This document shows, one piece after another, positions 1 through 64,000 of a stretch of 64,000 nucleotides of DNA. The position numbers and the translations under genes are program-made. The notes beneath the pieces were generated by a model, which saw only the letters and a program-made list of their open reading frames with translations, searched no databases and had not been told where the DNA came from. Source of the stretch: a phage; the NCBI GenBank assembly GCA_024975835.1, contig GCA_024975835.1_4840.1; one strand, given 5' to 3'. Within the stretch, counting starts at the first letter, position 1, and every line of letters begins with the position of its first letter.

Positions 1-766
1 CCATGGTGAACTTCTCGTTGTTGACCTCAAGTCGAATACCATCCTGCCTCGTGCTGTCGGTAACGGTAAACTCAACAGTGTGATTCAGACAGGAGAACCC
101 CTGGAAGATCGTTATCGGGTGATCTACCGGGTGTGGGATGTTATCCCGTACGACAACTGGTTCAACGCCCAGCGCGTGGATACCCCGTATGAGCGCCGCT
201 TCGATATCATCCAGCAACTGTTTGATGAAGACGACGGTCTGGTTCAGGTTCAGGAAACCCGCGTTGTTCACTCATTTGCCGAAGCCGTCGACCACTTCAA
301 AGACGCGCTGGCTCGCAAAGAAGAAGGCACGATATGTAAGGCCGCCGACATGCCTTGGGAAGATGGTACTTCTTCTGAAGGTCTGAAGCTGAAGATGGAG
401 GTTGAGTGTGACCTTGAAATCGTGGGCTTCAACGAGGCTGACAAGAAGGGTAAACACGCCAAGACTTTTGGCTCACTGATTTGTAAAACTTCCGACAGCC
501 TGCTTGTTGTTGGCGTATCAGGGATCTCAGATGAGCTGAGACGCCATATGTGGGAGAACCAGGGCGACTACATTGGCAAGATCGCCGCAGTGCTCTCCAA
601 TGGCGTACAGGATAAGACAGATGATGCGATGAAGTCTTTGTTCCTACCTCGCCTTGTAGAAGTCCGCATTGACAAGAAAGTGGCCAACACACTGGATGAA
701 GTCTATGCGATACAGAAAGCGTACATTGAAAACATAGCATTCCTGTTGGAGAAGAGTAATGGGTGA
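1..766 (+). CDS. ATP-dependent DNA ligase, C-terminal part (5' end upstream of window)
   Basis: Frame open from window start; track lists it from an internal Met at 80. Ligase-like motifs EGTICK and LKLK, and a C-terminal region resembling T4 gp30 (DLEIVG, YIGKI, FLPRLVEVRIDK). Confidence 0.8.
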   Translation, partial: HGELLVVDLKSNTILPRAVGNGKLNSVIQTGEPLEDRYRVIYRVWDVIPYDNWFNAQRVDTPYERRFDIIQQLFDEDDGLVQVQETRVVHSFAEAVDHFKDALARKEEGTICKAADMPWEDGTSSEGLKLKMEVECDLEIVGFNEADKKGKHAKTFGSLICKTSDSLLVVGVSGISDELRRHMWENQGDYIGKIAAVLSNGVQDKTDDAMKSLFLPRLVEVRIDKKVANTLDEVYAIQKAYIENIAFLLEKSNG

Positions 767-992
767 GTATATGAGTTTCTGGTGGGCGAAGTTCTTGGTT
801 GAACTTCAGATATCCGGCATTGTCTTCTTGATCGCCGTGATCCCAGTTGCCCGTTCGGCGTTCAAGCAATGGCGCTGCAAACACAGCACCTATCGTGAGA
901 ACCATGCTTGCCATGCTATCTGCACCCATTGCGGGAAGGATCTTGGGTTTGTGGGCACTGTTCGCAACATGAAGAATCACAAAGAGGTGTGA
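759..992 (+). CDS. hypothetical small Cys/His-rich protein
   Basis: 77-aa ORF abutting ligase stop; C-x-H-x-C-x2-C cluster suggests a zinc ribbon. Confidence 0.3.
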   Translation: MGEYMSFWWAKFLVELQISGIVFLIAVIPVARSAFKQWRCKHSTYRENHACHAICTHCGKDLGFVGTVRNMKNHKEV

Positions 993-996
993 TCTG

Positions 997-1254
997 ATGG
1001 ACGAGCTATTCGCATTGGTGATTGCATTAACGTTCTTGCTGTCCTTGATTATCAGCTCGCTTGTGATGCTGCTGGTGTGGATAGCTATTCCCGAGATCAA
1101 TAACCACAAGGCGCTTGTTGTCGTGATTATCCTAGGTCTGAGTGCTTCCCTTACTCTTCACTATTCCAAACAGGAGTATAATCCTAACAAATATTACAAG
1201 ACATTAGCGGAACGATATCATGATTTCAAAACTTCGAGAAGTCAAGGAAAATAA
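997..1254 (+). CDS. hypothetical small membrane protein
   Basis: 85-aa ORF with a long hydrophobic N-terminal stretch. Confidence 0.35.
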   Translation: MDELFALVIALTFLLSLIISSLVMLLVWIAIPEINNHKALVVVIILGLSASLTLHYSKQEYNPNKYYKTLAERYHDFKTSRSQGK

Positions 1255-1561
1255 TGACTCTCTGTTCCTATTGAAATTCTTGAAGATGATGGGGATGAAC
1301 CAGAGCGCATTGACAAGGGTGCTGTCTTGCTCTAACGTGGTGAACCATTGGGCTATGGGGTATCGAAAGATTCCTGTTTCCTTCAAGCGGTTCATGCTGG
1401 TGTTGCGGTTTATTCACGAACTAGACCTCATGCCAGAGTTGATGAAATACATCAAACACCATGAATCTCAGGGCTGGGGGTCTTCTGATATCAAGCAGAC
1501 CAACTGGCTGAAACTAAACGATGTAGACACTGGGCGAAATAAGAGGAAGCGCAAATGCTGA
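1220..1561 (+). CDS. hypothetical protein
   Basis: 113-aa ORF in co-directional array; start uncertain (overlaps previous ORF). Confidence 0.3.
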   Translation: MISKLREVKENNDSLFLLKFLKMMGMNQSALTRVLSCSNVVNHWAMGYRKIPVSFKRFMLVLRFIHELDLMPELMKYIKHHESQGWGSSDIKQTNWLKLNDVDTGRNKRKRKC

Positions 1562-2214
1562 CAGAGTGGCAAAAGATGGAGTATGAACGGGCGTTCAACG
1601 TTTACTGTGTCTTCATGGCGATCAAACTACACTTCACCACTAAGGACTTCGATTACAGCTTGTATGGACCGATGAATTACAAGTTCGAGACGTTCTTGGC
1701 GAAGGAGGCTGTGTGCAAACAGTTTGCTCGCCTTGCCCGTCGGTTCGAGTCATCACAGGGTGAAGTGGTAGAGAACTACATCATCGCCAACTTCATCAAA
1801 TCACCCAAGACCTGGGTGACGACATTGCTTACACGCCAGGCTCAGGCCAATTATGATGAATACCGTAAGCTGTACGAGAACTTTACATATAACTTCCTTG
1901 AGGAGTTCGAGCGGGAGATGATCCCTGCCATAAGGGAGCGCAACTGCACCTTCATTGAGTACATCAAGGGGACGGGTACAGGTCATCCACCGTTGCTGAC
2001 AGACATCATCATCAAGAAGTTCCCGATTTGGTTCCTTGTCGGTCTGAACAAGATCGTTGGTTTCATTCATCTATACGATACGATTCTGCGTGATGACATC
2101 TACTGGAACTCAGAGGCGTTCTTGCTCAGGAAGACGAATGCTGTGGTTCCGGATGAGGATACCACATATTCAAAACAGAGACTCCGTGAGCTAATACAAG
2201 CCCACGGAATCTGA
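1555..2214 (+). CDS. hypothetical protein, possible gp59-like helicase-loading protein
   Basis: 219-aa ORF; spacing of aromatic and charged residues loosely resembles T4 gp59. Weak, by-eye only. Confidence 0.35.
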   Translation: MLTEWQKMEYERAFNVYCVFMAIKLHFTTKDFDYSLYGPMNYKFETFLAKEAVCKQFARLARRFESSQGEVVENYIIANFIKSPKTWVTTLLTRQAQANYDEYRKLYENFTYNFLEEFEREMIPAIRERNCTFIEYIKGTGTGHPPLLTDIIIKKFPIWFLVGLNKIVGFIHLYDTILRDDIYWNSEAFLLRKTNAVVPDEDTTYSKQRLRELIQAHGI

Positions 2215-4161
2215 TTACCATTCCCACAGGATGCGGGAATTATCTGTTTTGTTCTCAGGCTCAAGATATGAGCTGTTGAAGTTATTGGTCGTGTTGATCC
2301 TCTTAGAAGCATCCACATTCTGCTGTACTGGCATCACGACGCTGGCTGGAGGCGGTGAATAGCCGCCTTGTACTTGCTCAATATTAGACAGCGCCCTCCC
2401 TTGTGATGGCATGGCCCCGCCCAGAGTACCACCCCCGATAGAACCATACGCAGCTTTCAGCTGAGAGGTGCGGTCATTAGTCATATTCTTGTCATCCGAA
2501 GACGCACCAGAAGGTATTGGAGTCAGCGTTTGTGGATCGATGTTCGGTTGTGCTGGCGTCTGTGGCTGCTGGGTCTCTGTCACATTAGGAGATGGATTCT
2601 CATCAGTGTCAATCAGCATAGACTGGCGAGCCTCATCCATCTTCTGCTTCGCAGCCTGTCCACCCAGAGCGTCAGGGATGATGCTGACGAACTTGTCAAC
2701 GATATCGAACATCGCATTGGTGATTGTGTTCAGCATGTTGAAGAAAGGTTTCTTCACATTTTCGGCAAATCCCTTCTTGATTTCGTCAATAACCTTGTTG
2801 GCCACACCCATGCCCTCGTCGATCACACTACTGATACCCCCTGTGATCCAGTCTACCAGCTTTATCAACTCGGACTGTAGGTTGTCTGCTAACTTGCCAG
2901 GGATATCCGTAAGAGACGTGTCTCTCCCGATCCCTGCAAACAAGTCGTTGCTAATCCAGTCGATAATACCATTCAGCCAACGAGCGGGAGCCTCAGTGAT
3001 CATGAGGGTGTATTTGCGCAGGGTTTCACCCGCCTCGGTATCAAAGCCAAAGATCTTGGACACCCAGTCAAATAGATCACCAAATCCACCAACCAGTTCT
3101 GATATCCCCGCCCGTACTCGGTCAACTATCGTGACAGCACCTTTACCCAGGATCTCCTTCGCATCAATGAAGCCTTTACCGAAGTCCCAGATCATAGACA
3201 GGAGAGCCAGTGGGCCGACTTTCAGGAACTTGAACACCTTCCCAAATGGACCCAGAAGTTTGGTGATACCTTCTCCCAGCTTGGAGAACATACCGAGGAA
3301 AGCCCCGACAACGCCACCGATGATCTTGAACGGCTTGAGCAAGAATCCCTTCAGTGCATTCAGACCGAGCATAGCAGCCACAGCAGCCCCGATACCGGAG
3401 GAATCGTCTTTCTGGTCATCGTCTTTGGGTATAACAGAACCCGCCTGAGGATGACCACCTGTTTCTTTGTCGGTTTCCCCACGGCGCATCTCGTCCTTCT
3501 CACGCCACTTCTGGTCTTCATCAAAGATGCGTGTCAACACTCCAACGATATGACCACCCGTGCGCCCAATCTTGTTTTCAATACTAGACAGGCGAGTAAG
3601 GGTGTCATCGGAGTTCTTTTTCAGTTCAGCAACATCGTCACGAACTTCGATCATCACTCCGTCGATCATGTTCAAGAATGATCCTACGCGGACCAGAGAC
3701 ACGCTCTGCTCGTCCATGCGCTTGAGGGTGTCATCATTGGCAGACTTCAGCTGGTCTGAGATCAGGTTAAGATACTCCAGGGACGTGTCATCTGTTGGCA
3801 TACGGGTGATCTCACCGAGGCGGTCAATCTTGCCTGCGATATTCTCCAGTTCCCGATTGCCTTCGTTACCCACATCGACAGTATCTTTCATCCATACGCT
3901 GAAGTCGCGGGTGAAGATCGGAGACATGCGAGCGAATCCCATGACGATCTCATTGACCGTCGGGATACGGATTTCAAATGGCTTGGACTCGGCCTTGGTG
4001 CCCTGTTTGGTGGCAGATTCCAGCTTGGCCAGATTCTTGTTCATCCGGTCAAGCTGTTTGTTGGTTTCATTCTGAGCGCGGAGTTGTTTGCGCTGCATCA
4101 TCTCCGCCTTGATCTTGTCTAGAACTTTGACAACATCGTTGTTCGTTGCTTCCTGTGCCAT
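2215..4161 (-). CDS. tape-measure-like or internal tail protein
   Basis: 648 aa; coiled-coil-prone N-terminal half, long Gly-rich hydrophobic segment, Pro/Gln-rich C-terminus. Last gene of a minus-strand late operon. Confidence 0.5.
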   Translation of the reverse strand: MAQEATNNDVVKVLDKIKAEMMQRKQLRAQNETNKQLDRMNKNLAKLESATKQGTKAESKPFEIRIPTVNEIVMGFARMSPIFTRDFSVWMKDTVDVGNEGNRELENIAGKIDRLGEITRMPTDDTSLEYLNLISDQLKSANDDTLKRMDEQSVSLVRVGSFLNMIDGVMIEVRDDVAELKKNSDDTLTRLSSIENKIGRTGGHIVGVLTRIFDEDQKWREKDEMRRGETDKETGGHPQAGSVIPKDDDQKDDSSGIGAAVAAMLGLNALKGFLLKPFKIIGGVVGAFLGMFSKLGEGITKLLGPFGKVFKFLKVGPLALLSMIWDFGKGFIDAKEILGKGAVTIVDRVRAGISELVGGFGDLFDWVSKIFGFDTEAGETLRKYTLMITEAPARWLNGIIDWISNDLFAGIGRDTSLTDIPGKLADNLQSELIKLVDWITGGISSVIDEGMGVANKVIDEIKKGFAENVKKPFFNMLNTITNAMFDIVDKFVSIIPDALGGQAAKQKMDEARQSMLIDTDENPSPNVTETQQPQTPAQPNIDPQTLTPIPSGASSDDKNMTNDRTSQLKAAYGSIGGGTLGGAMPSQGRALSNIEQVQGGYSPPPASVVMPVQQNVDASKRINTTNNFNSSYLEPENKTDNSRILWEW

Positions 4162-4172
4162 GGGTCACCTCG

Positions 4173-5561
4173 TTAAACCTTCTGTGCTTGGCCTTTCTCA
4201 ATCGCCTGAGGAGTAGTGGTGGAAGCAGTTGTCTGATTGGTCTGAGGTGGAAGCACCTGCTCCAGCAAACTGTCCTTGGCAATCTCAGCGATGCACTGAT
4301 AATCTTTGGTCAGGCGGGAAATCTTGTGACGCACTTTGGTCACGATATAGTGGCCTGTCGATAGCTTACTTAACTCTGCCAGGTTTTCGTTCTTCTTAGG
4401 ACGGTTGGACTGGTCTTCGACGTAGAACACCTGACCGACGTTCAGGCGGTTATCACCAACGAGCAACACGCGCATCACAGTGCTGGCAAGACTGAAGTTG
4501 ATAACACGACGAGCATAATCAATCTGCTCCGCTCCATCCGGCTGGGCTTCAATGTAACGGACGTTCTGACGATTGAATTCATCTGAGAACATCGGGAACG
4601 GATCAAGGTGAGCCGTCTCTGCAAACCACTCAGTATAGATGCGCTGTGTTGGGGTGACTGTCTTGGTCTCAAAGTCGTAGACGCGCTCGTTCACCGCCAG
4701 GACATCGCGGTAGTTTGCCATGAACTGGTCACGCGCCAGCTTCTTCTCTGCCTTGATGATCGTGCGCATAAAGCGCTCAGAGTTGAAGTTGTTATCCTGC
4801 ATGAGCGGCGCGTCCTGAGGATCACGGAACAACTTGTTCTGCTGAGCTAGTTCCTGCTTCTCTTCTGCTGTCAATGACTGGCTACCCTGGTTGAACAACG
4901 TCGTCAGGCTCTTGAAGTGATAGCCATTGAAGTCTTCATAGAACACGAATGGCATGAACAATTCGTCATAAGAACGGCTCGCCATATAATCAATAGATCG
5001 CAGCACAGGCCAGAGCGGGGTGGCGAACCGCTCTTGAATTCCATACGACGGGTCGATGTCTTCGAACTTGGTGCGCGACTCCAACTGATTGAAGATCACC
5101 TTTGCCATGTCAGAATACGAACCGTCAAGACCGAGGGAGCATCGGATCATGCTGTCCTTGTAGGCATCGGTAGTCACCATGTGCAACCAGAATGCTTTCT
5201 TGGACGAGCTGTTGGACTCATCAGCTACGCGCCCAACACGCGCCACGCGCAGGGAGAGAGTGGTGTATTCCGAGGCCGCCGGACTCTTGAATGACACCAC
5301 AACTTCTTCACCACCCAAGATAGGCATTGTGTCAAGAATGTCCCACCCTTCTTTTATCAAGACATTGGCTGTAAGTGATGGAGATGACTTCCCTTCAAGA
5401 CCCAGATCCTGGAAGACGTTGAACTCCTCAAACAACGCCGTCAGGTCATATGGCGTTGGTGTTCCACCCTGGGGCGTATGAGGGAGGATCGCCATATACT
5501 TCAGGTCAAATGTTGTTGACGGTGTTACAATACCGTCTTGGGTCTCTCTGTTTTCGATCAT
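4173..5561 (-). CDS. putative virion structural protein (baseplate or tail)
   Basis: 462-aa ORF tightly packed between structural-type neighbours on the same strand; no diagnostic motif. Confidence 0.4.
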   Translation of the reverse strand: MIENRETQDGIVTPSTTFDLKYMAILPHTPQGGTPTPYDLTALFEEFNVFQDLGLEGKSSPSLTANVLIKEGWDILDTMPILGGEEVVVSFKSPAASEYTTLSLRVARVGRVADESNSSSKKAFWLHMVTTDAYKDSMIRCSLGLDGSYSDMAKVIFNQLESRTKFEDIDPSYGIQERFATPLWPVLRSIDYMASRSYDELFMPFVFYEDFNGYHFKSLTTLFNQGSQSLTAEEKQELAQQNKLFRDPQDAPLMQDNNFNSERFMRTIIKAEKKLARDQFMANYRDVLAVNERVYDFETKTVTPTQRIYTEWFAETAHLDPFPMFSDEFNRQNVRYIEAQPDGAEQIDYARRVINFSLASTVMRVLLVGDNRLNVGQVFYVEDQSNRPKKNENLAELSKLSTGHYIVTKVRHKISRLTKDYQCIAEIAKDSLLEQVLPPQTNQTTASTTTPQAIEKGQAQKV

Positions 5562-6112
5562 TTCGCCAACTCCTGCTCCAGCTGATTGACAAACGAAGAC
5601 ACATAATCTGGGTCGAGTACTCGGATGTTCCGTTTGGCTTCGTTCTTACTGATTGCATCATCATGGTATGAAACTGCCGTCAGACCATAGTTAGCAATTA
5701 TGGACGGCTCATCTAGGTCTAGGTTATATGCAAATTTGATAGCACGGGCGTCGGTCACATTGTTGAACTGGTCGACATAATAGGCTGTATCCCACATACC
5801 ATCGATGCCGTAATCTGCAGTCAGTTCTTCAATAATACGGCGTTCCGGTTTCGGCCAGTCCTTATTGATGTCCATGATGCCGTTTATCAGACAAGGTATC
5901 CAAAACAACTCGAAGGATCCGTAAACGCGTTCTGCGAAAGACCTTGGGGTTTCCCCCTCTTGGATCGTATACGGCAGCAGAAGCCCTTCGATGTCCTTAA
6001 TTTTCTGTAAGATCATCACCCGGCGCGTTAAGTTCTGTAACAACACCTGATCATTCTCTTGGACATCTTGCAATTGATGCCAAACAAGTGGAAACTTCTC
6101 AAAATATTTCAT
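5558..6112 (-). CDS. putative virion structural protein
   Basis: 184-aa ORF overlapping the downstream gene by 4 nt (operon coupling). Confidence 0.4.
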   Translation of the reverse strand: MKYFEKFPLVWHQLQDVQENDQVLLQNLTRRVMILQKIKDIEGLLLPYTIQEGETPRSFAERVYGSFELFWIPCLINGIMDINKDWPKPERRIIEELTADYGIDGMWDTAYYVDQFNNVTDARAIKFAYNLDLDEPSIIANYGLTAVSYHDDAISKNEAKRNIRVLDPDYVSSFVNQLEQELAK

Positions 6113-6123
6113 GGCATCCTCTC

Positions 6124-7092
6124 TTAGAAGCTATCGCCTTCGGTTTCAAAGCGCCCTTTATGTAGAGGCTCCAGTTCAATGAAGGTCATGTCAACCTGCG
6201 TGGACACGATACCATCATCTTTGTGAACCGCATATGAACTGTCCGGCGTCTCGTTGACGAACATGTTGGAAAGTACACAAGTGGAGATGCGGTGCAGCCA
6301 CTGGTTACGCTCCCCATTGACCATGAACGTAATGTCGAATGTTGAAGGATGCAAGTAAAACGCGCTGGAATTCTTGTTGTACTTGTACTCTGGGTACATA
6401 TGCATCTTGAACATGCGGATGATCTCACGGACCATCTTGGCTTCCTTCTGAGATCGCGGCGTGAATTTGAATGTAAATGGAATCTCACGGTTGCGAACAC
6501 CCTGGAAGATCATCTCCACGTATGGGTTGGTCATGGTGCCTGTGAACAACTCAAGGGTGTCATGGGCGTTAATGCTCGGCAGGAATGGAATAGCCTCCGA
6601 CGCAGATTGGATAGCCTTGGTGGCAGCGAATCGCCCCATCTCCTTCCCGACGTTGAGCGCATCACCCAGTTTAAACTGAGTCATGTCTTGGGCGGCGCGG
6701 GAAAGGAACTGTGCCCCCATACCAGCCAGCCCCAGCTCACTACCATTCCAGCCAACACCATAGTTGGTTGTAATGGACTCAGGCATACAAAGTACGATAG
6801 ACTCGTTTGAACGAACGTGACGCGCCCATGCATATTTGGTGATGGAACCAGACTTGGACCCATAGACCACAGGAGTATTCCCCAGAGGGTTCTGTATTGG
6901 GTTCTCGATAGTCTGAGTAGCCGTATTGCCATAAGATGAACCGGAGATGCGGTTGATGTTGAATAGGACATAGTGTCCCAAGGTCTTACCCCCAGTGACG
7001 TCTAGGGGATAAGACAATTGCTTCTGAGCCTGGGACAATCCCTTCGTGTTCAGAACCTTGATCTTATCGATTGTCTTCTTGAAGTCGGACAT
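6124..7092 (-). CDS. putative virion structural protein, first gene of late operon
   Basis: 322-aa ORF; CTAAATA motif on the minus strand 35 nt upstream of its start. Confidence 0.45.
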   Translation of the reverse strand: MSDFKKTIDKIKVLNTKGLSQAQKQLSYPLDVTGGKTLGHYVLFNINRISGSSYGNTATQTIENPIQNPLGNTPVVYGSKSGSITKYAWARHVRSNESIVLCMPESITTNYGVGWNGSELGLAGMGAQFLSRAAQDMTQFKLGDALNVGKEMGRFAATKAIQSASEAIPFLPSINAHDTLELFTGTMTNPYVEMIFQGVRNREIPFTFKFTPRSQKEAKMVREIIRMFKMHMYPEYKYNKNSSAFYLHPSTFDITFMVNGERNQWLHRISTCVLSNMFVNETPDSSYAVHKDDGIVSTQVDMTFIELEPLHKGRFETEGDSF

Positions 7093-7126
7093 GGTCTCAG
7101 CCCTTAAATAGATAGAGTGTTATGAC

Positions 7127-7133
7127 TATTTAG
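7127..7133 (-). promoter_or_regulatory. late-promoter-like CTAAATA motif
   Basis: Minus-strand CTAAATA 35 nt upstream of the ATG at 7092; same motif and spacing recur before other structural genes. Confidence 0.35.
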
Positions 7134-7142
7134 GACTAGATT

Positions 7143-7880
7143 ATGAGATACTTCGTCTACCAGATAACCAATCTTCTAAACGGTAAGATATATGTTGGTG
7201 CCCACAAAGGCGAACCGGATGATGGCTATATGGGTTCTGGTGTTATGATAACCAGAGCAATCAAGAAACATGGAGTTGAAAACTTCAGAAAGGATATTTT
7301 ATTGGAGTGTGAAACTCAGGAACAAATGTACCTAGAAGAATCCAGAATAGTAACCAAAGATTTTATAGAAAGGGAAGATACATACAATTTGACGCTGGGT
7401 GGATGTGGATCCTTCGACCACATCAATTCAGACCCAGAGGCTAGAAAGCAGGCGTCTACCAAAGCTCTGAACACATTACTCTCTAAACCAAAAGAAGAAC
7501 TGGAAAGAATTTATCGTTCAAGAGCGCTAAACGGTTCTAGAAATTTTTGGTTTGGGAAAGATCGTTCGGGAGAAAATAACCCAAGATTTGGTTGTGTTGT
7601 AGACCAGCAAACCAGGGACAAAATAAGAAATTCAAATAAGCGACTTGTTGAATTGGGGTTGGTAGATTACTCTAATTGCAAAGGGGCTGTGACGAAAGAA
7701 GGGCGCGAGAGAATATCCGAGGCCAATTCCCGAGAATTCAAATTCATCAACCCAGAAGGGCAGTTGGTGACAATTGTCAACCTGGCAAAATTTTGTAAAG
7801 AAAACGGTTTGAGCGAAGGCTCCATGGGCCACGTAAACAAGGGTCGCAATTTACAGCATAAAGGTTGGAGGAAAGCATAA
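7143..7880 (+). CDS. GIY-YIG homing endonuclease (free-standing, Seg-like)
   Basis: N-terminus YFVYQITNLLNGKIYVGAHKG...YMGSG matches the GIY-YIG signature; basic C-terminal region fits a DNA-binding domain. Confidence 0.85.
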   Translation: MRYFVYQITNLLNGKIYVGAHKGEPDDGYMGSGVMITRAIKKHGVENFRKDILLECETQEQMYLEESRIVTKDFIEREDTYNLTLGGCGSFDHINSDPEARKQASTKALNTLLSKPKEELERIYRSRALNGSRNFWFGKDRSGENNPRFGCVVDQQTRDKIRNSNKRLVELGLVDYSNCKGAVTKEGRERISEANSREFKFINPEGQLVTIVNLAKFCKENGLSEGSMGHVNKGRNLQHKGWRKA

Positions 7881-8494
7881 TGGCGCAATATCTTCAAGGG
7901 AAATATGTTCCTGTCAATCCTAAAAAGTACAAAGGCAACCCAAACAAAATCGTATTTCGATCTTCTTTGGAACTTGTGGCTTTCAAGTTTTGTGATACTA
8001 ATCCTGCGATCATTTTCTGGGAAAACGAGGAGACCGTAATCCCTTACATTTCCCCAGTAGACGGGCGCACCCATCGTTACTTCATGGACCTCAAGGTCTG
8101 GACGCGCCGTGAAGGGCAAGAGGAACTACAGGTCACCCTCATTGAGATCAAGCCCAAAGACCAGATCAAGCAGCCGAAGAAGACTCCGAACATGAAGGAG
8201 TCGACATTCAACAATGCGATGCGAACCTGGTTGGTCAACTCTGCCAAGTGGCAGGCCACCCGCGAACTGTGTGCCAAGAAGAACTGGAAGTTCATTATCT
8301 GGACCGAAGAGCATCTTGTTCCAGGTGAAGATCCGGATGTTCGTAAACAGTTTGAGCTGAAGTCGAAGAAGAAACGGGATATGGAGATGCAAGATCGCCG
8401 ACATGCCGAACGTGTCAGGGTGCTGAAGGAACAGATGCGGAAGGAGATTAAACCCGCCCCAACGGAGCGGGATGATGGACTGCTATTACCTTAA
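7880..8494 (+). CDS. hypothetical protein with PD-(D/E)XK-like motif
   Basis: Start chosen at ATG 7880 (GGAGG upstream, TAATG overlap with endonuclease stop); MDLK...IEIKPK resembles a D...E-x-K nuclease core; Lys/Arg-rich C-terminus. Confidence 0.45.
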   Translation: MAQYLQGKYVPVNPKKYKGNPNKIVFRSSLELVAFKFCDTNPAIIFWENEETVIPYISPVDGRTHRYFMDLKVWTRREGQEELQVTLIEIKPKDQIKQPKKTPNMKESTFNNAMRTWLVNSAKWQATRELCAKKNWKFIIWTEEHLVPGEDPDVRKQFELKSKKKRDMEMQDRRHAERVRVLKEQMRKEIKPAPTERDDGLLLP

Positions 8495-8703
8495 CTTCTC
8501 TTGTGGCCAGGGGCGTAACAGGTATGCCTGTCGCGCCCGATTTTCCAACCATCAGCCCGAGCCTGCCTGACACACTCACCCCAAGTCTCACCAGTGTATT
8601 GTTTGAACCCGCACTTGGGATGATGTTCTTCCCAAGCCCAACTGCATGATTTGCAGTCTGAACATTCACAATATAGATCTATGGTGTAGCCTGAAGCGAT
8701 CAT
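8491..8703 (-). CDS. hypothetical small Cys-rich protein
   Basis: 70 aa with 8 Cys (CECSDCKSC...C...C). Confidence 0.4.
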   Translation of the reverse strand: MIASGYTIDLYCECSDCKSCSWAWEEHHPKCGFKQYTGETWGECVRQARADGWKIGRDRHTCYAPGHKRS

Positions 8704-8705
8704 GA

Positions 8706-9113
8706 TCAGTCGTCCAGGTGGTCGTAGATCTTCTGACGGAACGCATTACCACCAGCACAACCCTTGGCCAGCAGGTGGGTGCCGCCCGTACCGATCACGC
8801 TGATTGTTGAGAAGCCCAGGATGCGACCTGTGATGGACTGATCAACCTTCACTGTCTCCACCTTACCGATGCGCAACTCATCAGCATCACGACGGATGAA
8901 ACCACGTTTGACGATGACACGCTTATTAGTCACAGCGAATTCAGTTGTCAATACATTTAAAATTGTTGGTATCAGAAATAACAAGCTGAATCCAAATGTT
9001 GGGATAAACGTTAAAATAACCAGAACGTAAATCCAAAAACCGCTCCACCAGGTCGGGCGGGTGAAGGCAATAACGTGCTCGTCTTTGCCGAGCATACGAT
9101 CTACATAACGCAT
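8706..9113 (-). CDS. membrane protein with bacterial PH-like domain
   Basis: 135 aa; two hydrophobic helices followed by a soluble domain resembling YdbS/YdbT-type bPH proteins. Confidence 0.45.
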   Translation of the reverse strand: MRYVDRMLGKDEHVIAFTRPTWWSGFWIYVLVILTFIPTFGFSLLFLIPTILNVLTTEFAVTNKRVIVKRGFIRRDADELRIGKVETVKVDQSITGRILGFSTISVIGTGGTHLLAKGCAGGNAFRQKIYDHLDD

Positions 9114-9123
9114 GATAAATTCC

Positions 9124-9633
9124 TTATTTGTCAGGGTTCACTAAAACAGGGGTGGATACCAGTTCGCCGTTCTTCACAGAATGCTGGGCTACAACAAACT
9201 GATCGACCATGCGATATACTTCAATTCCAGCAGCCAGCATGTCAATAATGCCGTCTATGATACGATATGGTCGGTCATAGAACACTTTAGCGATCTTGCC
9301 ACTGCCGATAATACGACGGGTGCACTCTGGGCATGGACTATGAGTGACAAACATCACCAGGCCACAACAGTCTTCGGTGTGCTGGGGGAGTTTGCTCAGA
9401 GCATTCTCCTCGGCGTGGATAACACCCACCGATACCAGTTGACCGTCTACTTCCTTCTCACAGACATTAGGAGCGCCAGGAGCAGTCCCGTTCCAACCGA
9501 TAGACAGGGGCTGGTCAACACGCGGGTCAACGATAACACAGCCGACCTTCAGGCGTTGTGCATAGCTGGACAGAGCGTATGCATGAGCCGAGCGCATATG
9601 CGCAAATAACATACGGGGTTTGATAGCCATCAC
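9124..9633 (-). CDS. cd: deoxycytidylate (dCMP) deaminase
   Basis: Zinc-binding deaminase motifs HAEENAL and PCPEC with typical spacing; size as T4 Cd. Confidence 0.85.
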   Translation of the reverse strand: MMAIKPRMLFAHMRSAHAYALSSYAQRLKVGCVIVDPRVDQPLSIGWNGTAPGAPNVCEKEVDGQLVSVGVIHAEENALSKLPQHTEDCCGLVMFVTHSPCPECTRRIIGSGKIAKVFYDRPYRIIDGIIDMLAAGIEVYRMVDQFVVAQHSVKNGELVSTPVLVNPDK

Positions 9634-9944
9634 ATCACCAGTTTCTTTTCAAGGAGGAAGATCATGTCGTCTTGGTCTGCACGACCAAAGATCTGACCCA
9701 TGGCGACCATCTGGTGGACTTCCCTGGCAATGATTTCTTTGCCAGGAGTAACTTCATCCAGGTCCATGATAGTGCTGACGCGGTCTACCATGCGCGGCGG
9801 GTGATTAATGTATCGCTGCAGGTACTTCTCACGAGTGGCGATCAAATTGTTCAACTCGGACAGCTCTGTCTCTTCTTCTGAAAAGCGCTTTTCCTTCGCC
9901 TGCAGTTCAGCCAGGCGCTCATACATTTCTTTTAATGGGGTCAT
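9630..9944 (-). CDS. hypothetical protein
   Basis: 104-aa ORF, 4-nt overlap with downstream gene. Confidence 0.45.
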   Translation of the reverse strand: MTPLKEMYERLAELQAKEKRFSEEETELSELNNLIATREKYLQRYINHPPRMVDRVSTIMDLDEVTPGKEIIAREVHQMVAMGQIFGRADQDDMIFLLEKKLVM

Positions 9945-10013
9945 TTCCGGTTCCTCTTAATAAACGAAGGGAAGTATATACTCCCCCTTCTTCAATAACC
10001 GCTGAATCTTTAT

Positions 10014-10343
10014 TCAGAGATAAGATTTACCGAGTTCGGTCAGGCGATAGAACGTCACCTCAGTGTTCGGCCAGTTCACGTAAGAACCGTCATGAACCAT
10101 TGAGCCAGCTGGTTCGATCAACCCCTTGGCGAGCAGGGAAGCCCCAGTGCGGGGGTTGCCTTTGACGGAGGTGAAACCACCAGCGTTCGGGCATACCTGG
10201 AACGTCCAGACGGTGTTGCCCTTGTCATTGGTCCAGGATTTGGGATGAAAGTACCATTCACCATAACGGTAATGACCTTTCTCAAAGTTCAACATTCCTA
10301 AAAGGACGCAGAGTTGATGTCCTGTGATGCGCGGCTTTTTCAT
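10014..10343 (-). CDS. hypothetical protein
   Basis: Start moved to internal Met (MKKPRIT) that overlaps the upstream stop by 4 nt; track lists 10014..10394. Confidence 0.4.
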   Translation of the reverse strand: MKKPRITGHQLCVLLGMLNFEKGHYRYGEWYFHPKSWTNDKGNTVWTFQVCPNAGGFTSVKGNPRTGASLLAKGLIEPAGSMVHDGSYVNWPNTEVTFYRLTELGKSYL

Positions 10344-10657
10344 GACAATACTCCTTTCAGAGCTAAAACGGAAAGCACACCAATAATCAACCATGTCGGG
10401 ATAATTGGCTTGCAGTTCATGTGGGTTTCTCCACCTTCGATGTTCGGGCTTCCTTGTATAAGAACGTGTTCACAGGAAGCTCTGAACGTCATTACACAGC
10501 CCATCAACACAATTGGCCTGATATAATAACCCGTTTTAGTTTGCTTCACGATACATGGAGAGGAGAAGCGCAGATATGGATCCCCTTTCCGGTAGCCTGT
10601 GATTGTGACCTTCTGCACTTCAGAAGGCACTTTTTGGCCAGGAAAATAAATTTTCAT
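10340..10657 (-). CDS. hypothetical protein with C-terminal transmembrane helix
   Basis: 105-aa ORF; hydrophobic C-terminus. Confidence 0.4.
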
Positions 10658-11214
10658 ATTTCAATCCCCAGATTGGTGTATAACAACTCAGACAGGGTTA
10701 CAGGACGCTTGAATTGTTCCCAGCTGCAGTTCAGGTATTCGCGCTCTTCACGCATTTCACCGTGAAGATGGCCATGGATATTATACACCCAGCGGTCTAA
10801 TTGATAAGGAACGTGAGTGGTCAGCACACGACCAACCGGAGTATCACGCTCATACATCGCACCAAAGGAGCTAATCCATCCCTCTTGATACAGCTGCATC
10901 AACATCTTGAATTTGTCATGGTTGCCTTGCGCCACCCTGATGATAAAGTTCGGTCGCCAGTCATCAGGGACGGGGCGGCGCTTGAACTCATCAATATTCC
11001 GCTTGGCACCCTCGCGCATCAGGCGAATGAACCCCTCAGCCCCGATGAAGCAGATGTCCCCAGCCAGTTCAAGGACGTCTCGGGACTTCAGCCCCTGAAA
11101 GATACTGTCGATAACTGCAGCATCATGTGCCTCTTGGGTATCGAACCCACGGGGCTTGAAGATCTTCTTGTGTCCGAGGTGAGTGTCGCCCAGATACTTT
11201 ACAATTCCTGCCAT
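10654..11214 (-). CDS. metallophosphoesterase (calcineurin-like phosphatase)
   Basis: GDTHLG, GNHD and GHLH motifs; start set at MAGIV (ATG overlaps upstream stop as TAATG). Confidence 0.7.
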
Positions 11215-11642
11215 TATGGTCTCCTCAACCATTCTAAAATCGGTACGTTCACAAACCCTTTATGCCAGCGATGGGGTTTATGGCCTCTGTTGTGTTCGAG
11301 CAAACACGTATCCGGTGGGACACTGAAGTGGATGCCTTCGATGTCGTAGTAATGCCCATCAATCAGAGTATACACATGACCTTCGGTCTGACTGTAATGG
11401 ATCTCTGCTTGGGGATACACGTGCTTCAGAAGTAGAGCAACCTGGTAACACTTCCCGTTCTTCCCCACGTACTCGACATCCACCTGTTGTGGAAACACAT
11501 CTTTGATAAGGTTTATCAATCTCGTGATGTCATTTACGACAACCGAACGTTTCATATCACCTCTCCCGAGGATTCGTTGGTGAACCAATGATACTCTATC
11601 CCGGATATAGAAAAGCCCCTCACGGGGCTTGATCGTCTTCAT
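11214..11642 (-). CDS. hypothetical protein
   Basis: 142-aa ORF in operon context. Confidence 0.45.
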
Positions 11643-11922
11643 CAGGGAATATACGCCATCGACCTATTCCATACCACTCACCGATAGAGTTCCATGTCCT
11701 TTCCCCAGGCCAGCCACCGACCGAGTAGTAATGCGCCACCAGCCGCCAGTAAGGAAGAGAGGCCGTGTTCACGCCGCCGTCGGCCTTTAGGCAGGCCAAG
11801 TACCAATTCGTGAGACTGAACGCCTGAAATAACGGATGAAGGAACATGAAGTACAGGTAGCCCAATATGGCTGTGAATACCCCAGCTGTTACGATCACAC
11901 CGATGACAGTGAATACAATCAT
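11620..11922 (-). CDS. hypothetical small membrane protein
   Basis: 100-aa ORF with a hydrophobic N-terminal helix. Confidence 0.4.
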   Translation of the reverse strand: MIVFTVIGVIVTAGVFTAILGYLYFMFLHPLFQAFSLTNWYLACLKADGGVNTASLPYWRLVAHYYSVGGWPGERTWNSIGEWYGIGRWRIFPDEDDQAP

Positions 11923-12551
11923 CCCACAACCTCCAGACCCATCAGATCTTCCATGGTCTTCTGAATACGCAGCCAGTCAAGCGCAGCGTCATAACGAGGG
12001 TCATGATAGACCATACCTTCCAGTTCCCACGCCTTGATACCAGCATACCGATCCTGCTGTCCAACACCCTTCAGCCAACTCACGATGTCGAAGGTGTGGT
12101 GGTAGTCCCAAGGCTCGTTGGAGTCCTGCTTACATGTCACCTCAATGATGTGCTGAGCCTTGCGCAGATCAAACAGGTTGCGATCACACCAGTCGACCGA
12201 GCGCGGGTCTACCCCAAGACGATGACAACCCTTGCGGATTTCATCGGCCAATTGGAAGATAGAGATGTCATCTTCCTTGGGGTACAGACTGACTGCGCGA
12301 GCCGCATCACACGGGTTACGTTTACCCGCCCCCAACCACCATTCTACCGTCCCAGCGTCCTTCACGCGACCAAGTTCGAGCTGCTCTTTGACATTCAGCT
12401 TAATGAACGTCGTGCGCTCCTCAACCAGCTGCTGAAGAGTATAACGCTTGGTCAAGTCAGCGATGGTATGTGCCCAAGACAGCATGACTGCATCATCCCA
12501 GCGCCCCAGGGTTTCGCTGTCGGCCACAGCCAAAAAATTTGATTTATACAT
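11919..12551 (-). CDS. DEDDh 3'-5' exonuclease (DexA-like)
   Basis: Exo I-like LAVADSETLG and Exo III-like YHDPRYDAALD motifs. Confidence 0.6.
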   Translation of the reverse strand: MYKSNFLAVADSETLGRWDDAVMLSWAHTIADLTKRYTLQQLVEERTTFIKLNVKEQLELGRVKDAGTVEWWLGAGKRNPCDAARAVSLYPKEDDISIFQLADEIRKGCHRLGVDPRSVDWCDRNLFDLRKAQHIIEVTCKQDSNEPWDYHHTFDIVSWLKGVGQQDRYAGIKAWELEGMVYHDPRYDAALDWLRIQKTMEDLMGLEVVG

Positions 12552-12795
12552 GTTTATTCTCCCAACACTTTATTTTGGCTTTTACTGTATAATAATTTTC
12601 ATCAATGAACTTTTTGTTGACGCGCTTAATTTCTATCTCTGGGCAAAGTAACCCTATAGTTTCCCTCAAAATCTGGCTCACCCTGGCCTGTGAAATACAA
12701 TAAATTTCTGATACTTCTTTCGAACTAGTTCCAGACATGACAAGTTTTAGAATATTGACCTTTTTATAAAATTCTTGATCAAACGCACATATCAT
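12544..12795 (-). CDS. small helix-turn-helix protein
   Basis: 83 aa; central segment resembles a sigma-region-4/LuxR-type HTH. Confidence 0.4.
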   Translation of the reverse strand: MICAFDQEFYKKVNILKLVMSGTSSKEVSEIYCISQARVSQILRETIGLLCPEIEIKRVNKKFIDENYYTVKAKIKCWENKHV

Positions 12796-12798
12796 TAT

Positions 12799-13413
12799 TC
12801 ACCCCTCCTCGTCGATGATTTCTTGCTCATCTTCGACAATCATGATACCTTCTGCGTCCAGATGAGAAAGTTCCATCAGATCATTATCGAATCCGTCTCC
12901 TTCCCTGATATAGAAGACTGGGACGACACGACGGCGGGTCTCTTCATACACGCTTTCAGAGATTCGATTGATATGGCGTACTACACTGTAGAGGTTCAGG
13001 CCACCAATACCACAGCCGATAGCAGGCAGGCCGACATAGACAGTTTCGTCTTTAGTTGCTTCCACAATTTCATGCACCTGCTCAAACAGGGTCTGAACAG
13101 AACTGATGACAGACGGCATGCGAGCGTTCGGGCCTGGATAAAACTGAGTGTAGAGGTTCGCGCCCCAAACGCCCTTGCTGTGGTCAAATGCATAGGACAT
13201 ACCACCCAGGCGTTGCTCTGGACCACGAGGGTCGTTCGCATCGACTTCGCGCAGCGCTGGGAAGTTGTTGCCGATGTGCAGGGCAATACCCGCGCCCATG
13301 GTAGACCAACAGTTGGCACCGTGGGCAAAGATGTCGATCAGATTGAAGCTACAGGCGGCTTTCAGTAAATCGCCGCCATTGATTACATAGGTTGTCATGC
13401 GTACTGTCTCCAT
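12799..13413 (-). CDS. macro-domain protein (ADP-ribose binding or hydrolase)
   Basis: HGANC...GAGIALHIG...GIGGL pattern typical of macro domains; acidic C-terminal tail. Confidence 0.7.
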   Translation of the reverse strand: METVRMTTYVINGGDLLKAACSFNLIDIFAHGANCWSTMGAGIALHIGNNFPALREVDANDPRGPEQRLGGMSYAFDHSKGVWGANLYTQFYPGPNARMPSVISSVQTLFEQVHEIVEATKDETVYVGLPAIGCGIGGLNLYSVVRHINRISESVYEETRRRVVPVFYIREGDGFDNDLMELSHLDAEGIMIVEDEQEIIDEEG

Positions 13414-13637
13414 TCAATAATGCTGTTGTCAACACATGACACCTGGATGATGCCTGTGCGGTGGTGATAATCAGTCATCTGCATGATAAAGTTGTTCCCA
13501 TTGCGGATAATGGTGTTGACAACGATACCCTTGGCAGCAAGGCGTATTACAATGGCAGTGCAAAGACGGTCCATGTAACCGGACACAGAACCTGGTTCGA
13601 AGCATCGCTCGAACAGGTTTTCAAATTCTGGGCTCAT
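13395..13637 (-). CDS. hypothetical protein
   Basis: 80-aa ORF. Confidence 0.4.
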   Translation of the reverse strand: MSPEFENLFERCFEPGSVSGYMDRLCTAIVIRLAAKGIVVNTIIRNGNNFIMQMTDYHHRTGIIQVSCVDNSIIEWRQYA

Positions 13638-13687
13638 TTGATGTTACCAAACAAGAGGTCGAGGCGGTAATAATACCGCCTTTTTCT

Positions 13688-14098
13688 TCAATAGAGGTCT
13701 TCGGAAAAGAGTTCGCGGAAAGGGGTTGTCTTCAGGCGCACCTGATTGATCTGTCCAGCTTCACGGGCTACGATGCACGCCTCTTCACGAGTGAGGAAGT
13801 TGCCCTGGTTGTCGATGAATCCCTGTTCGCGGGTATGGGTGGATTTAATGACGCCTGCTTCTTTCAGGATCTTGAGCTGGCTGTTCATGAATCGGCTGTG
13901 GTGACGGTCGGCAACGACGATCACGTCACCATATTTGTTGGCGGCAGCGACCACACGGCGCTCCCAGGCACCTTCGGCAGGAAGTTCACGAGTGTACAAT
14001 GGAATCATCGTATCGCCGATGTCATCCCCTTTCACCTGTGAGAACAACTTGCCTTCAGTGCCCGTTGGGAGTTCACGAAAATATCCCAGTAATTTCAT
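13688..14098 (-). CDS. hypothetical protein
   Basis: 136-aa ORF; no confident motif. Confidence 0.45.
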   Translation of the reverse strand: MKLLGYFRELPTGTEGKLFSQVKGDDIGDTMIPLYTRELPAEGAWERRVVAAANKYGDVIVVADRHHSRFMNSQLKILKEAGVIKSTHTREQGFIDNQGNFLTREEACIVAREAGQINQVRLKTTPFRELFSEDLY

Positions 14099-14157
14099 AA
14101 TCTATTCAATCCAAATTTCAGGTTCATGGATGTCGACCATACCCACTGTCTGGTTCT

Positions 14158-14379
14158 TCAGATCGTGGAAACAGTCGCCGAGGAATTGTATTTGCCGTCG
14201 GTCAGGAACAGATGGCAACGTGATGCTGGATCAGATGCATTCACCAGCAGGCTCGGTGTGAACGTAGGCTCAATAACATTGTTGTTCCACGACCACATCG
14301 GACCTTGGGTTTCGCCCTTAATGTGATATAGATGAAGCATATCACACCTAGGACAATGAAAATACAAGGAATCATCCAT
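14158..14379 (-). CDS. hypothetical zinc-ribbon protein
   Basis: 73 aa with CPRC...C...H arrangement. Confidence 0.35.
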   Translation of the reverse strand: MDDSLYFHCPRCDMLHLYHIKGETQGPMWSWNNNVIEPTFTPSLLVNASDPASRCHLFLTDGKYNSSATVSTI

Positions 14380-14414
14380 AGACAGAAGTTTAGGGCTCAG
14401 AAGCTATGTTATGA

Positions 14415-14702
14415 TCAACCATCTACAGTGGCTTCAGGATCGTAGGGGCGCAGTTCACCAACCAGTTTCGGAAAGAGTGCAAGCCCGAACAGGTTGAAAG
14501 AACGCATAGTGCCGACCATTGCAACATCTTCCCCTTCCTCGATATCTTTCATGGCGCACATTGGGTAATATTCATCGACCTCTGGGTCTTCCGTCTCACC
14601 ATAGAGACCAAACGCTACCTCTTCTTTGATAAAGCGAGGAACCAAGAAATCAAATAGGATAATGATGAATACCACAGGTGCTGCAGAACGGAGATAGAAC
14701 AT
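14415..14702 (-). CDS. hypothetical protein
   Basis: 95-aa ORF with hydrophobic N-terminus. Confidence 0.4.
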   Translation of the reverse strand: MFYLRSAAPVVFIIILFDFLVPRFIKEEVAFGLYGETEDPEVDEYYPMCAMKDIEEGEDVAMVGTMRSFNLFGLALFPKLVGELRPYDPEATVDG

Positions 14703-14743
14703 AGCACAACCCTCCAGGTGAGGAGGGGCGAACCCCTCCGATG

Positions 14744-16075
14744 TTATAGGCCAAGAGCCTTTTCAAGGTCATCAAGGTCTTCAGTGTAAAGATCGATGTC
14801 CTCTTTCTTACTTAATTCCTTGTGCTGTGCTTCAAGGTTCTCAATCTGCTTGAGTAGGCGCTCACGGGCATCCAGAGTAATAGACGACAGAGGCATCTTG
14901 AACAACTCGTCAAGATCACCACCAAAGTCCGGGTAGTCCTGCATGAACAGAGACTTCAGCACGTCAATCTTTTGGCGGAGATCAACACGCGTCGCCCATT
15001 CAATGAACACCGCCCGGTCACCCAGCTTGCGGATCCTGTCTGCCATGTCCTTCAACAGATACTGGCGACGGTCTTCATACCGTGACAGGCGATAATTGAA
15101 GAACGGCAGCAGCATATCCCGCCAACCAGAATAACGATGAATGACACCGTCTTCATCCCATGCCGTCCAAACAGGCTTGTTGGCTGAATACAACTTGAAC
15201 ATCTGCTCAACCTGCTCGTCACTTAGCTTAGAGAGTTCGCCGCGCTTAAACACAACCGTGATATCCCAGCCGTCTTCGGTCGTGTCGTTGGCGTACTCGG
15301 TGAGGATACCAGCCTTGTACAGAGGCAGCAACACCTTGGTCTCATAGGTTTTGGCAAACCAACCCACTGGGACTTCGGTGATATGCAGGGTGGTGGCATT
15401 GACGCGACGGAAGATACCGCGACTGTATGCTCTTCCTTCCTCAGTATAGCCTGTCTCTCCTTTGAAGCCGTTCCAGTACGGTTTTAAGTCTTTCGGGTCT
15501 TCGCCACGGAGAAGCGCTCTCAGGGCATTCAGCACGGACTTAACGCAATGACACGGGGTGTCGGTGGAATATCCGGTGCCGATACCATTGATCCCATTCA
15601 CCAGGAACATGGGCAGGATGGGCAGAAAGAACTTCGGCTCTAGCCTTTCTTCACCAAGGTAGTTGTATTCCAAGATACCCTCATCCTCCTTGCGGAAGAT
15701 CTTGCGGATAACATCAGACACAGCCACCGAAATGTAACGTGCTGACGACGCGTCGCGCCCCATGATAGAACCAAACTGGCCATCGCGGTCAAAGTACGGG
15801 ATGTTGTTCGTGCCTGGGAACCCCTGAGCCATGTTCACGATAGTGCCGCTCATGTTCTCACCACCAGACTTGTAGTTGGTGCGAGCGGCGGCGAACATAC
15901 CAAGGCGGTCAACAATCTCCTCCTTGTTGTACTCAAGAGCAGCGAAAAGGATCTTGCGCTGGCTTGGCTTGAGGCTGTCAATCAGCTGAGGGATTTGACG
16001 GATGCTGTTGACCACAGAAAACTGCTTATGGTCAGTGTTGACAAAGTCCGTTACAGTAATGCTCTTAGCAACCAT
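14744..16075 (-). CDS. DNA topoisomerase II medium subunit (GyrA-like, T4 gp52-like)
   Basis: GyrA-type N-terminal region (LKPSQRKILFA, YxxxxTxVxxxxGxP pattern); start placed at MVAKS with GAGG 9 nt upstream. Confidence 0.8.
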   Translation of the reverse strand: MVAKSITVTDFVNTDHKQFSVVNSIRQIPQLIDSLKPSQRKILFAALEYNKEEIVDRLGMFAAARTNYKSGGENMSGTIVNMAQGFPGTNNIPYFDRDGQFGSIMGRDASSARYISVAVSDVIRKIFRKEDEGILEYNYLGEERLEPKFFLPILPMFLVNGINGIGTGYSTDTPCHCVKSVLNALRALLRGEDPKDLKPYWNGFKGETGYTEEGRAYSRGIFRRVNATTLHITEVPVGWFAKTYETKVLLPLYKAGILTEYANDTTEDGWDITVVFKRGELSKLSDEQVEQMFKLYSANKPVWTAWDEDGVIHRYSGWRDMLLPFFNYRLSRYEDRRQYLLKDMADRIRKLGDRAVFIEWATRVDLRQKIDVLKSLFMQDYPDFGGDLDELFKMPLSSITLDARERLLKQIENLEAQHKELSKKEDIDLYTEDLDDLEKALGL

Positions 16076-16076
16076 C

Positions 16077-17987
16077 TTATTCATCCTCAGTTTCAAACAG
16101 GCAAACATCGCTAAACCAGGTTTTACGGTAATCGGCAGCCTCATCACCGAAGCCATTCTTCAGTGACTGTTGGTAGCCATCGTCCAGCGTGACCGTCGTA
16201 GTATACGCATCTAGGTTGTTTAGAATACGTTTGAAGTCTTCAGTGCTGTTACCACCAAGACCTTTCAGATATTTCTTCTTCGTGATCTTCTTGGCATCAG
16301 GCGTCTTCAGGAACTCCTCATACTCGGCGTTGTTCATGAACTCATGCATCACCTTACCACACCACACACGCATGTAAGGGGTGCGCAGGAGCTTCAGCCT
16401 GCCCTGACGGACATACTCCGGCCAGTAGGTGCAATACAGGGTGATCAACAACCCACGGATGTGGATGCCGTCATCGTCCGCATCGGTAGCCACAACAGTC
16501 TGTGGGTAACGGGTGATATCAAGGGGCTGGCCTGGCACTGCGCCGCCATGGATCGTACACAGGTTCTTGAACTCTTCATTGTTCATCACCTTTGAGCGCG
16601 GGGCGTTCAGGCAGTTGATGAACTTACCACGAAGCGGGAACAACCCGATCTTCTTGGTGTCGCGGGCGTTCAGGATAGGATTGGAGGCACTATCACCCTC
16701 TGTCAGCAACAGGGAGCATCCGCTGCGGTCACCACGGGCGGTCGCCGGGTAATACTTCTCAATCTCACGATAATCCCGCTTGCTGATGTCCTTCTTGGCC
16801 TTTTCAAACTCAGCATCATCCTGCTCATTGCGCAGGGAAGCCAGTTCTTTGCTCAGACCAGCCGTAACGAACTCAAGCGCCTTGCGGATCAGTTTATCAC
16901 TGGGCTTGTACGACGTACCGAACTGGCTGACAGGAGTGGTCATGCGCTCCTTGGTCTGGCTGTCAAAGCGCGGGTTGTTGATGTCGGCAGCGATGAACAA
17001 GGACATGTGGTTCTTGATCATTGCTGGCTTCAGTTCGGTCTTGAACTTCTTCACCAGCTGGGGACGAATCGCTGCCACGATCTGGTCAGCAACATAATCA
17101 ACGTGAGGACCACCGATGTGGGTGGCAATAGAGTTCACGTATGATGCGTGCATGAACGTACCGGATGAAGGGGCTACAGCAACAGACCAATCCCCGGTTT
17201 CGTCAACAGCCGAACCAGCATGGAAGTAATCAACGAAGTGGCCAAAGCGGTCAATCCGGATTTGCTTCCCGTTGAGAACAATCTTCAGGCGCGGGTTACA
17301 CGCAGCCACTTCAAACGCGCGGCGATAGATCATCAGCAGGTTGTTCTGGTCAAGTCCTTTGACGCCCAGACGAGCATAGTCAGGGATCCAGGCGATGGAT
17401 GTGCCAGGACTGTTCACGTTGCTGATGACTGGGTTAGATTTCTTGCTCATGTTGTCTTCAAACGTCTGAGTATAAGACTTCTTGCCGTCATTAGTCGTGA
17501 CGCGGAACCATTTGGAGAACACGTTGACGAGGGACGCCCCTTCGCCATTCTGACCACCGGACTTCTGGTTGTTGTACTCTTCGTCTTCGTCGTTGAAGTT
17601 CGATCCCGCATATAGAGAGCCGAACAACATTTCAGGAAGCCACTCGTTGGTGACGCCATGCTTGACCACAGGGATACCCCCGTTGTCAGCAACGATGATT
17701 TGACCGTTCATCGGGGAAACTGTGACGGTGATTTCCGTCAGGGATTTGCCCTCAGGGGTCTTGCTGTGGTCAACACAGTTGGTGATGATTTCATCAAACT
17801 GTTTGATCAGTGCGGGGGAGTACTCAAAGTTGTCACGGAAGATGACTTTATCCTTAGTTGGGTCATACACCCACACCGTCCCCACAGACGAACGAATACT
17901 ACCCAGATGACGCTCTGGGCGGAGTAGGATATGCTCAACGTGAGTGAGCTTCTTGTACTTGCGTTCAATATCAATTTTGTTGGACAT
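16077..17987 (-). CDS. DNA topoisomerase II large subunit (GyrB-like ATPase, fused gp39/gp60 type)
   Basis: GHKL ATPase motifs (ITNCVDH, ADNGGIP) and TOPRIM-like region (LTEGDSA); 636 aa. Confidence 0.85.
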   Translation of the reverse strand: MSNKIDIERKYKKLTHVEHILLRPERHLGSIRSSVGTVWVYDPTKDKVIFRDNFEYSPALIKQFDEIITNCVDHSKTPEGKSLTEITVTVSPMNGQIIVADNGGIPVVKHGVTNEWLPEMLFGSLYAGSNFNDEDEEYNNQKSGGQNGEGASLVNVFSKWFRVTTNDGKKSYTQTFEDNMSKKSNPVISNVNSPGTSIAWIPDYARLGVKGLDQNNLLMIYRRAFEVAACNPRLKIVLNGKQIRIDRFGHFVDYFHAGSAVDETGDWSVAVAPSSGTFMHASYVNSIATHIGGPHVDYVADQIVAAIRPQLVKKFKTELKPAMIKNHMSLFIAADINNPRFDSQTKERMTTPVSQFGTSYKPSDKLIRKALEFVTAGLSKELASLRNEQDDAEFEKAKKDISKRDYREIEKYYPATARGDRSGCSLLLTEGDSASNPILNARDTKKIGLFPLRGKFINCLNAPRSKVMNNEEFKNLCTIHGGAVPGQPLDITRYPQTVVATDADDDGIHIRGLLITLYCTYWPEYVRQGRLKLLRTPYMRVWCGKVMHEFMNNAEYEEFLKTPDAKKITKKKYLKGLGGNSTEDFKRILNNLDAYTTTVTLDDGYQQSLKNGFGDEAADYRKTWFSDVCLFETEDE

Positions 17988-18036
17988 CGGCCTATCCCGT
18001 CAATGGTAAACACACAAGATTATGTATGGGGTCGGC

Positions 18037-18618
18037 TTATAGACCAAATTTGCTACGCCACTTTTCAACCTTGTGTTCAATAGCGTGCTCCACTTTAATG
18101 CGAGTGGCCATCAAAGAGGATCCATGGATCGCCCCTTCCCCACACCCCATGCGCGCAACATGCTTGATTAGGTCATTGACGAGTTGATCCAATCTGTCTT
18201 GACTGCGATAAGGCTGGTTGCACAACCGGATAATCCGGCCATGATAATGATGGATAAGATTCAGATGCTTTTGAGGATCACGATCAATCAGACGGAACCA
18301 GTCTTCTTCCAACAGATTAGAAGAAATATCGTTCACTGTCGCCATGTGGTTGATGACAGAGTCGATCATTTCGGCCTTGTTCATAGAGCCGCGCATTTGG
18401 ACGTCGTCATAATCCATGACGTACAGAAGGTCAATAGCAGAGATAATGACATCAGCAACTTCGCCATTCAACGGCTCAGAAGATACTATGCCATGAAACA
18501 CATCAGACAGTTCACAGATCTCTTCACCTAGTTTGTTCAGAACAAACACAGGCGAGCGGTCTGGGGTATGAGCAGTGCAGTCATAAGAAGCGTCGACGAT
18601 AGTGTGTAGAAATTTCAT
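18037..18618 (-). CDS. hypothetical protein, possible all-alpha NTP pyrophosphohydrolase (MazG-like)
   Basis: NKLGEEICELSDVF...EVADVIISAIDLLY resembles the EExxE...D metal-binding helices of MazG/dCTPase-type enzymes; tentative. Confidence 0.4.
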   Translation of the reverse strand: MKFLHTIVDASYDCTAHTPDRSPVFVLNKLGEEICELSDVFHGIVSSEPLNGEVADVIISAIDLLYVMDYDDVQMRGSMNKAEMIDSVINHMATVNDISSNLLEEDWFRLIDRDPQKHLNLIHHYHGRIIRLCNQPYRSQDRLDQLVNDLIKHVARMGCGEGAIHGSSLMATRIKVEHAIEHKVEKWRSKFGL

Positions 18619-19118
18619 TTCAAAGTTCCTTGTATGCGGAGACGATTAATGTGGGCAATGATATAGTCCATAGAGTTTTGAAAACTGTATTTCCCGTTCT
18701 GAACGTATGCATGGATCAGGGGTAGGCGACTGTACGCCAATCTGATCTTCAGACGTTCAGGCATTGTCTGGAGTTTCATACTAGTTGCAAATAGGATATC
18801 GCGCTTGAATTCTTCGGTAGACGGGTCCAGGACAATGACGCGGGAAGCCGCCAATCCCTGTCCATATTGCTTGGCCTCATAACCGTCGAGCAGGCGCAGG
18901 TTGTCATCCCTATACTTCAGCCAATACCAGTACCCCTCCATGGAGTTAAACACACCATGTTCATGGGTAGTCATTGGATGATGGGTAAAATGCGAGAGGA
19001 AGCGCCCGAGTTCCGTCTGGCTCCGGCTGTAGATGTTGAAGTGATTCTTACCCTCTGTTGCAGGGGTCATCTTGTTCTGTGGAACGCTCATTAACATCAT
19101 CATGATGTAGTTTCTCAA
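18615..19118 (-). CDS. hypothetical protein
   Basis: 167-aa ORF; start uncertain (several N-terminal Met). Confidence 0.45.
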   Translation of the reverse strand: MRNYIMMMLMSVPQNKMTPATEGKNHFNIYSRSQTELGRFLSHFTHHPMTTHEHGVFNSMEGYWYWLKYRDDNLRLLDGYEAKQYGQGLAASRVIVLDPSTEEFKRDILFATSMKLQTMPERLKIRLAYSRLPLIHAYVQNGKYSFQNSMDYIIAHINRLRIQGTLK

Positions 19119-19145
19119 ATCAAAGTATTGCTGTGTGTAGCCAGT

Positions 19146-19343
19146 TTATTTCTTCACACACCCCAAATAGGAGCAGAGTAAACCGACAACAGAAAATATA
19201 ATGGCAAGAAGGTAACGAGTCACCTGCATTTGTGGTGTTGTAAGCAGGCCGATAACGCTTTCGAGCGCCAGGAACAAACACACCCCAGCGATTACACCGA
19301 ATTTGAACGAATTACGTTCTCTGTTAATTCTGAACTTGTACAT
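19146..19343 (-). CDS. hypothetical small membrane protein
   Basis: 65 aa, two hydrophobic helices. Confidence 0.35.
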   Translation of the reverse strand: MYKFRINRERNSFKFGVIAGVCLFLALESVIGLLTTPQMQVTRYLLAIIFSVVGLLCSYLGCVKK

Positions 19344-19392
19344 TGCGCACCTCCTGTTAGGGAAATAGGGGAGTTTCCTCCCCTGTAACTAT

Positions 19393-19893
19393 CTAGCCCA
19401 GAAACACTACTAAAGTCAAATTAGTGAGGGCGCTGCGGCCTTCCCGCAGCATTTCATGCGCAGATGCAAGGCGCTTGGGGTCATGCAACGTATCAGAGAA
19501 CACGATGATGTTTGCTTTATCGATGCCCGTGCCCATGTAATGGGAGATGGTTGTCGTGTGCTGTTTCTTGTCTACATCGGGCAATGATACATCCGCGCCT
19601 GCTCGGGAGCGGAAGAAAGAATCGCGTTCACTAACGCTATGGAAGACACCCATGATGTTGAGGTTGTTCTCTGTCTGGAAATCATAGGACAGAATCTTCT
19701 TCAGCGCGGCGGTGTGCCCAGTCTGGCGCAGCATGCGATAGTACAGTATGTTTCCAGGACAGGTGGGGTCCGTCACACCTCCCCTCGATTGGCGATCTTT
19801 CTGGATTTCATACGCATCCAGGATAAGTTGTTGGACCATTTCAATATGGGCAGTCAGGGAGATTTCGACTTTACGTTTGACCATGGATTTCAT
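19393..19893 (-). CDS. hypothetical protein
   Basis: 166-aa ORF. Confidence 0.45.
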   Translation of the reverse strand: MKSMVKRKVEISLTAHIEMVQQLILDAYEIQKDRQSRGGVTDPTCPGNILYYRMLRQTGHTAALKKILSYDFQTENNLNIMGVFHSVSERDSFFRSRAGADVSLPDVDKKQHTTTISHYMGTGIDKANIIVFSDTLHDPKRLASAHEMLREGRSALTNLTLVVFLG

Positions 19894-19960
19894 TTGGTGT
19901 ATCCTCAGTTAGGTTCCGCTCATGGGGAACGGGTCCATTATACACCAAATGCTGGAAATG

Positions 19961-19984
19961 AAAAAGAGGCCGGAGCCTCTTTTG
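19961..19984 (-). terminator. intrinsic terminator hairpin (bidirectional)
   Basis: AGAGGCCGGAGCCTCT stem-loop flanked by an A-run and a T-run. Confidence 0.6.
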
Positions 19985-20011
19985 TTAACCCATGATCATC
20001 GCGTTCATGGC

Positions 20012-20269
20012 TCATTCCTCTTCATATTTGCCTGTCCTGAAGTTCCACTTTCGCGCATTCTTCAGGTCGAGGTCTTTGAAGATGTTTCCAAAGATCTTTT
20101 GGAAGGAGGTCTGCTCTTGTTCTTCCTCAAGATCCTTGGGCTTCTTGACAGGCTCTTTCACCATACCGCCTTCGGGTTTCCCCACATCGGCGGTCGTGGT
20201 TCCAGGGGCTGCTGAGTCTTCAAGGAAGTCCTGGAAGCCTTTCATGATTAGACCGCAGCCATTTCGCAA
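20012..20269 (-). CDS. hypothetical acidic/basic protein
   Basis: 85-aa ORF immediately upstream of the terminator. Confidence 0.4.
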   Translation of the reverse strand: MRNGCGLIMKGFQDFLEDSAAPGTTTADVGKPEGGMVKEPVKKPKDLEEEQEQTSFQKIFGNIFKDLDLKNARKWNFRTGKYEEE

Positions 20270-21069
20270 CGAGTAGAGGTCACAGAGTGGCCGTCAGCGT
20301 CTTCAACAACACACCAGTACTCACCCTCGTTTTCGGCAGCAACTGCAGTGATAACCAGGCTCGCAGTTGCAGCAGTGGGGTTAGTGCCAGCATCGATCAC
20401 CTCACCTTCACCACCAGGGACATCAGAGAAGTACCAAGTATGTGTGTATGGGGTAGTGCCGCCTGTAGCAGCGATGGTGAAGGTTGCGGATTCACCTGTT
20501 GTTACATCCTGAGAAGCAGCCAGATCGGTAGACAGAGACAGAGCGCCAGCCACTGTGATGACGGTAGAGTCAGTGTGGTCACCTTCGATGGTCACGCCAT
20601 AAACTGTTACCGAGCCAGGGGCCAGCAGCTTGAATTTACCACCACCGATGTGCACAGCTTTGGTCAGATCGCCAGAGTACCAGTTGACACCCTGGTAGGT
20701 CGCGTTCTCCGGAGCGACGACCGCCTTCAGTTCAACAACCTGACCGACTTCACCATTAGCAGTTTCAGGGGTGATGGTCAGGCCAGTGGTCAGCACAGCG
20801 CTTGGGTCGTGGATTTCATAAGACAGCTGGAAGCCAACGGGCTTGGTTGGATCCACTTTGGTGACGCCATCGGCCTGCAAATTGCTCTTGGTCAGCAGTG
20901 CATCCAGACCTTTACACTCAGTCAGGATCTCGTCTGGGTCTTGGTTAAGACTGGTCTTTTCCCAACCCCGAGCAGTACCTGTTACAGTGTGAAGACGCTC
21001 AGTTTCCGGTTTGTTGCGAACAACTTCCGGTGCTACTAATACAGTGATCGTTGGCATGGTTTCCTCCAC
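20248..21069 (-). CDS. Ig-like domain protein (possible Hoc-like capsid decoration or adhesin)
   Basis: Thr/Val-rich beta-strand repeats and C-terminal GEYWCVVEDADG, typical of Ig-like (I-set/Big) domains. Confidence 0.6.
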   Translation of the reverse strand: MEETMPTITVLVAPEVVRNKPETERLHTVTGTARGWEKTSLNQDPDEILTECKGLDALLTKSNLQADGVTKVDPTKPVGFQLSYEIHDPSAVLTTGLTITPETANGEVGQVVELKAVVAPENATYQGVNWYSGDLTKAVHIGGGKFKLLAPGSVTVYGVTIEGDHTDSTVITVAGALSLSTDLAASQDVTTGESATFTIAATGGTTPYTHTWYFSDVPGGEGEVIDAGTNPTAATASLVITAVAAENEGEYWCVVEDADGHSVTSTRCEMAAV

Positions 21070-21428
21070 TCATCCAAATCGTTGTTCAGAGCCATCATCA
21101 GCTCATTATCTGGTTCGTATGAACCGGAACATAAATCATCGCGCCATACGCCTAATGTCAACAAAGCAGCCTTGAGGCGTGGCAACTGGGGCTTATCCAC
21201 CTTCAAAACGAGCATACGGCAAGCGGCCTCTGTTTCGAACGTATTGAAGACAGTAATCAATTGATTGAGAATCAACCGAGGACTCTTACCAGGGACAAAT
21301 CTCTTCAATGATTGATTAATTAGCGAAATCCGCTGAATGTCTACCAGCAGTTCATCCCACGAGACAGAATCTACAATATAATGCCTCAGTGCATAATCCA
21401 TCAAGTTGCTTTCGTCAACGATAGGCAT
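21036..21428 (-). CDS. hypothetical protein
   Basis: 130-aa ORF. Confidence 0.45.
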   Translation of the reverse strand: MPIVDESNLMDYALRHYIVDSVSWDELLVDIQRISLINQSLKRFVPGKSPRLILNQLITVFNTFETEAACRMLVLKVDKPQLPRLKAALLTLGVWRDDLCSGSYEPDNELMMALNNDLDEWRKPCQRSLY

Positions 21429-21457
21429 ATTGAATAAGTTCAGCTGTTGTCATCGGC

Positions 21458-21883
21458 TTATTTAATCTGCAATTTTTCGATCAGCTTCGCAATCAGCTGA
21501 ATGCGATCTTCTTCTGTGATACCCAGCGGCGCAGCCAACAACTTGAGATCGTCAACCCCCAACAGGTTCAGAGTCTCGACTGTGATGTTGGTTTCAATCA
21601 CAGCCCCGGTTTCAAACGGCTTGCCGAACTTGTCGCGACCATAACGCTTGAGGGTCGCAGCCAGCCCTGGAAGCTCCTGGAGGAGTTCTTTGGTGCCGTC
21701 TTGGTATTCGCACACCCAACCGTACCCGCCAGCGTAGACGACGCCTCCGTCTCCCCCTGGAGGGATGTTATCGATGGCGCGTTGTAGGTAGGTAGGCAAC
21801 ACACCTTCCTCCTTCGCCTGGATGTCATCGACTGGGGCTTCGGTTTTAATTTCAACTTTCTTGACTTCAGGTTTCTTCGCCAT
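21458..21883 (-). CDS. hypothetical protein
   Basis: 141-aa ORF. Confidence 0.45.
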   Translation of the reverse strand: MAKKPEVKKVEIKTEAPVDDIQAKEEGVLPTYLQRAIDNIPPGGDGGVVYAGGYGWVCEYQDGTKELLQELPGLAATLKRYGRDKFGKPFETGAVIETNITVETLNLLGVDDLKLLAAPLGITEEDRIQLIAKLIEKLQIK

Positions 21884-22054
21884 GTTTGGTTCTCCTATAG
21901 ACTGTTACGTATTTACCACAGCAATTGCAGCAGTATACGTGCATCGCGTATCCTTCGTCTGTGAAGTCGAAACCACCACAGCGACAGAACAATTTCACGA
22001 ACTGTTGGTCATGAACTTCACGGGGAGGGAATTGTTTGTGGGGGTATTCCCTGG

Positions 22055-22080
22055 TCTCGCCTTCGAACTGAAAGGAGGCC
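22055..22080 (-). terminator. putative terminator hairpin downstream of rIIB-like gene
   Basis: AGGAGGCCGGAGCCTCCT stem-loop; U-tract on minus strand is weak. Confidence 0.45.
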
Positions 22081-22107
22081 GGAGCCTCCTTGATGGATGG
22101 GGTTTAG

Positions 22108-23673
22108 TTACTTGTACAGACCTGTCACGTCAATAGACTTGTGCTGGCGGTTGTACTCAGCAGTGTAGTCATCCAACACCAGATATTCACAGCATCGGAT
22201 CTTGCTGGAGCCATAGTCGTTGGTAATAGACACGATGTCTTTTGGGTTCAGCTTACAGCGAACAACGCGCTGGCCAACAGAACCGAAGCACTGTTTCAGA
22301 TAGGCCAGGGAGCAAACGTGCAAACCGTATGAACACAGGTCAGAGTTGTTGTCGTTCACGAATGAGCGAGCCATCCGCACGATAGTGCCTGGGGCGTTGC
22401 TGATCGTGTTGCTGTGCTTGTCCATGTAGTTGCCGCGCACCGATTTGTAGAGGATGATGTCACCATCGTCGTCAATTTCGATGTCAGAGTACGCCATGAA
22501 CTCATAGATGCGCCCAGACTGAACCAGAGAAGCAGACGGGTTCTGGAACATTTTGTCCATAAACTTCGCCATGCGGTCCAGGTTGTGAAAGTCACCCTTC
22601 AGCATCAGCGCCAGTACACGCTTGGCGATGGATGTGCCTGTGATGTCATGGCCAGACCAGCGGACACGGTTGTCAGACACGTCTACCAGTCCAGCAGCGT
22701 ACTTCGCGATCGCTTCACGAGGGCGCATCAGCGAGTATGCCAGCTTCACGTCTTTGTCTTTGATCGCCTGTACGATGCGGTCATAGGCCGGGTGTGAAGT
22801 GGTGATCGTTTCCGGCTTGCCGTCAATCGCGATAACAACGCTGTCAGGAAGAATCAGGATCTGGTGTTCGTTCAGGAACACGTCCAGGTCTTTCGCGCCG
22901 AAGTCCTGTTTGGTTTTCTTGTTATCAGCCGCTTCTTCAACTTCTTTGATAACAACAGCGAATTCCACAGAAGACAGAGCCAGGCGCAGAGTGCGGCCGA
23001 GGATGGCATCGAAGTAACCAACACGGCGACGGGCATCCAAGGATCCACGGATAGGATAGGTTTCCCCGTCAACCACAACGCTGATTTCAACGTTGCTCGG
23101 AACTTTGTCAGCGCCTTCTGTCAGCGCCACAGAAATTTCTGCCATCTTACCGACAGCTTCAACACCGAAAGCGCGACTATCACCTTCCACAGGAGTCAGT
23201 TCGGATTTTTCAAAGAGAGCCCCTTTGAAATTGCCGTCATTGGTGAGACACAGATACTTGTTATAGTTTGGTAAATATGCCCCAACATACCATTCTGAGC
23301 CATCTTTGTCTTTGGCCGTGCCGCCCGGTTGGACCTCGAATACTTCCTGCTCTTCCGGCTTGATAGGAGAGATCACAGTTACCTTGTTTTCCTCCTCGGT
23401 AATGCGGACCAACAGAGCGCGAGCAATGGTCTTGGCGGACACACCGTACACCTTGGCCAAGAATGCATTGCTGACATTACCTGCCGCCGAATCCCTTTGG
23501 ATATTGGCGATCTGATCTGTTGTCAGGGATTTCAGCGAAGTAGGGTCAACACCAATTTCCGTGTCGGAAACACGTTGTACAGTCGAGCGGGGTATGCCCA
23601 ACAGAGTAGCAATTGCGCTCTGGCTTTTGCCTTCCTTCAAATACTTCAGGATCTTTTCGTCAATCTTGTTCAT
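22108..23673 (-). CDS. rIIB: rIIB-like protein
   Basis: Large ORF directly downstream of the rIIA-like gene, as in T4-type genomes; N-terminal HTH-like segment (KSQSAIATLLGIPRSTVQRV). Start set at MNKIDE; track lists 23760. Confidence 0.5.
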   Translation of the reverse strand: MNKIDEKILKYLKEGKSQSAIATLLGIPRSTVQRVSDTEIGVDPTSLKSLTTDQIANIQRDSAAGNVSNAFLAKVYGVSAKTIARALLVRITEEENKVTVISPIKPEEQEVFEVQPGGTAKDKDGSEWYVGAYLPNYNKYLCLTNDGNFKGALFEKSELTPVEGDSRAFGVEAVGKMAEISVALTEGADKVPSNVEISVVVDGETYPIRGSLDARRRVGYFDAILGRTLRLALSSVEFAVVIKEVEEAADNKKTKQDFGAKDLDVFLNEHQILILPDSVVIAIDGKPETITTSHPAYDRIVQAIKDKDVKLAYSLMRPREAIAKYAAGLVDVSDNRVRWSGHDITGTSIAKRVLALMLKGDFHNLDRMAKFMDKMFQNPSASLVQSGRIYEFMAYSDIEIDDDGDIILYKSVRGNYMDKHSNTISNAPGTIVRMARSFVNDNNSDLCSYGLHVCSLAYLKQCFGSVGQRVVRCKLNPKDIVSITNDYGSSKIRCCEYLVLDDYTAEYNRQHKSIDVTGLYK

Positions 23674-23704
23674 CTTGTAGTTCCCACGTTGGTTAACAGG
23701 ACTA

Positions 23705-26461
23705 TTATGCCCTGATAATGGAATTTGAAATAACGTCCAAGTAATCCGAAGATTTTTCAATCGGGTTCAGGGCGCTTGGTTTGTAATTCTCTTTCAAGAA
23801 CCGGACAACACGATGACGCTCGATGGTCAATCGGTTTTCCCGCCTTGCTTTCAATGACGGAGTCCTCGATATATCAAACGGTGTAAATCCATGAAACCGC
23901 AACACATCCGAAGCGCATTCAAAGATCTGTAGCATCTGATGTTCTGAACGGAAGATCTTTTCGTCACGCTCGTTGGCGTACAAATTCACGTTAAGAGAAT
24001 GTATTGTGTCCTGGAAATGGCTAAATCGACGCTTGTCATTGATTGAAACCGGGGCTTTCGCCAGGCTTTGGTAATGACGTACAGTCTGCTCATCCAAGAT
24101 ATCGTCCACAACTTTCATTAACTTGTTGTAACGGCTGACCAATTTGCCATAACGATCGTCTTCAACATCACCAAACGCCTGATGAACCAGATGGCTCCCG
24201 TATTTTAATCGATCCGCCCCAAGGCGCATGCGGCGGTATGATTCCAGTATGCGCTTGGCGCTATCGCGCTCCATCATAGGCTTCACGTTTTCCAACATGA
24301 TCTTCAGGATTTCATCGATCGGTATGAAGACCTCTGGGAACTTCTTCATCATTGGCACGGATTTACGACGAGCCAAGAAGATTCGGTTGTGAACGTTCAA
24401 CATATCGCTGATGTACACTGGCTTGCCTTCATCGTCGACACTGACTGCGTGCTCATACAGAGATTTACGAATACCCCGCGCCGCCGCAGTCGTCAACGTT
24501 CTGTCCATCACCTGATGGATACACGCATGGCCAGACACCTCAATATAGACGATGCGCTCGCCCTTGTTGATGATATCTGAGATCTGGTCGCCCGTTAGTT
24601 CTTCATACTGGTATATGTCGAAGTTGCTGCGCGTGAACGGAAACAGGCCAGGGTCTTTGGTGACCGGGGGCGTGACATACGACAGTTCGTTCATGAACTT
24701 GACTTCAGCAGGCTCCAACACCGCACTCAGCCAATCGACGAACTTGTCGGCGAAGCACAGATAATCAACCGTCGTTTCTTCTTTACCAATCCAAGTTTCA
24801 AAGAAATCATAGAGAGCCTGAGAATTCTTGAACGCAGGGTTGTCCTTAGATTGGTTGCGCTTGGTGACATAGGATGTGTTCGGCTTGGCCACGATGACTA
24901 TCGTCCCTGTATCTTTCAGCTGCTTGATCTTCAGGTTACGAGCACGAACACTATCTTCGATCACCACAGTAACATGCTGGCCGCGATCAATCCACTTCTG
25001 GATTTCTGAAATGGTCAAATTACTGGACTCACCCCAGTCATAGAAGATCTCCATAGAGAACGGCGATGACAGCTCATTGAACGGCGCGGTATGGTCATAA
25101 TCGCGATCTATCTCAACAGGCAGCGGGTAACGGTAATATGAATCATGAAAGCGCTTGTCTGCCGGGTATTCCTTTTCAACCATCTTGCGGAACCCACTGC
25201 CGAACATTTCACTCAGTTTTACCTTCTCCATATACAGGGCAAGAGGACCACGCTTACACGCCAGCTCCAGGTCACGCATCTTTTCTGTCAAGATTGCATT
25301 GGCGGTGCCCTTAAACTCCTCAGAGAGCGTCTCACGCGTGAATTCGTCATATGAAAGGTCTTCACGCGACGGTGGTACGTTCAGCGAGCCAAGTTCGAAG
25401 AACGTATAGGACGATGGAAACTTGCTCATGATGGAAGCAGTGTCCGGGTCCAGCTGGTCCAGGTCAATCGGGTACGACACGCCACCCATTACAGCATAAT
25501 GGGTGTTCCCCTGACCTTTCGGCTGGATGTACGTGTTGTTGACCTTGAAATCATAACTGATATCTTCCCAGCTGAAGCGGTATGAAGCGTTCTCAACAAT
25601 TGGACGTTGTTCAGGGCGCATAACACGACCAAGGCGAACCAGTTCATCAGAGAATGCGGAGAAGCGAGCGTTCTTCACCGGGATCTTCACCGTCATGCCG
25701 TTGAACTCATCGGTGTCTTCCGGCTTAGGATCACGGGTTTCAAGATCTTTGGTGATCAGGTCAACAGTCGGGATGCGCTTGGCATTCAGGTACATCAGGA
25801 AGCGATGGAGTTTACCGTCCATGCGGCTTTCCACAGTGAACGAATCCGATACCGCAAATGGTGATTTGGAGCCAAGACCGAATGCCCCAATCTGATCATC
25901 ATCTTCTTCCTTCGTACTGTGGAAGAGAGTGGTATACAACCCAGGCGTACGAATGATTTCACCATCTTCGCGACGGAACACTAGACCACCATTATAGAAC
26001 GCAGGCACGCCGATGACCTCAGCTGAGTCAGGGATCTCATCTTCCTTGACCACCATGTTGCCTTCCAGCAACACTTCATCTTCCTGCGCTGGGATAGGCT
26101 CGCCAATGATCTTCTCAAGTGGCAGACCGATGCCGTAATCACGGATTTCCAGCCATGGCTCAAAGTCATCAGGTAGATGCACAACAACCTGCTTACCCTT
26201 CGGTGCAAGGTATTTGCTATGGCGGGCAGGAGGCGGAGTGAGAGGCGCGTAGTGGGACGCCATCACACGGTGCATACGATCACGCATGCCATGGGAGTCG
26301 ATGGCGTTACAGACGGTTTCGCGCAGGGCTGCAGCCTCTTTGTAACGATACAATGATGAGAACAGAGTCTCAAACATCTTATCGTTCATCTTCACGTTGA
26401 ACGCCTGCCCCTGAATGGAAGACGACGAGCGGATAAAGTGCTCGGACTTGCGCATTTTCAT
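23705..26461 (-). CDS. rIIA: rIIA-like protein with N-terminal GHKL-type ATPase domain
   Basis: 918 aa; N-terminal LYRYKEAAALRETVCNAIDSHG resembles the ATP-lid of GHKL ATPases found in T4 rIIA. Confidence 0.65.
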   Translation of the reverse strand: MKMRKSEHFIRSSSSIQGQAFNVKMNDKMFETLFSSLYRYKEAAALRETVCNAIDSHGMRDRMHRVMASHYAPLTPPPARHSKYLAPKGKQVVVHLPDDFEPWLEIRDYGIGLPLEKIIGEPIPAQEDEVLLEGNMVVKEDEIPDSAEVIGVPAFYNGGLVFRREDGEIIRTPGLYTTLFHSTKEEDDDQIGAFGLGSKSPFAVSDSFTVESRMDGKLHRFLMYLNAKRIPTVDLITKDLETRDPKPEDTDEFNGMTVKIPVKNARFSAFSDELVRLGRVMRPEQRPIVENASYRFSWEDISYDFKVNNTYIQPKGQGNTHYAVMGGVSYPIDLDQLDPDTASIMSKFPSSYTFFELGSLNVPPSREDLSYDEFTRETLSEEFKGTANAILTEKMRDLELACKRGPLALYMEKVKLSEMFGSGFRKMVEKEYPADKRFHDSYYRYPLPVEIDRDYDHTAPFNELSSPFSMEIFYDWGESSNLTISEIQKWIDRGQHVTVVIEDSVRARNLKIKQLKDTGTIVIVAKPNTSYVTKRNQSKDNPAFKNSQALYDFFETWIGKEETTVDYLCFADKFVDWLSAVLEPAEVKFMNELSYVTPPVTKDPGLFPFTRSNFDIYQYEELTGDQISDIINKGERIVYIEVSGHACIHQVMDRTLTTAAARGIRKSLYEHAVSVDDEGKPVYISDMLNVHNRIFLARRKSVPMMKKFPEVFIPIDEILKIMLENVKPMMERDSAKRILESYRRMRLGADRLKYGSHLVHQAFGDVEDDRYGKLVSRYNKLMKVVDDILDEQTVRHYQSLAKAPVSINDKRRFSHFQDTIHSLNVNLYANERDEKIFRSEHQMLQIFECASDVLRFHGFTPFDISRTPSLKARRENRLTIERHRVVRFLKENYKPSALNPIEKSSDYLDVISNSIIRA

Positions 26462-26535
26462 AGTATAGAAATCCTATCAATGTCAAAGGGGAACATATTG
26501 GTTGAGTGGGTATAATACGGTGGGCGTCTTCAATT

Positions 26536-26563
26536 GAAAAAGCCCTCAGCTGAGGGCTTTGTT
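26536..26563 (-). terminator. intrinsic terminator (bidirectional hairpin)
   Basis: AGCCCTCAGCTGAGGGCT palindrome flanked by AAAAA and TTTGTT. Confidence 0.6.
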
Positions 26564-26567
26564 CAGA

Positions 26568-26915
26568 TCAATCTTCAGTGGCAAATTGTGCCTGGAAGTT
26601 GAATGTCGGTCGGGTGGCACCAGGCTCAAGGGTTTCCTCAAGATAGCCCACGACCGTGCGGGTGACTGACACAGTCTCTTTGCGCGGTTTGACTGGAGTG
26701 GCCAGTGCGATGATAGATGCCTTCTCTTCTTCAGTGCGGGTATAATCCACGTTGAAATGATAACGGCTACCGAACGCTGCCACTTCCACTTTGGTGATCT
26801 GTAGATCTTTCAGTTCAGTGCTGTTCAGGGTTCCCACGTTCAACTGTGAGCGCAGATGCTCAACAATGTTGGAGTACACATACTGTGGGGTGATCAGCTG
26901 TTCAATAGAACTCAT
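26568..26915 (-). CDS. hypothetical protein
   Basis: 115-aa ORF. Confidence 0.45.
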   Translation of the reverse strand: MSSIEQLITPQYVYSNIVEHLRSQLNVGTLNSTELKDLQITKVEVAAFGSRYHFNVDYTRTEEEKASIIALATPVKPRKETVSVTRTVVGYLEETLEPGATRPTFNFQAQFATED

Positions 26916-27056
26916 AACATATCCTCTACTTTTTGGGTTCGGTTTTACTTAATCGAGCGACCTCTGCTCGAAGGAAGATTATCTCGTCGGTCATCAAACA
27001 TCACCCATGATCTGCCTAACTTAGGATTGCCAACGGACAAATCCTTCAGGCGCTCC

Positions 27057-27257
27057 TCACTTACGTTTGCGCTTGTTCTTTCCATGAGTCTTCGCCTTCT
27101 TCTTGCGGGTTACAGACGGGCGACCATGTCCCGGTTCGCCGGGTGTGCCACCCTGAGTGTAACGACGCCCCCACATGTCATCACCACGATGCGCGGCGAC
27201 GATTTCCATTTCTGACAGCGCTAGCATAGCAGCAACAGCCGCAGATGATTTCTTCAT
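27057..27257 (-). CDS. hypothetical small basic protein
   Basis: 66 aa with Lys/Arg-rich C-terminus; could be spurious. Confidence 0.3.
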   Translation of the reverse strand: MKKSSAAVAAMLALSEMEIVAAHRGDDMWGRRYTQGGTPGEPGHGRPSVTRKKKAKTHGKNKRKRK

Positions 27258-27709
27258 TTCGTTTCCCCCTTGGCAGCATAGGACAGTGCCTTGACGATCA
27301 TTACAGCCAGATCGATCGGCGAGTAGGTGCTGTTCAGATCTTCTCGAACACTCTGCTCTATTTCTTCATCAGACTGGACTACAGGACAGTTCTTTCCCTG
27401 GCGACGGCGTTCTGTGTTGATCATATCACGCAGGAGCAGATCGGTGAAGGAGTACTCATCAAAGTTTTCCAGATAATTCTGAATCCCAGTGGATACAGGG
27501 GTTGGCTCCGGTTCCTGTTCTCCAGGATCTTTCAGGGCAGCAACAGTGGCATCAATATCCCACAGAGGGTTCAGCAGTAACAGAAGATTAACTGTTTCTC
27601 CTGACTCTGAAGTCGGGTTATTTCCCAGCACCTTGTACAGATTCTTCAGGGTGCTGTCGAAGGTCAGAACGGTCTGCGCCAGTTCTTCATAAGTTGGTTT
27701 GGTAGTCAT
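27254..27709 (-). CDS. hypothetical protein
   Basis: Start moved to MTTKP (GGAG upstream); the track's first Met lies inside the terminator hairpin. Confidence 0.45.
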   Translation of the reverse strand: MTTKPTYEELAQTVLTFDSTLKNLYKVLGNNPTSESGETVNLLLLLNPLWDIDATVAALKDPGEQEPEPTPVSTGIQNYLENFDEYSFTDLLLRDMINTERRRQGKNCPVVQSDEEIEQSVREDLNSTYSPIDLAVMIVKALSYAAKGETK

Positions 27710-27772
27710 CAGCGTTTGCTCCGGCGTTTGTTCTTCATCTTTCTTGGCTTGTCTGTCATGTTCCTGTCCACG

Positions 27773-27812
27773 AAAAAGGGGATAGAGCAATAATACCCTA
27801 TCCCCTTTTATT
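27773..27812 (-). terminator. intrinsic terminator hairpin
   Basis: GGGGATAG / CTATCCCC stem with 12-nt loop, A-run and T-run flanks. Confidence 0.6.
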
Positions 27813-27821
27813 GAAGAACGA

Positions 27822-28235
27822 TTAGTCTTCAGATTCTACTTTGCCGCCTCGTAGATCCCGAACTGGTTTACCGTCCGGTGCCATCACATAAATGGTGTTG
27901 ATTGTCTCAAACCAAGACAGCTGGTCAACACCCTCGGTGTATGGGGTCACCGGAACAGAAGTCTTGACCTCTTTGCCTTTCGTGTTCGGATGTTCAACCA
28001 CATCCAAGAACGCACATTTCCCGCTCGGAAGGATCACACCATCAGTAAACAGCACGATCTTCTTGCGAGGGTTGCTGGCCTCACCCAGGCACACCACCAG
28101 ATGATGGATCATCTCGGGGCGGTCAATCAACATGTCGTCTTTGATAATCCCTTGCTTGATAGCAGAGATCACCACCTCATCCAACAGAGCCTGCTGTTGG
28201 TCCAGTGTCAGGGATTCAGTGAGTTTCACGCTCAT
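27822..28235 (-). CDS. hypothetical protein
   Basis: 137-aa ORF. Confidence 0.45.
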   Translation of the reverse strand: MSVKLTESLTLDQQQALLDEVVISAIKQGIIKDDMLIDRPEMIHHLVVCLGEASNPRKKIVLFTDGVILPSGKCAFLDVVEHPNTKGKEVKTSVPVTPYTEGVDQLSWFETINTIYVMAPDGKPVRDLRGGKVESED

Positions 28236-28239
28236 GACA

Positions 28240-28809
28240 TCAGCCTTTGAAGTTAATCGGTTTCTGAATACCAGCGTCGAACGCGGCCTGGGTACGGGTA
28301 TCGCTCACCACCTGGCAGGTCTTGTCAAGGTCGATACGCGGGTAGCCGAACATGCCAGCAATCAACGAACCAGGGAACTGAGCCAGCTTGGTTTCGTATA
28401 TTGTGCAGATATCCAGCTTCTTGGTCTGGCTGATGCGGAATTCATCACGCCCAGAACTGATCACCACCTGGATCTCTTTGTACAGGCTGGAATCGAACTG
28501 AATATTCTGCTCCTGGATCCACTGCATGACGGCCTTGGAACCATCAGCACCATAACGCCCTTCGAACGTGCCTTTGATCACTTCCTTCAAGCCGTCTTTA
28601 TACATGTCAGGAATCTGCGCCGTCTCCTGAACTTTGAGCGTGTAGTTGCTCAGGTAGTTCTCGGAGTCTTTGTTGAACTTCTTGACCTGCTGCTCAGTGC
28701 GGTTGAAGTCGTTGAAGTAGCTGATGACTGTACCGATGCCGAGAATCACTACACCCAGAAAAGCCAAACCAACTATCCAACCTGTTGCAATACCCTTAGA
28801 TTGAGACAT
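28240..28809 (-). CDS. membrane-anchored protein (LemA-like topology, tentative)
   Basis: 189 aa; single N-terminal TM helix followed by a soluble domain. Confidence 0.5.
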   Translation of the reverse strand: MSQSKGIATGWIVGLAFLGVVILGIGTVISYFNDFNRTEQQVKKFNKDSENYLSNYTLKVQETAQIPDMYKDGLKEVIKGTFEGRYGADGSKAVMQWIQEQNIQFDSSLYKEIQVVISSGRDEFRISQTKKLDICTIYETKLAQFPGSLIAGMFGYPRIDLDKTCQVVSDTRTQAAFDAGIQKPINFKG

Positions 28810-28827
28810 TCTTACTTCCTCTTTTGA

Positions 28828-29943
28828 TTAAAAATTAAACGGATAACGACGACGGCCACCATTGTACTCCATTCGCTGTAATATGAAAATTGCGGTGAAT
28901 GGTAAGCAGCCCAGCAGAACAACAACCACAACTTCCCAGGTCTTGAGTTCCCGCCACTTCAGGTACTCCATTTCCTTCATCTCAACGCGGTTGTAGCCTT
29001 TGGTGATGTTAGCGACAACATCAGCCATGACACCGACACCCATGTCGTGGCCTGTGAGAGCCATGCCATTGCGAGAATGGAGTTCACGGTTGTGCATACC
29101 ATCAGCGAACGAAGTGCTCTTACCCCAGTTGATCTTCAGGTCTTTGTTGATGTCGGTCACGACGATAACGTCGTTCTTTTTACCACCATCCCAAGCATAG
29201 ACCAAGCCCTGGAAGTATTCAACTGGCTGCCCGGAAGTCACAACCCAGACGATGTTCACCTGCTTGGCTGCGCCCAGCTTCTTCAGGGCATCATTCAGAT
29301 AATCGTTCCAGTATGTGGTCGGTAACGCCAGGCCGGACACGTTCAGCACACGAGTGACGCGATAGTAGTCATAGACTTCGGGATACTTCGGAATCTTGTC
29401 TTTGAAGCGCTCAGCAAACTGCTGGTCTGAACGAGAGAACAGAGAGTCTTTGTTGCCCAGCACATAATTCATATATGAATGTTCACGTGCCGCAGGTTCC
29501 CCGATTTTAACTTGTGTCCAACGCGGAGGCTCTGTAGTACCCTGACGATCAATACGGTCAATGCTCAGATCGCCGACGGTTGTTAATACATCCCAATCAA
29601 CGTCATAAGAGTGCTCATAGCATGTGCTGCAATGACGCGTTTGTGTACAAGATCGGTTATTTCCTGAACCTGTACAAGATGTTGTGTAATAGCACATACA
29701 TTCATATGAATGCTCACAGCTCACCTTATTGCGCTCCTTGCCAGTGACGTATCCGTTCAGGATCTCAACGTCCCCTGAACTGCCGAGGGAGAACGCAGCA
29801 TAAGCCCCGACCTGAATCAGACAGGACAGCACCACCACAATCGCCGTCGCTATCAGGGTCTCTTTCGGCTCATGGGTCTTGCGGTGGTAGGTCACAAACA
29901 GGATAGCCAGTACCAATGGCACACCAAACAGGAGGTAGATCAT
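28828..29943 (-). CDS. Cys-rich integral membrane protein
   Basis: 371 aa; N- and C-terminal TM helices; 9-Cys cluster (CEHSYECMCYYTTSCTG...CTQTRHCSTC). Confidence 0.5.
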   Translation of the reverse strand: MIYLLFGVPLVLAILFVTYHRKTHEPKETLIATAIVVVLSCLIQVGAYAAFSLGSSGDVEILNGYVTGKERNKVSCEHSYECMCYYTTSCTGSGNNRSCTQTRHCSTCYEHSYDVDWDVLTTVGDLSIDRIDRQGTTEPPRWTQVKIGEPAAREHSYMNYVLGNKDSLFSRSDQQFAERFKDKIPKYPEVYDYYRVTRVLNVSGLALPTTYWNDYLNDALKKLGAAKQVNIVWVVTSGQPVEYFQGLVYAWDGGKKNDVIVVTDINKDLKINWGKSTSFADGMHNRELHSRNGMALTGHDMGVGVMADVVANITKGYNRVEMKEMEYLKWRELKTWEVVVVVLLGCLPFTAIFILQRMEYNGGRRRYPFNF

Positions 29944-30326
29944 TTGGATTCACCGACGAGCTGTGCCTTGGTCATCCCAAGGAGTTGATCTTTATGCTCA
30001 GGATTGGCACCGTTCTTTAACAACAAATCCCAACGCTCTTCATGGTACTGTGGAGTTATTGCATCGTCAAAAGAAACATGGTGGCGATGCATAATTGTTG
30101 CAACGGTGTGAAGAACGATTGCTGTTGCTCTTTTTAAAGCACGTGTATCCGTGATGTGGTCTTCGTATTCGATTCCCAACAAATCGAGTTCTTTTCGGAT
30201 ATATGCTATAGACAAATTACCTTCAGAATGCAACGCGACGATAGTGGCTTTCTTAGGGTGGAGTGTACCATCCGTTTCTTTCATGAACAGATCGTACAGG
30301 TACTGTTTGTATTCGGACTGTGTCAT
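29940..30326 (-). CDS. hypothetical protein
   Basis: 128-aa ORF. Confidence 0.45.
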   Translation of the reverse strand: MTQSEYKQYLYDLFMKETDGTLHPKKATIVALHSEGNLSIAYIRKELDLLGIEYEDHITDTRALKRATAIVLHTVATIMHRHHVSFDDAITPQYHEERWDLLLKNGANPEHKDQLLGMTKAQLVGESK

Positions 30327-30535
30327 TTAGATTCTCCCATGACGATAACAGGAGCGCCATTACGGAAACAACTATATTCTGCAGGAAGACCTTCGCGAAC
30401 CTTCTGGGCGAACGCTTCAGAAACAACCAAACGACCAACCAGAGGTTCTTTTTGTTTTGGGGTGGACTCAAAGTAATCACCAAAAGTCGCTTCCATATCG
30501 AGCGCAGACATGTCTTCAATTCGTTGCATTGCCAT
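30323..30535 (-). CDS. hypothetical protein
   Basis: 70-aa ORF. Confidence 0.4.
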   Translation of the reverse strand: MAMQRIEDMSALDMEATFGDYFESTPKQKEPLVGRLVVSEAFAQKVREGLPAEYSCFRNGAPVIVMGESK

Positions 30536-30546
30536 GATATAGGACC

Positions 30547-30738
30547 TCAGTATAATTTCGTATAAACTTGTTTAACGCCAATATCGGCAGGAGCTGTGCT
30601 CTGCTGCATATTATAGAATGCCAAATCTGCTTGTTCTTTGTTTTCAAAATCAACTACAACTGTGTGTACTGATATTGCTTCACCCTGTCCATAAGCATAA
30701 CAACGGCTGGTGACCAATATTTTGTATTGAGGTGTCAT
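30547..30738 (-). CDS. hypothetical protein
   Basis: 63-aa ORF. Confidence 0.35.
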   Translation of the reverse strand: MTPQYKILVTSRCYAYGQGEAISVHTVVVDFENKEQADLAFYNMQQSTAPADIGVKQVYTKLY

Positions 30739-30751
30739 AAATCAATCCTTG

Positions 30752-30797
30752 CAAAAAGAAAGGGGAACGGGCTAATATTAACCCATTCCCCTTTATT
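30752..30797 (-). terminator. intrinsic terminator hairpin
   Basis: GGGGAACGGG...CCCATTCCCC stem-loop flanked by A-rich and T-rich runs. Confidence 0.55.
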
Positions 30798-30819
30798 GAA
30801 GAACGCAATCCGCAGTCAG

Positions 30820-30988
30820 ATTACTTTTTCTTCAGCTCTTCCAGCTTGGCTTCGATTTGTTCCAGGATGTCCTTACCCTTCTGAACAATCACTTCACCGT
30901 CTTGCGCGTGTTTACGGAAGACCAGAGCACCAGCTACGAAACCGACAACAACGCCAGGAAGCGCGTACACCAACAGATCTTGTAACAT
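30820..30988 (-). CDS. hypothetical small membrane protein (56 aa, not in ORF track)
   Basis: MLQDLLVYALPGVVVGFVAGALVF...; below the 60-aa track cut-off; ends just before the terminator. Confidence 0.3.
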
Positions 30989-31024
30989 GATAATATCCTC
31001 ACTTTATAGGCGAGGATATTTATA

Positions 31025-32263
31025 TCAGCGTTTCAAGAGTGTCATGAGGTTGACGCTATGTTTGCGCGGCTGCTTGTCCTCAACCTTGCGCACAGGCATC
31101 TTCAGGTTCGTACATACCTCGGATGGTTCCCAGCGCGTACCCTTTTGCAGGTGCCAGATGTGCAGAGGAACGCCAGTCTCAAAGAACACAGGCATCTTCC
31201 ACTTCTGGACGCCTGGAACGTGCCCTGCAGGAGCCTTTTCACACAACAGGGTATCTGGCAGCCAGAGCGAACGGGCTTCCCAGAGCGCTGCGCAGGAGTA
31301 TTCAGGCCAGACGCGTTCCATGTAGTCTATCTCATCCCAGGTACGCTCTGCGTCCCACCCGATGTAACGGGTATTCTTCAGTCGGAAGAACTTCTTCAGC
31401 CAGCATGCACCGGAGGTTTCAAAGTTCAGACGGTTGATGAACGTCAGGTGCCCGAACTCAGCCACACAATCCTGGAACGCCTGCTCAAGGTCGGCCTCAA
31501 GGATGTCACACTCTTCATCCGTGATAGGACAACCGTTGATCTTTTTCTTCCCGTGTTTAGTCACCCAATCGTCACGGTTGGACAAGAACGCCGCGCCATT
31601 ACGGTTGGACTCGCTTCCATCACGATCACGCAGCATGAAGCCAGGGACGTCAATGGTGTATTCGTTCCCGAAGACCATGTTCAGGGCTTCCAGGAAGTTC
31701 CAGGCGCTCAGGCGACCGAAGTATTTCCAGGACATCGCCGTGTCCCACAGCTGGGTGAATTGTTCTGTCTTATCGATGCACACCAACATCCCACGGAAAG
31801 CGTCATATTGAGTACGGCCAGCCAGCCAGTCAATATAGGACTGAACACACGGAATCATCTTGGACTTGCGGTAGCGACAGTCGGTATCGAATCGCATGCG
31901 TTCAAAGTTCAGGTTATACCAATCAGAGAAGCGCTGCATCTCTTCCTTAGACTGAGGCGGCACAGGGAACTCACTGTAGATTGTCCACGGTCCGACAGCG
32001 TTATAGCAACAACCCCACAGGAATGCCATCCAGATCTTGCGCTCGACTTTCTGTTCGAGGCTGATGCCTTCAGTGACTTCGATCGCATAGTCCATCAGAC
32101 GCATCTGCTGGTTGTGCTCTTCTGTGTAGGACAGCGCCTCCACCCAAGCCTTGAGCAGGTACATGCGATTCTCAGGCTTGCGATAATCAACAGCCAGGTC
32201 AATCGGGTACTTCCATTCAGCCGGAGGCGTATAGCCCGTCGGCATTTTAGATAAATGATGCAT
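31025..32263 (-). CDS. large hypothetical protein, candidate DNA base-modification enzyme
   Basis: 412 aa, Trp/Cys-rich; sits in the kinase-phosphatase-polymerase neighbourhood. Function assigned by context only. Confidence 0.55.
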   Translation of the reverse strand: MHHLSKMPTGYTPPAEWKYPIDLAVDYRKPENRMYLLKAWVEALSYTEEHNQQMRLMDYAIEVTEGISLEQKVERKIWMAFLWGCCYNAVGPWTIYSEFPVPPQSKEEMQRFSDWYNLNFERMRFDTDCRYRKSKMIPCVQSYIDWLAGRTQYDAFRGMLVCIDKTEQFTQLWDTAMSWKYFGRLSAWNFLEALNMVFGNEYTIDVPGFMLRDRDGSESNRNGAAFLSNRDDWVTKHGKKKINGCPITDEECDILEADLEQAFQDCVAEFGHLTFINRLNFETSGACWLKKFFRLKNTRYIGWDAERTWDEIDYMERVWPEYSCAALWEARSLWLPDTLLCEKAPAGHVPGVQKWKMPVFFETGVPLHIWHLQKGTRWEPSEVCTNLKMPVRKVEDKQPRKHSVNLMTLLKR

Positions 32264-32603
32264 CTTTCGCTTCCTCTTCAGGAGCCAACTGAATGTCTTC
32301 TGGTTTCACAAACCCCATCGGACGTTCCCACATATCGATGAAGCGGCGGTCGGCGGTCACAAACCAAAGACGGGCTGCAGTGTGGGTCTTACCCGAGATG
32401 AACATCTGGGCATTCGTCTGGGTACGGAACGGAGCCGCCTGCAACCACTTACCGAAGTCTTTGGACGACGGATTGGCATTCAACTGGAACTGAGGGATGA
32501 CGCAGTTCTTTTCAGGAATCAGGCGCACGGCAGTAATGTGCTTGGCGTTTCCGGTGTAGTCGATCGCAACAGCCACAGCATCGCGAGGGATTTGAATTTT
32601 CAT
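32247..32603 (-). CDS. hypothetical protein
   Basis: 118-aa ORF. Confidence 0.45.
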   Translation of the reverse strand: MKIQIPRDAVAVAIDYTGNAKHITAVRLIPEKNCVIPQFQLNANPSSKDFGKWLQAAPFRTQTNAQMFISGKTHTAARLWFVTADRRFIDMWERPMGFVKPEDIQLAPEEEAKDASFI

Positions 32604-32803
32604 TTTGGTTCCTTGAATATTTTATAGCCAGCAGCGCCGATAGCCATAATCGCGCCGATACAATACAACATGGTCAGGTTCATCTTTTCTGAGGTTGTTA
32701 AGTCCAGAGGGGTGAAATGATAGGCTAGGGCAGTACACATTGAAACGGCTGCCATAACCAGACCAATGAACAACAGATAATTAGACAACCGTTTCATGAT
32801 CAC
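32600..32803 (-). CDS. hypothetical small membrane protein
   Basis: 67 aa, two hydrophobic helices. Confidence 0.4.
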   Translation of the reverse strand: MIMKRLSNYLLFIGLVMAAVSMCTALAYHFTPLDLTTSEKMNLTMLYCIGAIMAIGAAGYKIFKEPK

Positions 32804-33717
32804 CCCTTCTTCATCAGGTCAAGGAGAGAGCGCGACGCTGCCTTCGTTGCTTCTGGCTGGGCGCTCGCCTTGGTTTTAGTTTTGGATGCCTTCTGCGGCT
32901 TCTCAGGGACTCTGTGCGCCAAAGGATCCTGGCCGCCGATTTCACGAGTCATCGGATTGGTTTCACAGTAGGCGTAGAAGTCTTTGGTGTCCATGTTAAC
33001 TTCACGCAGTTCGGACCGTATCTGATGACAAATCGCATTACCCACAACCCACAGCGGGGCGTCGAACGGTAGTACCGCCAACTCGGACTGCTGTTTGGTC
33101 GTGAACTCCTGGGTGTTGGCGTCCGGTGATTTATACAGGATATCCTGTCCGCTGTAATCATCAACAGCCACAGTGAAGCCCAGCGCCAGCATTTCGGCCT
33201 TCGACTTCTCAAACTCCTTGTAGTAAGATTCGTTGCGCGACCAGCCGGAGTTCCCTGCTTCTTTACCAGATCGACCACGGATACGAGCATCGTACTGATA
33301 GCGGTCGGGGTACGCAAAGTACAGCAGCGCCAATGATTCAATCGGATAGTTCTTGAACATCCATTCAGGACGCCATTTGTCCGATAGCATGAGGGGTTCA
33401 CCCTCGCACACCAGAGTGTATCCCTGAACCAACCAGCACTTGATTAGATCACGAGCAATATCGCCTGAGCCTGTAGCAGCATGGATTGCATCCATTGAAG
33501 TCCAGGAAGCCAGGCCGGATTTGTTAGACACGGTGTACTGTCCAACGAAGATTAACTTCAGCTCTCCGAACTTCAAGCCAAACGGGCGAGTCTTGTCACC
33601 AACGGTGTAGGTCAGTTCGGTAGGCTCCAGCTTAGTGCGCAGCCATTCGATGAACTGGACCACTCTCGTACCCTTGCCCGTGGCCGAGGTGCCTTTCACT
33701 ACGATAATTTTTGCCAT
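32800..33717 (-). CDS. P-loop kinase (polynucleotide-kinase-like; candidate 5-hmdU DNA kinase)
   Basis: Walker A VVKGTSATGKGT at N-terminus; Lys/Thr/Ala-rich basic C-terminal tail. Confidence 0.6.
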   Translation of the reverse strand: MAKIIVVKGTSATGKGTRVVQFIEWLRTKLEPTELTYTVGDKTRPFGLKFGELKLIFVGQYTVSNKSGLASWTSMDAIHAATGSGDIARDLIKCWLVQGYTLVCEGEPLMLSDKWRPEWMFKNYPIESLALLYFAYPDRYQYDARIRGRSGKEAGNSGWSRNESYYKEFEKSKAEMLALGFTVAVDDYSGQDILYKSPDANTQEFTTKQQSELAVLPFDAPLWVVGNAICHQIRSELREVNMDTKDFYAYCETNPMTREIGGQDPLAHRVPEKPQKASKTKTKASAQPEATKAASRSLLDLMKKG

Positions 33718-34022
33718 TACACAGCATCCTCAATACGCCAGCTCACGCCGCCCAGCCAAGGTGCCCAGAACACAGCAACCTGTGGGCGGCCATTCTCTTC
33801 AAACTTCACTTTATACTGGTCGTCGAAGTTATAGAAGATTTCATCCGCTTCAGAGCGCTGGCCGATCTTCACCAGTACATCATGAAGAGCCTTGGCTGCA
33901 CCGATAGGAGTCGGAGTCTCCTGCTGACGAATGAAGTTGTTCACATGGTTAATCACGCCATCCATGTCGCTATCACCGAAACGCTCGTCGGGGATTTCCC
34001 CGAACTTGGATTGTTCTTGCAC
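33717..34022 (-). CDS. hypothetical protein
   Basis: 101-aa ORF. Confidence 0.45.
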   Translation of the reverse strand: MQEQSKFGEIPDERFGDSDMDGVINHVNNFIRQQETPTPIGAAKALHDVLVKIGQRSEADEIFYNFDDQYKVKFEENGRPQVAVFWAPWLGGVSWRIEDAV

Positions 34023-34031
34023 GATGTCCTC

Positions 34032-34811
34032 CTATCGGACGTATTGATAATGACTAATCAGGCGGTTCACCACTTCGACAATATTGCGGTTCAGGAAGTC
34101 GAAGTGATTCTGGCCTTCTACTGGTTTAATATAAAGCATGTCTTCCGAATTCGAAAGATCCAGTTTTTCATAATTGCCCTGAGGAACAAAGATGACAAAG
34201 ATGTTGTTCAGGCCACACGGCTCGACATACTTCGGATTGTCATCAATCAGGACATCGCCAGCCAGCAGATGCTTTTCGTCGGTGCTGACAAACCCGTTGA
34301 AGATACCAGGGAACTTGTCATAGACAAACTGACGCTTGCTGCGCTCGTGTTCCGGCTCGCACTTCGACACCGCGATGAATTCCACATTGTCGAAATCTTC
34401 AAGCAAGATATCCTTCAGATTTACCAGGAACTCGTAAGCGCCGGGGAGCGGGTTCATCTTGGCGTACAGGTCAGGGCGACGCCACCAATCCATAGGATCG
34501 TTACCGCTTGGCACACGTTGTTTGTGCATCCCCAATTGGACTTCATGGTATAGCCACGCCGGATGCGCACGTTCACGCATCAGAATAGCCAGGTCGCCAG
34601 CATGGGACATATAACACTCTTTGGTGATCGGCTGGAACTGGTATGACTTATGTTCCCCCGTAGCGATAGCAGCGGCGGCGATGTTCTCTTCGTTGAACCA
34701 CTGCACCCAAGGGGAGAGGCTGTCGACCAACGTCAGGTCAACATCCACGAGGACGCGATACAGGCCACCGACCTTTGATTTCATATCATAGATACAAACC
34801 AGGTTGTTCAT
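34032..34811 (-). CDS. HAD-superfamily phosphatase (putative nucleotidase)
   Basis: DxDxT motif I (LVDVDLTLVDS) near N-terminus. Confidence 0.55.
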   Translation of the reverse strand: MNNLVCIYDMKSKVGGLYRVLVDVDLTLVDSLSPWVQWFNEENIAAAAIATGEHKSYQFQPITKECYMSHAGDLAILMRERAHPAWLYHEVQLGMHKQRVPSGNDPMDWWRRPDLYAKMNPLPGAYEFLVNLKDILLEDFDNVEFIAVSKCEPEHERSKRQFVYDKFPGIFNGFVSTDEKHLLAGDVLIDDNPKYVEPCGLNNIFVIFVPQGNYEKLDLSNSEDMLYIKPVEGQNHFDFLNRNIVEVVNRLISHYQYVR

Positions 34812-35158
34812 TTGTCTTCCTCAACTTTATCGTAGCCTGTAGCAACACACTGTTCTTCGGTACAATCTGCATACAGAACGACGGAGGCCTGCTTCACGTA
34901 GGTGATGCAGTGGTAAGTTTCGTCTTCCTGGATGGAATCGTCATAGTTGCAGACAGTTTGGAGCGGACCCGGAGTAGTGTTGTCCAGTGCTGCATGTGCC
35001 TTAATGGTGTCTTCCATCTTGGACACGGCCTGCTCATTGGTGAACGTCGGCGCGTCAAGGTCTACAGTAGACGCAACGTCCAGAAGGGTGGAACACGCAG
35101 TGGTAGAGAAAGCCAGAGCACACACCAGAAGAATCTTATTGAGTTTCATTTCAATCAC
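34808..35158 (-). CDS. secreted or lipoprotein-like small protein
   Basis: 116 aa; N-terminal signal peptide with Cys near predicted cleavage site (LVCALAFSTTAC); acidic mature part. Confidence 0.5.
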   Translation of the reverse strand: MIEMKLNKILLVCALAFSTTACSTLLDVASTVDLDAPTFTNEQAVSKMEDTIKAHAALDNTTPGPLQTVCNYDDSIQEDETYHCITYVKQASVVLYADCTEEQCVATGYDKVEEDK

Positions 35159-35179
35159 CTGTTTGTCAAAGGGTTAACA

Positions 35180-35197
35180 GGGGGAATTATATCCCCC
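35180..35197. other. GC-rich hairpin between polymerase gene and downstream gene
   Basis: GGGGGAATTATATCCCCC; T-tract only on the plus side. Confidence 0.4.
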
Positions 35198-35211
35198 TTT
35201 GGTTTATTGAA

Positions 35212-38211
35212 TCAACCTTTCTTCTTTTGCATCATGGCAAGAAGGTTCACACGGCGCTTGTGTGACCAGCCGACCACGTCGAGGATAGACTGAATCGGAT
35301 CAATGAAGGACTTCTCAAAGGCCGCCTGATAATCCACCCATTTGCCCAGACCAAGCTCCTCAGGGAAGAACTCAGGATATGCGAAGTAATTCTGGCCGAA
35401 TGGGTTGCCTGGCTTCAACAACACCATCTGTACCTTATCACCCGACTCGATCATCGGCAGGCCGAGATCTTCGTTCTTCTCAACCAGACGGTTGTAACCC
35501 ACACAAGCCTTTGCAGCAAAATGAGCACCAGAGATGAACGATCCGTCAGCAGCCACACACTTCTCTATGTCGGACACGCCTGACGCCTTGGCGATATCGT
35601 CTACAGAGAGTTTCATGTACTCCTCTTTGTACTGGGAGATGAGCGCCTGTACTTCCTCTTCGGTGCCGAGTAGGATCTTCTCATAGCACTTGACAAGGCG
35701 CTCACGACACCATTCCGGCGTGGTGGACTTGCGGGCTTCCAGACCTTTGAACTTGATCTTCGGCTTCTCGTACTTGATACCCTCACTGTCGTACACGGCC
35801 ATGGCATACATCTTCTTGGCTCGCCAGACAGCGGCTGACGCAATGACCTCACGCTCCCACACCATGCGCTGTTCAAATCCGTTCATGGTGTTACATAGAA
35901 GCTGTGCCCACTCATTGGTCTTCGGCTGGTAGTTGTCTTTGATCCATTGGTCGATATTATCAACCATAGCATGATGGTCAGTAACATCAGGCCACAACTG
36001 CTTGACAAGACGCTCAATGCAGATGTAGTTGGAGTCGGTATCCCCTGCGATGACGAAGTCCTGACCTGTTGTACCACACAGCTTGTTCAGATAGTCATCA
36101 GTGTAACGCTTGTTCCACTTGTTGATCAGCTGACCGGATGTGGTGATGGCTTCGGCAATGTTGAGGTTGAAGTACTCTTTGAACCAGACGTTTGAGATCG
36201 CGCCATAACCTGCGTTCATCAAGATCTTCAGACCTTGCTGAAGGGTATCTTGAGCAACGCCCAGATCTTCCCACTTCTTCATCACTTCGGTCAGTGCATC
36301 AAGATCAACGTTCTTGTGCTCTTCATACCACTCTGGGTCATAGTAGCGAGACTTCATGGCAGACTCAAGATGGAAGTCGCCCTTCGACATCTCTTTACAC
36401 CAGCCAGCCCACTGCTCATACTTCAGACCCTTGGCCTTCTCTACTTTACGGTCGCTGTAGATACCACGCATGATTTCAGACAGGAACGACATCTTCTCGT
36501 TGCTGAAGAACTGAACGTTCGGCGTGAAGGACACGTTGTAGAGGCGCAGGGTTTCAAAGTGGAACTCACCCAGGGCAACCAACTCATCAACAACCTGCAG
36601 GCGTTCGTCAACCGCACGCAACAGCTTGTCGTGAAGGGCTTTCATCAACCGACGTTTGTGCATCGGCGTTGCCATGTTATTCATCTGAGCAGCCAGCTCT
36701 TCACACATAGCCTCAATAATCTCGCGGCGCTGGTGTTTGTCGCCAACGATAGTCTCTGGACCGAGGTTGTACTGCTGAATGATGTGAGGATACAGGGAGT
36801 TCAAATCTTCCGAGAAGACCCAGAAGTAGATTCCTGGTGTCACATCCATGACGTATGCACCCTCAAAGTCGGTCGGACCATCGTATACACGCTGGATCTT
36901 AGGCACTATCCCCTTCTCGTACAGGCGATAGTAGCACATGGCCAGCCACGGAGCCACAGTGCCCAGACCGTCTTCATAGTTGGACTTGGTGCGGTAGGCC
37001 AGGACGAACATCAGCTGGAGCAGGCGCAGCTTCTGTTCAAGTCGCCATACCAGCTTAACGTCTTTGATACCATATCGGGTGTGTTTGCAGTAGTCGTTGA
37101 AGTACAGATCAAAGAGCGACTTGCTCTCACTGTAGTCCATCTTCTTCTCACCCAGCTCACAATACGCAATCCAGTCAAGAGAGTAGCGTTCACGGGTGGT
37201 GTACGTGTGTTTCTTGTAGATCTGCATATAATCGAGCATAGGGCAACCCACGAACTGATACGTCGTGATATCGCCCTTCTTATCGCGAATGATACGCTTC
37301 TTAATGATACCCCAAGGACTGAGGCGCGACGTTTCAGCCTCTCCCAGAACCTGATTCATGCGCTCAACAAGATAAGGGCTATCAAACGTCTCAATGTTCC
37401 AGCCAGTCCATCCGTCGAACTGACGCTCCGACCAGAAGTCCAGGAAAGAGCGCAGCAGGTCTTGTTCGGTGGTGAACTCCTGATAAACAACCTCCAGGCC
37501 GCCGATCTCTTTGTCTTCTGCGTCATAGGTGAATTTGTTACGATCTTTGGCGCACGGCATACCCCAGACCATGAACTTGTTGGTCGCCATATCCTGAAGC
37601 TGGATCAGGGTAATGGGGAACGCCGCATTCATGTCTTGGGTGATCTTGCCGTTGCTGTCAATGATAGGGAACTGATCAGTGACGTTGTTGCTGATGAAAG
37701 AACCAGGGAAGTGCTCACGGACAAAATCATGGTTGGCCAGCACTTGTTTATGGAAGCGGCGAATGCGCGCCTCATTCCCTTTGAACGTCTGCTGCTCAAT
37801 GGTTGGGTGAGGGAATGGACCTTTGGTCATCTTTCCGTCTTTCCACCCGGCGGAGAACACTTCGATATCGAGGTTAGCAATATGGATGTTGGAATAATCC
37901 GGCTCAATCTTTCCAGGAAAGCTATGGGCGATGAACTGGTATGCATAATCGGTCTGCCCGTAAATGGCAGCACCCTGGACTTCCTTGTACTCTTCAAGAT
38001 AGTTGTCAGCGTCACGCATGGAAGGGAACTGCTTGGCTACCAGGGGTTCATTGAGAAGGCCAACCTTTTCAACATTTGAATAGTCAGCCGTGGGTAAATA
38101 GAGAGTGGGTTCGAATTTCTTTTTCAACAGACGGCGATTACCCATGTCATCTGCAATTCGAATCAACAGGTCATTGCCCCTGCGGGCAACGTTCGTATAG
38201 AAAACGGTCAT
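35212..38211 (-). CDS. family-B DNA polymerase (T4 gp43-like)
   Basis: N-terminal FPSMRDA, Exo I NLDIEV, WTGWNIETFDSPYL, and polymerase motif C IAGDTDS; 999 aa, uninterrupted. Confidence 0.9.
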   Translation of the reverse strand: MTVFYTNVARRGNDLLIRIADDMGNRRLLKKKFEPTLYLPTADYSNVEKVGLLNEPLVAKQFPSMRDADNYLEEYKEVQGAAIYGQTDYAYQFIAHSFPGKIEPDYSNIHIANLDIEVFSAGWKDGKMTKGPFPHPTIEQQTFKGNEARIRRFHKQVLANHDFVREHFPGSFISNNVTDQFPIIDSNGKITQDMNAAFPITLIQLQDMATNKFMVWGMPCAKDRNKFTYDAEDKEIGGLEVVYQEFTTEQDLLRSFLDFWSERQFDGWTGWNIETFDSPYLVERMNQVLGEAETSRLSPWGIIKKRIIRDKKGDITTYQFVGCPMLDYMQIYKKHTYTTRERYSLDWIAYCELGEKKMDYSESKSLFDLYFNDYCKHTRYGIKDVKLVWRLEQKLRLLQLMFVLAYRTKSNYEDGLGTVAPWLAMCYYRLYEKGIVPKIQRVYDGPTDFEGAYVMDVTPGIYFWVFSEDLNSLYPHIIQQYNLGPETIVGDKHQRREIIEAMCEELAAQMNNMATPMHKRRLMKALHDKLLRAVDERLQVVDELVALGEFHFETLRLYNVSFTPNVQFFSNEKMSFLSEIMRGIYSDRKVEKAKGLKYEQWAGWCKEMSKGDFHLESAMKSRYYDPEWYEEHKNVDLDALTEVMKKWEDLGVAQDTLQQGLKILMNAGYGAISNVWFKEYFNLNIAEAITTSGQLINKWNKRYTDDYLNKLCGTTGQDFVIAGDTDSNYICIERLVKQLWPDVTDHHAMVDNIDQWIKDNYQPKTNEWAQLLCNTMNGFEQRMVWEREVIASAAVWRAKKMYAMAVYDSEGIKYEKPKIKFKGLEARKSTTPEWCRERLVKCYEKILLGTEEEVQALISQYKEEYMKLSVDDIAKASGVSDIEKCVAADGSFISGAHFAAKACVGYNRLVEKNEDLGLPMIESGDKVQMVLLKPGNPFGQNYFAYPEFFPEELGLGKWVDYQAAFEKSFIDPIQSILDVVGWSHKRRVNLLAMMQKKKG

Positions 38212-38290
38212 GTAATTCTCCAGGTTATCCGTGCCGTTAGCACGTGGGCATATTTAACCATAGAGCCATTCATTGACCAAGGAGTTTAAT

Positions 38291-38863
38291 ATGGCAATCC
38301 CCCTCGTTGGTATGATCCCAGGGGCGCTCAAGCAACTCTGGAACCTCGGGACTGATTTGATCCAATATAAGCGGGAAGTTGTACAGGCCAAACACGACGT
38401 CAAGCTGGAGGCCATCAAGTCCTCCTCAGATTGGGAGCTGTCTAAGATCACCGAAGTCGGCGGATCTTGGAAAGATGAATTCTGGACTATCGTGTTGGCC
38501 ATACCCGCCATCCTCGTCATGACTGCTCCGGTTGTGGAACTGATTCTGTTCCCTGGTGAGTATCATAAAGGGGATTTCATCAAAGCAGTAATCGGTGGCC
38601 TTCAGGCACTAGATACCGCACCTGAATGGTATACCTATTCGTTATTGACAGCAATTAGTGCATCATTCGGTATCAAAGGCTACAACCACTACAAAAGCAA
38701 CAGGCGAAAAGCCCAAGCTATGGATGCTCTCAAGCAATTTGGGGTTCGGGTCGTACAGAAAGATCCCACTGTTGTTACTCAGTCGGGTGCTCCCGATCTT
38801 GAGTCTGCTCCCCCAGCTGGGTCTACTGCGACCTCTGGTGCGTGGCCTGATCTGAAGAAATAA
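38291..38863 (+). CDS. hypothetical integral membrane protein
   Basis: Start at MAIPLVG preceded by AAGGAG; about three hydrophobic helices. Confidence 0.5.
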   Translation: MAIPLVGMIPGALKQLWNLGTDLIQYKREVVQAKHDVKLEAIKSSSDWELSKITEVGGSWKDEFWTIVLAIPAILVMTAPVVELILFPGEYHKGDFIKAVIGGLQALDTAPEWYTYSLLTAISASFGIKGYNHYKSNRRKAQAMDALKQFGVRVVQKDPTVVTQSGAPDLESAPPAGSTATSGAWPDLKK

Positions 38864-38869
38864 GTTCAA

Positions 38870-38894
38870 GGGGAGGAAACTCCCCTTTCTTTTG
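38870..38894 (+). terminator. intrinsic terminator
   Basis: GGGGAG-GAAA-CTCCCC hairpin followed by TTTCTTTT. Confidence 0.7.
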
Positions 38895-38905
38895 GTGTTT
38901 AGGGA

Positions 38906-39118
38906 ATGAATGTGGTAAACAAGAGATTGCTCGTCACCCAAGGCGGGGCGACGATAGTGCGCGGAAGGATCTATGAACAAACACAGCTGGGTGATCACAA
39001 GACGCGCCTGACTGTTAAGGCTCCAGATGGTGGTTGGCCGACAAAGGTAATTGTCCCTGACGGTCTCATAGAACGAGGGTCGGCGGTGTATAAAGGAGCA
39101 GAGTTCAAAATTTATTAA
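38906..39118 (+). CDS. hypothetical protein
   Basis: 70-aa ORF. Confidence 0.4.
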   Translation: MNVVNKRLLVTQGGATIVRGRIYEQTQLGDHKTRLTVKAPDGGWPTKVIVPDGLIERGSAVYKGAEFKIY

Positions 39119-39136
39119 AATATTTATTGAATAAAG

Positions 39137-39164
39137 TTTACTTCTTCAATAACTGGCGTATACT
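39137..39164 (+). promoter_or_regulatory. sigma70-like promoter candidate
   Basis: TTTACT, 16-nt spacer, TATACT; about 50 nt upstream of the 39214 start. Confidence 0.3.
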
Positions 39165-39213
39165 TCTAATTGTAGTACGAACAAACAACAATCTGAAGAG
39201 AAGGAAATACATC

Positions 39214-39771
39214 ATGGCAATCGAAATTATCGCTCAATCCAAATCTGGTAAAACTGTAATGTACGGCACTGAAGAAGGCCGCGCAATCACCACTCTGGGC
39301 ACAATTGACGGTTCCAACCCAGTGAAAGGCGGTCGCTACCTGGTTGAATACGGTTCACACCTGCTGATGGTAAGCAAAGTCGATGGTCGTGAAATCATGA
39401 TTCCCCGCAAAGAGTACTTCGACTCGCGCATTGAAGCCATGAACTTCTTCCTTTTCCAGGAACGTCACGAACTGTTCGTTGAAGCGAAAGACGCAGGCCT
39501 GGACGATGCGACTGCCGAACTGATTGCCGAAGGTAAAATGTCCCTCGAAGAAGCTCTGGGTGACATGGATTGCGATGCTGAAGCCCATTACATCGAATAT
39601 TCCGCTTATCAGAATGAATGCGAAGACGATCCTGAAGATGACGGCTTCGACCCTGACCTTCACGGTGGCGAGGATGACAATACTCCTTCCCTGGAAGTGA
39701 TCATGGCAGGCGGCCAGGCCGCTTGGGAGTGGCAGAACGAAAAGAACGCCTGGCTGGATTCCCACCTTTAA
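39214..39771 (+). CDS. hypothetical highly acidic protein
   Basis: Start at MAIEII (GAAGGAAA upstream); C-terminal half very Asp/Glu-rich. Confidence 0.5.
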   Translation: MAIEIIAQSKSGKTVMYGTEEGRAITTLGTIDGSNPVKGGRYLVEYGSHLLMVSKVDGREIMIPRKEYFDSRIEAMNFFLFQERHELFVEAKDAGLDDATAELIAEGKMSLEEALGDMDCDAEAHYIEYSAYQNECEDDPEDDGFDPDLHGGEDDNTPSLEVIMAGGQAAWEWQNEKNAWLDSHL

Positions 39772-39789
39772 TGTGAAGAAATAAAGAAA

Positions 39790-39812
39790 GGGGCTTAACG
39801 CCCCTTTTCTTA
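39790..39812. terminator. bidirectional intrinsic terminator
   Basis: GGGGC-TTAAC-GCCCC hairpin between convergent genes, A-run before and T-run after. Confidence 0.65.
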
Positions 39813-40268
39813 TTCTTCCCAGAAGTCTTCGTCGTCCCCGACAGCAGCCAGTTCCGTGTCCAGTTCTTCATCGGTAAACGGTGGCAGCACCCCGTTCTGA
39901 ATCAGATAATCCATCTCATCATCTTCCAGCTGCAGGTCGGTGGCAATATACAGCGCTCCGCTGCCCTCTTCGTCCGTCTCGATACTGTACGAAGTGTATG
40001 GCACCCCATTCACTGTAATGATGATAGACGTTGGATCCTTGGGATCTACGTGCGCCTCGAACGGCACGCCATCAATCGGTGCGTCTTCCAGGAAGGTGGC
40101 AAGTGCTACGGCGGCGCGGACAACATCAGTGCCTTCAACGCCTGCATAGATCTCTTCCGCGCCTGTCTCTTCACGATCAAACAGCTCAATCGTGATACCG
40201 TCTTGAACACCAGTCCATACAGGGATGTCATTAGTGTATTCTGATTCAAACAATTTGGAGGTTGGCAT
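39810..40268 (-). CDS. hypothetical highly acidic protein
   Basis: 152 aa, Asp/Glu-rich throughout. Confidence 0.45.
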   Translation of the reverse strand: MPTSKLFESEYTNDIPVWTGVQDGITIELFDREETGAEEIYAGVEGTDVVRAAVALATFLEDAPIDGVPFEAHVDPKDPTSIIITVNGVPYTSYSIETDEEGSGALYIATDLQLEDDEMDYLIQNGVLPPFTDEELDTELAAVGDDEDFWEE

Positions 40269-40300
40269 GTTAGGTTCCTCAGTGGGTTAGCCATATGGGG

Positions 40301-40307
40301 TATTTAG
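40301..40307 (-). promoter_or_regulatory. late-promoter-like CTAAATA motif
   Basis: Minus-strand CCTAAATACCCCATATGG 33 nt upstream of the ATG at 40268. Confidence 0.35.
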
Positions 40308-40399
40308 GCTTCCCGCTTGGCGATGCCTGGTTTGTACAGGACGCCTCTCGGAATATTGGAGGAAGGTTTTCATAGATACCCCACACTGGTTGTATGGGG

Positions 40400-40406
40400 T
40401 ATTTAG
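40400..40406 (-). promoter_or_regulatory. second copy of CTAAATACCCC motif
   Basis: Direct repeat of the element at 40301, about 100 nt further upstream. Confidence 0.3.
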
Positions 40407-40412
40407 GATGGA

Positions 40413-41606
40413 TCAGGAAGGGGTGAAGTCGTTCACAGGAACTGTTTCAGGGATAGCCAGCTCAGGGCATGCTGCCTTCATTGGCTCAATGTACGGCTTA
40501 CTACCCACAATCCAGAACAGAGTGTTCTCATTGAGCAACTCTGGCTTGTTCTGCTGGATCCAGGTCATGACCTTGCCTTCATAGCGAGGATGCAACTCAA
40601 TATCGCCCCACTGATATTCCATCAGGTCATTATAACGAACCCAATTAGTGGTATGAAGATCCCAATGGTGTACCTCAAAGCGAGGAAGCACGACCTCTGG
40701 CTCTTCCTTCTGCCTGATACCACTTAGGAGGCCAGCCAGCGAAACGCTCTTAGAGGCATGCTGAAGCTCCTTCTTGCCGTGTACATAGTCTGGGTTGTCG
40801 TGATAGCGACGGGTAAAGTCGACAATGTGCGGCAGATTGGCATGTTTGCCGATGATGCGCAGGCGGCTCTCGATAAAGTCAAGGCGGTTAGGACCGATGC
40901 CGATTAGATACACACGCTTCAGATTAGGCTTCGGATGCATTGCCAGCCCGGTCAGGATGCTTGTGCAAGAGTTGCACGATCCGGCTGGGATGATCAGGTC
41001 AGTAATGTGATCAGGAATGTTGGCAACCTGCTCGCCACCCAACATATGGAACCCAGCAATGCGCTCAGGGGAGTGGGCTGTATGGTCGAGGGTGATACCA
41101 TACTCCAGATAATACGCCTTTGGATTCTGTTGTTCGATCAACTTCTTACAGCGCGGCTGGATGGTGCTGTTGTAACCCGAGCCGACGAAGTTGAACTCAC
41201 TACCAAACCAGGCTGACATTGCCACCATTTCATGGTTCATACAGGTGGTGGGTTTGGTCGCGCCGAGCACAGTAGTTGTCTTGCCGCCGAAGTGCCGAGA
41301 GACTGCTGTCGCCATAGGGGACTGCGGACTACCAACGACAGTACCATGGATGATGTCAGGGGAGCCTCCGGCCTTGAGGTGCTCAACCATCAACCAGATG
41401 GCCTGGCGGAGTTTGCTGCCATTGATGCCCTGCTTGGCGTTGGCATAGTTAGACAGCGGCGCAAAATAATCTTCACGCTTGAACCAGACCTGCTGGTTGG
41501 TTTCGGGATTGACGACAAGTTCGCACGGGGTGTGCTTGTAGAGATAGTCTTCCCAGTGAACCAGATTGCGGTCGAGGGAAAGGGTATCGAAAATGGTCTT
41601 GTTCAT
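40413..41606 (-). CDS. PLP-dependent enzyme (fold type II, ACC-deaminase / Trp-synthase-beta-like)
   Basis: NGSKLRQ lysine motif and Gly-rich loops typical of fold-type-II PLP enzymes; start at MNKTIFD with AGGAG upstream. Confidence 0.6.
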   Translation of the reverse strand: MNKTIFDTLSLDRNLVHWEDYLYKHTPCELVVNPETNQQVWFKREDYFAPLSNYANAKQGINGSKLRQAIWLMVEHLKAGGSPDIIHGTVVGSPQSPMATAVSRHFGGKTTTVLGATKPTTCMNHEMVAMSAWFGSEFNFVGSGYNSTIQPRCKKLIEQQNPKAYYLEYGITLDHTAHSPERIAGFHMLGGEQVANIPDHITDLIIPAGSCNSCTSILTGLAMHPKPNLKRVYLIGIGPNRLDFIESRLRIIGKHANLPHIVDFTRRYHDNPDYVHGKKELQHASKSVSLAGLLSGIRQKEEPEVVLPRFEVHHWDLHTTNWVRYNDLMEYQWGDIELHPRYEGKVMTWIQQNKPELLNENTLFWIVGSKPYIEPMKAACPELAIPETVPVNDFTPS

Positions 41607-41676
41607 TCTATTTTCTCCTGTAGACATTGGTTTATCATAGTGTATCTACAGGAGTATAGAAAAGGAGAATCTCGGC

Positions 41677-42336
41677 TTATTTCTTGAATAAACGAAGGAA
41701 CTTCATCATGTTTTCCATGAAAGTCGGCTTCTTGACCTTTTGTTTTACCGGAGCGCCCTGATCATTCAGAACACGACTGGCCGGAGGAGTAGGTGGTGTC
41801 GGTGCTTTCGTTTCACAGGCCGGAACGATGTTCACGTCATGATGAGAAGACTCAGCTGTAGTGTTAACAACATTGTTCTCCTGGACGACAGGCTTAACGA
41901 GATTCTTTTCATACTCGCGAGCAATCGCCTGGTACTTCCGATTCTCCGCGTCAAAGTCCATAGAAACGACTTTACGACGGCGGCGCGTCGCGCTCTCATC
42001 ACCATAGAAATCGTATCCGTTCTTGACCAGCCAGTGTACAGCTTGGACAAATGAATGGAAGATCATGAACGGCTGGCCATTACCCTCTTCAGCAGCGGTG
42101 ATGCCGGAGTAGCCCATGAGCACAACCTGACCCTTTACGTCGAGGTCAAAAGATGTACATTCACCGTGCTGGTTCAGATCACGCGGAGCCAGCTGGGAAT
42201 CACGATGGATATAATTCGGCGACAAAAACTCATTCAGAGTTCGTTTGTTGCCTTTGTATTCAAACAGGCGAATACAGATGGGAGTCGTCAGTTCATGCCA
42301 TTCGGCATCGTTGACCCAGATAGAAACATTACGCAT
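41677..42336 (-). CDS. hypothetical protein
   Basis: 219-aa ORF; Pro/Thr-rich basic C-terminal tail. Confidence 0.45.
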   Translation of the reverse strand: MRNVSIWVNDAEWHELTTPICIRLFEYKGNKRTLNEFLSPNYIHRDSQLAPRDLNQHGECTSFDLDVKGQVVLMGYSGITAAEEGNGQPFMIFHSFVQAVHWLVKNGYDFYGDESATRRRRKVVSMDFDAENRKYQAIAREYEKNLVKPVVQENNVVNTTAESSHHDVNIVPACETKAPTPPTPPASRVLNDQGAPVKQKVKKPTFMENMMKFLRLFKK

Positions 42337-42428
42337 CGGTGTATCCTCAAATCAATGGATAGGGGTTTAACGGTTAAATTTTAAACCATTCTATCTCATT
42401 GAACAAATACAGAATGGGAAGGATGGAC

Positions 42429-42456
42429 AAAAGAAAGCCGGATAAGGATATCCGGC
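42429..42456 (-). terminator. intrinsic terminator downstream of tRNA cluster
   Basis: GCCGGATA-AGG-TATCCGGC hairpin followed on the minus strand by TTTCTTTT. Confidence 0.6.
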
Positions 42457-42675
42457 TATACCACATCGATGGGATGGGTTGAAAAGACTACACGCTTGCA
42501 CTGGTACTGCCTTATGGGAGAGCGCGTCAGGAGTCGAACCTGAAGTCGTCGACGTAGAGAAAGCTATTTGCATTTCACTATCCTCGCCGCGATTTTCTTA
42601 ACTTCCTAAACACCCCGATTACGAGAGAGTCGACATGCACATCTTCTAACTCTTCAGGAAGTCACGCCCGTAATT

Positions 42676-42764
42676 TGGCGGAAGGTGAAGGATTCGAACC
42701 TTCGGGGGCTAAAAGCCCCACTCGATTAGCAATCGAGTCCCTTAAACCTCTCGGGCAACCTTCC
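42676..42764 (-). tRNA. tRNA-Ser (anticodon GCT)
   Basis: Folded by hand: 7-bp acceptor GGAAGGT/ACCTTCC, anticodon stem CTCGA/TCGAG with loop TTGCTAA, long variable arm, T-loop GGTTCGAATCC, encoded CCA. Confidence 0.8.
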
Positions 42765-42984
42765 AATTTGGACGGGCTTCGCACCCGATTGAGCATTTGA
42801 TCTACCGTAGCCCAACTCCCCGCGCTTCTCAGCGCCGATTGGTTAACTGGCGACCAGTGCCTTCTGGTTCGATCTCCTGGAACTTTACAGGCTTTGCGCC
42901 AGACCATTTCTGGAAGTTGGGGCATCGTTTCCGATGTGGAGTCACCCCATTTTATACACAGCTGGCTGCAACGCTTACTGTGTT

Positions 42985-43068
42985 TGGTGTGAGTGGATGG
43001 ATTCGAACCACCGCGCTGTTACGGGGAGATTTACAGTCTCCTGCATTCGACCGCTCTGCCACACTCAC
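42985..43068 (-). tRNA. tRNA-Tyr (anticodon GTA)
   Basis: Acceptor GTGAGTG/CACTCAC, anticodon loop CTGTAAA, long variable arm, T-loop TTCGAAT, encoded CCA. Confidence 0.8.
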
Positions 43069-43325
43069 ATTTGGTCTGCCGCTGCGTGCTGGGCCACGCT
43101 CGAGGACATCGGCCATCCTTCCTCAGCTAATCCACGCAGCGGTAGATTTGTATCAGAGTGTCCGGTGTAGCAACCCGTGAGGTGCGCACTACTGTAGCCT
43201 CTACACTCTGAATTTGGTGGGTGTTACTATCGTCGTCTTCGGATTCCGTTCGGCTATTGGACAGAGGCTTGGAGCTTGTCGGTCGCGTACTTTATGCCTA
43301 TTCACTTTCGTTCACACCCATTGTC

Positions 43326-43401
43326 TGGCGACGATGGCAGGACTTGAACCTGCGACATATGGATTAACAGTCCACCGTTCTACCGACTGAACTACATCGT
43401 C
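43326..43401 (-). tRNA. tRNA-Asn (anticodon GTT)
   Basis: 76 nt; acceptor GACGATG/CATCGTC, D-stem GTTC/GAAC, anticodon loop CTGTTAA, T-arm GCAGGTTCAAGTCCTGC, encoded CCA. Confidence 0.85.
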
Positions 43402-43562
43402 TTGCAAATCACTATACCATATAAAGTTTATTGAACAAACATTTATTTTACAACAAACTGTATTGGCGGGGTCTGAGGCTTTTCACCTCACCTGCTGGGT
43501 TTGGCCGCCCAGCCGTTCTCTATGAGGATTCACTGTCCGGACAGCTATCCATTAAACTATCG

Positions 43563-43639
43563 CCCCTCAATATGGTGATCCTGATTGGGTTTGAACCAAT
43601 GACCAATGAATTATGAGTTCACTGCTCTAACCGACTGAG
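43563..43639 (-). tRNA. tRNA-Met (anticodon CAT; Met or Ile2 not distinguishable)
   Basis: 77 nt; acceptor GGTCCTG/CAGGATC, D-arm GCTCAGTCGGTTAGAGC, anticodon loop CTCATAA, T-loop GGTTCAAACCC, encoded CCA. Confidence 0.8.
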
Positions 43640-45033
43640 CTACAGGACCAAATTATTGTGTGACCAACCAAGGACTGTCAACCCTTTATCCCGTTTGTGC
43701 ATGATCAGTTCATACAGGCCTCTTTGTGCTGCCTCACGGCATGCGCTTCTGTTGGTCATTGGCTTACACTGTGGCCTCACAACAGGCGTTTATTTTTCCA
43801 GGGCTTTCCACTTACAAGTCTTAACCAGACCGGGATACGGGCTTGTAAGATCGGGTTGGACACAACTTTGAGGACACTGACGACGTATACGAGTCACCCA
43901 TAACAGATATTCGGATGCCAGTGTCCTCAAAGTTGCAACCAATGTCGCAACTCGCAGCTTCCATACAGAAGCAACTTGTCCTCTAACGCTCGGACCAAAC
44001 GAGGCTGGCTGGTTGATTCAGAGCCGCTGGTTGCTCCAGCAAGCATGGGTTGATAGCCCGGCAACATAGAATCACCCAAAGATGAAGAACATTCATGACT
44101 CACATCACACCACGAATGGCCTGAAAGAGAATCGAACTCTTTAAATGCTCTTCATTTTGTGAACTTGAGAATACTACGCCTGTCTCGGGTTTCCCCTTAG
44201 TTCGGCCTCCCAGTCCTCGCCGCGCCGGGTAGCTAACCCTGATGGCTCGTCTGCTACTGAGTTCTTCTTGGTGCCCACCAGTGTCCGGAATGTGTAGGCA
44301 TCGCAATCTGCAAGGCATGGTCTATTTCACCCAATGCTCTCTCAAGTTCACAAATCGAAGTGCCCTGACTCAACAGTATGGCCCAATATGCTGTTATCGT
44401 CCACCGGATTGGCCGCCCAATTTGTAGATCAACCTTTGGGTTTAAGATAAATTGTCAAGGCACTTCGATTTGTGTGCCCTTCACCTGCCAGGGATCAGGG
44501 CTGATGGCAAGACTTCGCTCACATCTTTCAAGATACTCGTGAGAATATCCTCAAAGATGTGGAGCCGTTTTAGGGAGTCGAACCCAAATGCTTGGCCAGC
44601 GCTGACCTTACATCCCATCTGACTTAGGCAACCCACCTCTGCTTACTCAGGAGCTTATCCCCTTTGGACAGTCAGATATAACGGCATTGTCGACGGGAGC
44701 TTATTAATCACACCCTCCCGTCTATTTTAGTGCGCCGAATTTGGTGATGAGGAATCGGAAGACCTCACTGACTTATAGGCTGTTACGCCGCCATCAGAAC
44801 TTCGGAATCATTAGCAGTTATTTGCTTGGTCAGTTTCTAAAAACCCGCAAAGTCACTCACAACGAAAACGAAAACCTGTTTGAGCACAAGACGCCATGTC
44901 CTGGGTTCACATCGAAGTGTTTGTCTAATGCCCAAACAGCTTTTCGTTCAGTGGGTTAACTATACTTTGTAACCCGTTATTGACAAAACCTTAAATTAAG
45001 TTGCGGTGTACTCAAGACCACCGCACTATTAAT

Positions 45034-45348
45034 CTACTTCAGCCAGCCCATGACTGCTTTGATGGTGTTGTCTGAATTAACTTCCACAGACTCAACCCAA
45101 ACAGCCTGACACGAGGCCGAGAAATTATACAGGGCATCGTAGTTCTCAAACTTCTTGTCCACCAGAGCGATGGCACGCTTCCGTCCTGAGATTTCTACCT
45201 TGGTTGAGTCTTCAGATTTCACCAGAGTGCATGAAACCCCATCCCAACCCAGTTGCTTCTGTAAATTCTCTAAATTGATCATAACTACCTCTTTGTCGAT
45301 ATTTGTTGGACATTTCCATTCGCGGACTATGTCAACACCCACCAACAT
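45034..45348 (-). CDS. hypothetical protein
   Basis: 104-aa ORF at the edge of the ORF-poor region. Confidence 0.35.
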   Translation of the reverse strand: MLVGVDIVREWKCPTNIDKEVVMINLENLQKQLGWDGVSCTLVKSEDSTKVEISGRKRAIALVDKKFENYDALYNFSASCQAVWVESVEVNSDNTIKAVMGWLK

Positions 45349-45998
45349 TTTGCCGGAACTTACGCATCCGGCCTCGCCTGTTGGTGCTCCTTCGAATCCG
45401 GGAAGATCAGTAGGAACTATGAATCAAGTTAATTCGACCAACAGGAACCTTGTTGCCCTTTGACGCAACATTATGAACCCTCTATGGAAGACTCATAATG
45501 TTGTCGGCGTGATGGAGATTAGCGCCCCCGACCTCCCCTTGTGTTGGTGTCGACTTGCCAACGGGGTGCTCTCTATTTCTGAGCTAATCACGCTGCAACA
45601 GGGAGTTTCGTTCTCCGACGGTCAAGTGCGTCCACTGACACCATGCAAGGTGGATATTGACTTATGAAGCCGGAGTCCTCGTCCTAGGACTGTGCTTGGC
45701 CTCAGCCTTTACACCGCTGGTCGCCCGACTCTTTACACCATAAAATTTACTATACTACAGCCAAGCTAATTTGAAAAGTCCTCTCCTCTTTGTGCTACAC
45801 TGCCCACAGCAGTGCGGACGAACCTTCACACAAAACCGGATGCGCCGAAGTGGGCGACTGTTTACCGGACTGATCGGGTAGACCCAGGAGAGAGCAGGTA
45901 ATCCCGATCAGGAGGATGAGGAGTAACATCATGTAAAACATAGTGTTCCCTCCCTTCCATGCAACTAACTTTACTGCAATTATTTATTGAATAAAGCG

Positions 45999-46568
45999 TT
46001 ATTTTAACACTTCTAACTTCACAATACGACGCAGAAGGTAAACATATTCGCCAGCAGCTTCATGCGTCATATAATGGGTAGAAGGTGTGGAATGAGTGTT
46101 CTGGGTTTCTTTTAATCCAACGCGTTCAGCCCAACCATTAATAGAGTTCCCATAGAAACCGATAATCGCGCCAAAATAAATACGCCCGCTTTCTGGCTCT
46201 AAAACGTAGTTGACAGTGAAGCAAATGTCAGAACGAATAGACTCCAGTTTCATACCAACACGACCTTCAGAGAATTCGTTACGAACATATAAATGACGGA
46301 AGCGATCGCGCCGTGCTTGTGATGATTCTTCCAATTCTTGTCGAAGTGAAGAAGTTATGTCAATATTAAATGAAAATGTTGGATTTCGTAAATCAGAACG
46401 GGCCAACTCTAACGCAGATTCAATAACGCGACGGAAATTGATACTTTTACCTGTCAGGCGTTTCACTTCATCGGTGATTTTTTCAAAAGGGATTTTCGTG
46501 GCGCGTTCCCCTTCGTATTTTGCTAACAAAGGAACAATGTGTTTCATGATTGCTGTGTTAATGTGCAT
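45999..46568 (-). CDS. hypothetical protein
   Basis: 189-aa ORF flanked by AT-rich intergenic DNA. Confidence 0.45.
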   Translation of the reverse strand: MHINTAIMKHIVPLLAKYEGERATKIPFEKITDEVKRLTGKSINFRRVIESALELARSDLRNPTFSFNIDITSSLRQELEESSQARRDRFRHLYVRNEFSEGRVGMKLESIRSDICFTVNYVLEPESGRIYFGAIIGFYGNSINGWAERVGLKETQNTHSTPSTHYMTHEAAGEYVYLLRRIVKLEVLK

Positions 46569-46886
46569 TCCGGAGCCTCACTGGATTGATTAAATGTCTC
46601 CGTTATTATATTGGGAGTATGTTTATTGAATATAAACACAGGAATGACCAATAAAATAATGACAGTGATTATTAATAGGTAAAAACTACTTTTCTACAAC
46701 ATCAAGAAACTGTATCCTAACGCAGTGCCCTTCGAGTTGTGAGTGTTAACGAACAACGAGAAGCAGCCTCCATGGCTGTGGAATGGTGCTGCCCGCATAG
46801 GGCGGTGTTACGAGCGAGGGCGTTAGCCCCCTCGCGAGTTATATTCGAATAAATTAAACGCGCGCGAGCGTTTTGATTCCCGTTGG

Positions 46887-46893
46887 CTAAATA
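46887..46893 (+). promoter_or_regulatory. late-promoter-like CTAAATA motif
   Basis: CTAAATA 41 nt upstream of the ATG at 46934. Confidence 0.35.
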
Positions 46894-46933
46894 TCTTCAA
46901 CACCATATTCAAACTCAGGTGATGGAGATTATC

Positions 46934-48712
46934 ATGGCCACGCAAACAGTCCCTTCACTCGATGTCAGGGCTTTCGAGTATCTTATCAAGAAGCGTATGA
47001 AAGCTGATCCAACTTTCAAGGATTATGACTTTGAAGGTTCTGGTCTCAGTGCAATCGTGCGTATCTTGGCCTCGGATGCCAACTCTATCGGGTTCATGCA
47101 GAACATGCTGAATGGCGAAAGCCATCTTCACTCTGCTCAACAGCGTTCTAATGTCGGTCTTGCGGCCGGGTTCTTGTCGTACACCCCTCATAACTACCAG
47201 GCGGCGTACCTGTATGCAAACGTCACAGTCACTCCATATGACGCCAGCACGGCTCCGGACACGATTATAATGGATCGCCGCGCGATGTTCATTGGGGCGA
47301 AGGATGGCAAATCCTACAACTTCACGGTTGAACAACCTGTGAGTGCCTCTCTTGTAGACGGCTCTTACAAGTTCGAGAACATCAAACTCATACAGGGTAA
47401 CTGGCTGTACAAGTCCTATGACGTGGAAGGCAGCGCGATTTCTACCTATGTGATCCCATCTTCTTCCGTGGACATCGACCATATGGTAGTGCAGGTACAG
47501 GAATCTGAGACATCTGACGTGCGGTCTACCTTCTCACGGTATGTCAGCCCGTTCGATTTGAGCCAGTATGCGCAACTCTACTTCGTTGAGCTGGGGTTGG
47601 ACGGAATGTACACGTTCGAATTCGGTGATGGGTACATCTGCAAGCGAGTAGAAGACGGCAATGTTGTGTACCTCCAGTATCTGGAGACAGCTGGTGCGGA
47701 CGGCAATGACATCACTGCCTTGTCCTCCGCGTCTTCCATCGGGGGATTCAACCTTGTAGATGTTGAGCTGGTGTCAGAACGTTCTTCCGGCGGTGCGGAC
47801 CCAGAGAGCATTGAGGACATCAAGCGCCTTGCTCCGCTGGCTTATCAGGCAGAGGGTGCGGCGGTAGCCGAAGTCGATTATGCTGTGTTGACCGAGCGTC
47901 TGTTCTCCAACGTCTCCCGCGCCAAAGCATATGGCGGAGACACGCTCTCTCCGCCCGACTCCGGATACGTTTACATTGCTGTGGTGCCTTCTGTTGGTGA
48001 GACGCTCTCGGACGCCGAGAAGGCAGATATCGTGGCGACGTTGGACAAGTACAATGTGGGTACGATCACACCCAAGATTGTCGACGCTGAACTGACTTAT
48101 GTTGATGTCACCACCCGCGTGTTCTGGGATCCGACTTCCACGTCCTATACCGAAGAGCAGTTGAAGACAGTCGTGAAGAACGGTGTTGTCAACTGGGGCT
48201 TGGGGAACCTAGAAGGATTCGACGAACTGTTCGATAAAGAGCAGTTACAGTCGGCCATCACCGACATGGACAGATCGATAGTGTCAAACATCACTTCTGT
48301 GAAGTATAAGCGCCATTTCAAGCCAGACTATGGGGTACTGGACAGCTTCACATTCGATTTTGGGCGCTCGATTGCGTCTGGTTCTGTGCGTATCAGTGGG
48401 TTTAAGCCGCTTCCGGCCGAGGTCGAATTCACTTACTACATACGCGACGTCAGTGGTGTCCTGAATATGTACAAGGTGAGTACAACAGACACGACCAAGG
48501 AATATCTGGTACAAGCTGTTGGAACGGTTGATTATGTGAATGGCGTTGTTGAACTCCAGCGTATCATAGTATCCAACTACAACACTGAGGGTGTGACAAT
48601 AATTGTGTCTCCAGACGGTCTTGACCAGAACATTCAGGCCACACAGAATCAGGTGCTCCGCATCGGTGCTGTAACTGTGGAGCCGGAGGTGCGTTATGTC
48701 CAAAGATCTTAA
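46934..48712 (+). CDS. baseplate wedge protein (Baseplate-J / T4 gp6-like, tentative)
   Basis: Start at MATQTV (GGAG 6 nt upstream); about 590 aa, first gene of the late plus-strand module. Confidence 0.5.
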   Translation: MATQTVPSLDVRAFEYLIKKRMKADPTFKDYDFEGSGLSAIVRILASDANSIGFMQNMLNGESHLHSAQQRSNVGLAAGFLSYTPHNYQAAYLYANVTVTPYDASTAPDTIIMDRRAMFIGAKDGKSYNFTVEQPVSASLVDGSYKFENIKLIQGNWLYKSYDVEGSAISTYVIPSSSVDIDHMVVQVQESETSDVRSTFSRYVSPFDLSQYAQLYFVELGLDGMYTFEFGDGYICKRVEDGNVVYLQYLETAGADGNDITALSSASSIGGFNLVDVELVSERSSGGADPESIEDIKRLAPLAYQAEGAAVAEVDYAVLTERLFSNVSRAKAYGGDTLSPPDSGYVYIAVVPSVGETLSDAEKADIVATLDKYNVGTITPKIVDAELTYVDVTTRVFWDPTSTSYTEEQLKTVVKNGVVNWGLGNLEGFDELFDKEQLQSAITDMDRSIVSNITSVKYKRHFKPDYGVLDSFTFDFGRSIASGSVRISGFKPLPAEVEFTYYIRDVSGVLNMYKVSTTDTTKEYLVQAVGTVDYVNGVVELQRIIVSNYNTEGVTIIVSPDGLDQNIQATQNQVLRIGAVTVEPEVRYVQRS

Positions 48713-49550
48713 TAACGGACACAATGGGGTGAAATATGAAACCCCATTGTTTTACCAGAATGAATTCCCAGTATTCATCGAGTTTATGGATACGTTCTTC
48801 AACTGGTTGTATCGACAGCAGGGATTCACCGAAGAGGAGATCTTGGCGTATCTGGCAGACACTGGTGGCTGGGTGAACCCAAATACGGATCAGTCTCCTA
48901 TTGAGCAGTTGATTGACATCAAGAAGCGCAAGACGCCAGGTACTGAGGCCAAAGACTTCTTGGAAGACAAGTTCCTGACGCGCACGTTTGAGAACATGAT
49001 GGCGCTAGACTTCGAAGATTTGCTGGACGTGGACGGTCGGCCATTAATCTCAATGGAAGACAAGAACGAACGCATCGACGATTGGTATGCTGATTTTGGA
49101 TTCCAGAGAACGGTTGATAAGTCCTTCCTGGAGTTCGGGAAGTTTGTGCCAGTTGGTTCGGACAGTTTGGTGACTTCAGACGGAGACACTCTCTCTGTAT
49201 ATGTCGAGGGAACTGAACGCCGGACACTGGACCATGTACGCTGGTTGAAGTTACTTAAACACATTTATCGCATTCGCGGGACGAAGAAAGCGATTGAATT
49301 GTTCTTCTGGATTTACTTTGGTTGCCCAGTGAGTGTGTATTATCCCAAGGAAGCAATTGGTGGCCTGGATGACAACTTTGAATGTGACGGCGCGACAGGA
49401 ATGCGTGACGATTACTACTATGATGAATTCACGTATGTGATAAGAGTTCCTGGCAACGTATCTGATTTTGAAGGTGTGTTTGATCGCGTCTTCCGTCAGC
49501 ATTTCCATCCTGCTGGGTTTACTGTATTCCTAGAAAGTTCAAGGAGTTAA
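48696..49550 (+). CDS. putative baseplate/tail structural protein
   Basis: 284-aa ORF translationally coupled to neighbours. Confidence 0.45.
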   Translation: MSKDLNNGHNGVKYETPLFYQNEFPVFIEFMDTFFNWLYRQQGFTEEEILAYLADTGGWVNPNTDQSPIEQLIDIKKRKTPGTEAKDFLEDKFLTRTFENMMALDFEDLLDVDGRPLISMEDKNERIDDWYADFGFQRTVDKSFLEFGKFVPVGSDSLVTSDGDTLSVYVEGTERRTLDHVRWLKLLKHIYRIRGTKKAIELFFWIYFGCPVSVYYPKEAIGGLDDNFECDGATGMRDDYYYDEFTYVIRVPGNVSDFEGVFDRVFRQHFHPAGFTVFLESSRS

Positions 49551-49552
49551 AA

Positions 49553-50743
49553 ATGGCCGATTTTCTGAGTCAATACACAGGTCAGCAGATTGATGCAATC
49601 CTTTCTTCTGTTGACGATAAAATAAGCAAGACTGATGTTGTCAACGATTTCGCTGTTGATGATCCGTTGTTCCCTCCTTCAGCTCATTTGACATACGAGC
49701 TGAAGCGTTCTGTGGATAATATCTACGACACACTGGAAAACAAAGTGATCCGCACCGACGGTGGTGAACAAACGATCAACGGGAGAAAGACTTTTGTTGC
49801 GTTGTTGACCGCCAACGGCGGCCTGACTGTTCCGGCTGGAAAGAAACTTTCTATCGCGGATGAGCCTACGATAGCGACAGATGGTGTTAACCTGAGCATG
49901 TTGAGAAAGCATGGTGTCAGTGAAGACACTACCCCACCTGGTTCTGGTTTGGCTGGGGAGTTGTTGGCATCCGGATATTACAAATTCAATTTGGATTTCA
50001 CCAAATTGTCTGCGTATATCGGATCAACGTTGCCGACTTCAATCCCAGTACAAACAGATTCTGGAGCGCGTTATTGGACAATGACTGCATTTTTTGATGC
50101 GTTGTTTGCAGATAACCGATTTAATGGATATGTGACAACGACAGCGTATGATGCAGATATGCTGAGTTTAGAGTCCCAGATTAATAACATCAACACATCG
50201 TTGAACGGGAAAGTCAACACATCGACTTACAACACTAAGATGGCGTCATTGGATTTGAGTATCTCCAATATCAATACGTCTCTGGGTAATAAAGTCGAGG
50301 TCAGCACGTACAACACGAAGATGACATCTCTGGATAACAGCATCAGTTCTCTTTCCAGTGATAAAGTTAATGTATCAACGTATAATGCCAAGATGACCTC
50401 TGTCGACAATAGTTTAGGGAACGCCGTTTATCGTACCAAAACGAATTTGTCTTCTTACACGGTTTCGGCTTCTGGGACGACGGCTCTTCCAGATTTTGAT
50501 TTGGTGAACCTTTGTCAAATACTGGTGACCGCGCAATGGGGAACAGGTAACGTTGTTGATACATATCGAGTAACCATAACTCGCGACGGAACTATCAAAT
50601 CGGAGTTGTTGGTTCAGAAAAGTACGAGCGGTACAGTGACGTTCACAGGTTCTGTGGTGGGTGGTAAATTGAGAATTTCCGTTGTTAATGCGAACACGAC
50701 GACTGCGTGCTACGTTGACTACAATCTAGTCGCTTCTTTCTAA
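49553..50743 (+). CDS. tail-fibre-like protein with tandem 23-aa repeats
   Basis: 396 aa; repeats of the type N(I/T)SL(N/G)xKVxxSTYNxKM(A/T)SLDxS in the central region. Confidence 0.5.
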   Translation: MADFLSQYTGQQIDAILSSVDDKISKTDVVNDFAVDDPLFPPSAHLTYELKRSVDNIYDTLENKVIRTDGGEQTINGRKTFVALLTANGGLTVPAGKKLSIADEPTIATDGVNLSMLRKHGVSEDTTPPGSGLAGELLASGYYKFNLDFTKLSAYIGSTLPTSIPVQTDSGARYWTMTAFFDALFADNRFNGYVTTTAYDADMLSLESQINNINTSLNGKVNTSTYNTKMASLDLSISNINTSLGNKVEVSTYNTKMTSLDNSISSLSSDKVNVSTYNAKMTSVDNSLGNAVYRTKTNLSSYTVSASGTTALPDFDLVNLCQILVTAQWGTGNVVDTYRVTITRDGTIKSELLVQKSTSGTVTFTGSVVGGKLRISVVNANTTTACYVDYNLVASF

Positions 50744-50751
50744 AGTGAAAA

Positions 50752-50758
50752 CTAAATA
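50752..50758 (+). promoter_or_regulatory. late-promoter-like CTAAATA motif
   Basis: ACTAAATACCCC 38 nt upstream of the ATG at 50796. Confidence 0.4.
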
Positions 50759-50795
50759 CCCCTAGATGAAACGAACACATTTAGGGGTATTTGAA

Positions 50796-53700
50796 ATGGC
50801 TAATAAACCAACACAGCCTGTTTTCCCTCTCGGTCTGGTGGCTGAAGAGCAGTCTACTTTGGCTGGTGTCGTCAACACGGGTACGATTGAGCATGGACCA
50901 GATGCTGTCCTGACTTTACCCGAGGGTAATGCCAGCGCAGGACTCCCGTCTTCCGTTCGCTACAATGCCGACTCCGACGAATTTGAGGGCTTCTATGAAA
51001 ATGGTGGATGGTTGCCGCTGGGTGGCGGTGGTATCCGCTGGGAAGTCCTTCCGCATGCCTCTACGGCAACGCTCACTGAAGGGCGAGGCTATCTCATTAA
51101 TAATACCACAGGGGCATCTACAGTGGTTCTCCCTTCCCCTACGCGTGTTGGGGATTCTGTTACTATTTGCGACGCTTATGGGAAATTTGCCACTTACCCA
51201 TTGACTGTGTCTCCTTCTGGAAATAATTTGTATGGCTCCACTGAAGACATGGCTATAACAACTGATAACGTATCAGCAACGTTCACTTGGTCTGGACCTG
51301 AACAAGGTTGGATTATTACATCCGGCGTCGGTCTTGGCCAAGGTCGTGTCTACAGTCGTGAAATCTTTACAAAAATTTTGGCGTCTGAGACAAGTTCTGT
51401 CACTCTCAATACTCCACCAACAATCGTGGACGTGTATGCTGATGGAAAACGTCTTGCGGAATCCAAATATTCACTAGATGGGAATGTAATCACTTTCAGT
51501 CCTTCTTTGCCAGCCAGCACAGAACTTCAGGTGATTGAATATACTCCTATTCAATTGGGTATTGGGGATGGTTCTGGCTCTTCCACGATTACCTGGGTCT
51601 ATAATGGGGGTTCAGCGATTGGTGGTGAAACCGAAATCACGTTGGACGTCGTTGTTGATGATGTTCCGGCCATTGATATAAACGGAAGTCGCCAGTATAA
51701 AAATCTGGGGTTCACATTCGATCCATTAACCAGTAAAATCACTCTTGCGCAAGAACTGGAACCAGAGGATGAAGTTGTTGTAATTATCAATGGAACACCA
51801 AACATCTATAATCAAATTGATCATACTTTGCGGGAAGTTGCTCGCGCAACCAATGTTAAAGATACAGAGGTCGTTTATTTTAGTGTTGGTGCTGCGTTAA
51901 GTGGGTATAAAGTTATTTATGACAAGGAGACGCAAAGGGCTTATCCCTTGCCTGCTGATATTGCCCCTGGTACTACTGCTGTCAGTCTTAGTTCTTCCGC
52001 TGTACTTGTGCATTCAGCGGGTTCTGTAGACCTCGGGGAATTGGCTGTTACTCGTGAAGAGTACGTCACATTGTCCGGAACATTTGATACTGGTGTAACA
52101 GTTAATACCAAGAATGAACTGGTTGTTTTTACTGATGGTAAGTACCGTTGGGATGGGGTGTTGCCTAAAGAAGTTTCTGCTGGCTCAACTCCAGAGACTG
52201 CTGGTGGTGTAGGTGCGGGAAAATGGTTGAGTGTTGGTGATGTATCATTGAGAGCCGACTTACTGTCAGGTGGCATGACTGATTTAATTGGATTTCCTGG
52301 GTACAACAATCTTACAGCATTCTTGCATACCACTGTTCGTACAGTAGAAGAGTTCAGAAGTGACGGACTAACTGACGCACAGGTATTCCAAGCGGCAATC
52401 AATGCAGGTAACGTGCGTGTGCCAGCAGGTAGCGTTATTAACATCACAGGGAATATTGATATCACTATCCCAGCCAATCGTTTAATTGTTGTAGATGACG
52501 GAGGTATATTACGCTCTAACGGTCGTTTTACAGCTTACGGCGTAAACGATGTTCATTGGGTAATTAACGGACTAGTTGAAAGCACTGGCATGGTTGCGGC
52601 CCCGGCAAAATCTGGATGGCCCAATACAGCAGAAGGCACTCAAGCGGGAGATGAGCGTGGGTTTATTGAGTTTGGTGGTGTTGTATTCGCCGGTAACGAT
52701 GGGAAGAATTATTCTGTAACTGGTTCAGGGCACATTCAGGGTCCATGGTCTGGAACTCCTAACGTTTCAGATTTAGCCAATCAGTTAAATAAAAAGGGTA
52801 TTGCTGCGTGGAACTGCTCAGGATTCACTGTTGAAGGCGTTAGTATCGACGGCTTTGAAGGTGAGCAAGTGTATTGGTTTGCTCGCAACGCAGACAACAG
52901 AGACGCAATTTTCAATAGAGTAAAAAGTACCAATGCACGTTTTAACGCCCTGAACATGAACGTGTACAGCGCAACAAAAAATATTCGTGTGATCGATTGT
53001 TACACCAATAATTCGTACAACGGAATTGAATCATCTGCTGGTGATATCATTAACACAATCCATGACAATCCGGTTAACACAGGTATTCTGTTTGGTTCAG
53101 GTACTGGTGGTGGCAACCGATTAATTGAAGGCAATCAGGTGAACGAATGCCTCGGAACACCTTATTCACTACTTTATAATAAGGACTATGAAAGTCGTGG
53201 GTATGTACCTAACGTTACAGTGGTAAACAACACCGCAACAAACCCCGGCGTTCACTTCATCGCCATCTCAGGCATCACTGGATTCAAAGTCGCCAACAAT
53301 ACATGTTACGGGCTTAAAACAGGTAGATTTATTCAGGCCACCGTTTTACAAGGCGGTATTATAGAAAATAATACTAACTACAAACCATCACCAGGGACAG
53401 AGCACGTCTATCGTGGCGAATGTTATAGCGTAGAAGAGCATAATAACGCGCGTGTACTTTTAGGCGGTTCGTATGTTACTGCCGCCGCGTCAGACCACGC
53501 CATAACCGGGGGGAATTCAAGCGCTATAACGACATTCGGCAATCGTGAAAACTTCAAGGATTTACGTGCTGACAGTCCAGCAATCGGAACTGGCGCAGAA
53601 CTTAGATACTCTGTTGATATAGGCGCCGCATTTACTCCTGTATCGTTAAGTATGCAACTGACCACATATGGGGGTTCAGGCGCTCAAGCTGACTGGTCTA

Positions 53701-54275
53701 TCAATAACCTAAAGATAAATCCTAATGATGTACTTGGGCAGTCATGGGTGTCTCGACATACAGGACATTGGGAACCTGGGACTGATGGTATACAAAATTT
53801 CGGGTCACCAACGCGCCGTGTTAACAACAGCTATTTCACGGTAGCGCCTACTGTAACGTCTAATGAAATGGCTAAAACTGCGCTGTTAGATCTATCTGAA
53901 GCAGAACGTAACGCGGCATTAGAAATTAAAGATAACATTCGCAAGTATAAGCTATTAGATGCTATCGCTATTAAAGGGGAGGATGGTGCCCGTTGGCACT
54001 TCGGTGTGGGTGCACAAACGGTAGGCGATATAATGAGAAAACATGGACTTAATCCTGCTGACTATGGGTTTTGGTGTCACGATACATGGGAAGACCAATA
54101 CACGGATGTAATGAAAAAAATTTATACCGGAAATACCGTTGTAAATGAGGAAGGACTTTCAGTTCCTGAATACACATTAGAACCAACAGGTGAAAGGATG
54201 CTTGTTAGGACCGCCGGAGAAAACTACGGCATTCGTTATGATGAATTGTCTATGTTTATATTAAGTGCAATATAA
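50796..54275 (+). CDS. tailspike protein 1 (beta-helix depolymerase-like, C-terminal chaperone-like domain)
   Basis: Start at MANKPTQ (AGGGG upstream); conserved anchor module around residues 350-480; pectate-lyase-like repeats in the middle; C-terminal GARWHFG...GIRYDE domain shared with tailspike 2. Confidence 0.65.
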   Translation: MANKPTQPVFPLGLVAEEQSTLAGVVNTGTIEHGPDAVLTLPEGNASAGLPSSVRYNADSDEFEGFYENGGWLPLGGGGIRWEVLPHASTATLTEGRGYLINNTTGASTVVLPSPTRVGDSVTICDAYGKFATYPLTVSPSGNNLYGSTEDMAITTDNVSATFTWSGPEQGWIITSGVGLGQGRVYSREIFTKILASETSSVTLNTPPTIVDVYADGKRLAESKYSLDGNVITFSPSLPASTELQVIEYTPIQLGIGDGSGSSTITWVYNGGSAIGGETEITLDVVVDDVPAIDINGSRQYKNLGFTFDPLTSKITLAQELEPEDEVVVIINGTPNIYNQIDHTLREVARATNVKDTEVVYFSVGAALSGYKVIYDKETQRAYPLPADIAPGTTAVSLSSSAVLVHSAGSVDLGELAVTREEYVTLSGTFDTGVTVNTKNELVVFTDGKYRWDGVLPKEVSAGSTPETAGGVGAGKWLSVGDVSLRADLLSGGMTDLIGFPGYNNLTAFLHTTVRTVEEFRSDGLTDAQVFQAAINAGNVRVPAGSVINITGNIDITIPANRLIVVDDGGILRSNGRFTAYGVNDVHWVINGLVESTGMVAAPAKSGWPNTAEGTQAGDERGFIEFGGVVFAGNDGKNYSVTGSGHIQGPWSGTPNVSDLANQLNKKGIAAWNCSGFTVEGVSIDGFEGEQVYWFARNADNRDAIFNRVKSTNARFNALNMNVYSATKNIRVIDCYTNNSYNGIESSAGDIINTIHDNPVNTGILFGSGTGGGNRLIEGNQVNECLGTPYSLLYNKDYESRGYVPNVTVVNNTATNPGVHFIAISGITGFKVANNTCYGLKTGRFIQATVLQGGIIENNTNYKPSPGTEHVYRGECYSVEEHNNARVLLGGSYVTAAASDHAITGGNSSAITTFGNRENFKDLRADSPAIGTGAELRYSVDIGAAFTPVSLSMQLTTYGGSGAQADWSINNLKINPNDVLGQSWVSRHTGHWEPGTDGIQNFGSPTRRVNNSYFTVAPTVTSNEMAKTALLDLSEAERNAALEIKDNIRKYKLLDAIAIKGEDGARWHFGVGAQTVGDIMRKHGLNPADYGFWCHDTWEDQYTDVMKKIYTGNTVVNEEGLSVPEYTLEPTGERMLVRTAGENYGIRYDELSMFILSAI

Positions 54276-54281
54276 CAAAAA

Positions 54282-54306
54282 CCCCGCTTTGGCGGGGTTC
54301 TTATTA
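54282..54306 (+). terminator. intrinsic terminator
   Basis: CCCCGC-TTTG-GCGGGG hairpin followed by TTCTTATTAT. Confidence 0.7.
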
Positions 54307-54310
54307 TACC

Positions 54311-54374
54311 TTTGTTCATAAATTTATTAGTTCAGACTAAATACCCTATATTGGCAAATCCTTTATGGGGTATT
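54311..54374 (+). repeat. 64-bp direct repeat, copy 1 (promoter/leader cassette)
   Basis: Identical except one base to 56971..57034; contains CTAAATACCC and the RBS/start context of tailspike 2. Confidence 0.7.
54337..54343 (+). promoter_or_regulatory. late-promoter-like CTAAATA motif
   Basis: 35 nt upstream of the ATG at 54378. Confidence 0.4.
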
Positions 54375-54377
54375 ATC

Positions 54378-56696
54378 ATGATTTCTCAATTCAATCAACC
54401 ACGCGGCTCCGCTTCCATAGAAGTTAACAAACAATCTATCGCTCGAAATTTCGGTGTCAAAGAAGACGAAGTCGTTTATTTCACTGCTGGTATTGATCTC
54501 AGTGGATTTAAAGTAATTTATGATGAGACCACCCAACGGGCTTATTCTCTCCCTTCCGGTATTGTTTCAGGGACAACTGCAATTAGTCTGGACGAACGAG
54601 CTATCCTCACTCATTCCGCTGGTTCTGTTGATCTAGGGGAACTTGCCGTAGCCAGAGAAGAATATGTAACCTTACCTGGTTCATTTGATACCGGTGTAAC
54701 CGTCAATGCTAAGAATGAATTGGTTGTCTTTACCGACGGCAAGTACCGTTGGGATGGGGAGATTCCCAAAATAGTACCTGTCAACACAACCCCTAAAGAT
54801 ACTGGGGGTGTTGGTCTAGGGGCATGGTTAAGAGTCGGCGATGCATCTTTGCGTTCTGAAGTTTACTCAAATATGGCTTGGGTTTCTCCTGAAATGTACG
54901 GTGCACTTGAAACGGAATCTGATGCGGATACTCAAGCTGTTATAGATGCGTTTATTACCGCGAAGACAATGGGGCTGGCTGTGAAGCTGTCCAGAATATA
55001 TAAGTGTGATCAAAACATATCAGTAGCTAATTTTTACGGAGATATTTTTGGCGTAAGTATGGCCACATGCGGAATAAAATTTGCTGCTGGATATGGTCTT
55101 ATCATTGATAACTCTGGGACCACAGTAGTACGCAAACCTGTAGGTCTTTGTAATTTCACCATTAAAGCCACTGGTAAACGACAAGGCACTGCTCTAGAGT
55201 TTCTAGGTACTGGTGGAATAGCTTATGCACGACAACTTATTGTAAGAGATTTAGATGTATCAAATGATGCTGGAACCCCTACCTCTTTTGATGTAGTATT
55301 CAAGTTAAACCGTGCAGGTCAATGTGTATTTGATGGGGTGAATGTCGCTGGCGGTGGCACAAGCGACCCCAACGCTCGCATGGGCAAAATATTCGACCTG
55401 TACTCAACAAAGAATATCAATGTTGTCAACGGTTCTTATCAGAACTTCGACACCTTCATGTACGCGCATGACGATACCGAAGGTGTTGTGGTTTTCGGTA
55501 ACCACATCATCGCAGGTCGTCGTGGTGTTGTCTCAGAAAACAATGTTGGCAACTTGTTCCAGGTAACGAACAACCACTTCAACACATCGTTGAGTGCTGT
55601 AGAGTTGGGCGATCTGTCTAACAACGGTGGGAACCATAGCATAATCACCGACAACTTCTGTATGGTATGGAATGGGATTCCTGAAGATGATACTACGCCA
55701 TATATCGGGTTCAAGTCCTGTGCCATGTACGGAACCTATAGTGATAATGAGGTGCTTCTGTCTGGTTTCACTAAAGACGTTACTCACACCTTGTTTACTT
55801 CTAATGCCACAGGGACCAGAACGGCACAATACAATATAGTAAGCAACCCAAGAGTTAATAATTGTACCAGAGGCATTCATATGCTGGCTGGCACCCAATC
55901 GAACCATGTGAGCAACGTCCAGCGCGTAGGCGTAACACTGGCAAATGCCATCATAGATGAAGGGGCAAACAACAGGTCATGGATGTTTGATGTAGATAAT
56001 AATGCATTTATGACCAGAAACATAAAATTGTGCACTCCAGGTTCAGCCGTTGCGCAGCAAATTCGTTTTTACTCCGCTACTGATGCAAATACACCAAGCG
56101 CCATTCTCCGAGTATCTGGAGGCGTTGCCGGTGTTGGCGGGGATGGGACGGCAGAGCTTACTGCTGGTACTACCGTCTTTAAAAACATTAGACCGTCAGC
56201 TGCAAACACTTATAGCTGCGGATCTAGCGGTGCACCGTGGTCTGGCGGGTTCACACAAACTGCATTCACCGTGACATCTGATGCTGATTACAAATCAGAT
56301 CCACTGCTGATGACTGATGATATTCTTGATGCAGCAGAAGAGGTACAACTTGTCCAGTATCAATATCTCGACAGGATTGAAGAAAAAGGAGCTGACGGTG
56401 CCCGCTGGCACTTCGGAGCCATTGCACAACGGTATGTAGAGGCATTTGAAAGACACGGGCTTGATGCTCATCGCTTTGGGTTCATCTGTTATGATGAATG
56501 GGGTGATGCTCCTGCTGTCATAGATGAAGATACTGGCGAAGTGATCACGCCAGCTATTGAGGCAGGATCAAGATACGGCATTCGTTATGAAGAAATGCTG
56601 GTAATGGAAGCAGCGCTGCAACGCAGAAACTATGCGCGGCTACTTGATAAATACGAAACACTTGAGGCTCGTATTAGCTCATTAGAGAATAAATAA
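54378..56696 (+). CDS. tailspike protein 2 (with C-terminal chaperone-like domain)
   Basis: Start at MISQFN; N-terminal anchor module nearly co-linear with that of tailspikes 1 and 4; C-terminal domain homologous to that of tailspike 1. Confidence 0.6.
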   Translation: MISQFNQPRGSASIEVNKQSIARNFGVKEDEVVYFTAGIDLSGFKVIYDETTQRAYSLPSGIVSGTTAISLDERAILTHSAGSVDLGELAVAREEYVTLPGSFDTGVTVNAKNELVVFTDGKYRWDGEIPKIVPVNTTPKDTGGVGLGAWLRVGDASLRSEVYSNMAWVSPEMYGALETESDADTQAVIDAFITAKTMGLAVKLSRIYKCDQNISVANFYGDIFGVSMATCGIKFAAGYGLIIDNSGTTVVRKPVGLCNFTIKATGKRQGTALEFLGTGGIAYARQLIVRDLDVSNDAGTPTSFDVVFKLNRAGQCVFDGVNVAGGGTSDPNARMGKIFDLYSTKNINVVNGSYQNFDTFMYAHDDTEGVVVFGNHIIAGRRGVVSENNVGNLFQVTNNHFNTSLSAVELGDLSNNGGNHSIITDNFCMVWNGIPEDDTTPYIGFKSCAMYGTYSDNEVLLSGFTKDVTHTLFTSNATGTRTAQYNIVSNPRVNNCTRGIHMLAGTQSNHVSNVQRVGVTLANAIIDEGANNRSWMFDVDNNAFMTRNIKLCTPGSAVAQQIRFYSATDANTPSAILRVSGGVAGVGGDGTAELTAGTTVFKNIRPSAANTYSCGSSGAPWSGGFTQTAFTVTSDADYKSDPLLMTDDILDAAEEVQLVQYQYLDRIEEKGADGARWHFGAIAQRYVEAFERHGLDAHRFGFICYDEWGDAPAVIDEDTGEVITPAIEAGSRYGIRYEEMLVMEAALQRRNYARLLDKYETLEARISSLENK

Positions 56697-56784
56697 AAAT
56701 CCTACTCTCCTGAGAGTACTATGTATATGCATTCGTTATTTACGGTTGTAAACTATAGTAATTACATTAACAATCCAATAGGTA

Positions 56785-56810
56785 AGCCCCAGCATATGGG
56801 CTTTTTGTTG
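56785..56810 (+). terminator. putative intrinsic terminator
   Basis: AGCCC-CAGCATAT-GGGCT hairpin followed by TTTTGTTG. Confidence 0.55.
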
Positions 56811-56941
56811 TACCCCAAACAATCCTTTATGTAGACTGTTTTAGTCAATTACGACTTAACTAACCTGAGAAAGTCCCTATGGGAAATGAACCAGATAACG
56901 TAACTCTAGCGAGAGACTGAGAAACATTTCGAAAACCAAAA

Positions 56942-56966
56942 CCCCGCTTCGGTGGGGTTTCTCTTA
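56942..56966 (+). terminator. intrinsic terminator (second, in tandem)
   Basis: CCCCGC-TTCG-GTGGGG hairpin followed by TTTCTCTT; near-copy of the 54282 terminator. Confidence 0.65.
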
Positions 56967-56970
56967 TACA

Positions 56971-57034
56971 TTTGTTCATAAATTTATTAGTTCAGACTAA
57001 ATACCCCATATTGGCAAATCCTTTATGGGGTATT
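56971..57034 (+). repeat. 64-bp direct repeat, copy 2 (promoter/leader cassette)
   Basis: 63 of 64 identical to 54311..54374. Confidence 0.7.
56997..57003 (+). promoter_or_regulatory. late-promoter-like CTAAATA motif
   Basis: 37 nt upstream of the ATG at 57040. Confidence 0.4.
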
Positions 57035-57039
57035 TTCAA

Positions 57040-59103
57040 ATGACCAGAAACGTCGAGAGCATCTTTGGAGCGGTCGTAACAGCTCCACACCAGATTCCAT
57101 ACACTTACACAGCAACTGGCGGAGAGAAGTTTATCTCCCTCCCTTTCTACCCTGTCACTGGAGTAGTCACAGTCAACGGTAGTATGCAAGTTCCGTTAGA
57201 CAACTTCGAGATAGACGGGAATACGTTAAACCTTGGGCGCGCATTATCCAAAGGCGATGTTGTGTTCTGTCTGTTTGATAAGATTCTTTCGCCAGAAGAT
57301 TATAAAACCGGGATTCGAATCTATAAGTTTCAGGCTGTAGGAGGTGAAACTGAGTTCACTCCTGATTTCACATCTTATGGAGTCCAATCTCTTTATATCG
57401 GTGGTGAGTACAAAACACCCGAAATTGAATATTCCTATAACAGCACGACAGGGAAAGTGTCTTTGCAAACTGCACTGACTGCAGGCGTTTGGGTTGTGGC
57501 TGAAATGTCTGCTAAACAACCGAATATCGGTCCGTTGTTTGACCGAAGTATTCAAGAAATCGCTCGTGCAGCTAACGTAAAAGACTCTGAAGTAATCCTT
57601 AGTACAGATAGTACCCAGTTCCTGAATGACAAGAAGATTGTTTATTCTGTTAGTGAACAGAAGGCTTATGGGTTACCAGTATTACCTACTAACGTATTCA
57701 TTCAGTCTGTGGATAATGGCAAGTTAACTTACTCCCCAGGTAACATTGCTGTAGACCTGGTTCCTGTTCCTGGCTCTGCTGAGTCACTTACTGCTTCGGA
57801 TGTTCCAACTACTTCTGGGGATTCCGTACAGGATGGGTTAGATAGTATTGATGTATTTATTGATACTGACTCATATAAGAGAGTTGGGGATATTCGCGGT
57901 TATACAACCACGCAGGATGTAACTCCTGTTAACGCAATTATTGCAGCAAATCAAGATGTTGGTATTATTCGGCTACCTAAGGGTAACTGGACTGGTAACT
58001 TTGCTCTGCTAAATAAAACTAGTTTAGATGGCACTTCACTTGCTACTACAACGTTAACTGTTCCAATTAATACAGCAGGTATTAAACCCTCCGGTACTGA
58101 TGTACGTGGTATTAACATTAGTAACATTGCTATGCAGGTGGTGGGTGCTGTGTCTGGTGGGGCACCAATTGGTACAGGTATTGGTCTGGATATGACTGGC
58201 TGTACTAAGATGGTTAACTGTACTATTTCTAATATCTATAGTGATTTCTTTGATATTGGTTTCAAAGCTGGCCCTGCTGATTTCTCTAACGTTTACAATA
58301 ACATTCGCTGTAATAACAACCGTATTGGTTTTGATATTTCTAGTAACGGGCAGATTATTGAGAATACCTGGAACAGCCCATATGCTGCTAACTGGACCCA
58401 GATTGGTATGAAGATTAGTGGTGTTGGTGGTCAGGTAATCAATGCACCAAACTTTGGGCATAATGGCACCGCTGGCGCTTACTTCATGCACATTGACACC
58501 AACTCCCGTGGAGTGATTATTAATGGTGCTAACTTCGAAATGGATGCTGTAGGTGGTAAACTTTCTGCTGGTAGCCAAGCAGTAATTGTAGCTTCTGACT
58601 CAGCAGTTACTTTTAATGCCCCTGTATTCAATAAGGTTGGTGCTGCTGGCCCTAATACCTATCTTTTTCGTATCCGTGGTACATGTGTAGTACATATTAA
58701 CAATCCGCAGATTTACAATGATGATGGGATTGTTGGACACTTACGTATTGAAGATACTGCTACTGTATATCTGAATGACCCTAAAGGCGTTATTACGGTA
58801 ATTTCTGTGGCAGCAGGTGCTAAGTTGATTCGTGTACATGAAAAACTGGCTAATGCACCTAGTTATACGGCTGTTCAATCAGTTCAGTCTGGTACAGTTG
58901 TAAACGTTGGTTTCTATCCTACGTATGCTATAGGTGTACCGGATTTCCATGCCAGCGCACTACCAGCTACATTTAAGTATGCCGTTACCTTTGATACGTA
59001 TAACTCTACCCATGGAACTATGGTAGCTAGGGTTTACGATACTACTACCGGGTTGTATGTTACTTCAGTATCTGTTCCCACATTCATTCAAGCATGGCGT
59101 TAG
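57040..59103 (+). CDS. tailspike protein 3
   Basis: Start at MTRNVES (track's upstream Met lies inside the repeat); shorter, divergent anchor region (IQEIARAANVKDSEV); Gly/Asn-rich beta-helix-like body. Confidence 0.6.
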   Translation: MTRNVESIFGAVVTAPHQIPYTYTATGGEKFISLPFYPVTGVVTVNGSMQVPLDNFEIDGNTLNLGRALSKGDVVFCLFDKILSPEDYKTGIRIYKFQAVGGETEFTPDFTSYGVQSLYIGGEYKTPEIEYSYNSTTGKVSLQTALTAGVWVVAEMSAKQPNIGPLFDRSIQEIARAANVKDSEVILSTDSTQFLNDKKIVYSVSEQKAYGLPVLPTNVFIQSVDNGKLTYSPGNIAVDLVPVPGSAESLTASDVPTTSGDSVQDGLDSIDVFIDTDSYKRVGDIRGYTTTQDVTPVNAIIAANQDVGIIRLPKGNWTGNFALLNKTSLDGTSLATTTLTVPINTAGIKPSGTDVRGINISNIAMQVVGAVSGGAPIGTGIGLDMTGCTKMVNCTISNIYSDFFDIGFKAGPADFSNVYNNIRCNNNRIGFDISSNGQIIENTWNSPYAANWTQIGMKISGVGGQVINAPNFGHNGTAGAYFMHIDTNSRGVIINGANFEMDAVGGKLSAGSQAVIVASDSAVTFNAPVFNKVGAAGPNTYLFRIRGTCVVHINNPQIYNDDGIVGHLRIEDTATVYLNDPKGVITVISVAAGAKLIRVHEKLANAPSYTAVQSVQSGTVVNVGFYPTYAIGVPDFHASALPATFKYAVTFDTYNSTHGTMVARVYDTTTGLYVTSVSVPTFIQAWR

Positions 59104-59109
59104 TAACTG

Positions 59110-59140
59110 CCCCCCCCTTCTCTCCTGGGAGGGGGGTTTC
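59110..59140 (+). terminator. putative terminator hairpin
   Basis: CCCCCCC...GGGGGG stem followed by TTTCC; loop unusually long. Confidence 0.5.
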
Positions 59141-59162
59141 CTAGAAAAACAAAGAGGTTTAT

Positions 59163-61241
59163 ATGAACGAAATGTTCTCACAAGGTGGTAAGGGTTCAAC
59201 TGGAATCTTAACCAACAAACAAGCAGTAGCTCGTCACTTTGGGGTTAAACAATCTGAGGTTGTTTACTTCTCAGTGGGTGCTGTACTAAGCGGTTATAAA
59301 GTTATCTATGACAAAGTGTCACAGCGTGCTTATTCCTTACCTGCCGACATTGGTTCAGGGGTTACTGCTGTAAGCCTTAGTCCTGCTGGGGTATTAGTTC
59401 ACTCTGACGGTAATGTTGACTTGGGTGCACTAGCCGTTACCCGCGAAGAGTATGTAACCCTACCTGGCTCATTTACTACAGGCGTTACTGTTAATAGTAA
59501 AAATGAACTTGTTGTGAGTGTTGGTGTTAAATACCGTTGGGATGGTTCTCTACCTAAAGTAGTTCCTCCTGATTCTACTCCATTAAGCACTGGGGGAGTT
59601 GGCCCAGGGGCATGGATAGTAGAAGGTGTTGCTGGGTTGGAGCAACGTTTGGCTTCCTGGGAAGGTTCATCCATTATTGACTCTGGTAATCTGTCCCTTT
59701 ACAAAAAGAGTGGTGTATTTGGTGATGGTGGGGAAGTAACTGATAAGCAACAGGTTATTAAGCATACAGATGGATTTTGGTACAAGTATACTGGAACCCT
59801 GCCCGTTAGCTATGGCTCTGCCCCAGACTCTTCCTGGACTAATGTTGGTAAGTTAACCGGGTTTAATGAACACTCACCTGAGAACTTTGGGGCAATCCCG
59901 AACGATGCCAGCTTTGACTGTCTACCTGCTATAAAATTAGCTATAGCTACAGGCACATTAAACCTGGATGGTAATTCTACCTACCACGTAACTGATGAGG
60001 TTATCATACCCTCACATCTACGTGGGAATTTGAATGGGGCAACAATCAAAGCAATCGGTCCTACCTGGCCTGTATTAAAATCTGTTGTTCGTGTTAGTAA
60101 ATTTCCTATTGGAACCCCAACCGTTGATGTAGCTAATACTGAGAACCAGGTACGAGGGCTACGTTTAATTGGTAGTTTGAACATAGACTGTGCAGATATT
60201 GCATCGTATGGTTTTTACGCACGACTAATGTGTGCAGAATCCGAGATGGGTAGTATCTATTCTTACAATGCTAATAAGTATGGCATTGTAATGTTCGCTT
60301 GCTGGTATTTTCAGATGGGCGTGCTTCATGCAAACAATTGTGCAAGGGGGATGGCTTTAGGTTACTCAACAGAAGGGGAGCAGGGCGATACTTACGTAAA
60401 CGCAACATACTTCCCACACATTAGTGCATGGGGTACTGATAAGTCTACGGGGCTAGGCTATGACCCAATCACCGACGATGCAAGTAAGTACACAATAGGT
60501 GCTGGTATTATTCTAGGCCGTGGTTTGTCCACTAGTGTTGGTGTGCTGTGCTCTGAGAATACATCCGGTGCTGGTGTGGTAACAATGGACCCTGCTGCGT
60601 GGGATATTGGAGTTATGTACTGTGAGGGCAACAGTAAAGACTTCACTCAGGAGGGTGAGCCGAAGGTATCATTGTTGTCATCTAAGGCTAACAGCGAGAG
60701 TCATACACTTACCATCTCTACACTTCACCTATCTGCTGGTTGTGGCATTTTAACCAGAAGTAAACAAGAACGGGTGTTGATCAGAAGTCTTTACCGTTTT
60801 GATAATTCAAAAACCTTCCACTCTTACTGCACAGAAGATACAATAGAGATTGGTAGTAGCAACTACTATGTACTTAATGGTCATAATTACAATGCACCTG
60901 CTGCACTTATTAAAGAACCTCTCAATGTGGATTTTGTGCGATCAGGGCTGACCTTGAGTGAGTGGACACCTACCGTTATTGGTTACTTTCCTGGCAGCAC
61001 GTCAGAACAACAGCTTTATGTTAAGCTGCCTGTAAGCCCTAGTGGGCTAGATCTACAGATTGCTAGTGAAGATGGTACAGAATACATCACTGTAACTGGC
61101 ACAGATTTTAAAGCCTCTTTAACCAAGAAAAGGCTGCCCAGTAAGGTGTATGAGATAAAGATTGGGTCTGTCTCAACAGTAGCTGTTACTGATTGCTCCA
61201 TTTTAATCAGAAGTAAAAAAGGAGATTGGTACTACTGGTAA
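59163..61241 (+). CDS. tailspike protein 4
   Basis: N-terminal module (VARHFGVKQSEVVYFSVGAVLSGYKVIYDK...KYRWDGSLPK) highly similar to tailspikes 1 and 2; distinct C-terminal body. Confidence 0.6.
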   Translation: MNEMFSQGGKGSTGILTNKQAVARHFGVKQSEVVYFSVGAVLSGYKVIYDKVSQRAYSLPADIGSGVTAVSLSPAGVLVHSDGNVDLGALAVTREEYVTLPGSFTTGVTVNSKNELVVSVGVKYRWDGSLPKVVPPDSTPLSTGGVGPGAWIVEGVAGLEQRLASWEGSSIIDSGNLSLYKKSGVFGDGGEVTDKQQVIKHTDGFWYKYTGTLPVSYGSAPDSSWTNVGKLTGFNEHSPENFGAIPNDASFDCLPAIKLAIATGTLNLDGNSTYHVTDEVIIPSHLRGNLNGATIKAIGPTWPVLKSVVRVSKFPIGTPTVDVANTENQVRGLRLIGSLNIDCADIASYGFYARLMCAESEMGSIYSYNANKYGIVMFACWYFQMGVLHANNCARGMALGYSTEGEQGDTYVNATYFPHISAWGTDKSTGLGYDPITDDASKYTIGAGIILGRGLSTSVGVLCSENTSGAGVVTMDPAAWDIGVMYCEGNSKDFTQEGEPKVSLLSSKANSESHTLTISTLHLSAGCGILTRSKQERVLIRSLYRFDNSKTFHSYCTEDTIEIGSSNYYVLNGHNYNAPAALIKEPLNVDFVRSGLTLSEWTPTVIGYFPGSTSEQQLYVKLPVSPSGLDLQIASEDGTEYITVTGTDFKASLTKKRLPSKVYEIKIGSVSTVAVTDCSILIRSKKGDWYYW

Positions 61242-61252
61242 TAGATAGGAAA

Positions 61253-61280
61253 AGCCCCCAGAATTGGGGGCTTATTTCTT
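61253..61280 (+). terminator. intrinsic terminator
   Basis: AGCCCCCA-GAAT-TGGGGGCT hairpin followed by TATTTCTTTC. Confidence 0.7.
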
Positions 61281-61303
61281 TCTATTCCTCGGTTGGTTGT
61301 ATA

Positions 61304-61310
61304 CTAAATA
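61304..61310 (+). promoter_or_regulatory. late-promoter-like CTAAATA motif
   Basis: 35 nt upstream of the ATG at 61345. Confidence 0.4.
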
Positions 61311-61344
61311 TCTCTATAATGGCACCTATCGATGGAGCATCAAA

Positions 61345-64000
61345 ATGCAAGAAATGAACCTCAACCGCCGCCCATATTGGGATGACTGGAATCCAGAGAA
61401 GCGTTTTTCGCGCATCCTATTCCGTCCGGCACCTATCAAAGTTCAGACGCGTGAACTGAACCAGATGCAGACCATCTTCCAGGATCAACTGGAGAAACTT
61501 GGCAACCATCTGTTCAAAGACGGTTCAATGGTTATCCCCGGCGGCCTAACGATCACCAACACTGCTGTGTCCATGAAGTTCACTCTGGCTGGTGGTAGTG
61601 AGTTCACTGATCTGGAAGGTATCTCCGAACTCTATGTTCTGGGCAAGGACAACAATGCGAAAGCACGCGTCCTGTCCTTGGAACGTTATCCGGCTGAGCC
61701 AGATACAATGTATGCCATCTTAGAGATGACTGAGAGTGGTAGTTCAGACGGTTTCGAAGCTGGCGACAATCTATACTTCAACACCTATGACGTGAACGAT
61801 AACTTCATCCGTGTCGGCTATGGTGTGGCCGATACTGTTGGTGGTTCGATTGTCGCTCGCATGACAAAGGGTGTTTATTTCGTTCGTGGTATGTTCCTGG
61901 ATGTTGAACCAACCACTTTGATCGTAGACAACGCATCGAACTCTACATCTCACCGCATTGGCTTCAAAGTTACAGAAACAATCGTGACTGAAGCAGAAGA
62001 TGAAAGTCTGTTCTCCAATGCTCAGGGTACTCCGAACTCTAAAGCCCCTGGTGCGCATCGCCTGCGCGTCGACCTCGTGTTGTCTCGCTACGGTTATGAT
62101 GAAGAAGTGGCCGACTTCGTTGAACTGGCGAAGGTGAAAGACGGTCGCATTCAGTCCATGGTCACCCAGTCAACGTACAACATCCTCGAAGACGCCATGG
62201 CTCAGCGTACCTATGAGACTAATGGTGACTACAACGTCTCTACTCACCAGATCGACCTGCGCGAACATCTGAAACAGAACAACAACGGCGGCGTTTACAC
62301 TCCGGCTGAAGGTGGTGATGAAAGCAAATTCGTGGCGGTTATGAAGCCAGGGATATCCTACGTTCGTGGTCGTCGTATCGAAAACCTCGGCGAAGAGCTG
62401 GTCATAATTGAAAAAGCCCGTGACACTGATATCCTGAACAACAACCCTGTGGCTGTTTCGACTGGCAACTATCTGGTGTCCAAGAACTCCAAAGGGGTTC
62501 CGGTTGTCTCCCGCACAATCCGCTACAAGTTCCTGAACGCATCTAGCGATGTGCAGGCCACCGCCCTGCTGATTTCGGCAGAGCGCTCCGGTACTGAATT
62601 CCGTCTGTATATGCGCGACCTGGTTGTGACTGGAGACATGGGTACGGTGACCAAAGTCGCTTATGAAGAAAGCGGTACAACGATGTTCTCTTGCGAACTG
62701 GAGTCCAATCAGTTCAGTCAGAGTTCGGCGATTGACCTGATCTTCCCTCTTCCTGTATTTGGTGTGAAGACCCTAGCACCTACAGGCACCATCGACATCA
62801 ACTACACTGTCCTGCGGTCAAACAAGATCACGTTGAACGCCGCTGGTGCAGGCTCAATCTCTGCTCCTCTGGGTTACAGCTTCAGCCCTGAGTTTTCACT
62901 GTACTCCGCAGCGAAAGCAGATGGCACTGCAGCTCAGTTTGATATCTCTTCGGGACTGTCCCTGGCTGGTACTCCGGTTGGTTCAGCACTGCAGATTTCC
63001 CTGGGCGCGGGGTACGCCAACCAGTCTATCAACCTGTTGGCATTGATGGTCCGCACCACAGCGACGATCAAGACCAAGACTGTTACCGAAGTCACCGAGA
63101 CTGTGACGTTTACTACGGCAGCCAGCGTACAACTTGGGAACCACGACGGATACAAGCTGGTCAGCGTGAAGAACGCAAATGGTGCTGACGTCACCTCGAA
63201 CTTCACTCTGGACGGCGGTCAGCGTGATGCTGCATACTACCTTTCTAACCTCGTATCGTCTACTGGATCCATCTCAGGCGTGTTCACAGTGGTGTACCAG
63301 TACTTCGCTCACAGTTCTGGTGATTTCTTCACAGCGGACTCCTATTCGTCCATCAACTACCCAGACATCCCGAACTATGTTTCATCCAGTTCTGGTACTG
63401 TGTATGGGTTGGCCGACAGCCTGGACTTCCGTCCTAAGATCACCAACGGAACGTCTGACACGGACATGGTTCGCCCGAACACCGCGATCATCCTAGATGC
63501 AGAGTACTATCTGCCTCGTATTGATGCCGTGTATCTGGCAGACAACGGCGTGTTCAACGTTGCTCGCGGTGTGAGTTCCAACAGCCTGGCTTCCCCTGCG
63601 ATCCCAGACAACGGCATGCGTCTGTACGAATTGATGATCCCACCATACACGGCCAACATTGACGACATCCAGATTCGCACTATCGACAACCGCCGCTACA
63701 CGATGCGCGATATCGGTAAACTGGAGACCCGTATCTCCAATGTCGAATATTACACCTCACTGTCTCAGCTGGAATCCTCGGCGATGGCGCAACAGGTGTT
63801 CGATCCAATTACTGGCAACCCGCGCTTCAAGAACGGTATCGCAGCAGACCCGTTCAAAGACTTCCGTCTGATCGACGATTTGTCTGCAGACTGGGTGGGT
63901 TCAATCGACACTGACAATGGTCGCCTGCGTCCGTTTGTTCAGCAGAACGCGATTGACCTGACGCCAGTCGGTTGGAACAACGTTCAGGATGGCATGGTTG
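61345..64000 (+). CDS. large virion structural protein (baseplate/tail-associated), 3' end beyond window
   Basis: I translated this frame codon by codon from ATG 61345 to position 63999: about 885 codons with no stop. Not in the ORF track because no stop falls inside the window. Confidence 0.6.
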   Translation, partial: MQEMNLNRRPYWDDWNPEKRFSRILFRPAPIKVQTRELNQMQTIFQDQLEKLGNHLFKDGSMVIPGGLTITNTAVSMKFTLAGGSEFTDLEGISELYVLGKDNNAKARVLSLERYPAEPDTMYAILEMTESGSSDGFEAGDNLYFNTYDVNDNFIRVGYGVADTVGGSIVARMTKGVYFVRGMFLDVEPTTLIVDNASNSTSHRIGFKVTETIVTEAEDESLFSNAQGTPNSKAPGAHRLRVDLVLSRYGYDEEVADFVELAKVKDGRIQSMVTQSTYNILEDAMAQRTYETNGDYNVSTHQIDLREHLKQNNNGGVYTPAEGGDESKFVAVMKPGISYVRGRRIENLGEELVIIEKARDTDILNNNPVAVSTGNYLVSKNSKGVPVVSRTIRYKFLNASSDVQATALLISAERSGTEFRLYMRDLVVTGDMGTVTKVAYEESGTTMFSCELESNQFSQSSAIDLIFPLPVFGVKTLAPTGTIDINYTVLRSNKITLNAAGAGSISAPLGYSFSPEFSLYSAAKADGTAAQFDISSGLSLAGTPVGSALQISLGAGYANQSINLLALMVRTTATIKTKTVTEVTETVTFTTAASVQLGNHDGYKLVSVKNANGADVTSNFTLDGGQRDAAYYLSNLVSSTGSISGVFTVVYQYFAHSSGDFFTADSYSSINYPDIPNYVSSSSGTVYGLADSLDFRPKITNGTSDTDMVRPNTAIILDAEYYLPRIDAVYLADNGVFNVARGVSSNSLASPAIPDNGMRLYELMIPPYTANIDDIQIRTIDNRRYTMRDIGKLETRISNVEYYTSLSQLESSAMAQQVFDPITGNPRFKNGIAADPFKDFRLIDDLSADWVGSIDTDNGRLRPFVQQNAIDLTPVGWNNVQDGMV

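Follow-up and report, generated by a model that had tools for sequence, protein, structure and literature searches.

A widespread two-gene phage cassette that is very probably a divergent version of the bacterial LemA–TPM membrane-protein pair

LemA and TPM are named protein families without an established function, and no biochemical activity of TPM proteins is agreed upon (PMC11237479; bioRxiv 10.1101/2024.10.28.620569). Two roles are described for TPM proteins: they assist membrane complexes from the lumenal or extracytoplasmic side as accessory or assembly factors, for example in the repair and maturation of photosystem II (PSII), and they are partners of PspA envelope-stress operons (PMC11237479; bioRxiv 10.1101/2024.10.28.620569). 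They have been reported to bind metals and to show hydrolase activity, with weak phosphatase or ATPase/ADPase activity for TLP18.3 and BA41 (PMC11237479; bioRxiv 10.1101/2024.10.28.620569), and the enzymatic role of TPM domains is disputed (bioRxiv 10.1101/2024.10.28.620569). In an sppA mutant under membrane stress, expression of both lemA and a TPM gene rises (PMC13236525).

Bacterial pairs were checked by a search with the 2ETD sequence (Thermotoga LemA). At the Thermotoga, Neobacillus and Thermincola loci LemA is in every case (3/3) directly followed by a TPM protein, and these TPM partners consist of a signal peptide, a TPM domain, a TM helix and a Gly-rich tail. One bacterial LemA–TPM pair adjoins genes for NfeD and flotillin.

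The DNA analysed here, referred to as the window, is a 64,000-nucleotide stretch from a phage. Its top DNA match is Escherichia phage vB_EcoM-RPN242 (Aglimvirinae; 93.8%), and the source phage belongs to the Ackermannviridae (Aglimvirinae-like) and not to the T4-type Straboviridae. An earlier note pointed to two adjacent membrane proteins, and these are indeed present as minus-strand ORFs at 28240–28809 (189 aa) and 28828–29943 (371 aa). The two proteins match the phage families phrog_1383 (189 aa, E=7.6e-86) and phrog_2087 (371 aa, E=9.5e-164), and the strength of these matches means that both ORFs are real genes. The locus comprises:

28828..29943, minus strand: gene for a 371-aa three-TM inner-membrane protein (PHROG 2087), with TM hairpin, β/Cys domain, TPM-fold domain, TM anchor and basic tail (from the ORF, the PHROG match, the AF2 model and homologues)
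28240..28809, minus strand: gene for a 189-aa LemA-like single-pass membrane protein (PHROG 1383) (from the ORF, the PHROG match, hhalign and the PDB profile search)
28817..28823, minus strand: Shine-Dalgarno AAGAGGA, read from the sequence, inside the 18-nt spacer ahead of the LemA-like gene

The ATG of the 371-aa gene overlaps the stop codon of an upstream 128-aa ORF (ATGA), the Shine-Dalgarno sequence lies 7 nt ahead of the ATG of the 189-aa gene, and the ORF downstream of the pair begins 4 nt after it. The overlap, the 18-nt spacer and the 4-nt gap therefore place the pair inside a tightly packed minus-strand block. A promoter scan found sites no more frequently than in shuffled sequence. 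Downstream of the pair are rIIA (23705–26461), some 1.8 kb away, and rIIB (22108–23760); upstream are genes for an amino-acid:DNA transferase (31025–32263) and a DNA polymerase (35212–38211). The pair is located among replication and early genes, outside the structural module.

The 189-aa protein has one hydrophobic segment, at residues ~9–31, in agreement with its earlier description as a single-pass protein. It is divided as follows:

28717..28785, minus strand: TM helix, residues 9–31, predicted N-in/C-out (hydropathy peak 4–35; charge bias in 99 sequences)
28243..28716, minus strand: predicted periplasmic helical domain, residues 32–189, with C135/C165 and the LemA C-terminal signature Y138-x7-FP-x7-FGYP (Cys covariation; alignment to 2etd)

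We retrieved 98 homologues of this protein and compared a profile of 41 family members with PDB sequences. The sole significant match was Thermotoga LemA 2ETD (E=1.7e-3), with residues 30–158 aligned to 10–155, an alignment that spans almost the entire domain, with the C-terminal Y-x7-FP-x7-FG(F/Y) signature inside it. Comparison of the family with 16 canonical LemA proteins using hhalign gave a probability of 96.5% (E=8.2e-10, 141 columns). The architecture is also that of LemA: a single TM helix at the N-terminus precedes a helical domain of ~150 residues, and the AF2 model is all-helical (pLDDT 82.6). Against Pfam LemA (PF04011) the protein scores 13.7 bits, below the gathering cut-off of 26.2, and sub-threshold matches occur in 8 of the 41 relatives, the best with E=1.6e-3. 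As judged from these profile comparisons, the 189-aa protein is a remote homologue of LemA with a predicted single membrane pass.

The 371-aa protein has three hydrophobic segments, at residues ~3–19, ~30–53 and ~340–360. The earlier note correctly placed TM helices at both ends, although their number is three rather than two, arranged as an N-terminal helical hairpin and a C-terminal helix; it was also right about the nine cysteines and their dense cluster. The protein is divided into:

29779..29943, minus strand: TM1, a short basic cytoplasmic loop (YHRKTHEPKE) and TM2, residues 1–55 (hydropathy peaks 1–21 and 27–55; model helices 2–20 and 26–56; loop net positive across the family)
29344..29778, minus strand: phage-specific β-rich domain, predicted periplasmic, residues 56–200, the most conserved part
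29611..29718, minus strand: Cys cluster, residues 76–111 (co-loss in 209 sequences; hairpin register i+j≈189 against model strands 80–91/98–108)
28948..29343, minus strand: TPM-fold domain, residues 201–332, with the motif W251-x-G-G-K-K-N-D-V
28828..28947, minus strand: TM3 and an Arg-rich cytoplasmic tail (GGRRRYPFNF), residues 333–371 plus stop codon (hydropathy peak 333–358; mean of 3.2 K+R in the C-terminal tail across the family)

Homologues of this protein number more than 523, and 2,123 cluster representatives (50% identity) match it at E≤1e-3. Its AF2 model, built on 39 sequences, has a pLDDT of 88.4, and a Foldseek search with it matched the TPM protein LMTP1 with a probability of 0.98. 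The domain at residues 201–332 has the α/β/α sandwich of the TPM fold, with a four-stranded central sheet and four flanking helices. It also carries the conserved TPM motif (W-G-x-G ... N-(G)-V-L/I-L/V) that lies between helix 2 and strand 3: W251-D-G-G-K-K-N-D-V-I-V-V aligns with W-G-I-G-Q-K-x-K-N-N-G-V-L-L-L of the bacterial TPM partners, and W251, G253, K255, K256, N257 and D258 are each conserved in at least 93% of the family. The Pfam TPM model (PF04536) gave no match to the window protein itself, and relatives score 15–16 bits against a cut-off of 22.1, with matches in 6 of the 39 (best E=1.8e-4) at residues ~209–266. Comparison of the family with three bacterial TPM partners by hhalign was weak (11%, E=2.7e-3), and a profile of the family found nothing among PDB sequences. 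We conclude that the 371-aa protein is a remote homologue of TPM-domain proteins.

Other candidates were considered for the two proteins. DUF948, LeoBC, PRK06030 and ssl2009 were rejected as weak matches to TM or coiled segments, and phmmer searches of both proteins against the PDB returned only noise (a TcdA match had E=0.74). Scans of the window proteins with Pfam, NCBIfam and PADLOC gave nothing above threshold. DUF2207, another common neighbour of LemA, was matched by no relative and was rejected as well.

The domain at residues 56–200 is formed of very long strands and is better conserved than the TPM part, with a mean top-residue frequency of 0.62 against 0.46. Foldseek and sequence searches gave no significant match to it, and no bacterial counterpart was found. 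The invariant polar residues D58, K69, C76, H78, H111, D114, R141, N159 and D192 are concentrated here, as are most of the cysteines: seven are clustered at positions 76, 82, 84, 90, 99, 105 and 108, and the other two (C41 and C353) are in TM helices. Cysteine loss was counted over 209 sequences of the family. C84 and C105 are lost jointly in 21 of these and C90 and C99 jointly in 15, while C82 and C108 disappear together with C84/C105 in three ICP1-type sequences. The positions of the co-lost pairs sum to 189–190, as expected from the antiparallel hairpin 80–91/98–108 of the AF2 model. Co-loss and hairpin register together imply three nested disulfides, C82–C108, C84–C105 and C90–C99, which would staple the hairpin. 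The remaining cysteine of the cluster, C76, is invariant and has no covarying partner. Two histidines at the foot of this hairpin, H78 and H111, are ~95% conserved. The RaK2-like jumbo phages are the sole group in which both histidines have been lost, and there the number of cysteines is even. From this pattern of conservation, it is reasonable to regard Cys76/His78/His111 as a candidate metal or catalytic site.

For the LemA-like protein, 101 of 180 distinct sequences have C135 as well as C165, 78 have neither, and just one has a single member of the pair. This all-or-none covariation suggests one further disulfide, C135–C165.

The charge distribution indicates on which side of the membrane these domains lie. 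In 121 members of the large family the TM1–TM2 loop has a net charge of +0.6 and the C-terminal tail one of +1.5, whereas net negative charge is found on either side of the large domain; among the LemA-like proteins (99 sequences) the N-terminal tail has a net charge of +1.3 and the segment past the TM helix one of −0.4. This positive-inside bias and the cysteine covariation lead us to predict that the globular parts of both proteins face the periplasm, as in the bacterial TPM partners, and by the same two lines of evidence the larger protein is predicted to be extracytoplasmic with a membrane anchor, like the TPM family in general. The earlier proposal of a periplasmic, disulfide-rich region with a possible metal site gains support from these predictions.

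The topology also bears on the annotation of the 189-aa protein in RefSeq and in PHROG 1383, by which the two would be virion structural proteins; the label “virion structural protein” is found in the records of Det7, Ag3, phi 3 and further phages. Both proteins, however, have classical TM anchors and periplasmic signatures as well as homology to cellular membrane proteins, and their genes lie among replication and early genes, away from the structural module. The label itself is of untraced origin, and one record goes so far as to name a homologue “major capsid protein”. We consider a role in the virion to be highly improbable. In most records the two proteins are annotated as “hypothetical”, and one record names the small protein LemA.

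The candidate site and the conserved domain that holds it raise the question of whether the larger protein is a periplasmic enzyme, with either the TPM domain or the Cys76-His78-His111 site catalysing a reaction on an envelope or periplasmic substrate and the LemA-like protein serving as anchor or regulator. Such an activity would agree with the concentration of invariant polar residues in the β domain, with the lack of a covarying partner for C76 alone, and with the metal binding and hydrolase activity reported for TPM proteins. Against this, no match to any enzyme family was found in fold or sequence, H78 and H111 are replaced in the RaK2-like jumbo phages, and the enzymatic role of TPM is contested in the literature; we think it unlikely that the protein is such an enzyme.

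We then examined the occurrence of the pair in other genomes. The 371-aa protein is present in 487 phage records. The carriers include the Ackermannviridae; Aeromonas T4-like phages (Aeh1, phiAS5); T5-like phages of Vibrio and Pectobacterium; jumbo phages of the 121Q/RaK2/GAP32/CBB type and of the Ea35-70 type; Vibrio phage ICP1; Delftia phage ΦW-14; PaBG and Lu11; and phages of Sinorhizobium and Acinetobacter. The order TPM→LemA on one strand is seen at 83 of 84 phage and metagenome loci, the lone exception stopping at a contig edge, and also in ICP1 and nine GTDB contigs (10/10), giving 93 of 94 loci overall. On one metagenomic contig the two are naturally fused in frame as TPM–LemA, with a compatible topology. 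Across myoviruses, T5-like siphoviruses and jumbo phages infecting many hosts, the cassette remains 30–45% identical, and the phages that carry it differ greatly in their injection and lysis machinery. No third gene is co-conserved with the pair: when the loci were grouped at 55% identity into 42 lineages, no neighbour was common to more than three of them. Among GTDB species genomes there are only nine matches, each with a LemA-like partner. The GTDB copy from Achromobacter has RecA, YqaJ and MscS-like proteins as neighbours. Our literature searches found no paper on a LemA–TPM pair in any phage.

Although both proteins fall below their Pfam thresholds, the profile–profile, fold, motif, architecture and gene-context comparisons all point to LemA and TPM, and we therefore conclude with high confidence that the two genes are a highly divergent, phage-specific version of the bacterial LemA–TPM pair. 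The earlier note knew of no counterpart that it could name; one can now be named, since the proteins are remote homologues of a bacterial pair that is adjacent in three bacterial loci. The finding that by its own account would tell against its functional reading, clear relatedness to a characterised family of housekeeping membrane proteins, applies only by half: both families bear names, yet neither has an established function (PMC11237479; bioRxiv 10.1101/2024.10.28.620569).

The breadth of this distribution is also relevant to the two roles that were suggested by analogy with T4. The first is superinfection exclusion, in which the periplasm-facing pair would, like T4 Imm and Sp, stop secondary phages from penetrating the cell wall or from delivering their genomes. 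This would suit two inner-membrane proteins with predicted periplasmic domains, encoded together with replication and rII genes in a region of early/middle type, and the β/Cys domain, which is highly conserved, might be where an incoming component binds. Exclusion proteins are, however, typically lineage-specific, while this cassette is conserved over the wide range of phages and hosts described above, and homologous pairs occur as ordinary chromosomal genes of bacteria. Nothing similar to Imm, Sp or other exclusion families was found in PHROGs, Pfam or PADLOC. On balance exclusion appears an unlikely function for the pair.

The second role is control of lysis timing, in which the pair would be an antiholin-like or holin-associated regulator, as its place beside rIIA and rIIB might indicate. 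T4 RI is likewise a membrane-tethered periplasmic protein, rIIA is only ~1.8 kb from the pair, and the TM region of one relative is matched by a LydA holin model (E=0.007). The LydA match is nevertheless a lone, sub-threshold match to a hydrophobic segment, and although rIIA and rIIB are close by in the window, as the earlier note said, this linkage is not conserved outside the Ackermannviridae; nor is any lysis gene co-conserved. Neither RI nor RIII nor any holin showed homology to the pair, and the PHROG scan returned only phrog_1383, phrog_2087 and phrog_23737. A lysis-timing function is accordingly one to which we attach little credence, and the T4 analogy as a whole has no specific support, as neither PHROG, Pfam nor PADLOC gave a match to any of these proteins.

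The explanation that we prefer is a phage-adapted LemA–TPM module acting on the homeostasis of the host envelope or of its membrane complexes, a reading that as a whole we hold to be about evenly balanced between right and wrong. Both genes would be translated from one transcript, given the 18-nt spacer with its Shine-Dalgarno sequence, and both proteins would insert into the inner membrane of the host, their globular portions facing the periplasm. From N- to C-terminus the larger would consist of a TM hairpin, the β domain stapled by disulfides, the TPM domain and a TM anchor; the smaller would be an N-in/C-out LemA-like helical bundle. The two probably form a heteromeric complex at the periplasmic face of the inner membrane. 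During infection this complex might attach to a conserved component of the host envelope or inner membrane, or stabilise it, in the manner of other TPM accessory factors, so that the membrane would stay competent, that is energised and intact, up to lysis. Recognition of the target, or catalysis, would fall to the β/Cys domain with its candidate Cys-His-His site.

Large virulent phages from many families, infecting many hosts, carry the cassette, which speaks for a host target that is conserved. This occurrence, together with the independence from other phage genes and the cellular descent, fits upkeep of the membrane and fits less well a phage-specific exclusion or lysis device. That the pair keeps the membrane of the infected cell functional is nonetheless a tentative suggestion, made by analogy with TPM accessory factors, and it is an extrapolation because the bacterial LemA–TPM pair has no established function itself.

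The cassette occurs in at least 487 sequenced phage genomes and ~2,100 metagenome protein clusters, and its carriers include therapy-relevant and model phages (Kuttervirus/CBA120-like phages, ICP1, RaK2/121Q jumbo phages and Erwinia jumbo phages). It is labelled nearly everywhere as “hypothetical” or, misleadingly, as “virion structural protein”. Recognition as LemA–TPM supplies a correct name, a predicted topology, disulfides that can be tested and a candidate for an active or metal-binding site. Both families are very common in bacteria but have no agreed function, and a compact, self-contained phage version, which can be deleted from a lytic phage or expressed by itself in the host, is a simple system for finding the target of the module; it could also reveal how large phages manage the host envelope over long infections. 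A bolder version of the proposal, which we put forward as rather doubtful, is that the cassette is a widespread device for taking over the envelope, in which the β domain, with its Cys-His-His metal or catalytic site, would act on a conserved periplasmic or inner-membrane host target, docked there by TPM and LemA parts borrowed from the host's membrane-homeostasis module. Were this so, a new periplasmic effector domain would be defined, and bacterial LemA–TPM function would have its first experimental handle.

We now compare the pair with the systems closest to it. T4 Imm/Sp and RI/RIII, the functional analogy drawn in the earlier note, are also small phage-encoded inner-membrane or periplasmic proteins made before lysis. 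No sequence or profile similarity between them and the pair was found, and they are limited to relatives of T4, whereas the cassette spans many phage families and, from the organism counts of its carriers, is apparently absent from T4 and T5 themselves.

A further comparison is with TLP18.3, Psb32 and LMTP1, which act in photosystem II repair or maturation, and with B. subtilis YdjH from the PspA operon. These proteins share with the 371-aa protein the TPM fold, a membrane anchor and a location on the extracytoplasmic or lumenal side, and some have disulfides and metal sites. They differ in that none of them is paired with LemA or comes from a phage; the complexes that they serve (PSII and the PspA system) are unrelated to anything identified at the phage locus.

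The closest system is the bacterial LemA–TPM pair itself, represented by Thermotoga LemA 2ETD and the TPM_phosphatase protein encoded downstream of it (COG1704/COG1512-type). In both cases the two families are adjacent and co-directional. Bacterial LemA is built like the phage protein: its single TM helix is N-terminal, and the helical domain behind it carries the C-terminal signature (Y-x7-FP-x7-FGF in bacteria). The bacterial TPM protein likewise has an extracytoplasmic TPM domain, then a TM anchor and a cytoplasmic tail. Sequence similarity is below the Pfam thresholds, and the phage gene order TPM→LemA is the inverse of the bacterial LemA→TPM. The phage TPM protein has a TM hairpin where the bacterial one has a signal peptide, a disulfide-stapled β domain of ~145 residues inserted ahead of the TPM domain, and a short Arg-rich tail in place of the Gly-rich one. 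The phage LemA-like protein has not kept the bacterial RRxDLIPNLV motif and has gained the motif GRYGADGSKAVMQWIQEQN. Since the gene order is inverted, and since the most conserved domain is one for which no bacterial counterpart was found, the phage module may do something different from the cellular LemA–TPM pair to which it is related.

The adjacent genes for the TPM-like and LemA-like proteins are flanked by three ORFs on the same strand, all of which encode proteins conserved in the Ackermannviridae:

27254-27790, minus strand, DUF7181 protein (phrog_4168)
27822-28235, minus strand, phrog_4236 protein
29940-30326, minus strand, phrog_5047 protein

Co-conservation of these flanking ORFs with the pair is absent outside the Ackermannviridae. 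The phage-type pair itself is also found on contigs from cultured bacteria, namely Achromobacter anxifer LMG 26857 (L088, a 487-kb contig) and Variovorax sp. WDL1 (L090); the Achromobacter pair, which may belong to a resident large phage, to a plasmid or to the chromosome, adjoins genes for RecA, a YqaJ-like recombinase, and an MscS-like channel. On the metagenome contig Ga0181608_113487 (L100, 1012-2673), the TPM-like and LemA-like sequences are joined in frame in one 553-aa ORF. Such an arrangement was seen on this one contig, and it could be genuine or an artefact of assembly.

Upstream of the pair, the same strand carries the following features:

30759-30794, minus strand, strong terminator-like hairpin (16-bp stem, then a T run)
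30821-30988, minus strand, 55-aa ORF for a small single-TM protein (MLQDLLVYALPGVVVGFVAGALVF...)
31025-32263, minus strand, 412-aa ADDT protein
35212-38211, minus strand, DNA polymerase (single 999-aa ORF)
42676-43649, minus strand, cluster of four tRNA genes (Ser-GCT, Tyr-GTA, Asn-GTT, Met-CAT)

The hairpin, which lies directly downstream of the 55-aa ORF, probably marks a transcript boundary, approximately 0.8 kb upstream from the block of genes to which the pair belongs. The ADDT protein is a strong match to the Pfam amino acid:DNA transferase family (E=4.5e-60). In the nearest relative, genes close by are annotated as P-loop nucleotide kinase and aGPT pyrophosphorylase. These are thymidine hypermodification genes, located just upstream of the pair.

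Four consecutive large genes on the opposite strand belong to PHROG tail spike families:

50766-54275, plus strand, tailspike
54312-56696, plus strand, tailspike
57025-59103, plus strand, tailspike
59163-61241, plus strand, tailspike

Across these genes (50001-62000) the G+C content falls from about 0.50 to 0.43-0.45, and an N-terminal module (phrog_7992 positions ~327-545) is common to three of the four. The region resembles the cluster of exchangeable tailspike genes that is typical of the Ackermannviridae.

Finally, the DNA polymerase differs in length from that annotated in the closest relative, Escherichia phage vB_EcoM-RPN242, where the DNA polymerase CDS in the equivalent place (L095 9220-10848) is given as 542 aa, compared to 999 aa here. 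A SegD-type homing endonuclease is found near this CDS in RPN242. Some relatives may carry the DNA polymerase gene in split or interrupted form.

Follow-up and report, generated by a model that had tools for sequence, protein, structure and literature searches.

Genes around the DNA polymerase of an Agtrevirus-like phage very probably encode the post-replicative half of a ViI-type thymidine hypermodification pathway

Do the genes that surround the DNA polymerase in this phage genome act together to build a non-canonical thymine? The window (the whole stretch of DNA analysed, 64,000 nucleotides) had been examined from its letters and open reading frames. This sequence-only reading proposed a thymidine-hypermodification gene set in which a P-loop kinase, a HAD phosphatase, a 412-aa orphan protein and a fold-type-II PLP enzyme flank the polymerase, with a dCMP deaminase lying further away. 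All five of these open reading frames were real, lay on the minus strand and had coordinates that were exact or a few bases off. The window DNA was 96-97% identical to Escherichia phages LHE287 and AV101, and by sequence its source is an Ackermannviridae phage, Agtrevirus-like (Aglimvirinae), whereas phage ViI belongs to Cvivirinae and Kuttervirus. The 11-kb region was present in 284 phage records and was at least 80% covered in 205 of them; because it recurs so often, its arrangement is not a product of chance. The features are as follows.

9124-9633, minus strand: dCMP deaminase; dCMP_cyt_deam_1 (E 9.4e-16), HAE and PCPEC zinc motifs, 63% identical to the ViI dCMP deaminase
18037-18618, minus strand: MazG-like pyrophosphatase, ViI gp11 orthologue; 51% identical to Vi01_011, phrog_1247 MazG-like (E 5.1e-35)
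30759-30794, minus strand: terminator-like hairpin, 16-bp stem then a T run, closing the polymerase-to-transferase gene string (consensus scan only)
31025-32263, minus strand: amino acid:DNA transferase (ADDT, aGPT-Pplase clade 2), 412 aa; Pfam PF18724 ADDT (E 4.5e-60), ViI gp247 orthologue
32247-32603, minus strand: conserved 118-aa protein between transferase and kinase; phrog_4163 (E 2.5e-64), no Pfam match, syntenic with ViI Vi01_198
32600-32803, minus strand: conserved 67-aa protein; phrog_4514 (E 8.3e-32), syntenic with ViI Vi01_197
32800-33717, minus strand: 5-hmdU DNA kinase type 2 (5-HMUDK), 305 aa; Pfam PF18747 HMUD2 (E 7.7e-158), ViI gp243 orthologue
33717-34022, minus strand: DUF7254 protein, 101 aa; Pfam PF23912 (E 6.4e-51), phrog_3911
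34032-34811, minus strand: HAD-superfamily phosphatase of the NT5C (5'(3')-deoxyribonucleotidase) type, 259 aa; Pfam NT5C 35.8 bits (cut-off 24.8)
34808-35158, minus strand: DUF7292 protein, 116 aa; Pfam PF23964 (E 9.2e-54), phrog_3748
35212-38211, minus strand: family B DNA polymerase, 999 aa, uninterrupted; DNA_pol_B_exo1 (E 2.8e-17), DNA_pol_B (E 4.3e-16), syntenic with ViI polA
40413-41606, minus strand: fold-type-II PLP-dependent decarboxylase, 397 aa; orthologue of ViI gp226, syntenic
41607-41665, minus strand: conserved leader; the PLP gene's Shine-Dalgarno sequence falls in the 3' arm of a 12-bp hairpin (fold and comparison)

The gene order is common to ViI and the window: PLP ... PolB - DUF7292 - HAD - DUF7254 - kinase - two small ORFs - transferase. 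ViI gp243, gp247 and gp226 have syntenic orthologues here in the kinase (84% identity), the 412-aa protein (89%) and the PLP enzyme (92%), and these results support the proposed gene set. We conclude that the region very probably encodes those steps of the ViI-type thymidine hypermodification pathway, as found in Ackermannviridae phages, that follow replication. Judged by the 84-92% identity of its three enzymes to their ViI counterparts, the system is an already known one and not new. The HAD protein (76% identical to Vi01_194) and the MazG-like protein diverge from ViI more than these enzymes do. In ViI the chemistry has been proven, running from 5-hmdU through 5-PmdU and O-serinyl-T to 5-(2-aminoethoxy)methyl-dU (Lee 2018, PNAS; Lee 2021/2022, NAR; PMC5889632, PMC8989533), and gp243, gp247 and gp226 jointly make 5-NeOmdU in vitro (PMC8989533, PMC5889632).

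The Walker A motif of the kinase is visible in the sequence (G9TSATGKGT17), and the HMUD2 match extends over its full length (residues 1-304 against 1-298 of 298, 525 bits). No other family in Pfam or NCBIfam was matched, which places the protein in HMUD2 and not among the classical polynucleotide kinases. Its ViI orthologue phosphorylates 5-hmdU in DNA (PMC8989533). The profile outcome that the sequence-only reading had named as refuting it, a classical 5'-polynucleotide kinase together with a PLP enzyme that has no DNA-modification neighbours, was not obtained.

The 412-aa protein turned out not to be an orphan. The sequence-only reading had also expected a pyrophosphorylase-type transferase by analogy with known hypermodifying phages; such a transferase is present, and it is this same protein, but the chemistry differs from that envisaged: it proceeds by way of a monophosphate and a Cys-linked covalent adduct and includes no pyrophosphorylase reaction. 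ViI gp247 has been characterised biochemically as a serine:DNA transferase (PMC8989533, PMC5889632). The AF2 model of the window transferase (pLDDT 89.5) had real PDB matches only to PaMx11 gp46 (PUGT, the 5-PmdU glycinyltransferase; 8z2m and 8z2n), with 8z2m as the top match (probability 1.00). PaMx11 gp46 and M6 gp51 belong to the ADDT Pfam family and have this fold in common with the window protein, although identity to PaMx11 gp46 is only ~18%, BLASTP is not significant, and the window transferase is 120 residues longer through N- and C-terminal extensions. The Cys nucleophile and neighbouring Glu of PaMx11 gp46 (Cys247 and Glu243) align with Cys287 and Glu282, each retained in 38 of the 39 family members aligned. 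These two are the predicted catalytic residues, and mutagenesis has found the Cys and the Glu of the ViI transferase to be essential. The ViI orthologue uses a serine hydroxyl as acceptor (O-linkage) and PUGT a glycine amine (N-linkage); which amino acid the window transferase accepts is not readable from its sequence.

The assignment of the PLP enzyme to fold type II was confirmed. The Pfam PALP match was below threshold (30.8 bits against a gathering cut-off of 35); the fold nevertheless holds, because a profile search and the predicted structure both give it. The family profile matched the ACC deaminase 1rqx (E 1.7e-5), with the invariant lysine on the GGNK lysine. The best PDB matches of the AF2 model (pLDDT 88.6) were D-cysteine desulfhydrase, ACC deaminase and TrpB (E 3e-10, probability 1.00), and 1j0a, the template reported for ViI gp226, was among the structural matches. 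The window enzyme has its fold in common with ACC deaminase (1rqx, 1j0a), D-cysteine desulfhydrase (4d97) and TrpB at ~14-16% identity, as well as the PLP-binding lysine motif (G-x-N-G-S-K / G-G-N-K). Its lysine, Lys65 (Lys92 in ViI), was invariant in all 26 sequences. These solved relatives carry out deamination or beta-replacement, whereas ViI gp226, biochemically characterised as a PLP-dependent decarboxylase (PMC8989533, PMC5889632), decarboxylates a DNA-attached amino acid.

Precursors for such a pathway would come from the nucleotide pool. The dCMP deaminase, recognised correctly from sequence, would supply dUMP for hydroxymethylation, and the MazG-like protein, which had no Pfam match, might possibly cleanse the dNTP pool. 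A thyA-like hydroxymethylase, a second kinase and aGPT-Pplase1 were not found within the window. RPN242, a relative with 95-97% identity, carries this pre-replicative set (thyA-like hydroxymethylase, kinase 1, aGPT-Pplase1), which here would lie beyond the window; its genes for the remaining pathway steps are thyA-like, kinase 1, dnk, dUTPase and gp160-like. From relatives we infer that the present phage has the three missing functions as well.

In the proposed pathway, the dCMP deaminase and a thyA-like dUMP hydroxymethyltransferase encoded outside the window would yield 5-hmdUMP, as suggested by family membership and the near-identical relatives. This would be converted to the triphosphate, and the family B polymerase would presumably incorporate 5-hmdUTP instead of T. 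The HMUD2 kinase would then phosphorylate DNA-borne 5-hmdU at its hydroxymethyl group, using the ATP gamma-phosphate, to produce 5-PmdU. Cys287 of the ADDT would attack C6, and the phosphate would leave to form an exocyclic methylene, which would capture the side-chain hydroxyl of free L-serine to give O-serinyl-thymidine. Finally, the PLP enzyme, through Lys65, would decarboxylate the serine moiety to 5-(2-aminoethoxy)methyl-2'-deoxyuridine (5-NeOmdU). The last three enzymes are assigned to these steps on the strength of 84-92% identity to their ViI orthologues and of conserved catalytic residues. PhiW-14 (alpha-putrescinyl-T) and SP10 (alpha-glutamyl-T) follow the same logic of 5-hmdU incorporation, phosphorylation on DNA by 5-HMUDK and substitution by the aGPT-Pplase family (PMC8989533, PMC5889632); they differ in the nucleophile and the final base, and a PLP tailoring step was detected in neither (PMC5889632, Table 3).

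Whether the HAD phosphatase belongs to this set is a separate question. The protein is a genuine NT5C-type enzyme, with motifs D23-V-D25-L-T27, K180 and D190-D191 invariant among 16 homologues. It may act as a nucleotidase specific for dTMP, keeping canonical T out so that 5-hmdU enters DNA at every T position, or as a phosphatase on unreacted 5-PmdU in DNA, and we regard such an integral role as possible though rather doubtful. In its favour, the gene lies between polymerase and kinase in one minus-strand gene string, a position kept in ViI and relatives, and the protein has intact catalytic motifs and an NT5C match. In addition, dTMP nucleotidases are known from 5-hmdU phages, SPO1 among them. 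Residual 5-hmdU is reported in the literature to be absent from virion DNA of related phages, which also counts for a pathway role. Against it, the protein is not among the five ViI proteins that suffice for in vitro reconstitution (PMC8989533, PMC5889632). Its family is essentially limited to genomes of Ackermannviridae size, with two distant matches in T4-like contexts that have no HMUDK or ADDT neighbours, and the PLP-ADDT clusters outside Ackermannviridae have no NT5C neighbour. Nothing found here ties the protein to the modification chemistry, and its likeliest role is that of a dTMP or dNMP nucleotidase serving the deoxynucleotide pool, outside the on-DNA chemistry.

The same three enzymes might also lead to a different final base here, through attachment of another amino acid, a halt at O-serinyl-T if N-terminal shortening impairs the PLP enzyme, or much reduced modification; we consider this improbable. 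The PLP enzyme lacks the 27 N-terminal residues of ViI gp226 owing to a 27-codon in-frame deletion, ADDT paralogues of other phages use glycine or putrescine (PMC8989533), and no base measurement of the DNA of any Agtrevirus member was found in the literature searched. 5-NeOmdU has been measured in ViI, CBA120 and phiHS2, where the modified base blocks many restriction endonucleases, and the level varies by genus, replacing ~40% of T in ViI and 16% in phiHS2. However, the transferase and decarboxylase retain 89% and 92% identity to the ViI enzymes with catalytic residues intact. The deleted segment lies ahead of all conserved columns, and its length in the family varies between 0 and 60 residues, with many members as short as the window protein; the core of the AF2 model is confident. 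Less credible still is the view that these genes serve ordinary auxiliary metabolism, encoding a guanylate kinase, a threonine dehydratase or ammonia-lyase and a deoxyribonucleotidase, with no link to DNA modification. It draws on database labels: RefSeq names the kinase orthologue 'guanylate kinase', and the PLP enzyme appears in UniRef and some phage records as 'threonine ammonia lyase' or 'threonine dehydratase'. The exclusive full-length HMUD2 match argues against the former label. The PLP family directly adjoins ADDT genes in unrelated phage contigs, the 412-aa protein matches structurally only a 5-PmdU glycinyltransferase, and the ViI orthologues work on DNA in vitro (PMC8989533). The auxiliary-metabolic view is contradicted by published biochemistry on proteins 84-92% identical to those of the window.

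The start codon proposed for the PLP gene was correct: ATGAAC at 41606 lies 8 nt downstream of AGGAG and is conserved in ViI and RPN242, while the mechanical open reading frame extends to 41627 solely from one extra A. The leader preceding this start is almost invariant among the window, RPN242 and ViI, and its predicted fold (-20.8 kcal/mol, z -4.1) was equalled in stability by 0 of 200 shuffles.

The 31000-42000 segment of the window matched 284 phage records in a megablast search, 205 of them with at least 80% query coverage. The top matches were Escherichia phages LHE287 and AV101 (96-97% identity), followed by Shigella phage Ag3 (92%). All of these belong to the Ackermannviridae, subfamily Aglimvirinae, and the flanks of the segment showed a similar pattern. 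The window itself runs from a DNA ligase gene through the conventional genome start (rIIA/rIIB) and the polymerase region to the tail-spike cluster. A sequence-only reading had proposed that a set of genes around the DNA polymerase directs hypermodification of thymidine. ORF calls indicated that the ORFs named there are real and lie on the minus strand, and BLASTP comparison with Salmonella phage ViI (NC_015296) identified a counterpart for each of the four enzymes:

31025-32263, minus strand: transferase, 89% identical to ViI gp247
32800-33717, minus strand: kinase, 84% identical to ViI gp243
34032-34811, minus strand: HAD phosphatase, 76% identical to ViI Vi01_194
35212-38211: family B DNA polymerase (Pfam)
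40413-41606, minus strand: PLP enzyme, 92% identical to ViI gp226

The gene order is also that of ViI, in which gp226 (PLP) is followed, further along, by the polymerase, orf237, orf239 (HAD), orf240, gp243 (kinase), orf244, orf245 and gp247 (transferase). No NCBIfam model was found for the transferase, the kinase, the PLP enzyme or the HAD protein, and single-sequence phmmer searches of the first three against PDB sequences gave zero matches; thus, family profiles and predicted structures were needed to assign them.

The kinase matched the Pfam family HMUD2 (PF18747, 5-hmdU DNA kinase 2) with an E value of 7.7e-158 and a score of 524.8 bits (cut-off 25), and the match was full-length (residues 1-304 against profile positions 1-298 of 298). 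Its Walker A motif, G9-T-S-A-T-G14-K15-G16-T17, is identical to that of ViI gp243 except for one G-to-A change at position 12. Both ViI gp243 and ViI gp67 phosphorylate 5-hmdU in DNA to yield 5-PmdU (Lee et al., PMC5889632; PMC8989533). From its 84% identity to gp243, the window kinase is predicted to carry out ATP-dependent phosphorylation of 5-hmdU within DNA.

The 412-aa protein had been described as an orphan in the sequence-only reading, and this label was wrong. The protein is an ADDT amino acid:DNA transferase (Pfam E 4.5e-60; 203.7 bits against PF18724, ADDT / aGPT-Pplase clade 2, cut-off 26.2), and is therefore the transferase that had been expected elsewhere. An exhaustive HMMER search of the family provided 200 representatives, and 39 diverse sequences, including PaMx11 gp46, were aligned. 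Although the window protein showed no significant BLASTP match to PaMx11 gp46, its C287 and E282 share alignment columns with Cys247 and Glu243 of that protein, and each of the two residues is retained in 38 of the 39 members. Cys247 is the nucleophile of PaMx11 gp46 according to the crystal-structure paper (PMC11472151), and mutation of the conserved Cys or the neighbouring Glu abolishes the activity of ViI gp247 and M6 gp51 (Lee et al., PMC5889632; PMC8989533). A three-sequence MAFFT alignment with PaMx11 had pointed to C341 as the catalytic Cys, but the larger alignment of 39 sequences, together with the Pfam profile coordinates, overturned this candidate in favour of C287. In addition, the AlphaFold2 model of the transferase (pLDDT 89.5) is all-helical with a PUGT fold, and its top three PDB matches were 8z2m/8z2n, the 5-PmdU glycinyltransferase (prob 1.00, TM 0.56-0.60 on target). 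The next match had a prob of 0.04, and there was no other credible one. Purified ViI gp247 transfers L-serine via its hydroxyl group to give O-serinyl-T (PMC5889632; PMC8989533), and the 89% identity to this enzyme suggests that the nucleophile used by the window transferase would likewise be O-linked L-serine.

For the PLP enzyme, the gene start at 41606 given in the sequence-only reading was correct, as the ATGAAC start and the AGGAG are kept in ViI and in the near-identical relative RPN242. A longer ORF of 404 aa, beginning at a spurious upstream ATG at 41627, arises because of one extra A in the window, and this ORF (40413-41627) scored 30.8 bits against Pfam PALP, under the cut-off of 35. 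The family comprises 431 homologues, and a profile of 26 sequences matched ACC deaminase (1rqx, E 1.7e-5). The Schiff-base lysine, Lys65 (Lys92 in ViI), is invariant in all 26 sequences and aligns with the GGNK lysine of ACC deaminase. The AF2 model (pLDDT 88.6) matched D-cysteine desulfhydrase, ACC deaminase (including 1j0a) and TrpB with E values of about 3e-10 and prob 1.00; 1j0a is also the template reported by Lee et al. for ViI gp226 (PMC5889632; PMC8989533). The profile and the model together bore out the fold-type-II (tryptophan-synthase-beta-like) fold that had been read from the sequence. Purified ViI gp226 is a yellow PLP protein that converts O-serinyl-T to 5-NeOmdU by decarboxylation (PMC5889632; PMC8989533), and its 92% identical counterpart in the window is predicted to decarboxylate O-serinyl-T in DNA. 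In comparison with ViI gp226 and RPN242 gp169, the window gene carries an in-frame 81-nt (27-codon) deletion directly after codon 2 (41595-41630). The deleted segment precedes the first conserved column, and the N-terminal extension is anywhere between 0 and 60 residues long in family members.

A Vibrio Ackermann-like phage keeps the arrangement in which the PLP gene is followed at a distance by PolB and then by adjacent HMUD2 and ADDT genes, and in two unrelated metagenomic or phage contigs, L013 and L014, PLP homologues directly adjoin ADDT genes. In L014 (9175-13946) the tight PLP-ADDT cluster is joined by a Tet/JBP dioxygenase and by a radical SAM enzyme, and in L013 (10001-15213) by a glycosyltransferase of 713 aa. 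Neither cluster had an HMUD kinase or thyA flagged close by, and the two may represent different, uncharacterised routes of thymidine hypermodification. The alternative considered in the sequence-only reading was that the kinase is a classical 5'-polynucleotide kinase and the PLP enzyme belongs to an unrelated metabolic family with no DNA-modification neighbours. The family, structure and genomic-linkage tests therefore argue against this alternative, since the kinase belongs to HMUD2 and PLP homologues lie next to ADDT genes in unrelated phages.

The HAD protein, which had been counted in the same gene set, requires a separate assessment. It matched Pfam NT5C with 35.8 bits (cut-off 24.8), with only residues 109-198 aligning to profile positions 56-142 of 180. 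The DxDxT nucleophile motif (D23, D25, T27) together with K180, D190 and D191 is invariant in 16 sequences, and the family also shares the invariant stretch C151-E-P153-E154-H155-x-x-S158-K159. In its N-terminal third, motif I is followed by a family-specific insertion of some 80 residues that the NT5C profile lacks. Judged from its residues, the protein looks catalytically competent. Thus, its description as a phosphatase was sustained by the motifs and the NT5C match, but its membership in the pathway was not: no HAD homologue tied to hypermodification genes was found outside the Ackermannviridae, where the sole two distant matches have T4-like surroundings that lack HMUDK and ADDT. Apart from these two, the 63 clusters of the family come only from genomes of about 155-164 kb, and the counterpart in ViI is not among the five proteins sufficient for reconstitution (Lee et al., PMC5889632; PMC8989533). 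On account of this distribution and this absence, we treated the HAD protein as probably a nucleotide-pool enzyme. If other 5-hmdU phages are a guide, it would most plausibly act as a nucleotidase on dTMP or dNMP and so help to keep canonical T out. The proteins flanking it, DUF7254 and DUF7292, and the small ORFs between the transferase and the kinase, phrog_4163 and phrog_4514, occupy conserved positions (Pfam and PHROG matches). It seems quite unlikely that at least one of these four or the divergent HAD protein supplies the unsolved functions of thymidine-hypermodifying phages, namely turning leftover 5-hmdU into canonical T and selecting the T positions for modification.

The window also holds two further genes that may serve the pathway:

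9124-9633: dCMP deaminase
18037-18618, minus strand: MazG-like pyrophosphatase, 51% identical to ViI gp11, adjoining the topoisomerase genes

The deaminase assignment made from the sequence stood up (Pfam E 9.4e-16; HAE and PCPEC motifs). The MazG-like protein had no Pfam match, and it diverges from its ViI counterpart far more than the hypermodification enzymes do. Searches with tblastn revealed that ViI gp66 (thyA-like hydroxymethylase), gp67 (kinase 1), gp65 (dnk), gp63 (dUTPase), gp160 (aGPT-Pplase1) and gp161 have no counterpart in the 64-kb window. The six genes are found in ViI about 10 kb past where the window's left edge would fall and at around 88 kb. All six are carried by RPN242, with 60-90% identity to the ViI counterparts; this relative shares 95-97% identity with the window over common regions, and its thyA-like dUMP hydroxymethyltransferase, 5-HMUDK type 1 and aGPT-Pplase1 are syntenic. 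Because the hydroxymethylase, kinase 1 and aGPT-Pplase1 lie outside the window and are present in RPN242, we infer the full pathway for this phage from its relative rather than from the window itself.

With three enzymes orthologous to the biochemically characterised ViI gp243, gp247 and gp226 (84-92% identity, with synteny), the hypermodification reading is supported. The system itself is already known, its pathway, enzymes and chemistry having been published, and its genes are conserved across the Ackermannviridae (2024 review, PMC11721090). Published measurements of 5-NeOmdU cover Kuttervirus (ViI, CBA120) and Taipeivirus (phiHS2, 16.4% of T); the one small gap is Agtrevirus, for which no measurement was found in the literature searched. 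The virion DNA of this phage very probably carries 5-NeOmdU. If so, it would resist many type II restriction enzymes and possibly other DNA-targeting defences. The result adds another Agtrevirus-like genome to those with this well-characterised pathway, with no further new biology, and its significance lies mainly in annotation and practical phage handling. Names in public records mislead: the kinase-2 orthologue is named 'guanylate kinase', the transferase is mostly a 'hypothetical protein', the PLP decarboxylase is a 'threonine ammonia lyase' or 'threonine dehydratase', and the type 1 5-HMUDKs ViI gp67 and PaMx11 gp49 are each a 'terminase small subunit'. The correct gene names can be transferred to these records with confidence.

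Several other features of the window were noted. Upstream of the PLP gene, an intergenic leader of some 60 nt (41607-41665, minus strand) is nearly invariant among the window, RPN242 and ViI, while the flanking coding DNA diverges. It forms a 12-bp perfect hairpin (-20.8 kcal/mol, z -4.1, 0 of 200 shuffles equally stable) whose 3' arm holds the Shine-Dalgarno sequence (AGGAG), 8 nt ahead of the start codon. No second copy occurs within the window, and the hairpin may serve in translational control or in RNA processing. A consensus scan alone placed a terminator with a 16-bp stem downstream of the transferase gene (30794-30759) and bidirectional terminators (38868-38887 and 39787-39808) on either side of the short plus-strand block that separates the polymerase from the PLP unit. 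Compared with the close-relative locus L001 (5708-6394 and 9476-10637), the window represents the 'empty site' (33717; 35212-38211) for two mobile insertions. The first places a SegD-like homing endonuclease gene between those for the kinase and DUF7254. The second carries an 879-nt ORF and splits the DNA polymerase gene in RPN242, A221, ZQ1, PC3 and PH4; the window polymerase is one unbroken ORF of 999 aa. Four tRNA genes (Ser-GCT, Tyr-GTA, Asn-GTT and Met-CAT) cluster at 42676-43649 on the minus strand, and an Rfam scan of the window found nothing else; the RPN242 annotation lists only the Ser and Met tRNAs in the equivalent stretch. Finally, the tail-fibre and tail-spike genes (about 48000-62000; ORFs of 609, 1169, 794, 692 and 692 aa) have a G+C content of 0.43-0.45, down from about 0.50, and coverage of 42000-64000 is only 53-59% even in the closest relatives, both of which are consistent with recombinational exchange of receptor-binding domains.

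Follow-up and report, generated by a model that had tools for sequence, protein, structure and literature searches.

A probable amino acid:DNA transferase, orthologous to gp247 of phage ViI, in an Agtrevirus-like phage

Background

In phage ViI, about 40% of the thymidines are present as 5-(2-aminoethoxy)methyl-dU (5-NeOmdU), as reported by Lee et al. in 2018, and lysates in which gp67, gp160, gp226, gp243 and gp247 were expressed reconstitute this base on DNA containing 5-hydroxymethyl-dU (5-hmdU) (PMC5889632). Individual steps were assigned by Lee et al. in 2021: gp243 and gp67 are 5-hmdU DNA kinases, purified gp247 joins L-serine (followed by a 13C/15N label) to 5-phosphomethyl-dU in DNA, with 5-O-serinylthymidine and not the N-linked isomer as the product, and gp226 is a PLP-dependent decarboxylase that converts O-serinyl-thymidine to 5-NeOmdU (PMC8989533).

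The Pfam family PF18724 (Amino acid:DNA transferase, AADT) comprises enzymes that use different nucleophiles, namely glycine (M6 gp51 and PaMx11 gp46), serine (ViI gp247) and putrescine (PhiW-14 gp109) (PMC8989533). Replacement of the conserved Cys by Ala, or of a nearby Glu by Ala, abolishes the activity of both gp247 and M6 gp51, and trapping experiments with borohydride and thiol carried out for M6 gp51 support a covalent adduct between the Cys and C6 of the pyrimidine, with an exocyclic C5 methylene (PMC8989533). In the crystal structure of PaMx11 gp46 (PUGT) the T is flipped out into a pocket that contains Asp175 and the catalytic residue Cys247, and the glycine is held by Asp24, Trp146 and Lys150 (PMC11472151). 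According to a review, two kutterviruses have been found to contain 5-NeOmdU, and conservation of the genes for the modification extends throughout the Ackermannviridae (PMC11721090). Here we describe a locus that encodes an orthologue of gp247 together with the orthologues of two of its pathway partners.

Identification of the transferase and of its source

The window analysed here is a stretch of 64,000 nucleotides of phage DNA (GenBank assembly GCA_024975835.1). Its region 20000-44000 is 95% identical at the DNA level to Escherichia phage AV101 (Agtrevirus) and 91% identical to Shigella phage MK-13 and Salmonella phage SKML-39, while the nearest record for the transferase gene is that of phage YX22, classified in the Ackermannviridae, Aglimvirinae. 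These DNA identities and the classification of YX22 assign the window to an Agtrevirus-like phage of the Aglimvirinae, whereas ViI is a Kuttervirus.

The minus-strand ORF at 31025-32263 codes for a protein of 412 aa, which the initial annotation had described as an orphan with no motif recognisable by eye, located where a base-transferring enzyme would be expected. The first part of this description does not hold. The Pfam search confidently identified a relationship between residues 49-292 and the PF18724 family (E=4.5e-60; score 203.7 bits, cutoff 26.2), with positions 2-228 of the 232 in the profile covered by the match. The tblastn searches revealed the transferase in 379 phage records (348 with at least 80% query coverage), mostly from Ackermannviridae of Salmonella, Klebsiella, Escherichia, Dickeya, Serratia and Vibrio, and a large protein database yielded 60 cluster representatives with identities down to 40%, all 60 of which exhibit PF18724. 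The 'orphan' label is explained by the limits of reading a sequence by eye and by annotation lag: most GenBank records, including that of YX22 (98.8% identical), describe the protein as 'hypothetical protein', and PHROGs assigns it 'unknown function'.

The comparison with Vi01_199 of phage ViI (YP_004327568; the note in the record gives orf00247, i.e. gp247) extends over the full length of both proteins, with 367 of 412 residues identical (89%; 94% positives), a single one-residue gap and 45 differing aligned positions. Gp247 is 411 aa long, exhibits the same Pfam boundaries (49-292) and shares both the N- and C-terminal extensions and the active-site motif E-T-S-G-A-C-W-L-K-K. Thus the second part of the initial description, the position of a base-transferring enzyme, is borne out by the PF18724 match and by the identity to the assayed gp247. 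A structural-protein role was considered as well and was rejected: no homology to structural proteins was found, and in the structure comparison an enzyme ranked first.

The protein had also been characterised as rich in Trp and Cys, and this is confirmed by its composition, with 20 Trp (4.9%) and 12 Cys (2.9%) compared to 1.6% and 1.1%, respectively, across the 3717 residues of eleven minus-strand genes nearby. In the alignment of 34 homologues W78, W83, W115, W188, W288, C129 and C287 are invariant, and the high Trp and Cys content is a trait of the family. Taken as a whole, the minus-strand ORF very probably encodes an amino acid:DNA transferase orthologous to ViI gp247, a serine:DNA transferase, with the chemistry, the preference for serine and the final base assigned by analogy. 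The family membership, the orthology, the fold, the conservation of the catalytic residues, the presence of pathway partners and the coding strand are shown by the present analysis.

The coding strand

The AADT gene (formerly aGPT-Pplase2; clade 2 of the aGPT-Pplases) occupies 31025..32263 on the minus strand and runs from ATG to stop (412 aa plus the stop codon). A Shine-Dalgarno-like GAGGA, read from the sequence, is located at 32272..32276 on the same strand, 8 nt 5' of the ATG at 32263. The ATG itself lies within the final 17 nt of the preceding ORF (32247-32603), and this overlap of 17 nt suggests translational coupling for the transferase gene.

As had been noted initially, the gene is accompanied by a full antisense ORF, 31058..32254 on the plus strand, which likewise runs from ATG to stop and could code for 398 aa; the initial annotation favoured the minus-strand reading. 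Both ORFs are present as described. They lie on opposite strands in the same codon register, and the GC contents at codon positions 1/2/3 are mirrored (0.535/0.397/0.671 for the minus ORF vs 0.672/0.401/0.539 for the plus ORF). A case for the plus-strand ORF as the real gene, or as a further gene overlapping the transferase gene in antisense, could be made from its completeness and from its length, as a run of 398 stop-free antisense codons has a probability of only about 0.002 for one gene, calculated from the neighbouring codon usage. Comparison with the orthologues renders this reading hardly conceivable. For the strand test seven orthologues were used (ViI, YX22, Dickeya RC-2014, Klebsiella PWKp5, Serratia 3M, Vibrio D493 and Aeromonas TSW001; n=7). 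The minus frame is open throughout in all eight genomes, i.e. in the window phage and the seven orthologues, whereas the plus frame is open in the window phage alone and is broken in every orthologue, by 9 stops in ViI, 2 in YX22, 3 in RC-2014, 6 in PWKp5, 5 in 3M, 13 in Vibrio D493 and 2 in Aeromonas TSW001. In YX22 the antisense frame is closed despite the 98.8% identity of its protein to the window transferase.

The pattern of substitutions points in the same direction. Nucleotide differences between the window phage and ViI are distributed over the minus-strand codon positions 1/2/3 as 39/23/156; among the 171 codons changed in the minus frame 127 changes are synonymous and 44 non-synonymous, as opposed to 15 synonymous and 156 non-synonymous changes in the plus frame. 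The same pattern was repeated in four further orthologue comparisons, and it indicates that purifying selection acts on the minus-strand frame. The 398-aa plus-strand product gave no family match in the Pfam search and is unusual in its amino acid content (12.6% Leu, 10.6% Val, 9% Arg, 0.3% Met and 1.3% Lys), and the ORF is oriented opposite to all neighbouring genes.

The open plus frame can be explained by codon usage. Sense codons TTA, CTA and TCA become stops when read on the antisense strand. In the transferase gene they occur 1, 0 and 0 times, respectively, compared to about 6 expected from the usage in the neighbouring genes (1.5% of codons), and it is the near absence of these codons from the sense gene that leaves the plus ORF open. 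Several further genes of the window are overlain, wholly or for the most part, by shadow ORFs in the same register, and in the polymerase gene 627 codons are covered in this way. The plus-strand ORF is a non-coding shadow arising from the GC3-rich codon usage of the genome, and an overlapping gene was rejected on the conservation evidence, i.e. the stops in the orthologues and the substitutions. By the same comparative evidence the minus-strand frame is identified as the real gene, in agreement with the initial preference for this strand.

Catalytic domain and predicted fold

The PF18724 match delineates the catalytic AADT domain with a helical, glycosylase-like core (residues 49-292; 31388..32119, minus strand), which contains the active-site motif E282-T283-S-G-A-C287 (31403..31420, minus strand), recognised by its invariance and by alignment to PaMx11 gp46 and M6 gp51. 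E282, T283, C287, C129, W288, K290 and K291 are among the residues that are invariant in the homologue alignments (23 and 34 sequences). The clade HMM and a MAFFT alignment both place E282, T283 and C287 opposite E243, T244 and C247 of both PaMx11 gp46 and M6 gp51, and D213 and R132 opposite D175 and R97 of gp46, respectively. PaMx11 gp46 itself also matches the PF18724 profile (E=1.6e-27). By analogy to these enzymes, C287 is predicted to be the nucleophile that attacks C6 of the pyrimidine, and E282 to be the essential acid nearby.

Structure prediction, proposed with the initial annotation as a check, yielded a confident AlphaFold2 model, built on the 34-sequence alignment (pLDDT 88.9, pTM 0.87), with disorder confined to residues 384-404. 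The part of the protein that follows the Pfam domain (residues 293-412; 31028..31387, minus strand) was characterised from the pLDDT profile, secondary structure, invariant residues and the alignment with gp46 and gp51. It comprises confident Trp-rich helices from residue 293 to about 380 and a short conserved terminal helix after the disordered segment, and it exhibits a number of invariant residues of its own (R294, R299, Y300, G302, T308, E311, A330, F360 and G364).

The two-helical-bundle, glycosylase-like fold of PUGT is present in the modelled transferase. Several searches for the same relationship gave negative results: single-sequence phmmer against PDB sequences found no match for the transferase, the 23-sequence profile matched only Rab-26 among PDB sequences, by chance (E=0.77), hhalign assigned a non-significant probability of 0.9% to the pairing of the clade alignment with PaMx11 gp46, and Foldseek gave no link from the transferase to PaMx11 gp46/PUGT. 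Could the protein be a DNA glycosylase/lyase of the HhH superfamily, which removes bases, rather than a transferase? This is exceedingly improbable, since the protein has no Pfam HhH-GPD match, the structural Z falls from 16.1 in the match to the transferase to at most 7.5 in the matches to the glycosylases, and the transferase activity demonstrated for the orthologue gp247 depends on Cys and Glu as the essential residues and not on the Asp/Lys of glycosylases. HhH-type glycosylases (AlkA, Mag1, OGG, MutY and EndoIII), as well as the queuine salvage family DUF2419, show no sequence-profile match to the window protein, and the glycosylases differ from it in the predicted reaction too: they cleave the N-glycosidic bond, whereas the transferase would substitute at the C5 methyl via a Cys-C6 adduct.

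Genomic neighbourhood and the predicted pathway

The initial annotation placed the protein beside a P-loop kinase. A kinase is indeed found nearby, at 32800..33717 on the minus strand; it is the orthologue of the 5-hmdU DNA kinase gp243 of ViI (5-HMUDK, 'kinase 2'), matching PF18747 (HMUD2; E=7.7e-158) and sharing 84% of its residues with Vi01_196/orf00243. In database records this kinase is commonly mislabelled as 'guanylate kinase'. The two genes are not strictly adjacent: the kinase lies on the same strand, 537 nt upstream of the transferase, and between them are two small conserved minus-strand ORFs, one of 118 aa (32247-32603) and one membrane-like, of 67 aa (32600-32803), which match phrog_4163 and phrog_4514, both labelled as of unknown function. 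These ORFs are co-oriented with their neighbours and overlap them, and the same layout is found in Vi01 (Vi01_197 and Vi01_198). Vibrio phage D493 is without the two small ORFs, and there the kinase directly abuts the transferase.

The conservation of the neighbourhood extends further, as the gene order matches that at 145-153 kb in Vi01, i.e. the polymerase, a small ORF, an NT5C-like nucleotidase, DUF7254, the kinase, the two small ORFs, the transferase and a 55-aa ORF; the surroundings that ViI gp247 shares with the window protein thus include the polymerase, the NT5C-like and DUF7254 genes, the kinase gp243 and the two small ORFs. Downstream of the transferase and the 55-aa ORF, the run of co-oriented genes ends at a hairpin resembling an intrinsic terminator (30759..30794, minus strand; a stem of 16 pairs with a T run behind it), identified by a consensus scan only.

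The second partner is encoded at 40413..41627, also on the minus strand. The product of this ORF is 92% identical to Vi01_182/orf00226 and is the orthologue of the PLP-dependent decarboxylase gp226. It shows a weak match to PF00291 (PALP; E=2.5e-7, 30.8 bits, under the 35-bit cutoff) and possesses a Lys aligned to K92 of gp226, the proposed PLP-binding lysine.

A scan of approximately 30 large ORFs in the window revealed no dUMP hydroxymethyltransferase, the thymidylate synthase homologue that serves as the source of 5-hmdU. In Ackermannviridae the gene for this enzyme lies elsewhere in the genome, outside the 64-kb stretch. Nor did the window yield the second kinase (gp67) or the paralogous clade-1 transferase (gp160); a search of its six-frame translation with the clade HMM detected only the one transferase of this family (next best E=3.4), so that the window lacks the gp160 paralogue, a gene that in this phage family lies elsewhere in the genome.

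By analogy to the experiments on ViI, M6 and PaMx11, the following pathway may be proposed for the window phage. The DNA would be replicated with 5-hydroxymethyl-dU in place of T, and a subset of the 5-hmdU would be phosphorylated within the DNA polymer by the kinase encoded at 32800-33717 to give 5-phosphomethyl-dU. The transferase would flip the base out and Cys287 would add to C6; departure of the phosphate, assisted by Glu282, would generate the exocyclic C5 methylene, to which the side-chain hydroxyl of free L-serine would add to form 5-O-serinylthymidine. Finally, the PLP enzyme encoded at 40413-41627 would decarboxylate this intermediate to 5-NeOmdU, which would shield the phage DNA against many host nucleases. 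Together, the kinase, transferase and decarboxylase predict a phage whose DNA carries 5-NeOmdU.

Substrate specificity

The choice of the nucleophile is the point at which members of this family diverge. M6 gp51, a glycine:DNA transferase, shares with the window protein the family and the catalytic Cys and Glu, and for it the covalent mechanism with the exocyclic methylene was proposed and tested; its product is likewise decarboxylated by a PLP enzyme. It differs in being a short form of 291 aa that uses the alpha-amine of glycine as the nucleophile, in a pathway that leads to 5-NedU and involves a radical-SAM isomerase. PaMx11 gp46 (PUGT, the 5-PmdU glycinyltransferase; 8z2m and 8z2n in the PDB) has 292 aa and about 11% identity to the window protein. 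It attaches glycine through an N-C bond, after which an FAD oxidase and an acetyltransferase, and not a PLP decarboxylase, act on the product.

Since specificity varies within PF18724 between users of glycine, serine and putrescine (PMC8989533), and since the window transferase departs from gp247 at 45 aligned positions, it might be asked whether the same enzyme family operates here with another nucleophile (glycine, putrescine or another amino acid), leading to a base other than 5-NeOmdU. We regard this as improbable. The two proteins are 89% identical and all family-invariant residues are kept, and the differences fall mostly into the variable loops (residues 61-75, 105-115 and 150-172) and the disordered C-terminal tail. 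The decarboxylase that goes with the transferase shares 92% identity with gp226. Moreover, 5-NeOmdU is known from two kutterviruses, and the genes for its synthesis are reported as family-wide (PMC11721090). Serine, attached through its hydroxyl, accordingly stays the predicted substrate of the window transferase.

How could a serine hydroxyl be selected instead of an alpha-amine? Enzymes of the ViI type exceed the glycine transferases (291-292 aa) in length by about 120 residues, with approximately 40 extra residues at the N-terminus and 70 at the C-terminus, and the residues of the window protein from about 341 on are without counterpart in the glycine transferases. The residues with which PUGT holds glycine, D24, W146 and K150, align to N51, L185 and N189 of the window protein, an alignment that is uncertain at about 11% identity. 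It is possible, if doubtful, that the N-terminal extension (~40 residues), the Trp-rich C-terminal one (~70 residues) and N51, L185 and N189 redirect the attack from the alpha-amine to the hydroxyl of serine, and also that they limit the modification to about 40% of the thymines. To our knowledge, no structure of a serine-type (O-linking) AADT has been solved.

Conclusions

The enzyme type identified here is already known and has been characterised experimentally in a well-studied phage family. As a discovery the locus is of little value: the family, the chemistry and the role in 5-NeOmdU synthesis were established for gp247 (PMC5889632, PMC8989533), and a member of the family has been crystallised (PMC11472151). 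The main use of the assignment lies in correcting the 'hypothetical protein' and 'guanylate kinase' annotations. If 5-NeOmdU is present in this phage, its DNA would be resistant to many restriction enzymes, which is relevant to cloning, sequencing and engineering. New knowledge could come from the question of O- versus N-linkage, as a refinement inside a known family; should the extensions and the substituted glycine-holding residues prove to be the determinants of specificity, the ViI-type clade would represent a structurally distinct subtype of amino acid:DNA transferases.

Antisense shadow ORFs and codon avoidance

The 412-aa amino acid:DNA transferase (31025-32263, minus strand) is not the only gene accompanied by an open frame on the opposite strand in the same codon register. 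Such shadow ORFs also lie at 11922-12569, 12802-13413, 20251-21069, 28243-28827, 39813-40286 and 35215-38253 of the window: they span 91-99% of several further genes and, in the DNA polymerase gene, 627 codons. Since the same-register frames recur over these genes and the polymerase codons, the analysis shows that avoidance of TTA, CTA and TCA, which read as stops on the antisense strand, is genome-wide and no peculiarity of the transferase gene.

Elsewhere in the window, four clustered tRNA genes, Ser(GCT), Tyr(GTA), Asn(GTT) and Met(CAT), occupy a stretch poor in long ORFs (42676-43649, minus strand). GC content drops from about 50% to 43-45% over 50000-62000, where four large plus-strand ORFs (1169, 794, 692 and 692 aa), presumably a tail-spike cluster, directly follow the baseplate wedge genes; this decrease is compatible with receptor-binding modules having been exchanged horizontally.

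Transferase and its downstream element

Comparison with PUGT, the crystallised glycine transferase of Pseudomonas phage PaMx11, reveals that catalytic and nucleoside-contacting residues are conserved between it and the serine-type clade, to which the window protein belongs. The glycine-binding residues of the PUGT structure, D24, W146 and K150, correspond to N51, L185 and N189 in the serine-type clade, in an alignment of low confidence (11% identity). N189 is invariant in the clade. These three positions are candidate specificity determinants, with the proviso that at 11% identity their alignment is of low confidence.

Directly after the transferase stop codon lies an inverted repeat (30992-31020, minus strand) that pairs over 9 bp, AATATCCTC / GAGGATATT, across an 11-nt loop. 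A 55-aa ORF with a single transmembrane segment (30821-30988, minus strand), an orthologue of Vi01_200 from Salmonella phage ViI, has its GAGGA ribosome-binding site within the 3' arm of the repeat, and the repeat may exert translational control of this ORF.

Kinase locus

The locus of the 5-hmdU DNA kinase (32800-33717, minus strand) appears to be a homing endonuclease hot spot. Free-standing SegD-like homing endonucleases are encoded directly upstream of the kinase in Klebsiella phage PWKp5 (L006 851-1537) and Vibrio phage D493 (L008 1517-2200), unlike in the window, which has none at that position. Escherichia phage YX22 carries a 532-aa CDS (L004 845-2443) at the position of the window's 305-aa kinase. 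The 'endonuclease' profile phrog_15209 has 497 positions, of which only 203-497 match the kinase of the window, suggesting the existence of endonuclease-kinase fusions. Separately, a SegE-like GIY-YIG/NUMOD3 homing endonuclease gene (7143-7880, plus strand) stands among baseplate and tail genes on the strand opposite to its neighbours.

Between kinase and transferase lie two small minus-strand ORFs, of 118 aa (phrog_4163, 32247-32603) and 67 aa (membrane-like, phrog_4514, 32600-32803), which overlap neighbouring genes and are conserved among enterobacterial Ackermannviridae; Vibrio phage D493 lacks both, and there the kinase abuts the transferase. Between polymerase and kinase, also on the minus strand, are genes for a DUF7254 protein (33717-34022) and an NT5C-like 5'(3')-deoxyribonucleotidase (34032-34811; PF06941, E=9.5e-9). 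A pyrimidine deoxynucleotidase encoded at this position could help to keep dTMP out of the nucleotide pool.

Follow-up and report, generated by a model that had tools for sequence, protein, structure and literature searches.

What is a PLP-dependent enzyme doing in a phage genome: does it serve amino-acid metabolism, or does it tailor the DNA of the phage itself? The question is raised by one ORF in a 64,000-nt stretch of phage DNA (the window; contig GCA_024975835.1_4840.1). A preliminary description, made from the letters alone, had placed a protein of about 400 aa at 40413-41606, had seen in it a lysine motif like that of ACC deaminase and tryptophan synthase beta, and had proposed tailoring in DNA modification rather than amino-acid metabolism. 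That proposal is now supported by 92% identity to gp226 of phage ViI and by pathway partners found in the window. Very probably, the gene product catalyses the final step of thymidine hypermodification to 5-NeOmdU in an Ackermannviridae phage. That a protein so close to gp226 would have the same activity is suggested by its orthology, its syntenic position, its fold and conserved residues, and the genes around it; the gene is thus a published and already known enzyme, found again.

The gene and its relationship to ViI gp226

The coordinates of the ORF proved exact (397 aa), and its strand, which had not been given, is minus (Table 1). A GGAG Shine-Dalgarno sequence lies 8 nt 5' of the ATG at 41606. 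An alternative in-frame ATG at 41627 would add seven residues (404 aa), and the start at 41606 is favoured because over this ATG and 70 nt of sequence 5' of it, ViI, fGh-Ecl02 and Klebsiella phage May are near-identical to the window.

The product was 92% identical to ViI gp226 (YP_004327553; Vi01_182/orf00226 in the ViI record) over 394/397 aa without gaps. Both genes have the same start codon and upstream element, the same neighbours, the same lysine and the same pathway partners. On the other hand, ViI gp226 has a 27-aa insertion directly after Met-Asn which the window protein lacks, and because of this insertion ViI K92 corresponds to K65 here; moreover, the DUF3990-like gene that adjoins ViI gp226 is deleted in the window.

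ViI gp226 (YP_004327553) is listed as 'PLP-dependent decarboxylase' in Table 1 of Lee et al. (PMC8989533), and the purified protein is a PLP-dependent decarboxylase which converts O-serinyl-thymidine (O-SerT) in DNA to 5-(2-aminoethoxy)methyl-dU (5-NeOmdU) (PMC8989533, PMC5889632; Lee et al. 2018 PNAS, 2021/22 NAR). Several published observations bear on this activity: i) the purified protein is yellow and absorbs at 410-425 nm (PMC8989533); ii) O-SerT DNA treated with it yields a 301 u nucleoside (PMC8989533); iii) exactly one carbon is lost from 13C/15N-labelled O-SerT (PMC8989533); iv) lysate mixes without gp226 accumulate a +44 u intermediate (PMC8989533); v) five ViI proteins, gp226 among them, reconstitute 5-NeOmdU on 5-hmdU DNA (PMC5889632). 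Furthermore, 5-NeOmdU has been verified by LC-MS in a separate Ackermannviridae phage with the same gene set (2026 preprint, bioRxiv 10.64898/2026.05.19.726188). The ViI ortholog has thus been shown to bind PLP and to decarboxylate O-SerT DNA, and by analogy the window protein would do both.

Table 1. Features of the PLP-gene locus and of the pathway partners in the window
Feature	Coordinates	Strand	Remarks
PLP-dependent O-serinyl-thymidine decarboxylase gene (ViI gp226 ortholog; function predicted from sequence)	40413..41606	minus	ORF, 397 aa (MNKTIF...)
K65 codon, predicted Schiff-base (internal aldimine) lysine, equivalent to ViI gp226 K92	41412..41414	minus	motif GINGS-K65-LRQ
G209-S216 (AGSCNSCTS), predicted PLP phosphate-binding loop	40959..40982	minus	conservation; aligned with DcyD 'SGSAGTHAG'
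Y342-E343-G344-K345 motif	40572..40583	minus	equivalent to YEGK of ACC deaminase and YTGK of D-cysteine desulfhydrase
gp224 homolog, function not assigned	41677..42336	minus	49% identity to ViI Vi01_181; no Pfam match
gp227 (Vi01_184) homolog, function not assigned	39810..40268	minus	62% identity; no Pfam match
DNA polymerase, between PLP gene and other hypermodification genes	35212..38211	minus	86% identity to ViI polA
5-hmdU DNA kinase 2, ViI gp243 ortholog	32800..33717	minus	84% identity; PF18747 (HMUD2) E=8e-158
Amino-acid:DNA transferase, ViI gp247 ortholog (serine:DNA transferase)	31025..32263	minus	89% identity; PF18724 (ADDT) E=5e-60
CTAAATACCCC copy 1	40396..40406	minus	6 nt past PLP stop codon; in ViI precedes DUF3990-like Vi01_183
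CTAAATACCCC copy 2	40297..40307	minus	28 nt before ATG of gp227 homolog
Remnant of Vi01_183 homolog (DUF3990-like), 28 codons, frameshifted	40287..40373	minus	~395 bp missing relative to ViI and fGh-Ecl02 (three-way alignment)
Conserved intergenic element with hairpin (41606-41661)	41606..41676	minus	hairpin 3' arm holds the PLP-gene GGAG
TTCAAT-N14-TAAAAT promoter-like motif, 5' of gp224 and PLP gene	42378..42403	minus	1 mismatch to TTCAAT[N14]TATAAT
Terminator-like hairpin and T-run, between tRNA-Ser and gp224	42436..42457	minus	
tRNA cluster (Met, Asn, Tyr, Ser in transcription order)	42676..43649	minus	ARAGORN; upstream of the gp224-PLP unit
Sigma-70-like site before tRNA-Met	43652-43681		

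The phage and the spread of the gene

By megablast the region matched Ackermannviridae, the nearest records being Enterobacter phage fGh-Ecl02, Salmonella phage vB_CECAV_050 and Escherichia phages RPN242, A221 and AV101, with Shigella phage Ag3 next in rank; judged by this nucleotide similarity, the window phage is Agtrevirus-like. When the PLP protein was used as a tblastn query, 348 phage records matched (344 of them at full length), most from Ackermannviridae and spanning Kuttervirus, Agtrevirus, Limestonevirus and Taipeivirus as well as Erwinia, Serratia and Vibrio members. The gene, first taken as unusual in a lytic phage, is therefore no oddity. Its homologs mostly bear the GenBank names 'hypothetical protein', 'threonine ammonia lyase' or even 'DNA repair protein'.

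Active site and fold

Placing the window protein in fold type II took profiles and a structure model, since single-sequence phmmer against the PDB returned 0 matches, as did an NCBIfam search. The profile-HMM assignment that had been suggested as a check gave PHROG 3650 ('unknown function'; E=1e-238) and, for residues 26-249, Pfam PF00291 (PALP; E=2.4e-7), whose 30.9 bits are slightly below the gathering score of 35; precomputed PF00291 matches are carried by several homologs.

The proposed lysine motif was confirmed. K65, equivalent to the residue that Lee et al. proposed as the internal-aldimine lysine of ViI gp226 (K92; PMC8989533), was invariant in 35/35 aligned homologs and at 80/80 IMG/VR loci, and N62, G63 and R67 were likewise invariant in the 35-sequence alignment, where identity falls to 41%. 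A profile search of PDB sequences aligned K65 with K51 of ACC deaminase in GGN-K51-xRKLE (E=4e-6). Comparison by hhalign with E. coli D-cysteine desulfhydrase (DcyD; probability 83%, E=9e-6, 22% identity) again matched K65 to K51, and it paired AGSCNS (208-213) with SGSAGT and HPRYEGK with DPVYTGK of DcyD.

Fold-type-II enzymes generally have the Schiff-base lysine near the N-terminus and the phosphate-binding loop nearer the C-terminus (PMC6411801), and the same layout was found here, K65 being N-terminal and AGSCNS further C-terminal. From this layout, AGSCNSCTS is predicted to be the phosphate-binding loop; within it, G209 and N212 are invariant while S210, S213 and S216 are near-invariant in the 35-sequence alignment.

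Y342-E343-G344-K345 was conserved at 78-79 of 79 loci and aligned with 'DPVYTGKAM' of DcyD and 'DPVYEGKSM' of ACC deaminase. At the pyridine nitrogen ACC deaminase is an exception among fold-type-II enzymes, as it places there Glu295, within its YEGK motif. The gp226 family appears to hold an invariant Glu (E343) at this very position, where a carboxylate would strengthen the electron sink for decarboxylation. The residue opposite the pyridine nitrogen in fold-type-II enzymes is normally Ser, Thr or Cys (PMC6411801).

In the AlphaFold2 model built from the 35-sequence alignment (pLDDT 89.7, pTM 0.89; disordered stretch 277-302), the window protein is a two-domain alpha/beta enzyme of fold type II, tryptophan-synthase-beta type. 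Foldseek against the PDB gave 333 matches at E<=0.001, and the 50 listed were PLP enzymes with this fold, except the uncharacterised 9jqf. The best was D-cysteine desulfhydrase 4d8t (E=1e-11), then came the ACC deaminases 1tzk, 1j0a and 1f2d (E=1e-11 to 1e-9 for this subfamily; target-normalised TM-score 0.56-0.70 for the top matches), and next serine dehydratase, O-acetylserine sulfhydrylase and tryptophan synthase beta, at identities of 12-17% throughout. With ACC deaminase and D-cysteine desulfhydrase the window protein has in common the G-N/S-K-x-R lysine motif, the phosphate-loop region and the Y-E/T-G-K motif. It differs from them in sequence (~15% identity), in a variable, low-confidence insertion of ~48 residues (262-309), and in its predicted chemistry, which, going by the ViI ortholog, would be decarboxylation on a polymeric DNA substrate instead of ring opening or beta-elimination (PMC8989533).

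A second known relative is gp52 of Pseudomonas phage M6 (YP_001294560), which also decarboxylates a DNA-tethered amino acid, C-alpha-glycinyl-thymidine, in the 5-NedU pathway (PMC8989533). Its FKRED..APL...SK(L/I)R block aligns with the window protein and K36 falls on K65, at an hhalign homology that is marginal against a single-sequence template (probability 38%, E=3e-4, 22% identity). M6 gp52 is shorter (278 aa vs 397 aa), and it acts on the product of a radical-SAM isomerase, an enzyme which Ackermannviridae lack (PMC8989533). A related PLP enzyme was also looked for in the 2026 dapT paper, and none is involved there.

Synteny and pathway partners

The gene order is that of ViI: tRNA cluster, gp224, gp226, gp227, DNA polymerase, 5-hmdU DNA kinase 2 and serine:DNA transferase. 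The last of these, of the gp247 type, makes the substrate of the PLP enzyme (PMC8989533). A short opposite-strand block lies between the gp227 homolog and the polymerase gene. The dUMP hydroxymethylase, the gp67 kinase, a clade-1 aGPT-Pplase and the radical-SAM isomerase were sought in the 64-kb window and none was found; for the first two this says nothing about the genome, because synteny with ViI puts both ~11-12 kb beyond window position 1. The window by itself therefore attests only a part of the pathway.

In Ackermannviridae the PLP gene and the amino-acid:DNA transferase (AADT) gene are ~8 kb apart with the polymerase gene in between. Among 58 IMG/VR viral loci, namely those whose PLP protein is <60% identical to that of the window, a gp247-like AADT gene lay within 1.3 kb of the PLP gene at 51 (the BLAST hits being separated by a median of 147 bp), and at 50 of the 51 both genes share a strand; two of the seven remaining loci are contigs which end at the PLP gene. 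This adjacency in distant loci is an independent association, and it supports a DNA-tailoring role family-wide. At some of the IMG/VR loci thyA-like and kinase genes are also present.

Proposed reaction and alternative explanations

In ViI the pathway has four steps (PMC8989533, PMC5889632): i) 5-hydroxymethyl-dU is incorporated into phage DNA; ii) 5-hmdU DNA kinase phosphorylates 5-hmdU within the polymer; iii) the amino-acid:DNA transferase adds serine via its side-chain oxygen, giving O-serinyl-thymidine; iv) the PLP enzyme decarboxylates the tethered serine to a 2-aminoethoxy group. In the window protein, PLP would be held by K65 as the internal aldimine, and the free alpha-amine of serine, O-linked to the thymine C5-methyl in DNA, would displace K65 by transaldimination. 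CO2 would then be lost, with PLP as the electron sink that stabilises the quinonoid, and E343 would probably assist by hydrogen-bonding or protonating the pyridine nitrogen (N1). Reprotonation of C-alpha would release 5-NeOmdU and re-form the K65 aldimine, and the modified base protects phage DNA against many restriction endonucleases. Decarboxylation is atypical of fold-type-II enzymes, and no solved structure of the family accounts for such chemistry.

Could the protein instead be a host-acquired enzyme of free amino-acid metabolism, that is, a threonine deaminase/ammonia-lyase, an ACC deaminase or a D-cysteine desulfhydrase? Database names of its homologs ('threonine ammonia lyase', 'threonine dehydratase', 'carboxylate deaminase') say so, and the closest solved folds, D-cysteine desulfhydrase and ACC deaminase, as well as the YEGK motif common with the latter, would fit. 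However, identity to such enzymes is ~15% structurally, too low for a host-derived metabolic ortholog; it reaches 22% in profile alignment, and with 0 matches in NCBIfam and in single-sequence phmmer against the PDB, the likeness to ACC deaminase and D-cysteine desulfhydrase is one of profile level only, not orthology. Moreover, the ortholog with 92% identity uses serine tethered to DNA as its substrate (PMC8989533), and the gene adjoins AADT genes family-wide. A metabolic role is thus extremely unlikely. The two findings that would have refuted the preliminary proposal, absence of the Schiff-base lysine and orthology to a host biosynthetic enzyme, were both looked for, and the lysine is invariant and such orthology absent.

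It is also quite improbable, if a little less so, that the enzyme tailors DNA with another tethered amino acid or by another PLP reaction, so that the final base is not 5-NeOmdU. Thymidine hypermodification genes do recombine combinatorially in viromes (PMC8989533), the window phage is far from ViI in other genes (rIIA 54%, MazG 51% identity), and ViI gp226 has 27 N-terminal aa that are missing here. Yet the amino acid is selected by the transferase, which shares 89% identity with the serine:DNA transferase of ViI, the PLP enzyme in turn sharing 92% with gp226, and a review calls the modification genes highly conserved across Ackermannviridae (PMC11721090). Decarboxylation of O-serinyl-thymidine to 5-NeOmdU is hence the reading we adopt for this gene.

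Downstream CTAAATACCCC elements

The preliminary description had two tandem elements preceding the gene and the tRNA cluster following it. This holds in plus-strand coordinates and is reversed in gene orientation, where the elements lie downstream and the tRNAs and gp224 upstream. Both CTAAATACCCC copies are exact, and the window has six matches in total at <=1 mismatch, versus 0.56 expected. In ViI each of the two elements precedes its own small gene, Vi01_183 or Vi01_184, the second copy (CTAAATATCCC) overlapping the Vi01_183 stop codon. The copies in the window are 99 nt apart and look tandem because a ~395-bp deletion removed the Vi01_183 homolog; tblastn with Vi01_183 across the window found nothing.

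Regulation of the PLP gene by the two elements, which their distance of <=120 nt from the ORF might suggest, has next to no probability: both copies are 3' of the PLP stop codon on the coding strand, each stands in ViI just upstream of its own next gene, the tandem look is a product of the deletion, and the other copies precede tail-spike/tail-fibre genes (at 50752, 54337 and 56997), as in ViI. Thus the CTAAATACCCC elements do not control the PLP gene.

CTAAATACCCC has been listed as a 'unique regulatory motif' (PMC7283392). Since the T4 late promoter is TATAAATA and ViI-like phages encode gp55 and gp33 homologs (Kutter et al. 2011), a late-promoter role is plausible for CTAAATACCCC, as its occurrence in front of tail-spike genes and its core, TAAATA, also suggest. 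CTAAATAcCcc is not defined as the late promoter by Kutter et al. (2011), who state that none had been identified for ViI-like phages.

Upstream region and a conserved element with a predicted hairpin

In transcription order the upstream region comprises the sigma-70-like site, the tRNA genes, the terminator-like hairpin, the TTCAAT-N14-TAAAAT motif, the gp224 homolog, a 70-nt spacer and the PLP gene; the tRNA-gp224-PLP arrangement recurs in fGh-Ecl02, phage May, phiEa2809 and Vibrio phage D503. A sigma-70-like promoter sought directly before the PLP gene gave no convincing match, the nearest promoter-like motif being that which precedes gp224, and the gp224 homolog immediately upstream is probably co-transcribed with the PLP gene. 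TTCAAT[N14]TATAAT has been named as a ViI-like motif (PMC7283392), and the window holds 17 matches to it at <=2 mismatches versus 5.2 expected.

The intergenic element between gp224 and the PLP gene is 94-96% identical to ViI at the nucleotide level, versus 61-83% for the flanking genes; it is near-invariant in 19 viral loci (blastn-short) and absent from Erwinia and Vibrio relatives. Its predicted hairpin folds as RNA at -20.8 kcal/mol (z=-4.4). A search for covariation in 19 related loci returned single-sided changes alone (G-U, A.C mismatch) and no compensatory pairs. In the predicted fold, both the Shine-Dalgarno sequence and the first letter of the AUG are hidden within the hairpin, which could act as a post-transcriptional or promoter-choice timer. 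In T4 there is a parallel in genes whose early read-through transcripts stay translationally silent. The joint reading, that the element gates expression of the decarboxylase and that, separately, the family is a fold-type-II scaffold decarboxylating on a DNA polymer, is tentative and on balance rather unlikely. If true, the timer would couple the last step of hypermodification to replication.

Significance

For enzymology, the gp226 family seems to represent a fold-type-II PLP scaffold without a solved structure, one that carries out decarboxylation on a DNA polymer. The value of the finding lies mainly in annotation, the correct name of the gene being O-serinyl-thymidine decarboxylase (5-NeOmdU pathway). 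From the PLP gene, the kinase and the transferase taken together, 5-NeOmdU is predicted in the phage DNA, and with it resistance to many restriction enzymes, which matters when Ackermannviridae phages are cloned, sequenced or used in therapy.

Spacer and candidate promoters around the PLP gene

The spacer between the gp224 homolog and the PLP gene (the ortholog of gp226 of Salmonella phage ViI) shared 94-96% nucleotide identity with ViI, as compared with 61-83% for the flanking genes, and was near-invariant across 19 viral loci. RNA folding predicted within it a 12+6-bp hairpin (41606-41661, minus strand; -20.8 kcal/mol, z=-4.4), which would bury both the GGAG Shine-Dalgarno (SD) sequence of the PLP gene and the A of its start codon (AUG). 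Compensatory changes in this hairpin were not seen among the 19 loci, and the spacer element was absent from the Erwinia and Vibrio relatives. It could act as a promoter, bind a protein or control translation.

The ViI-like motif TTCAAT-N14-TATAAT was enriched in the window, with 17 matches at ≤2 mismatches versus 5.2 expected, and its copies are probably early or middle promoters. The fourth tRNA was called tRNA-Met by ARAGORN, while the syntenic tRNA of the closest relative, Enterobacter phage fGh-Ecl02, is annotated as tRNA-Ile; with its CAT anticodon, the window tRNA could be a lysidine-modified Ile2-type tRNA.

Features located in the window, with strand and basis or position
Feature	Coordinates	Strand	Basis or position
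gp239 homolog	34032-34811	-	Pfam NT5C deoxy-pyrimidine 5'-nucleotidase match, E=1e-8
TTCAAT-N14-TATAAT, perfect copy	35186-35211	-	just downstream of DNA polymerase gene
Frameshifted 28-codon remnant of DUF3990-like gene	40287-40373	-	comparison with ViI and fGh-Ecl02
CTAAATACCC(C/T) with inverted GGGGTAT(T)	40396-40406	-	precedes deleted DUF3990 gene
gp224-PLP gene spacer, 70 nt	41606-41676	-	nucleotide identity to ViI and RNA fold
TTCAAT-N14-TATAAT, 1-mismatch copy	42378-42403	-	before gp224 homolog and PLP gene
Fourth tRNA, tRNA-Met (CAT)	43573-43649	-	ARAGORN
Strong sigma-70-like site TTGACA-18-AATAAT	43652-43681	-	11/12 matches, directly upstream of fourth tRNA
TTCAAT-N14-TATAAT, perfect copy	46605-46630	-	before ORF 45999-46568
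CTAAATACCC(C/T) with inverted GGGGTAT(T)	50752-50762	+	motif scan
CTAAATACCC(C/T) with inverted GGGGTAT(T)	54337-54347	+	motif scan
CTAAATACCC(C/T) with inverted GGGGTAT(T)	56997-57007	+	motif scan

A motif with an inverted repeat and a deleted gene

Of the five copies of CTAAATACCC(C/T) that were complete or nearly so, four were followed after 13-21 nt by an inverted GGGGTAT(T), just before an ATG. This layout preceded the deleted DUF3990 gene as well as genes for tail spikes or tail fibres, and the genes behind all four lacked a canonical SD; the copy at 40297 had a normal GAGGAA SD and no inverted repeat. The DUF3990-like gene (homologous to ViI Vi01_183), which fGh-Ecl02 retains, has lost about 395 bp in the window; thus the tandem look of the CTAAATACCCC elements, noted in the preliminary description, results from this deletion.

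The hypermodification genes

Among IMG/VR contigs outside the Ackermannviridae (L033-L088), the amino-acid:DNA transferase gene adjoined the PLP gene in 51 of 58 loci, on either its upstream or its downstream side and at a median of 147 bp; thyA-like, kinase and clade-1 aGPT-Pplase genes were also found on some of these contigs. Unlike this adjoining pair, the PLP and transferase genes of the Ackermannviridae form a split cluster, with the DNA polymerase gene between them. Between the polymerase and 5-hmdU kinase 2 genes lies the gp239 homolog, which, judging from its Pfam match, may help adjust the pool of pyrimidine nucleotides to thymidine replacement.

Identity to ViI varied by gene (23705-26461, 18040-18618 and 9127-9630 compared with 31025-41606): it was 54% for rIIA, 51% for MazG, 63% for dCMP deaminase, 49% for gp224 and 62% for gp227, and 84-92% for the hypermodification genes and the polymerase. 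As read from these identities, the modification module appears either to be under far stronger constraint than its neighbours or to have been exchanged.
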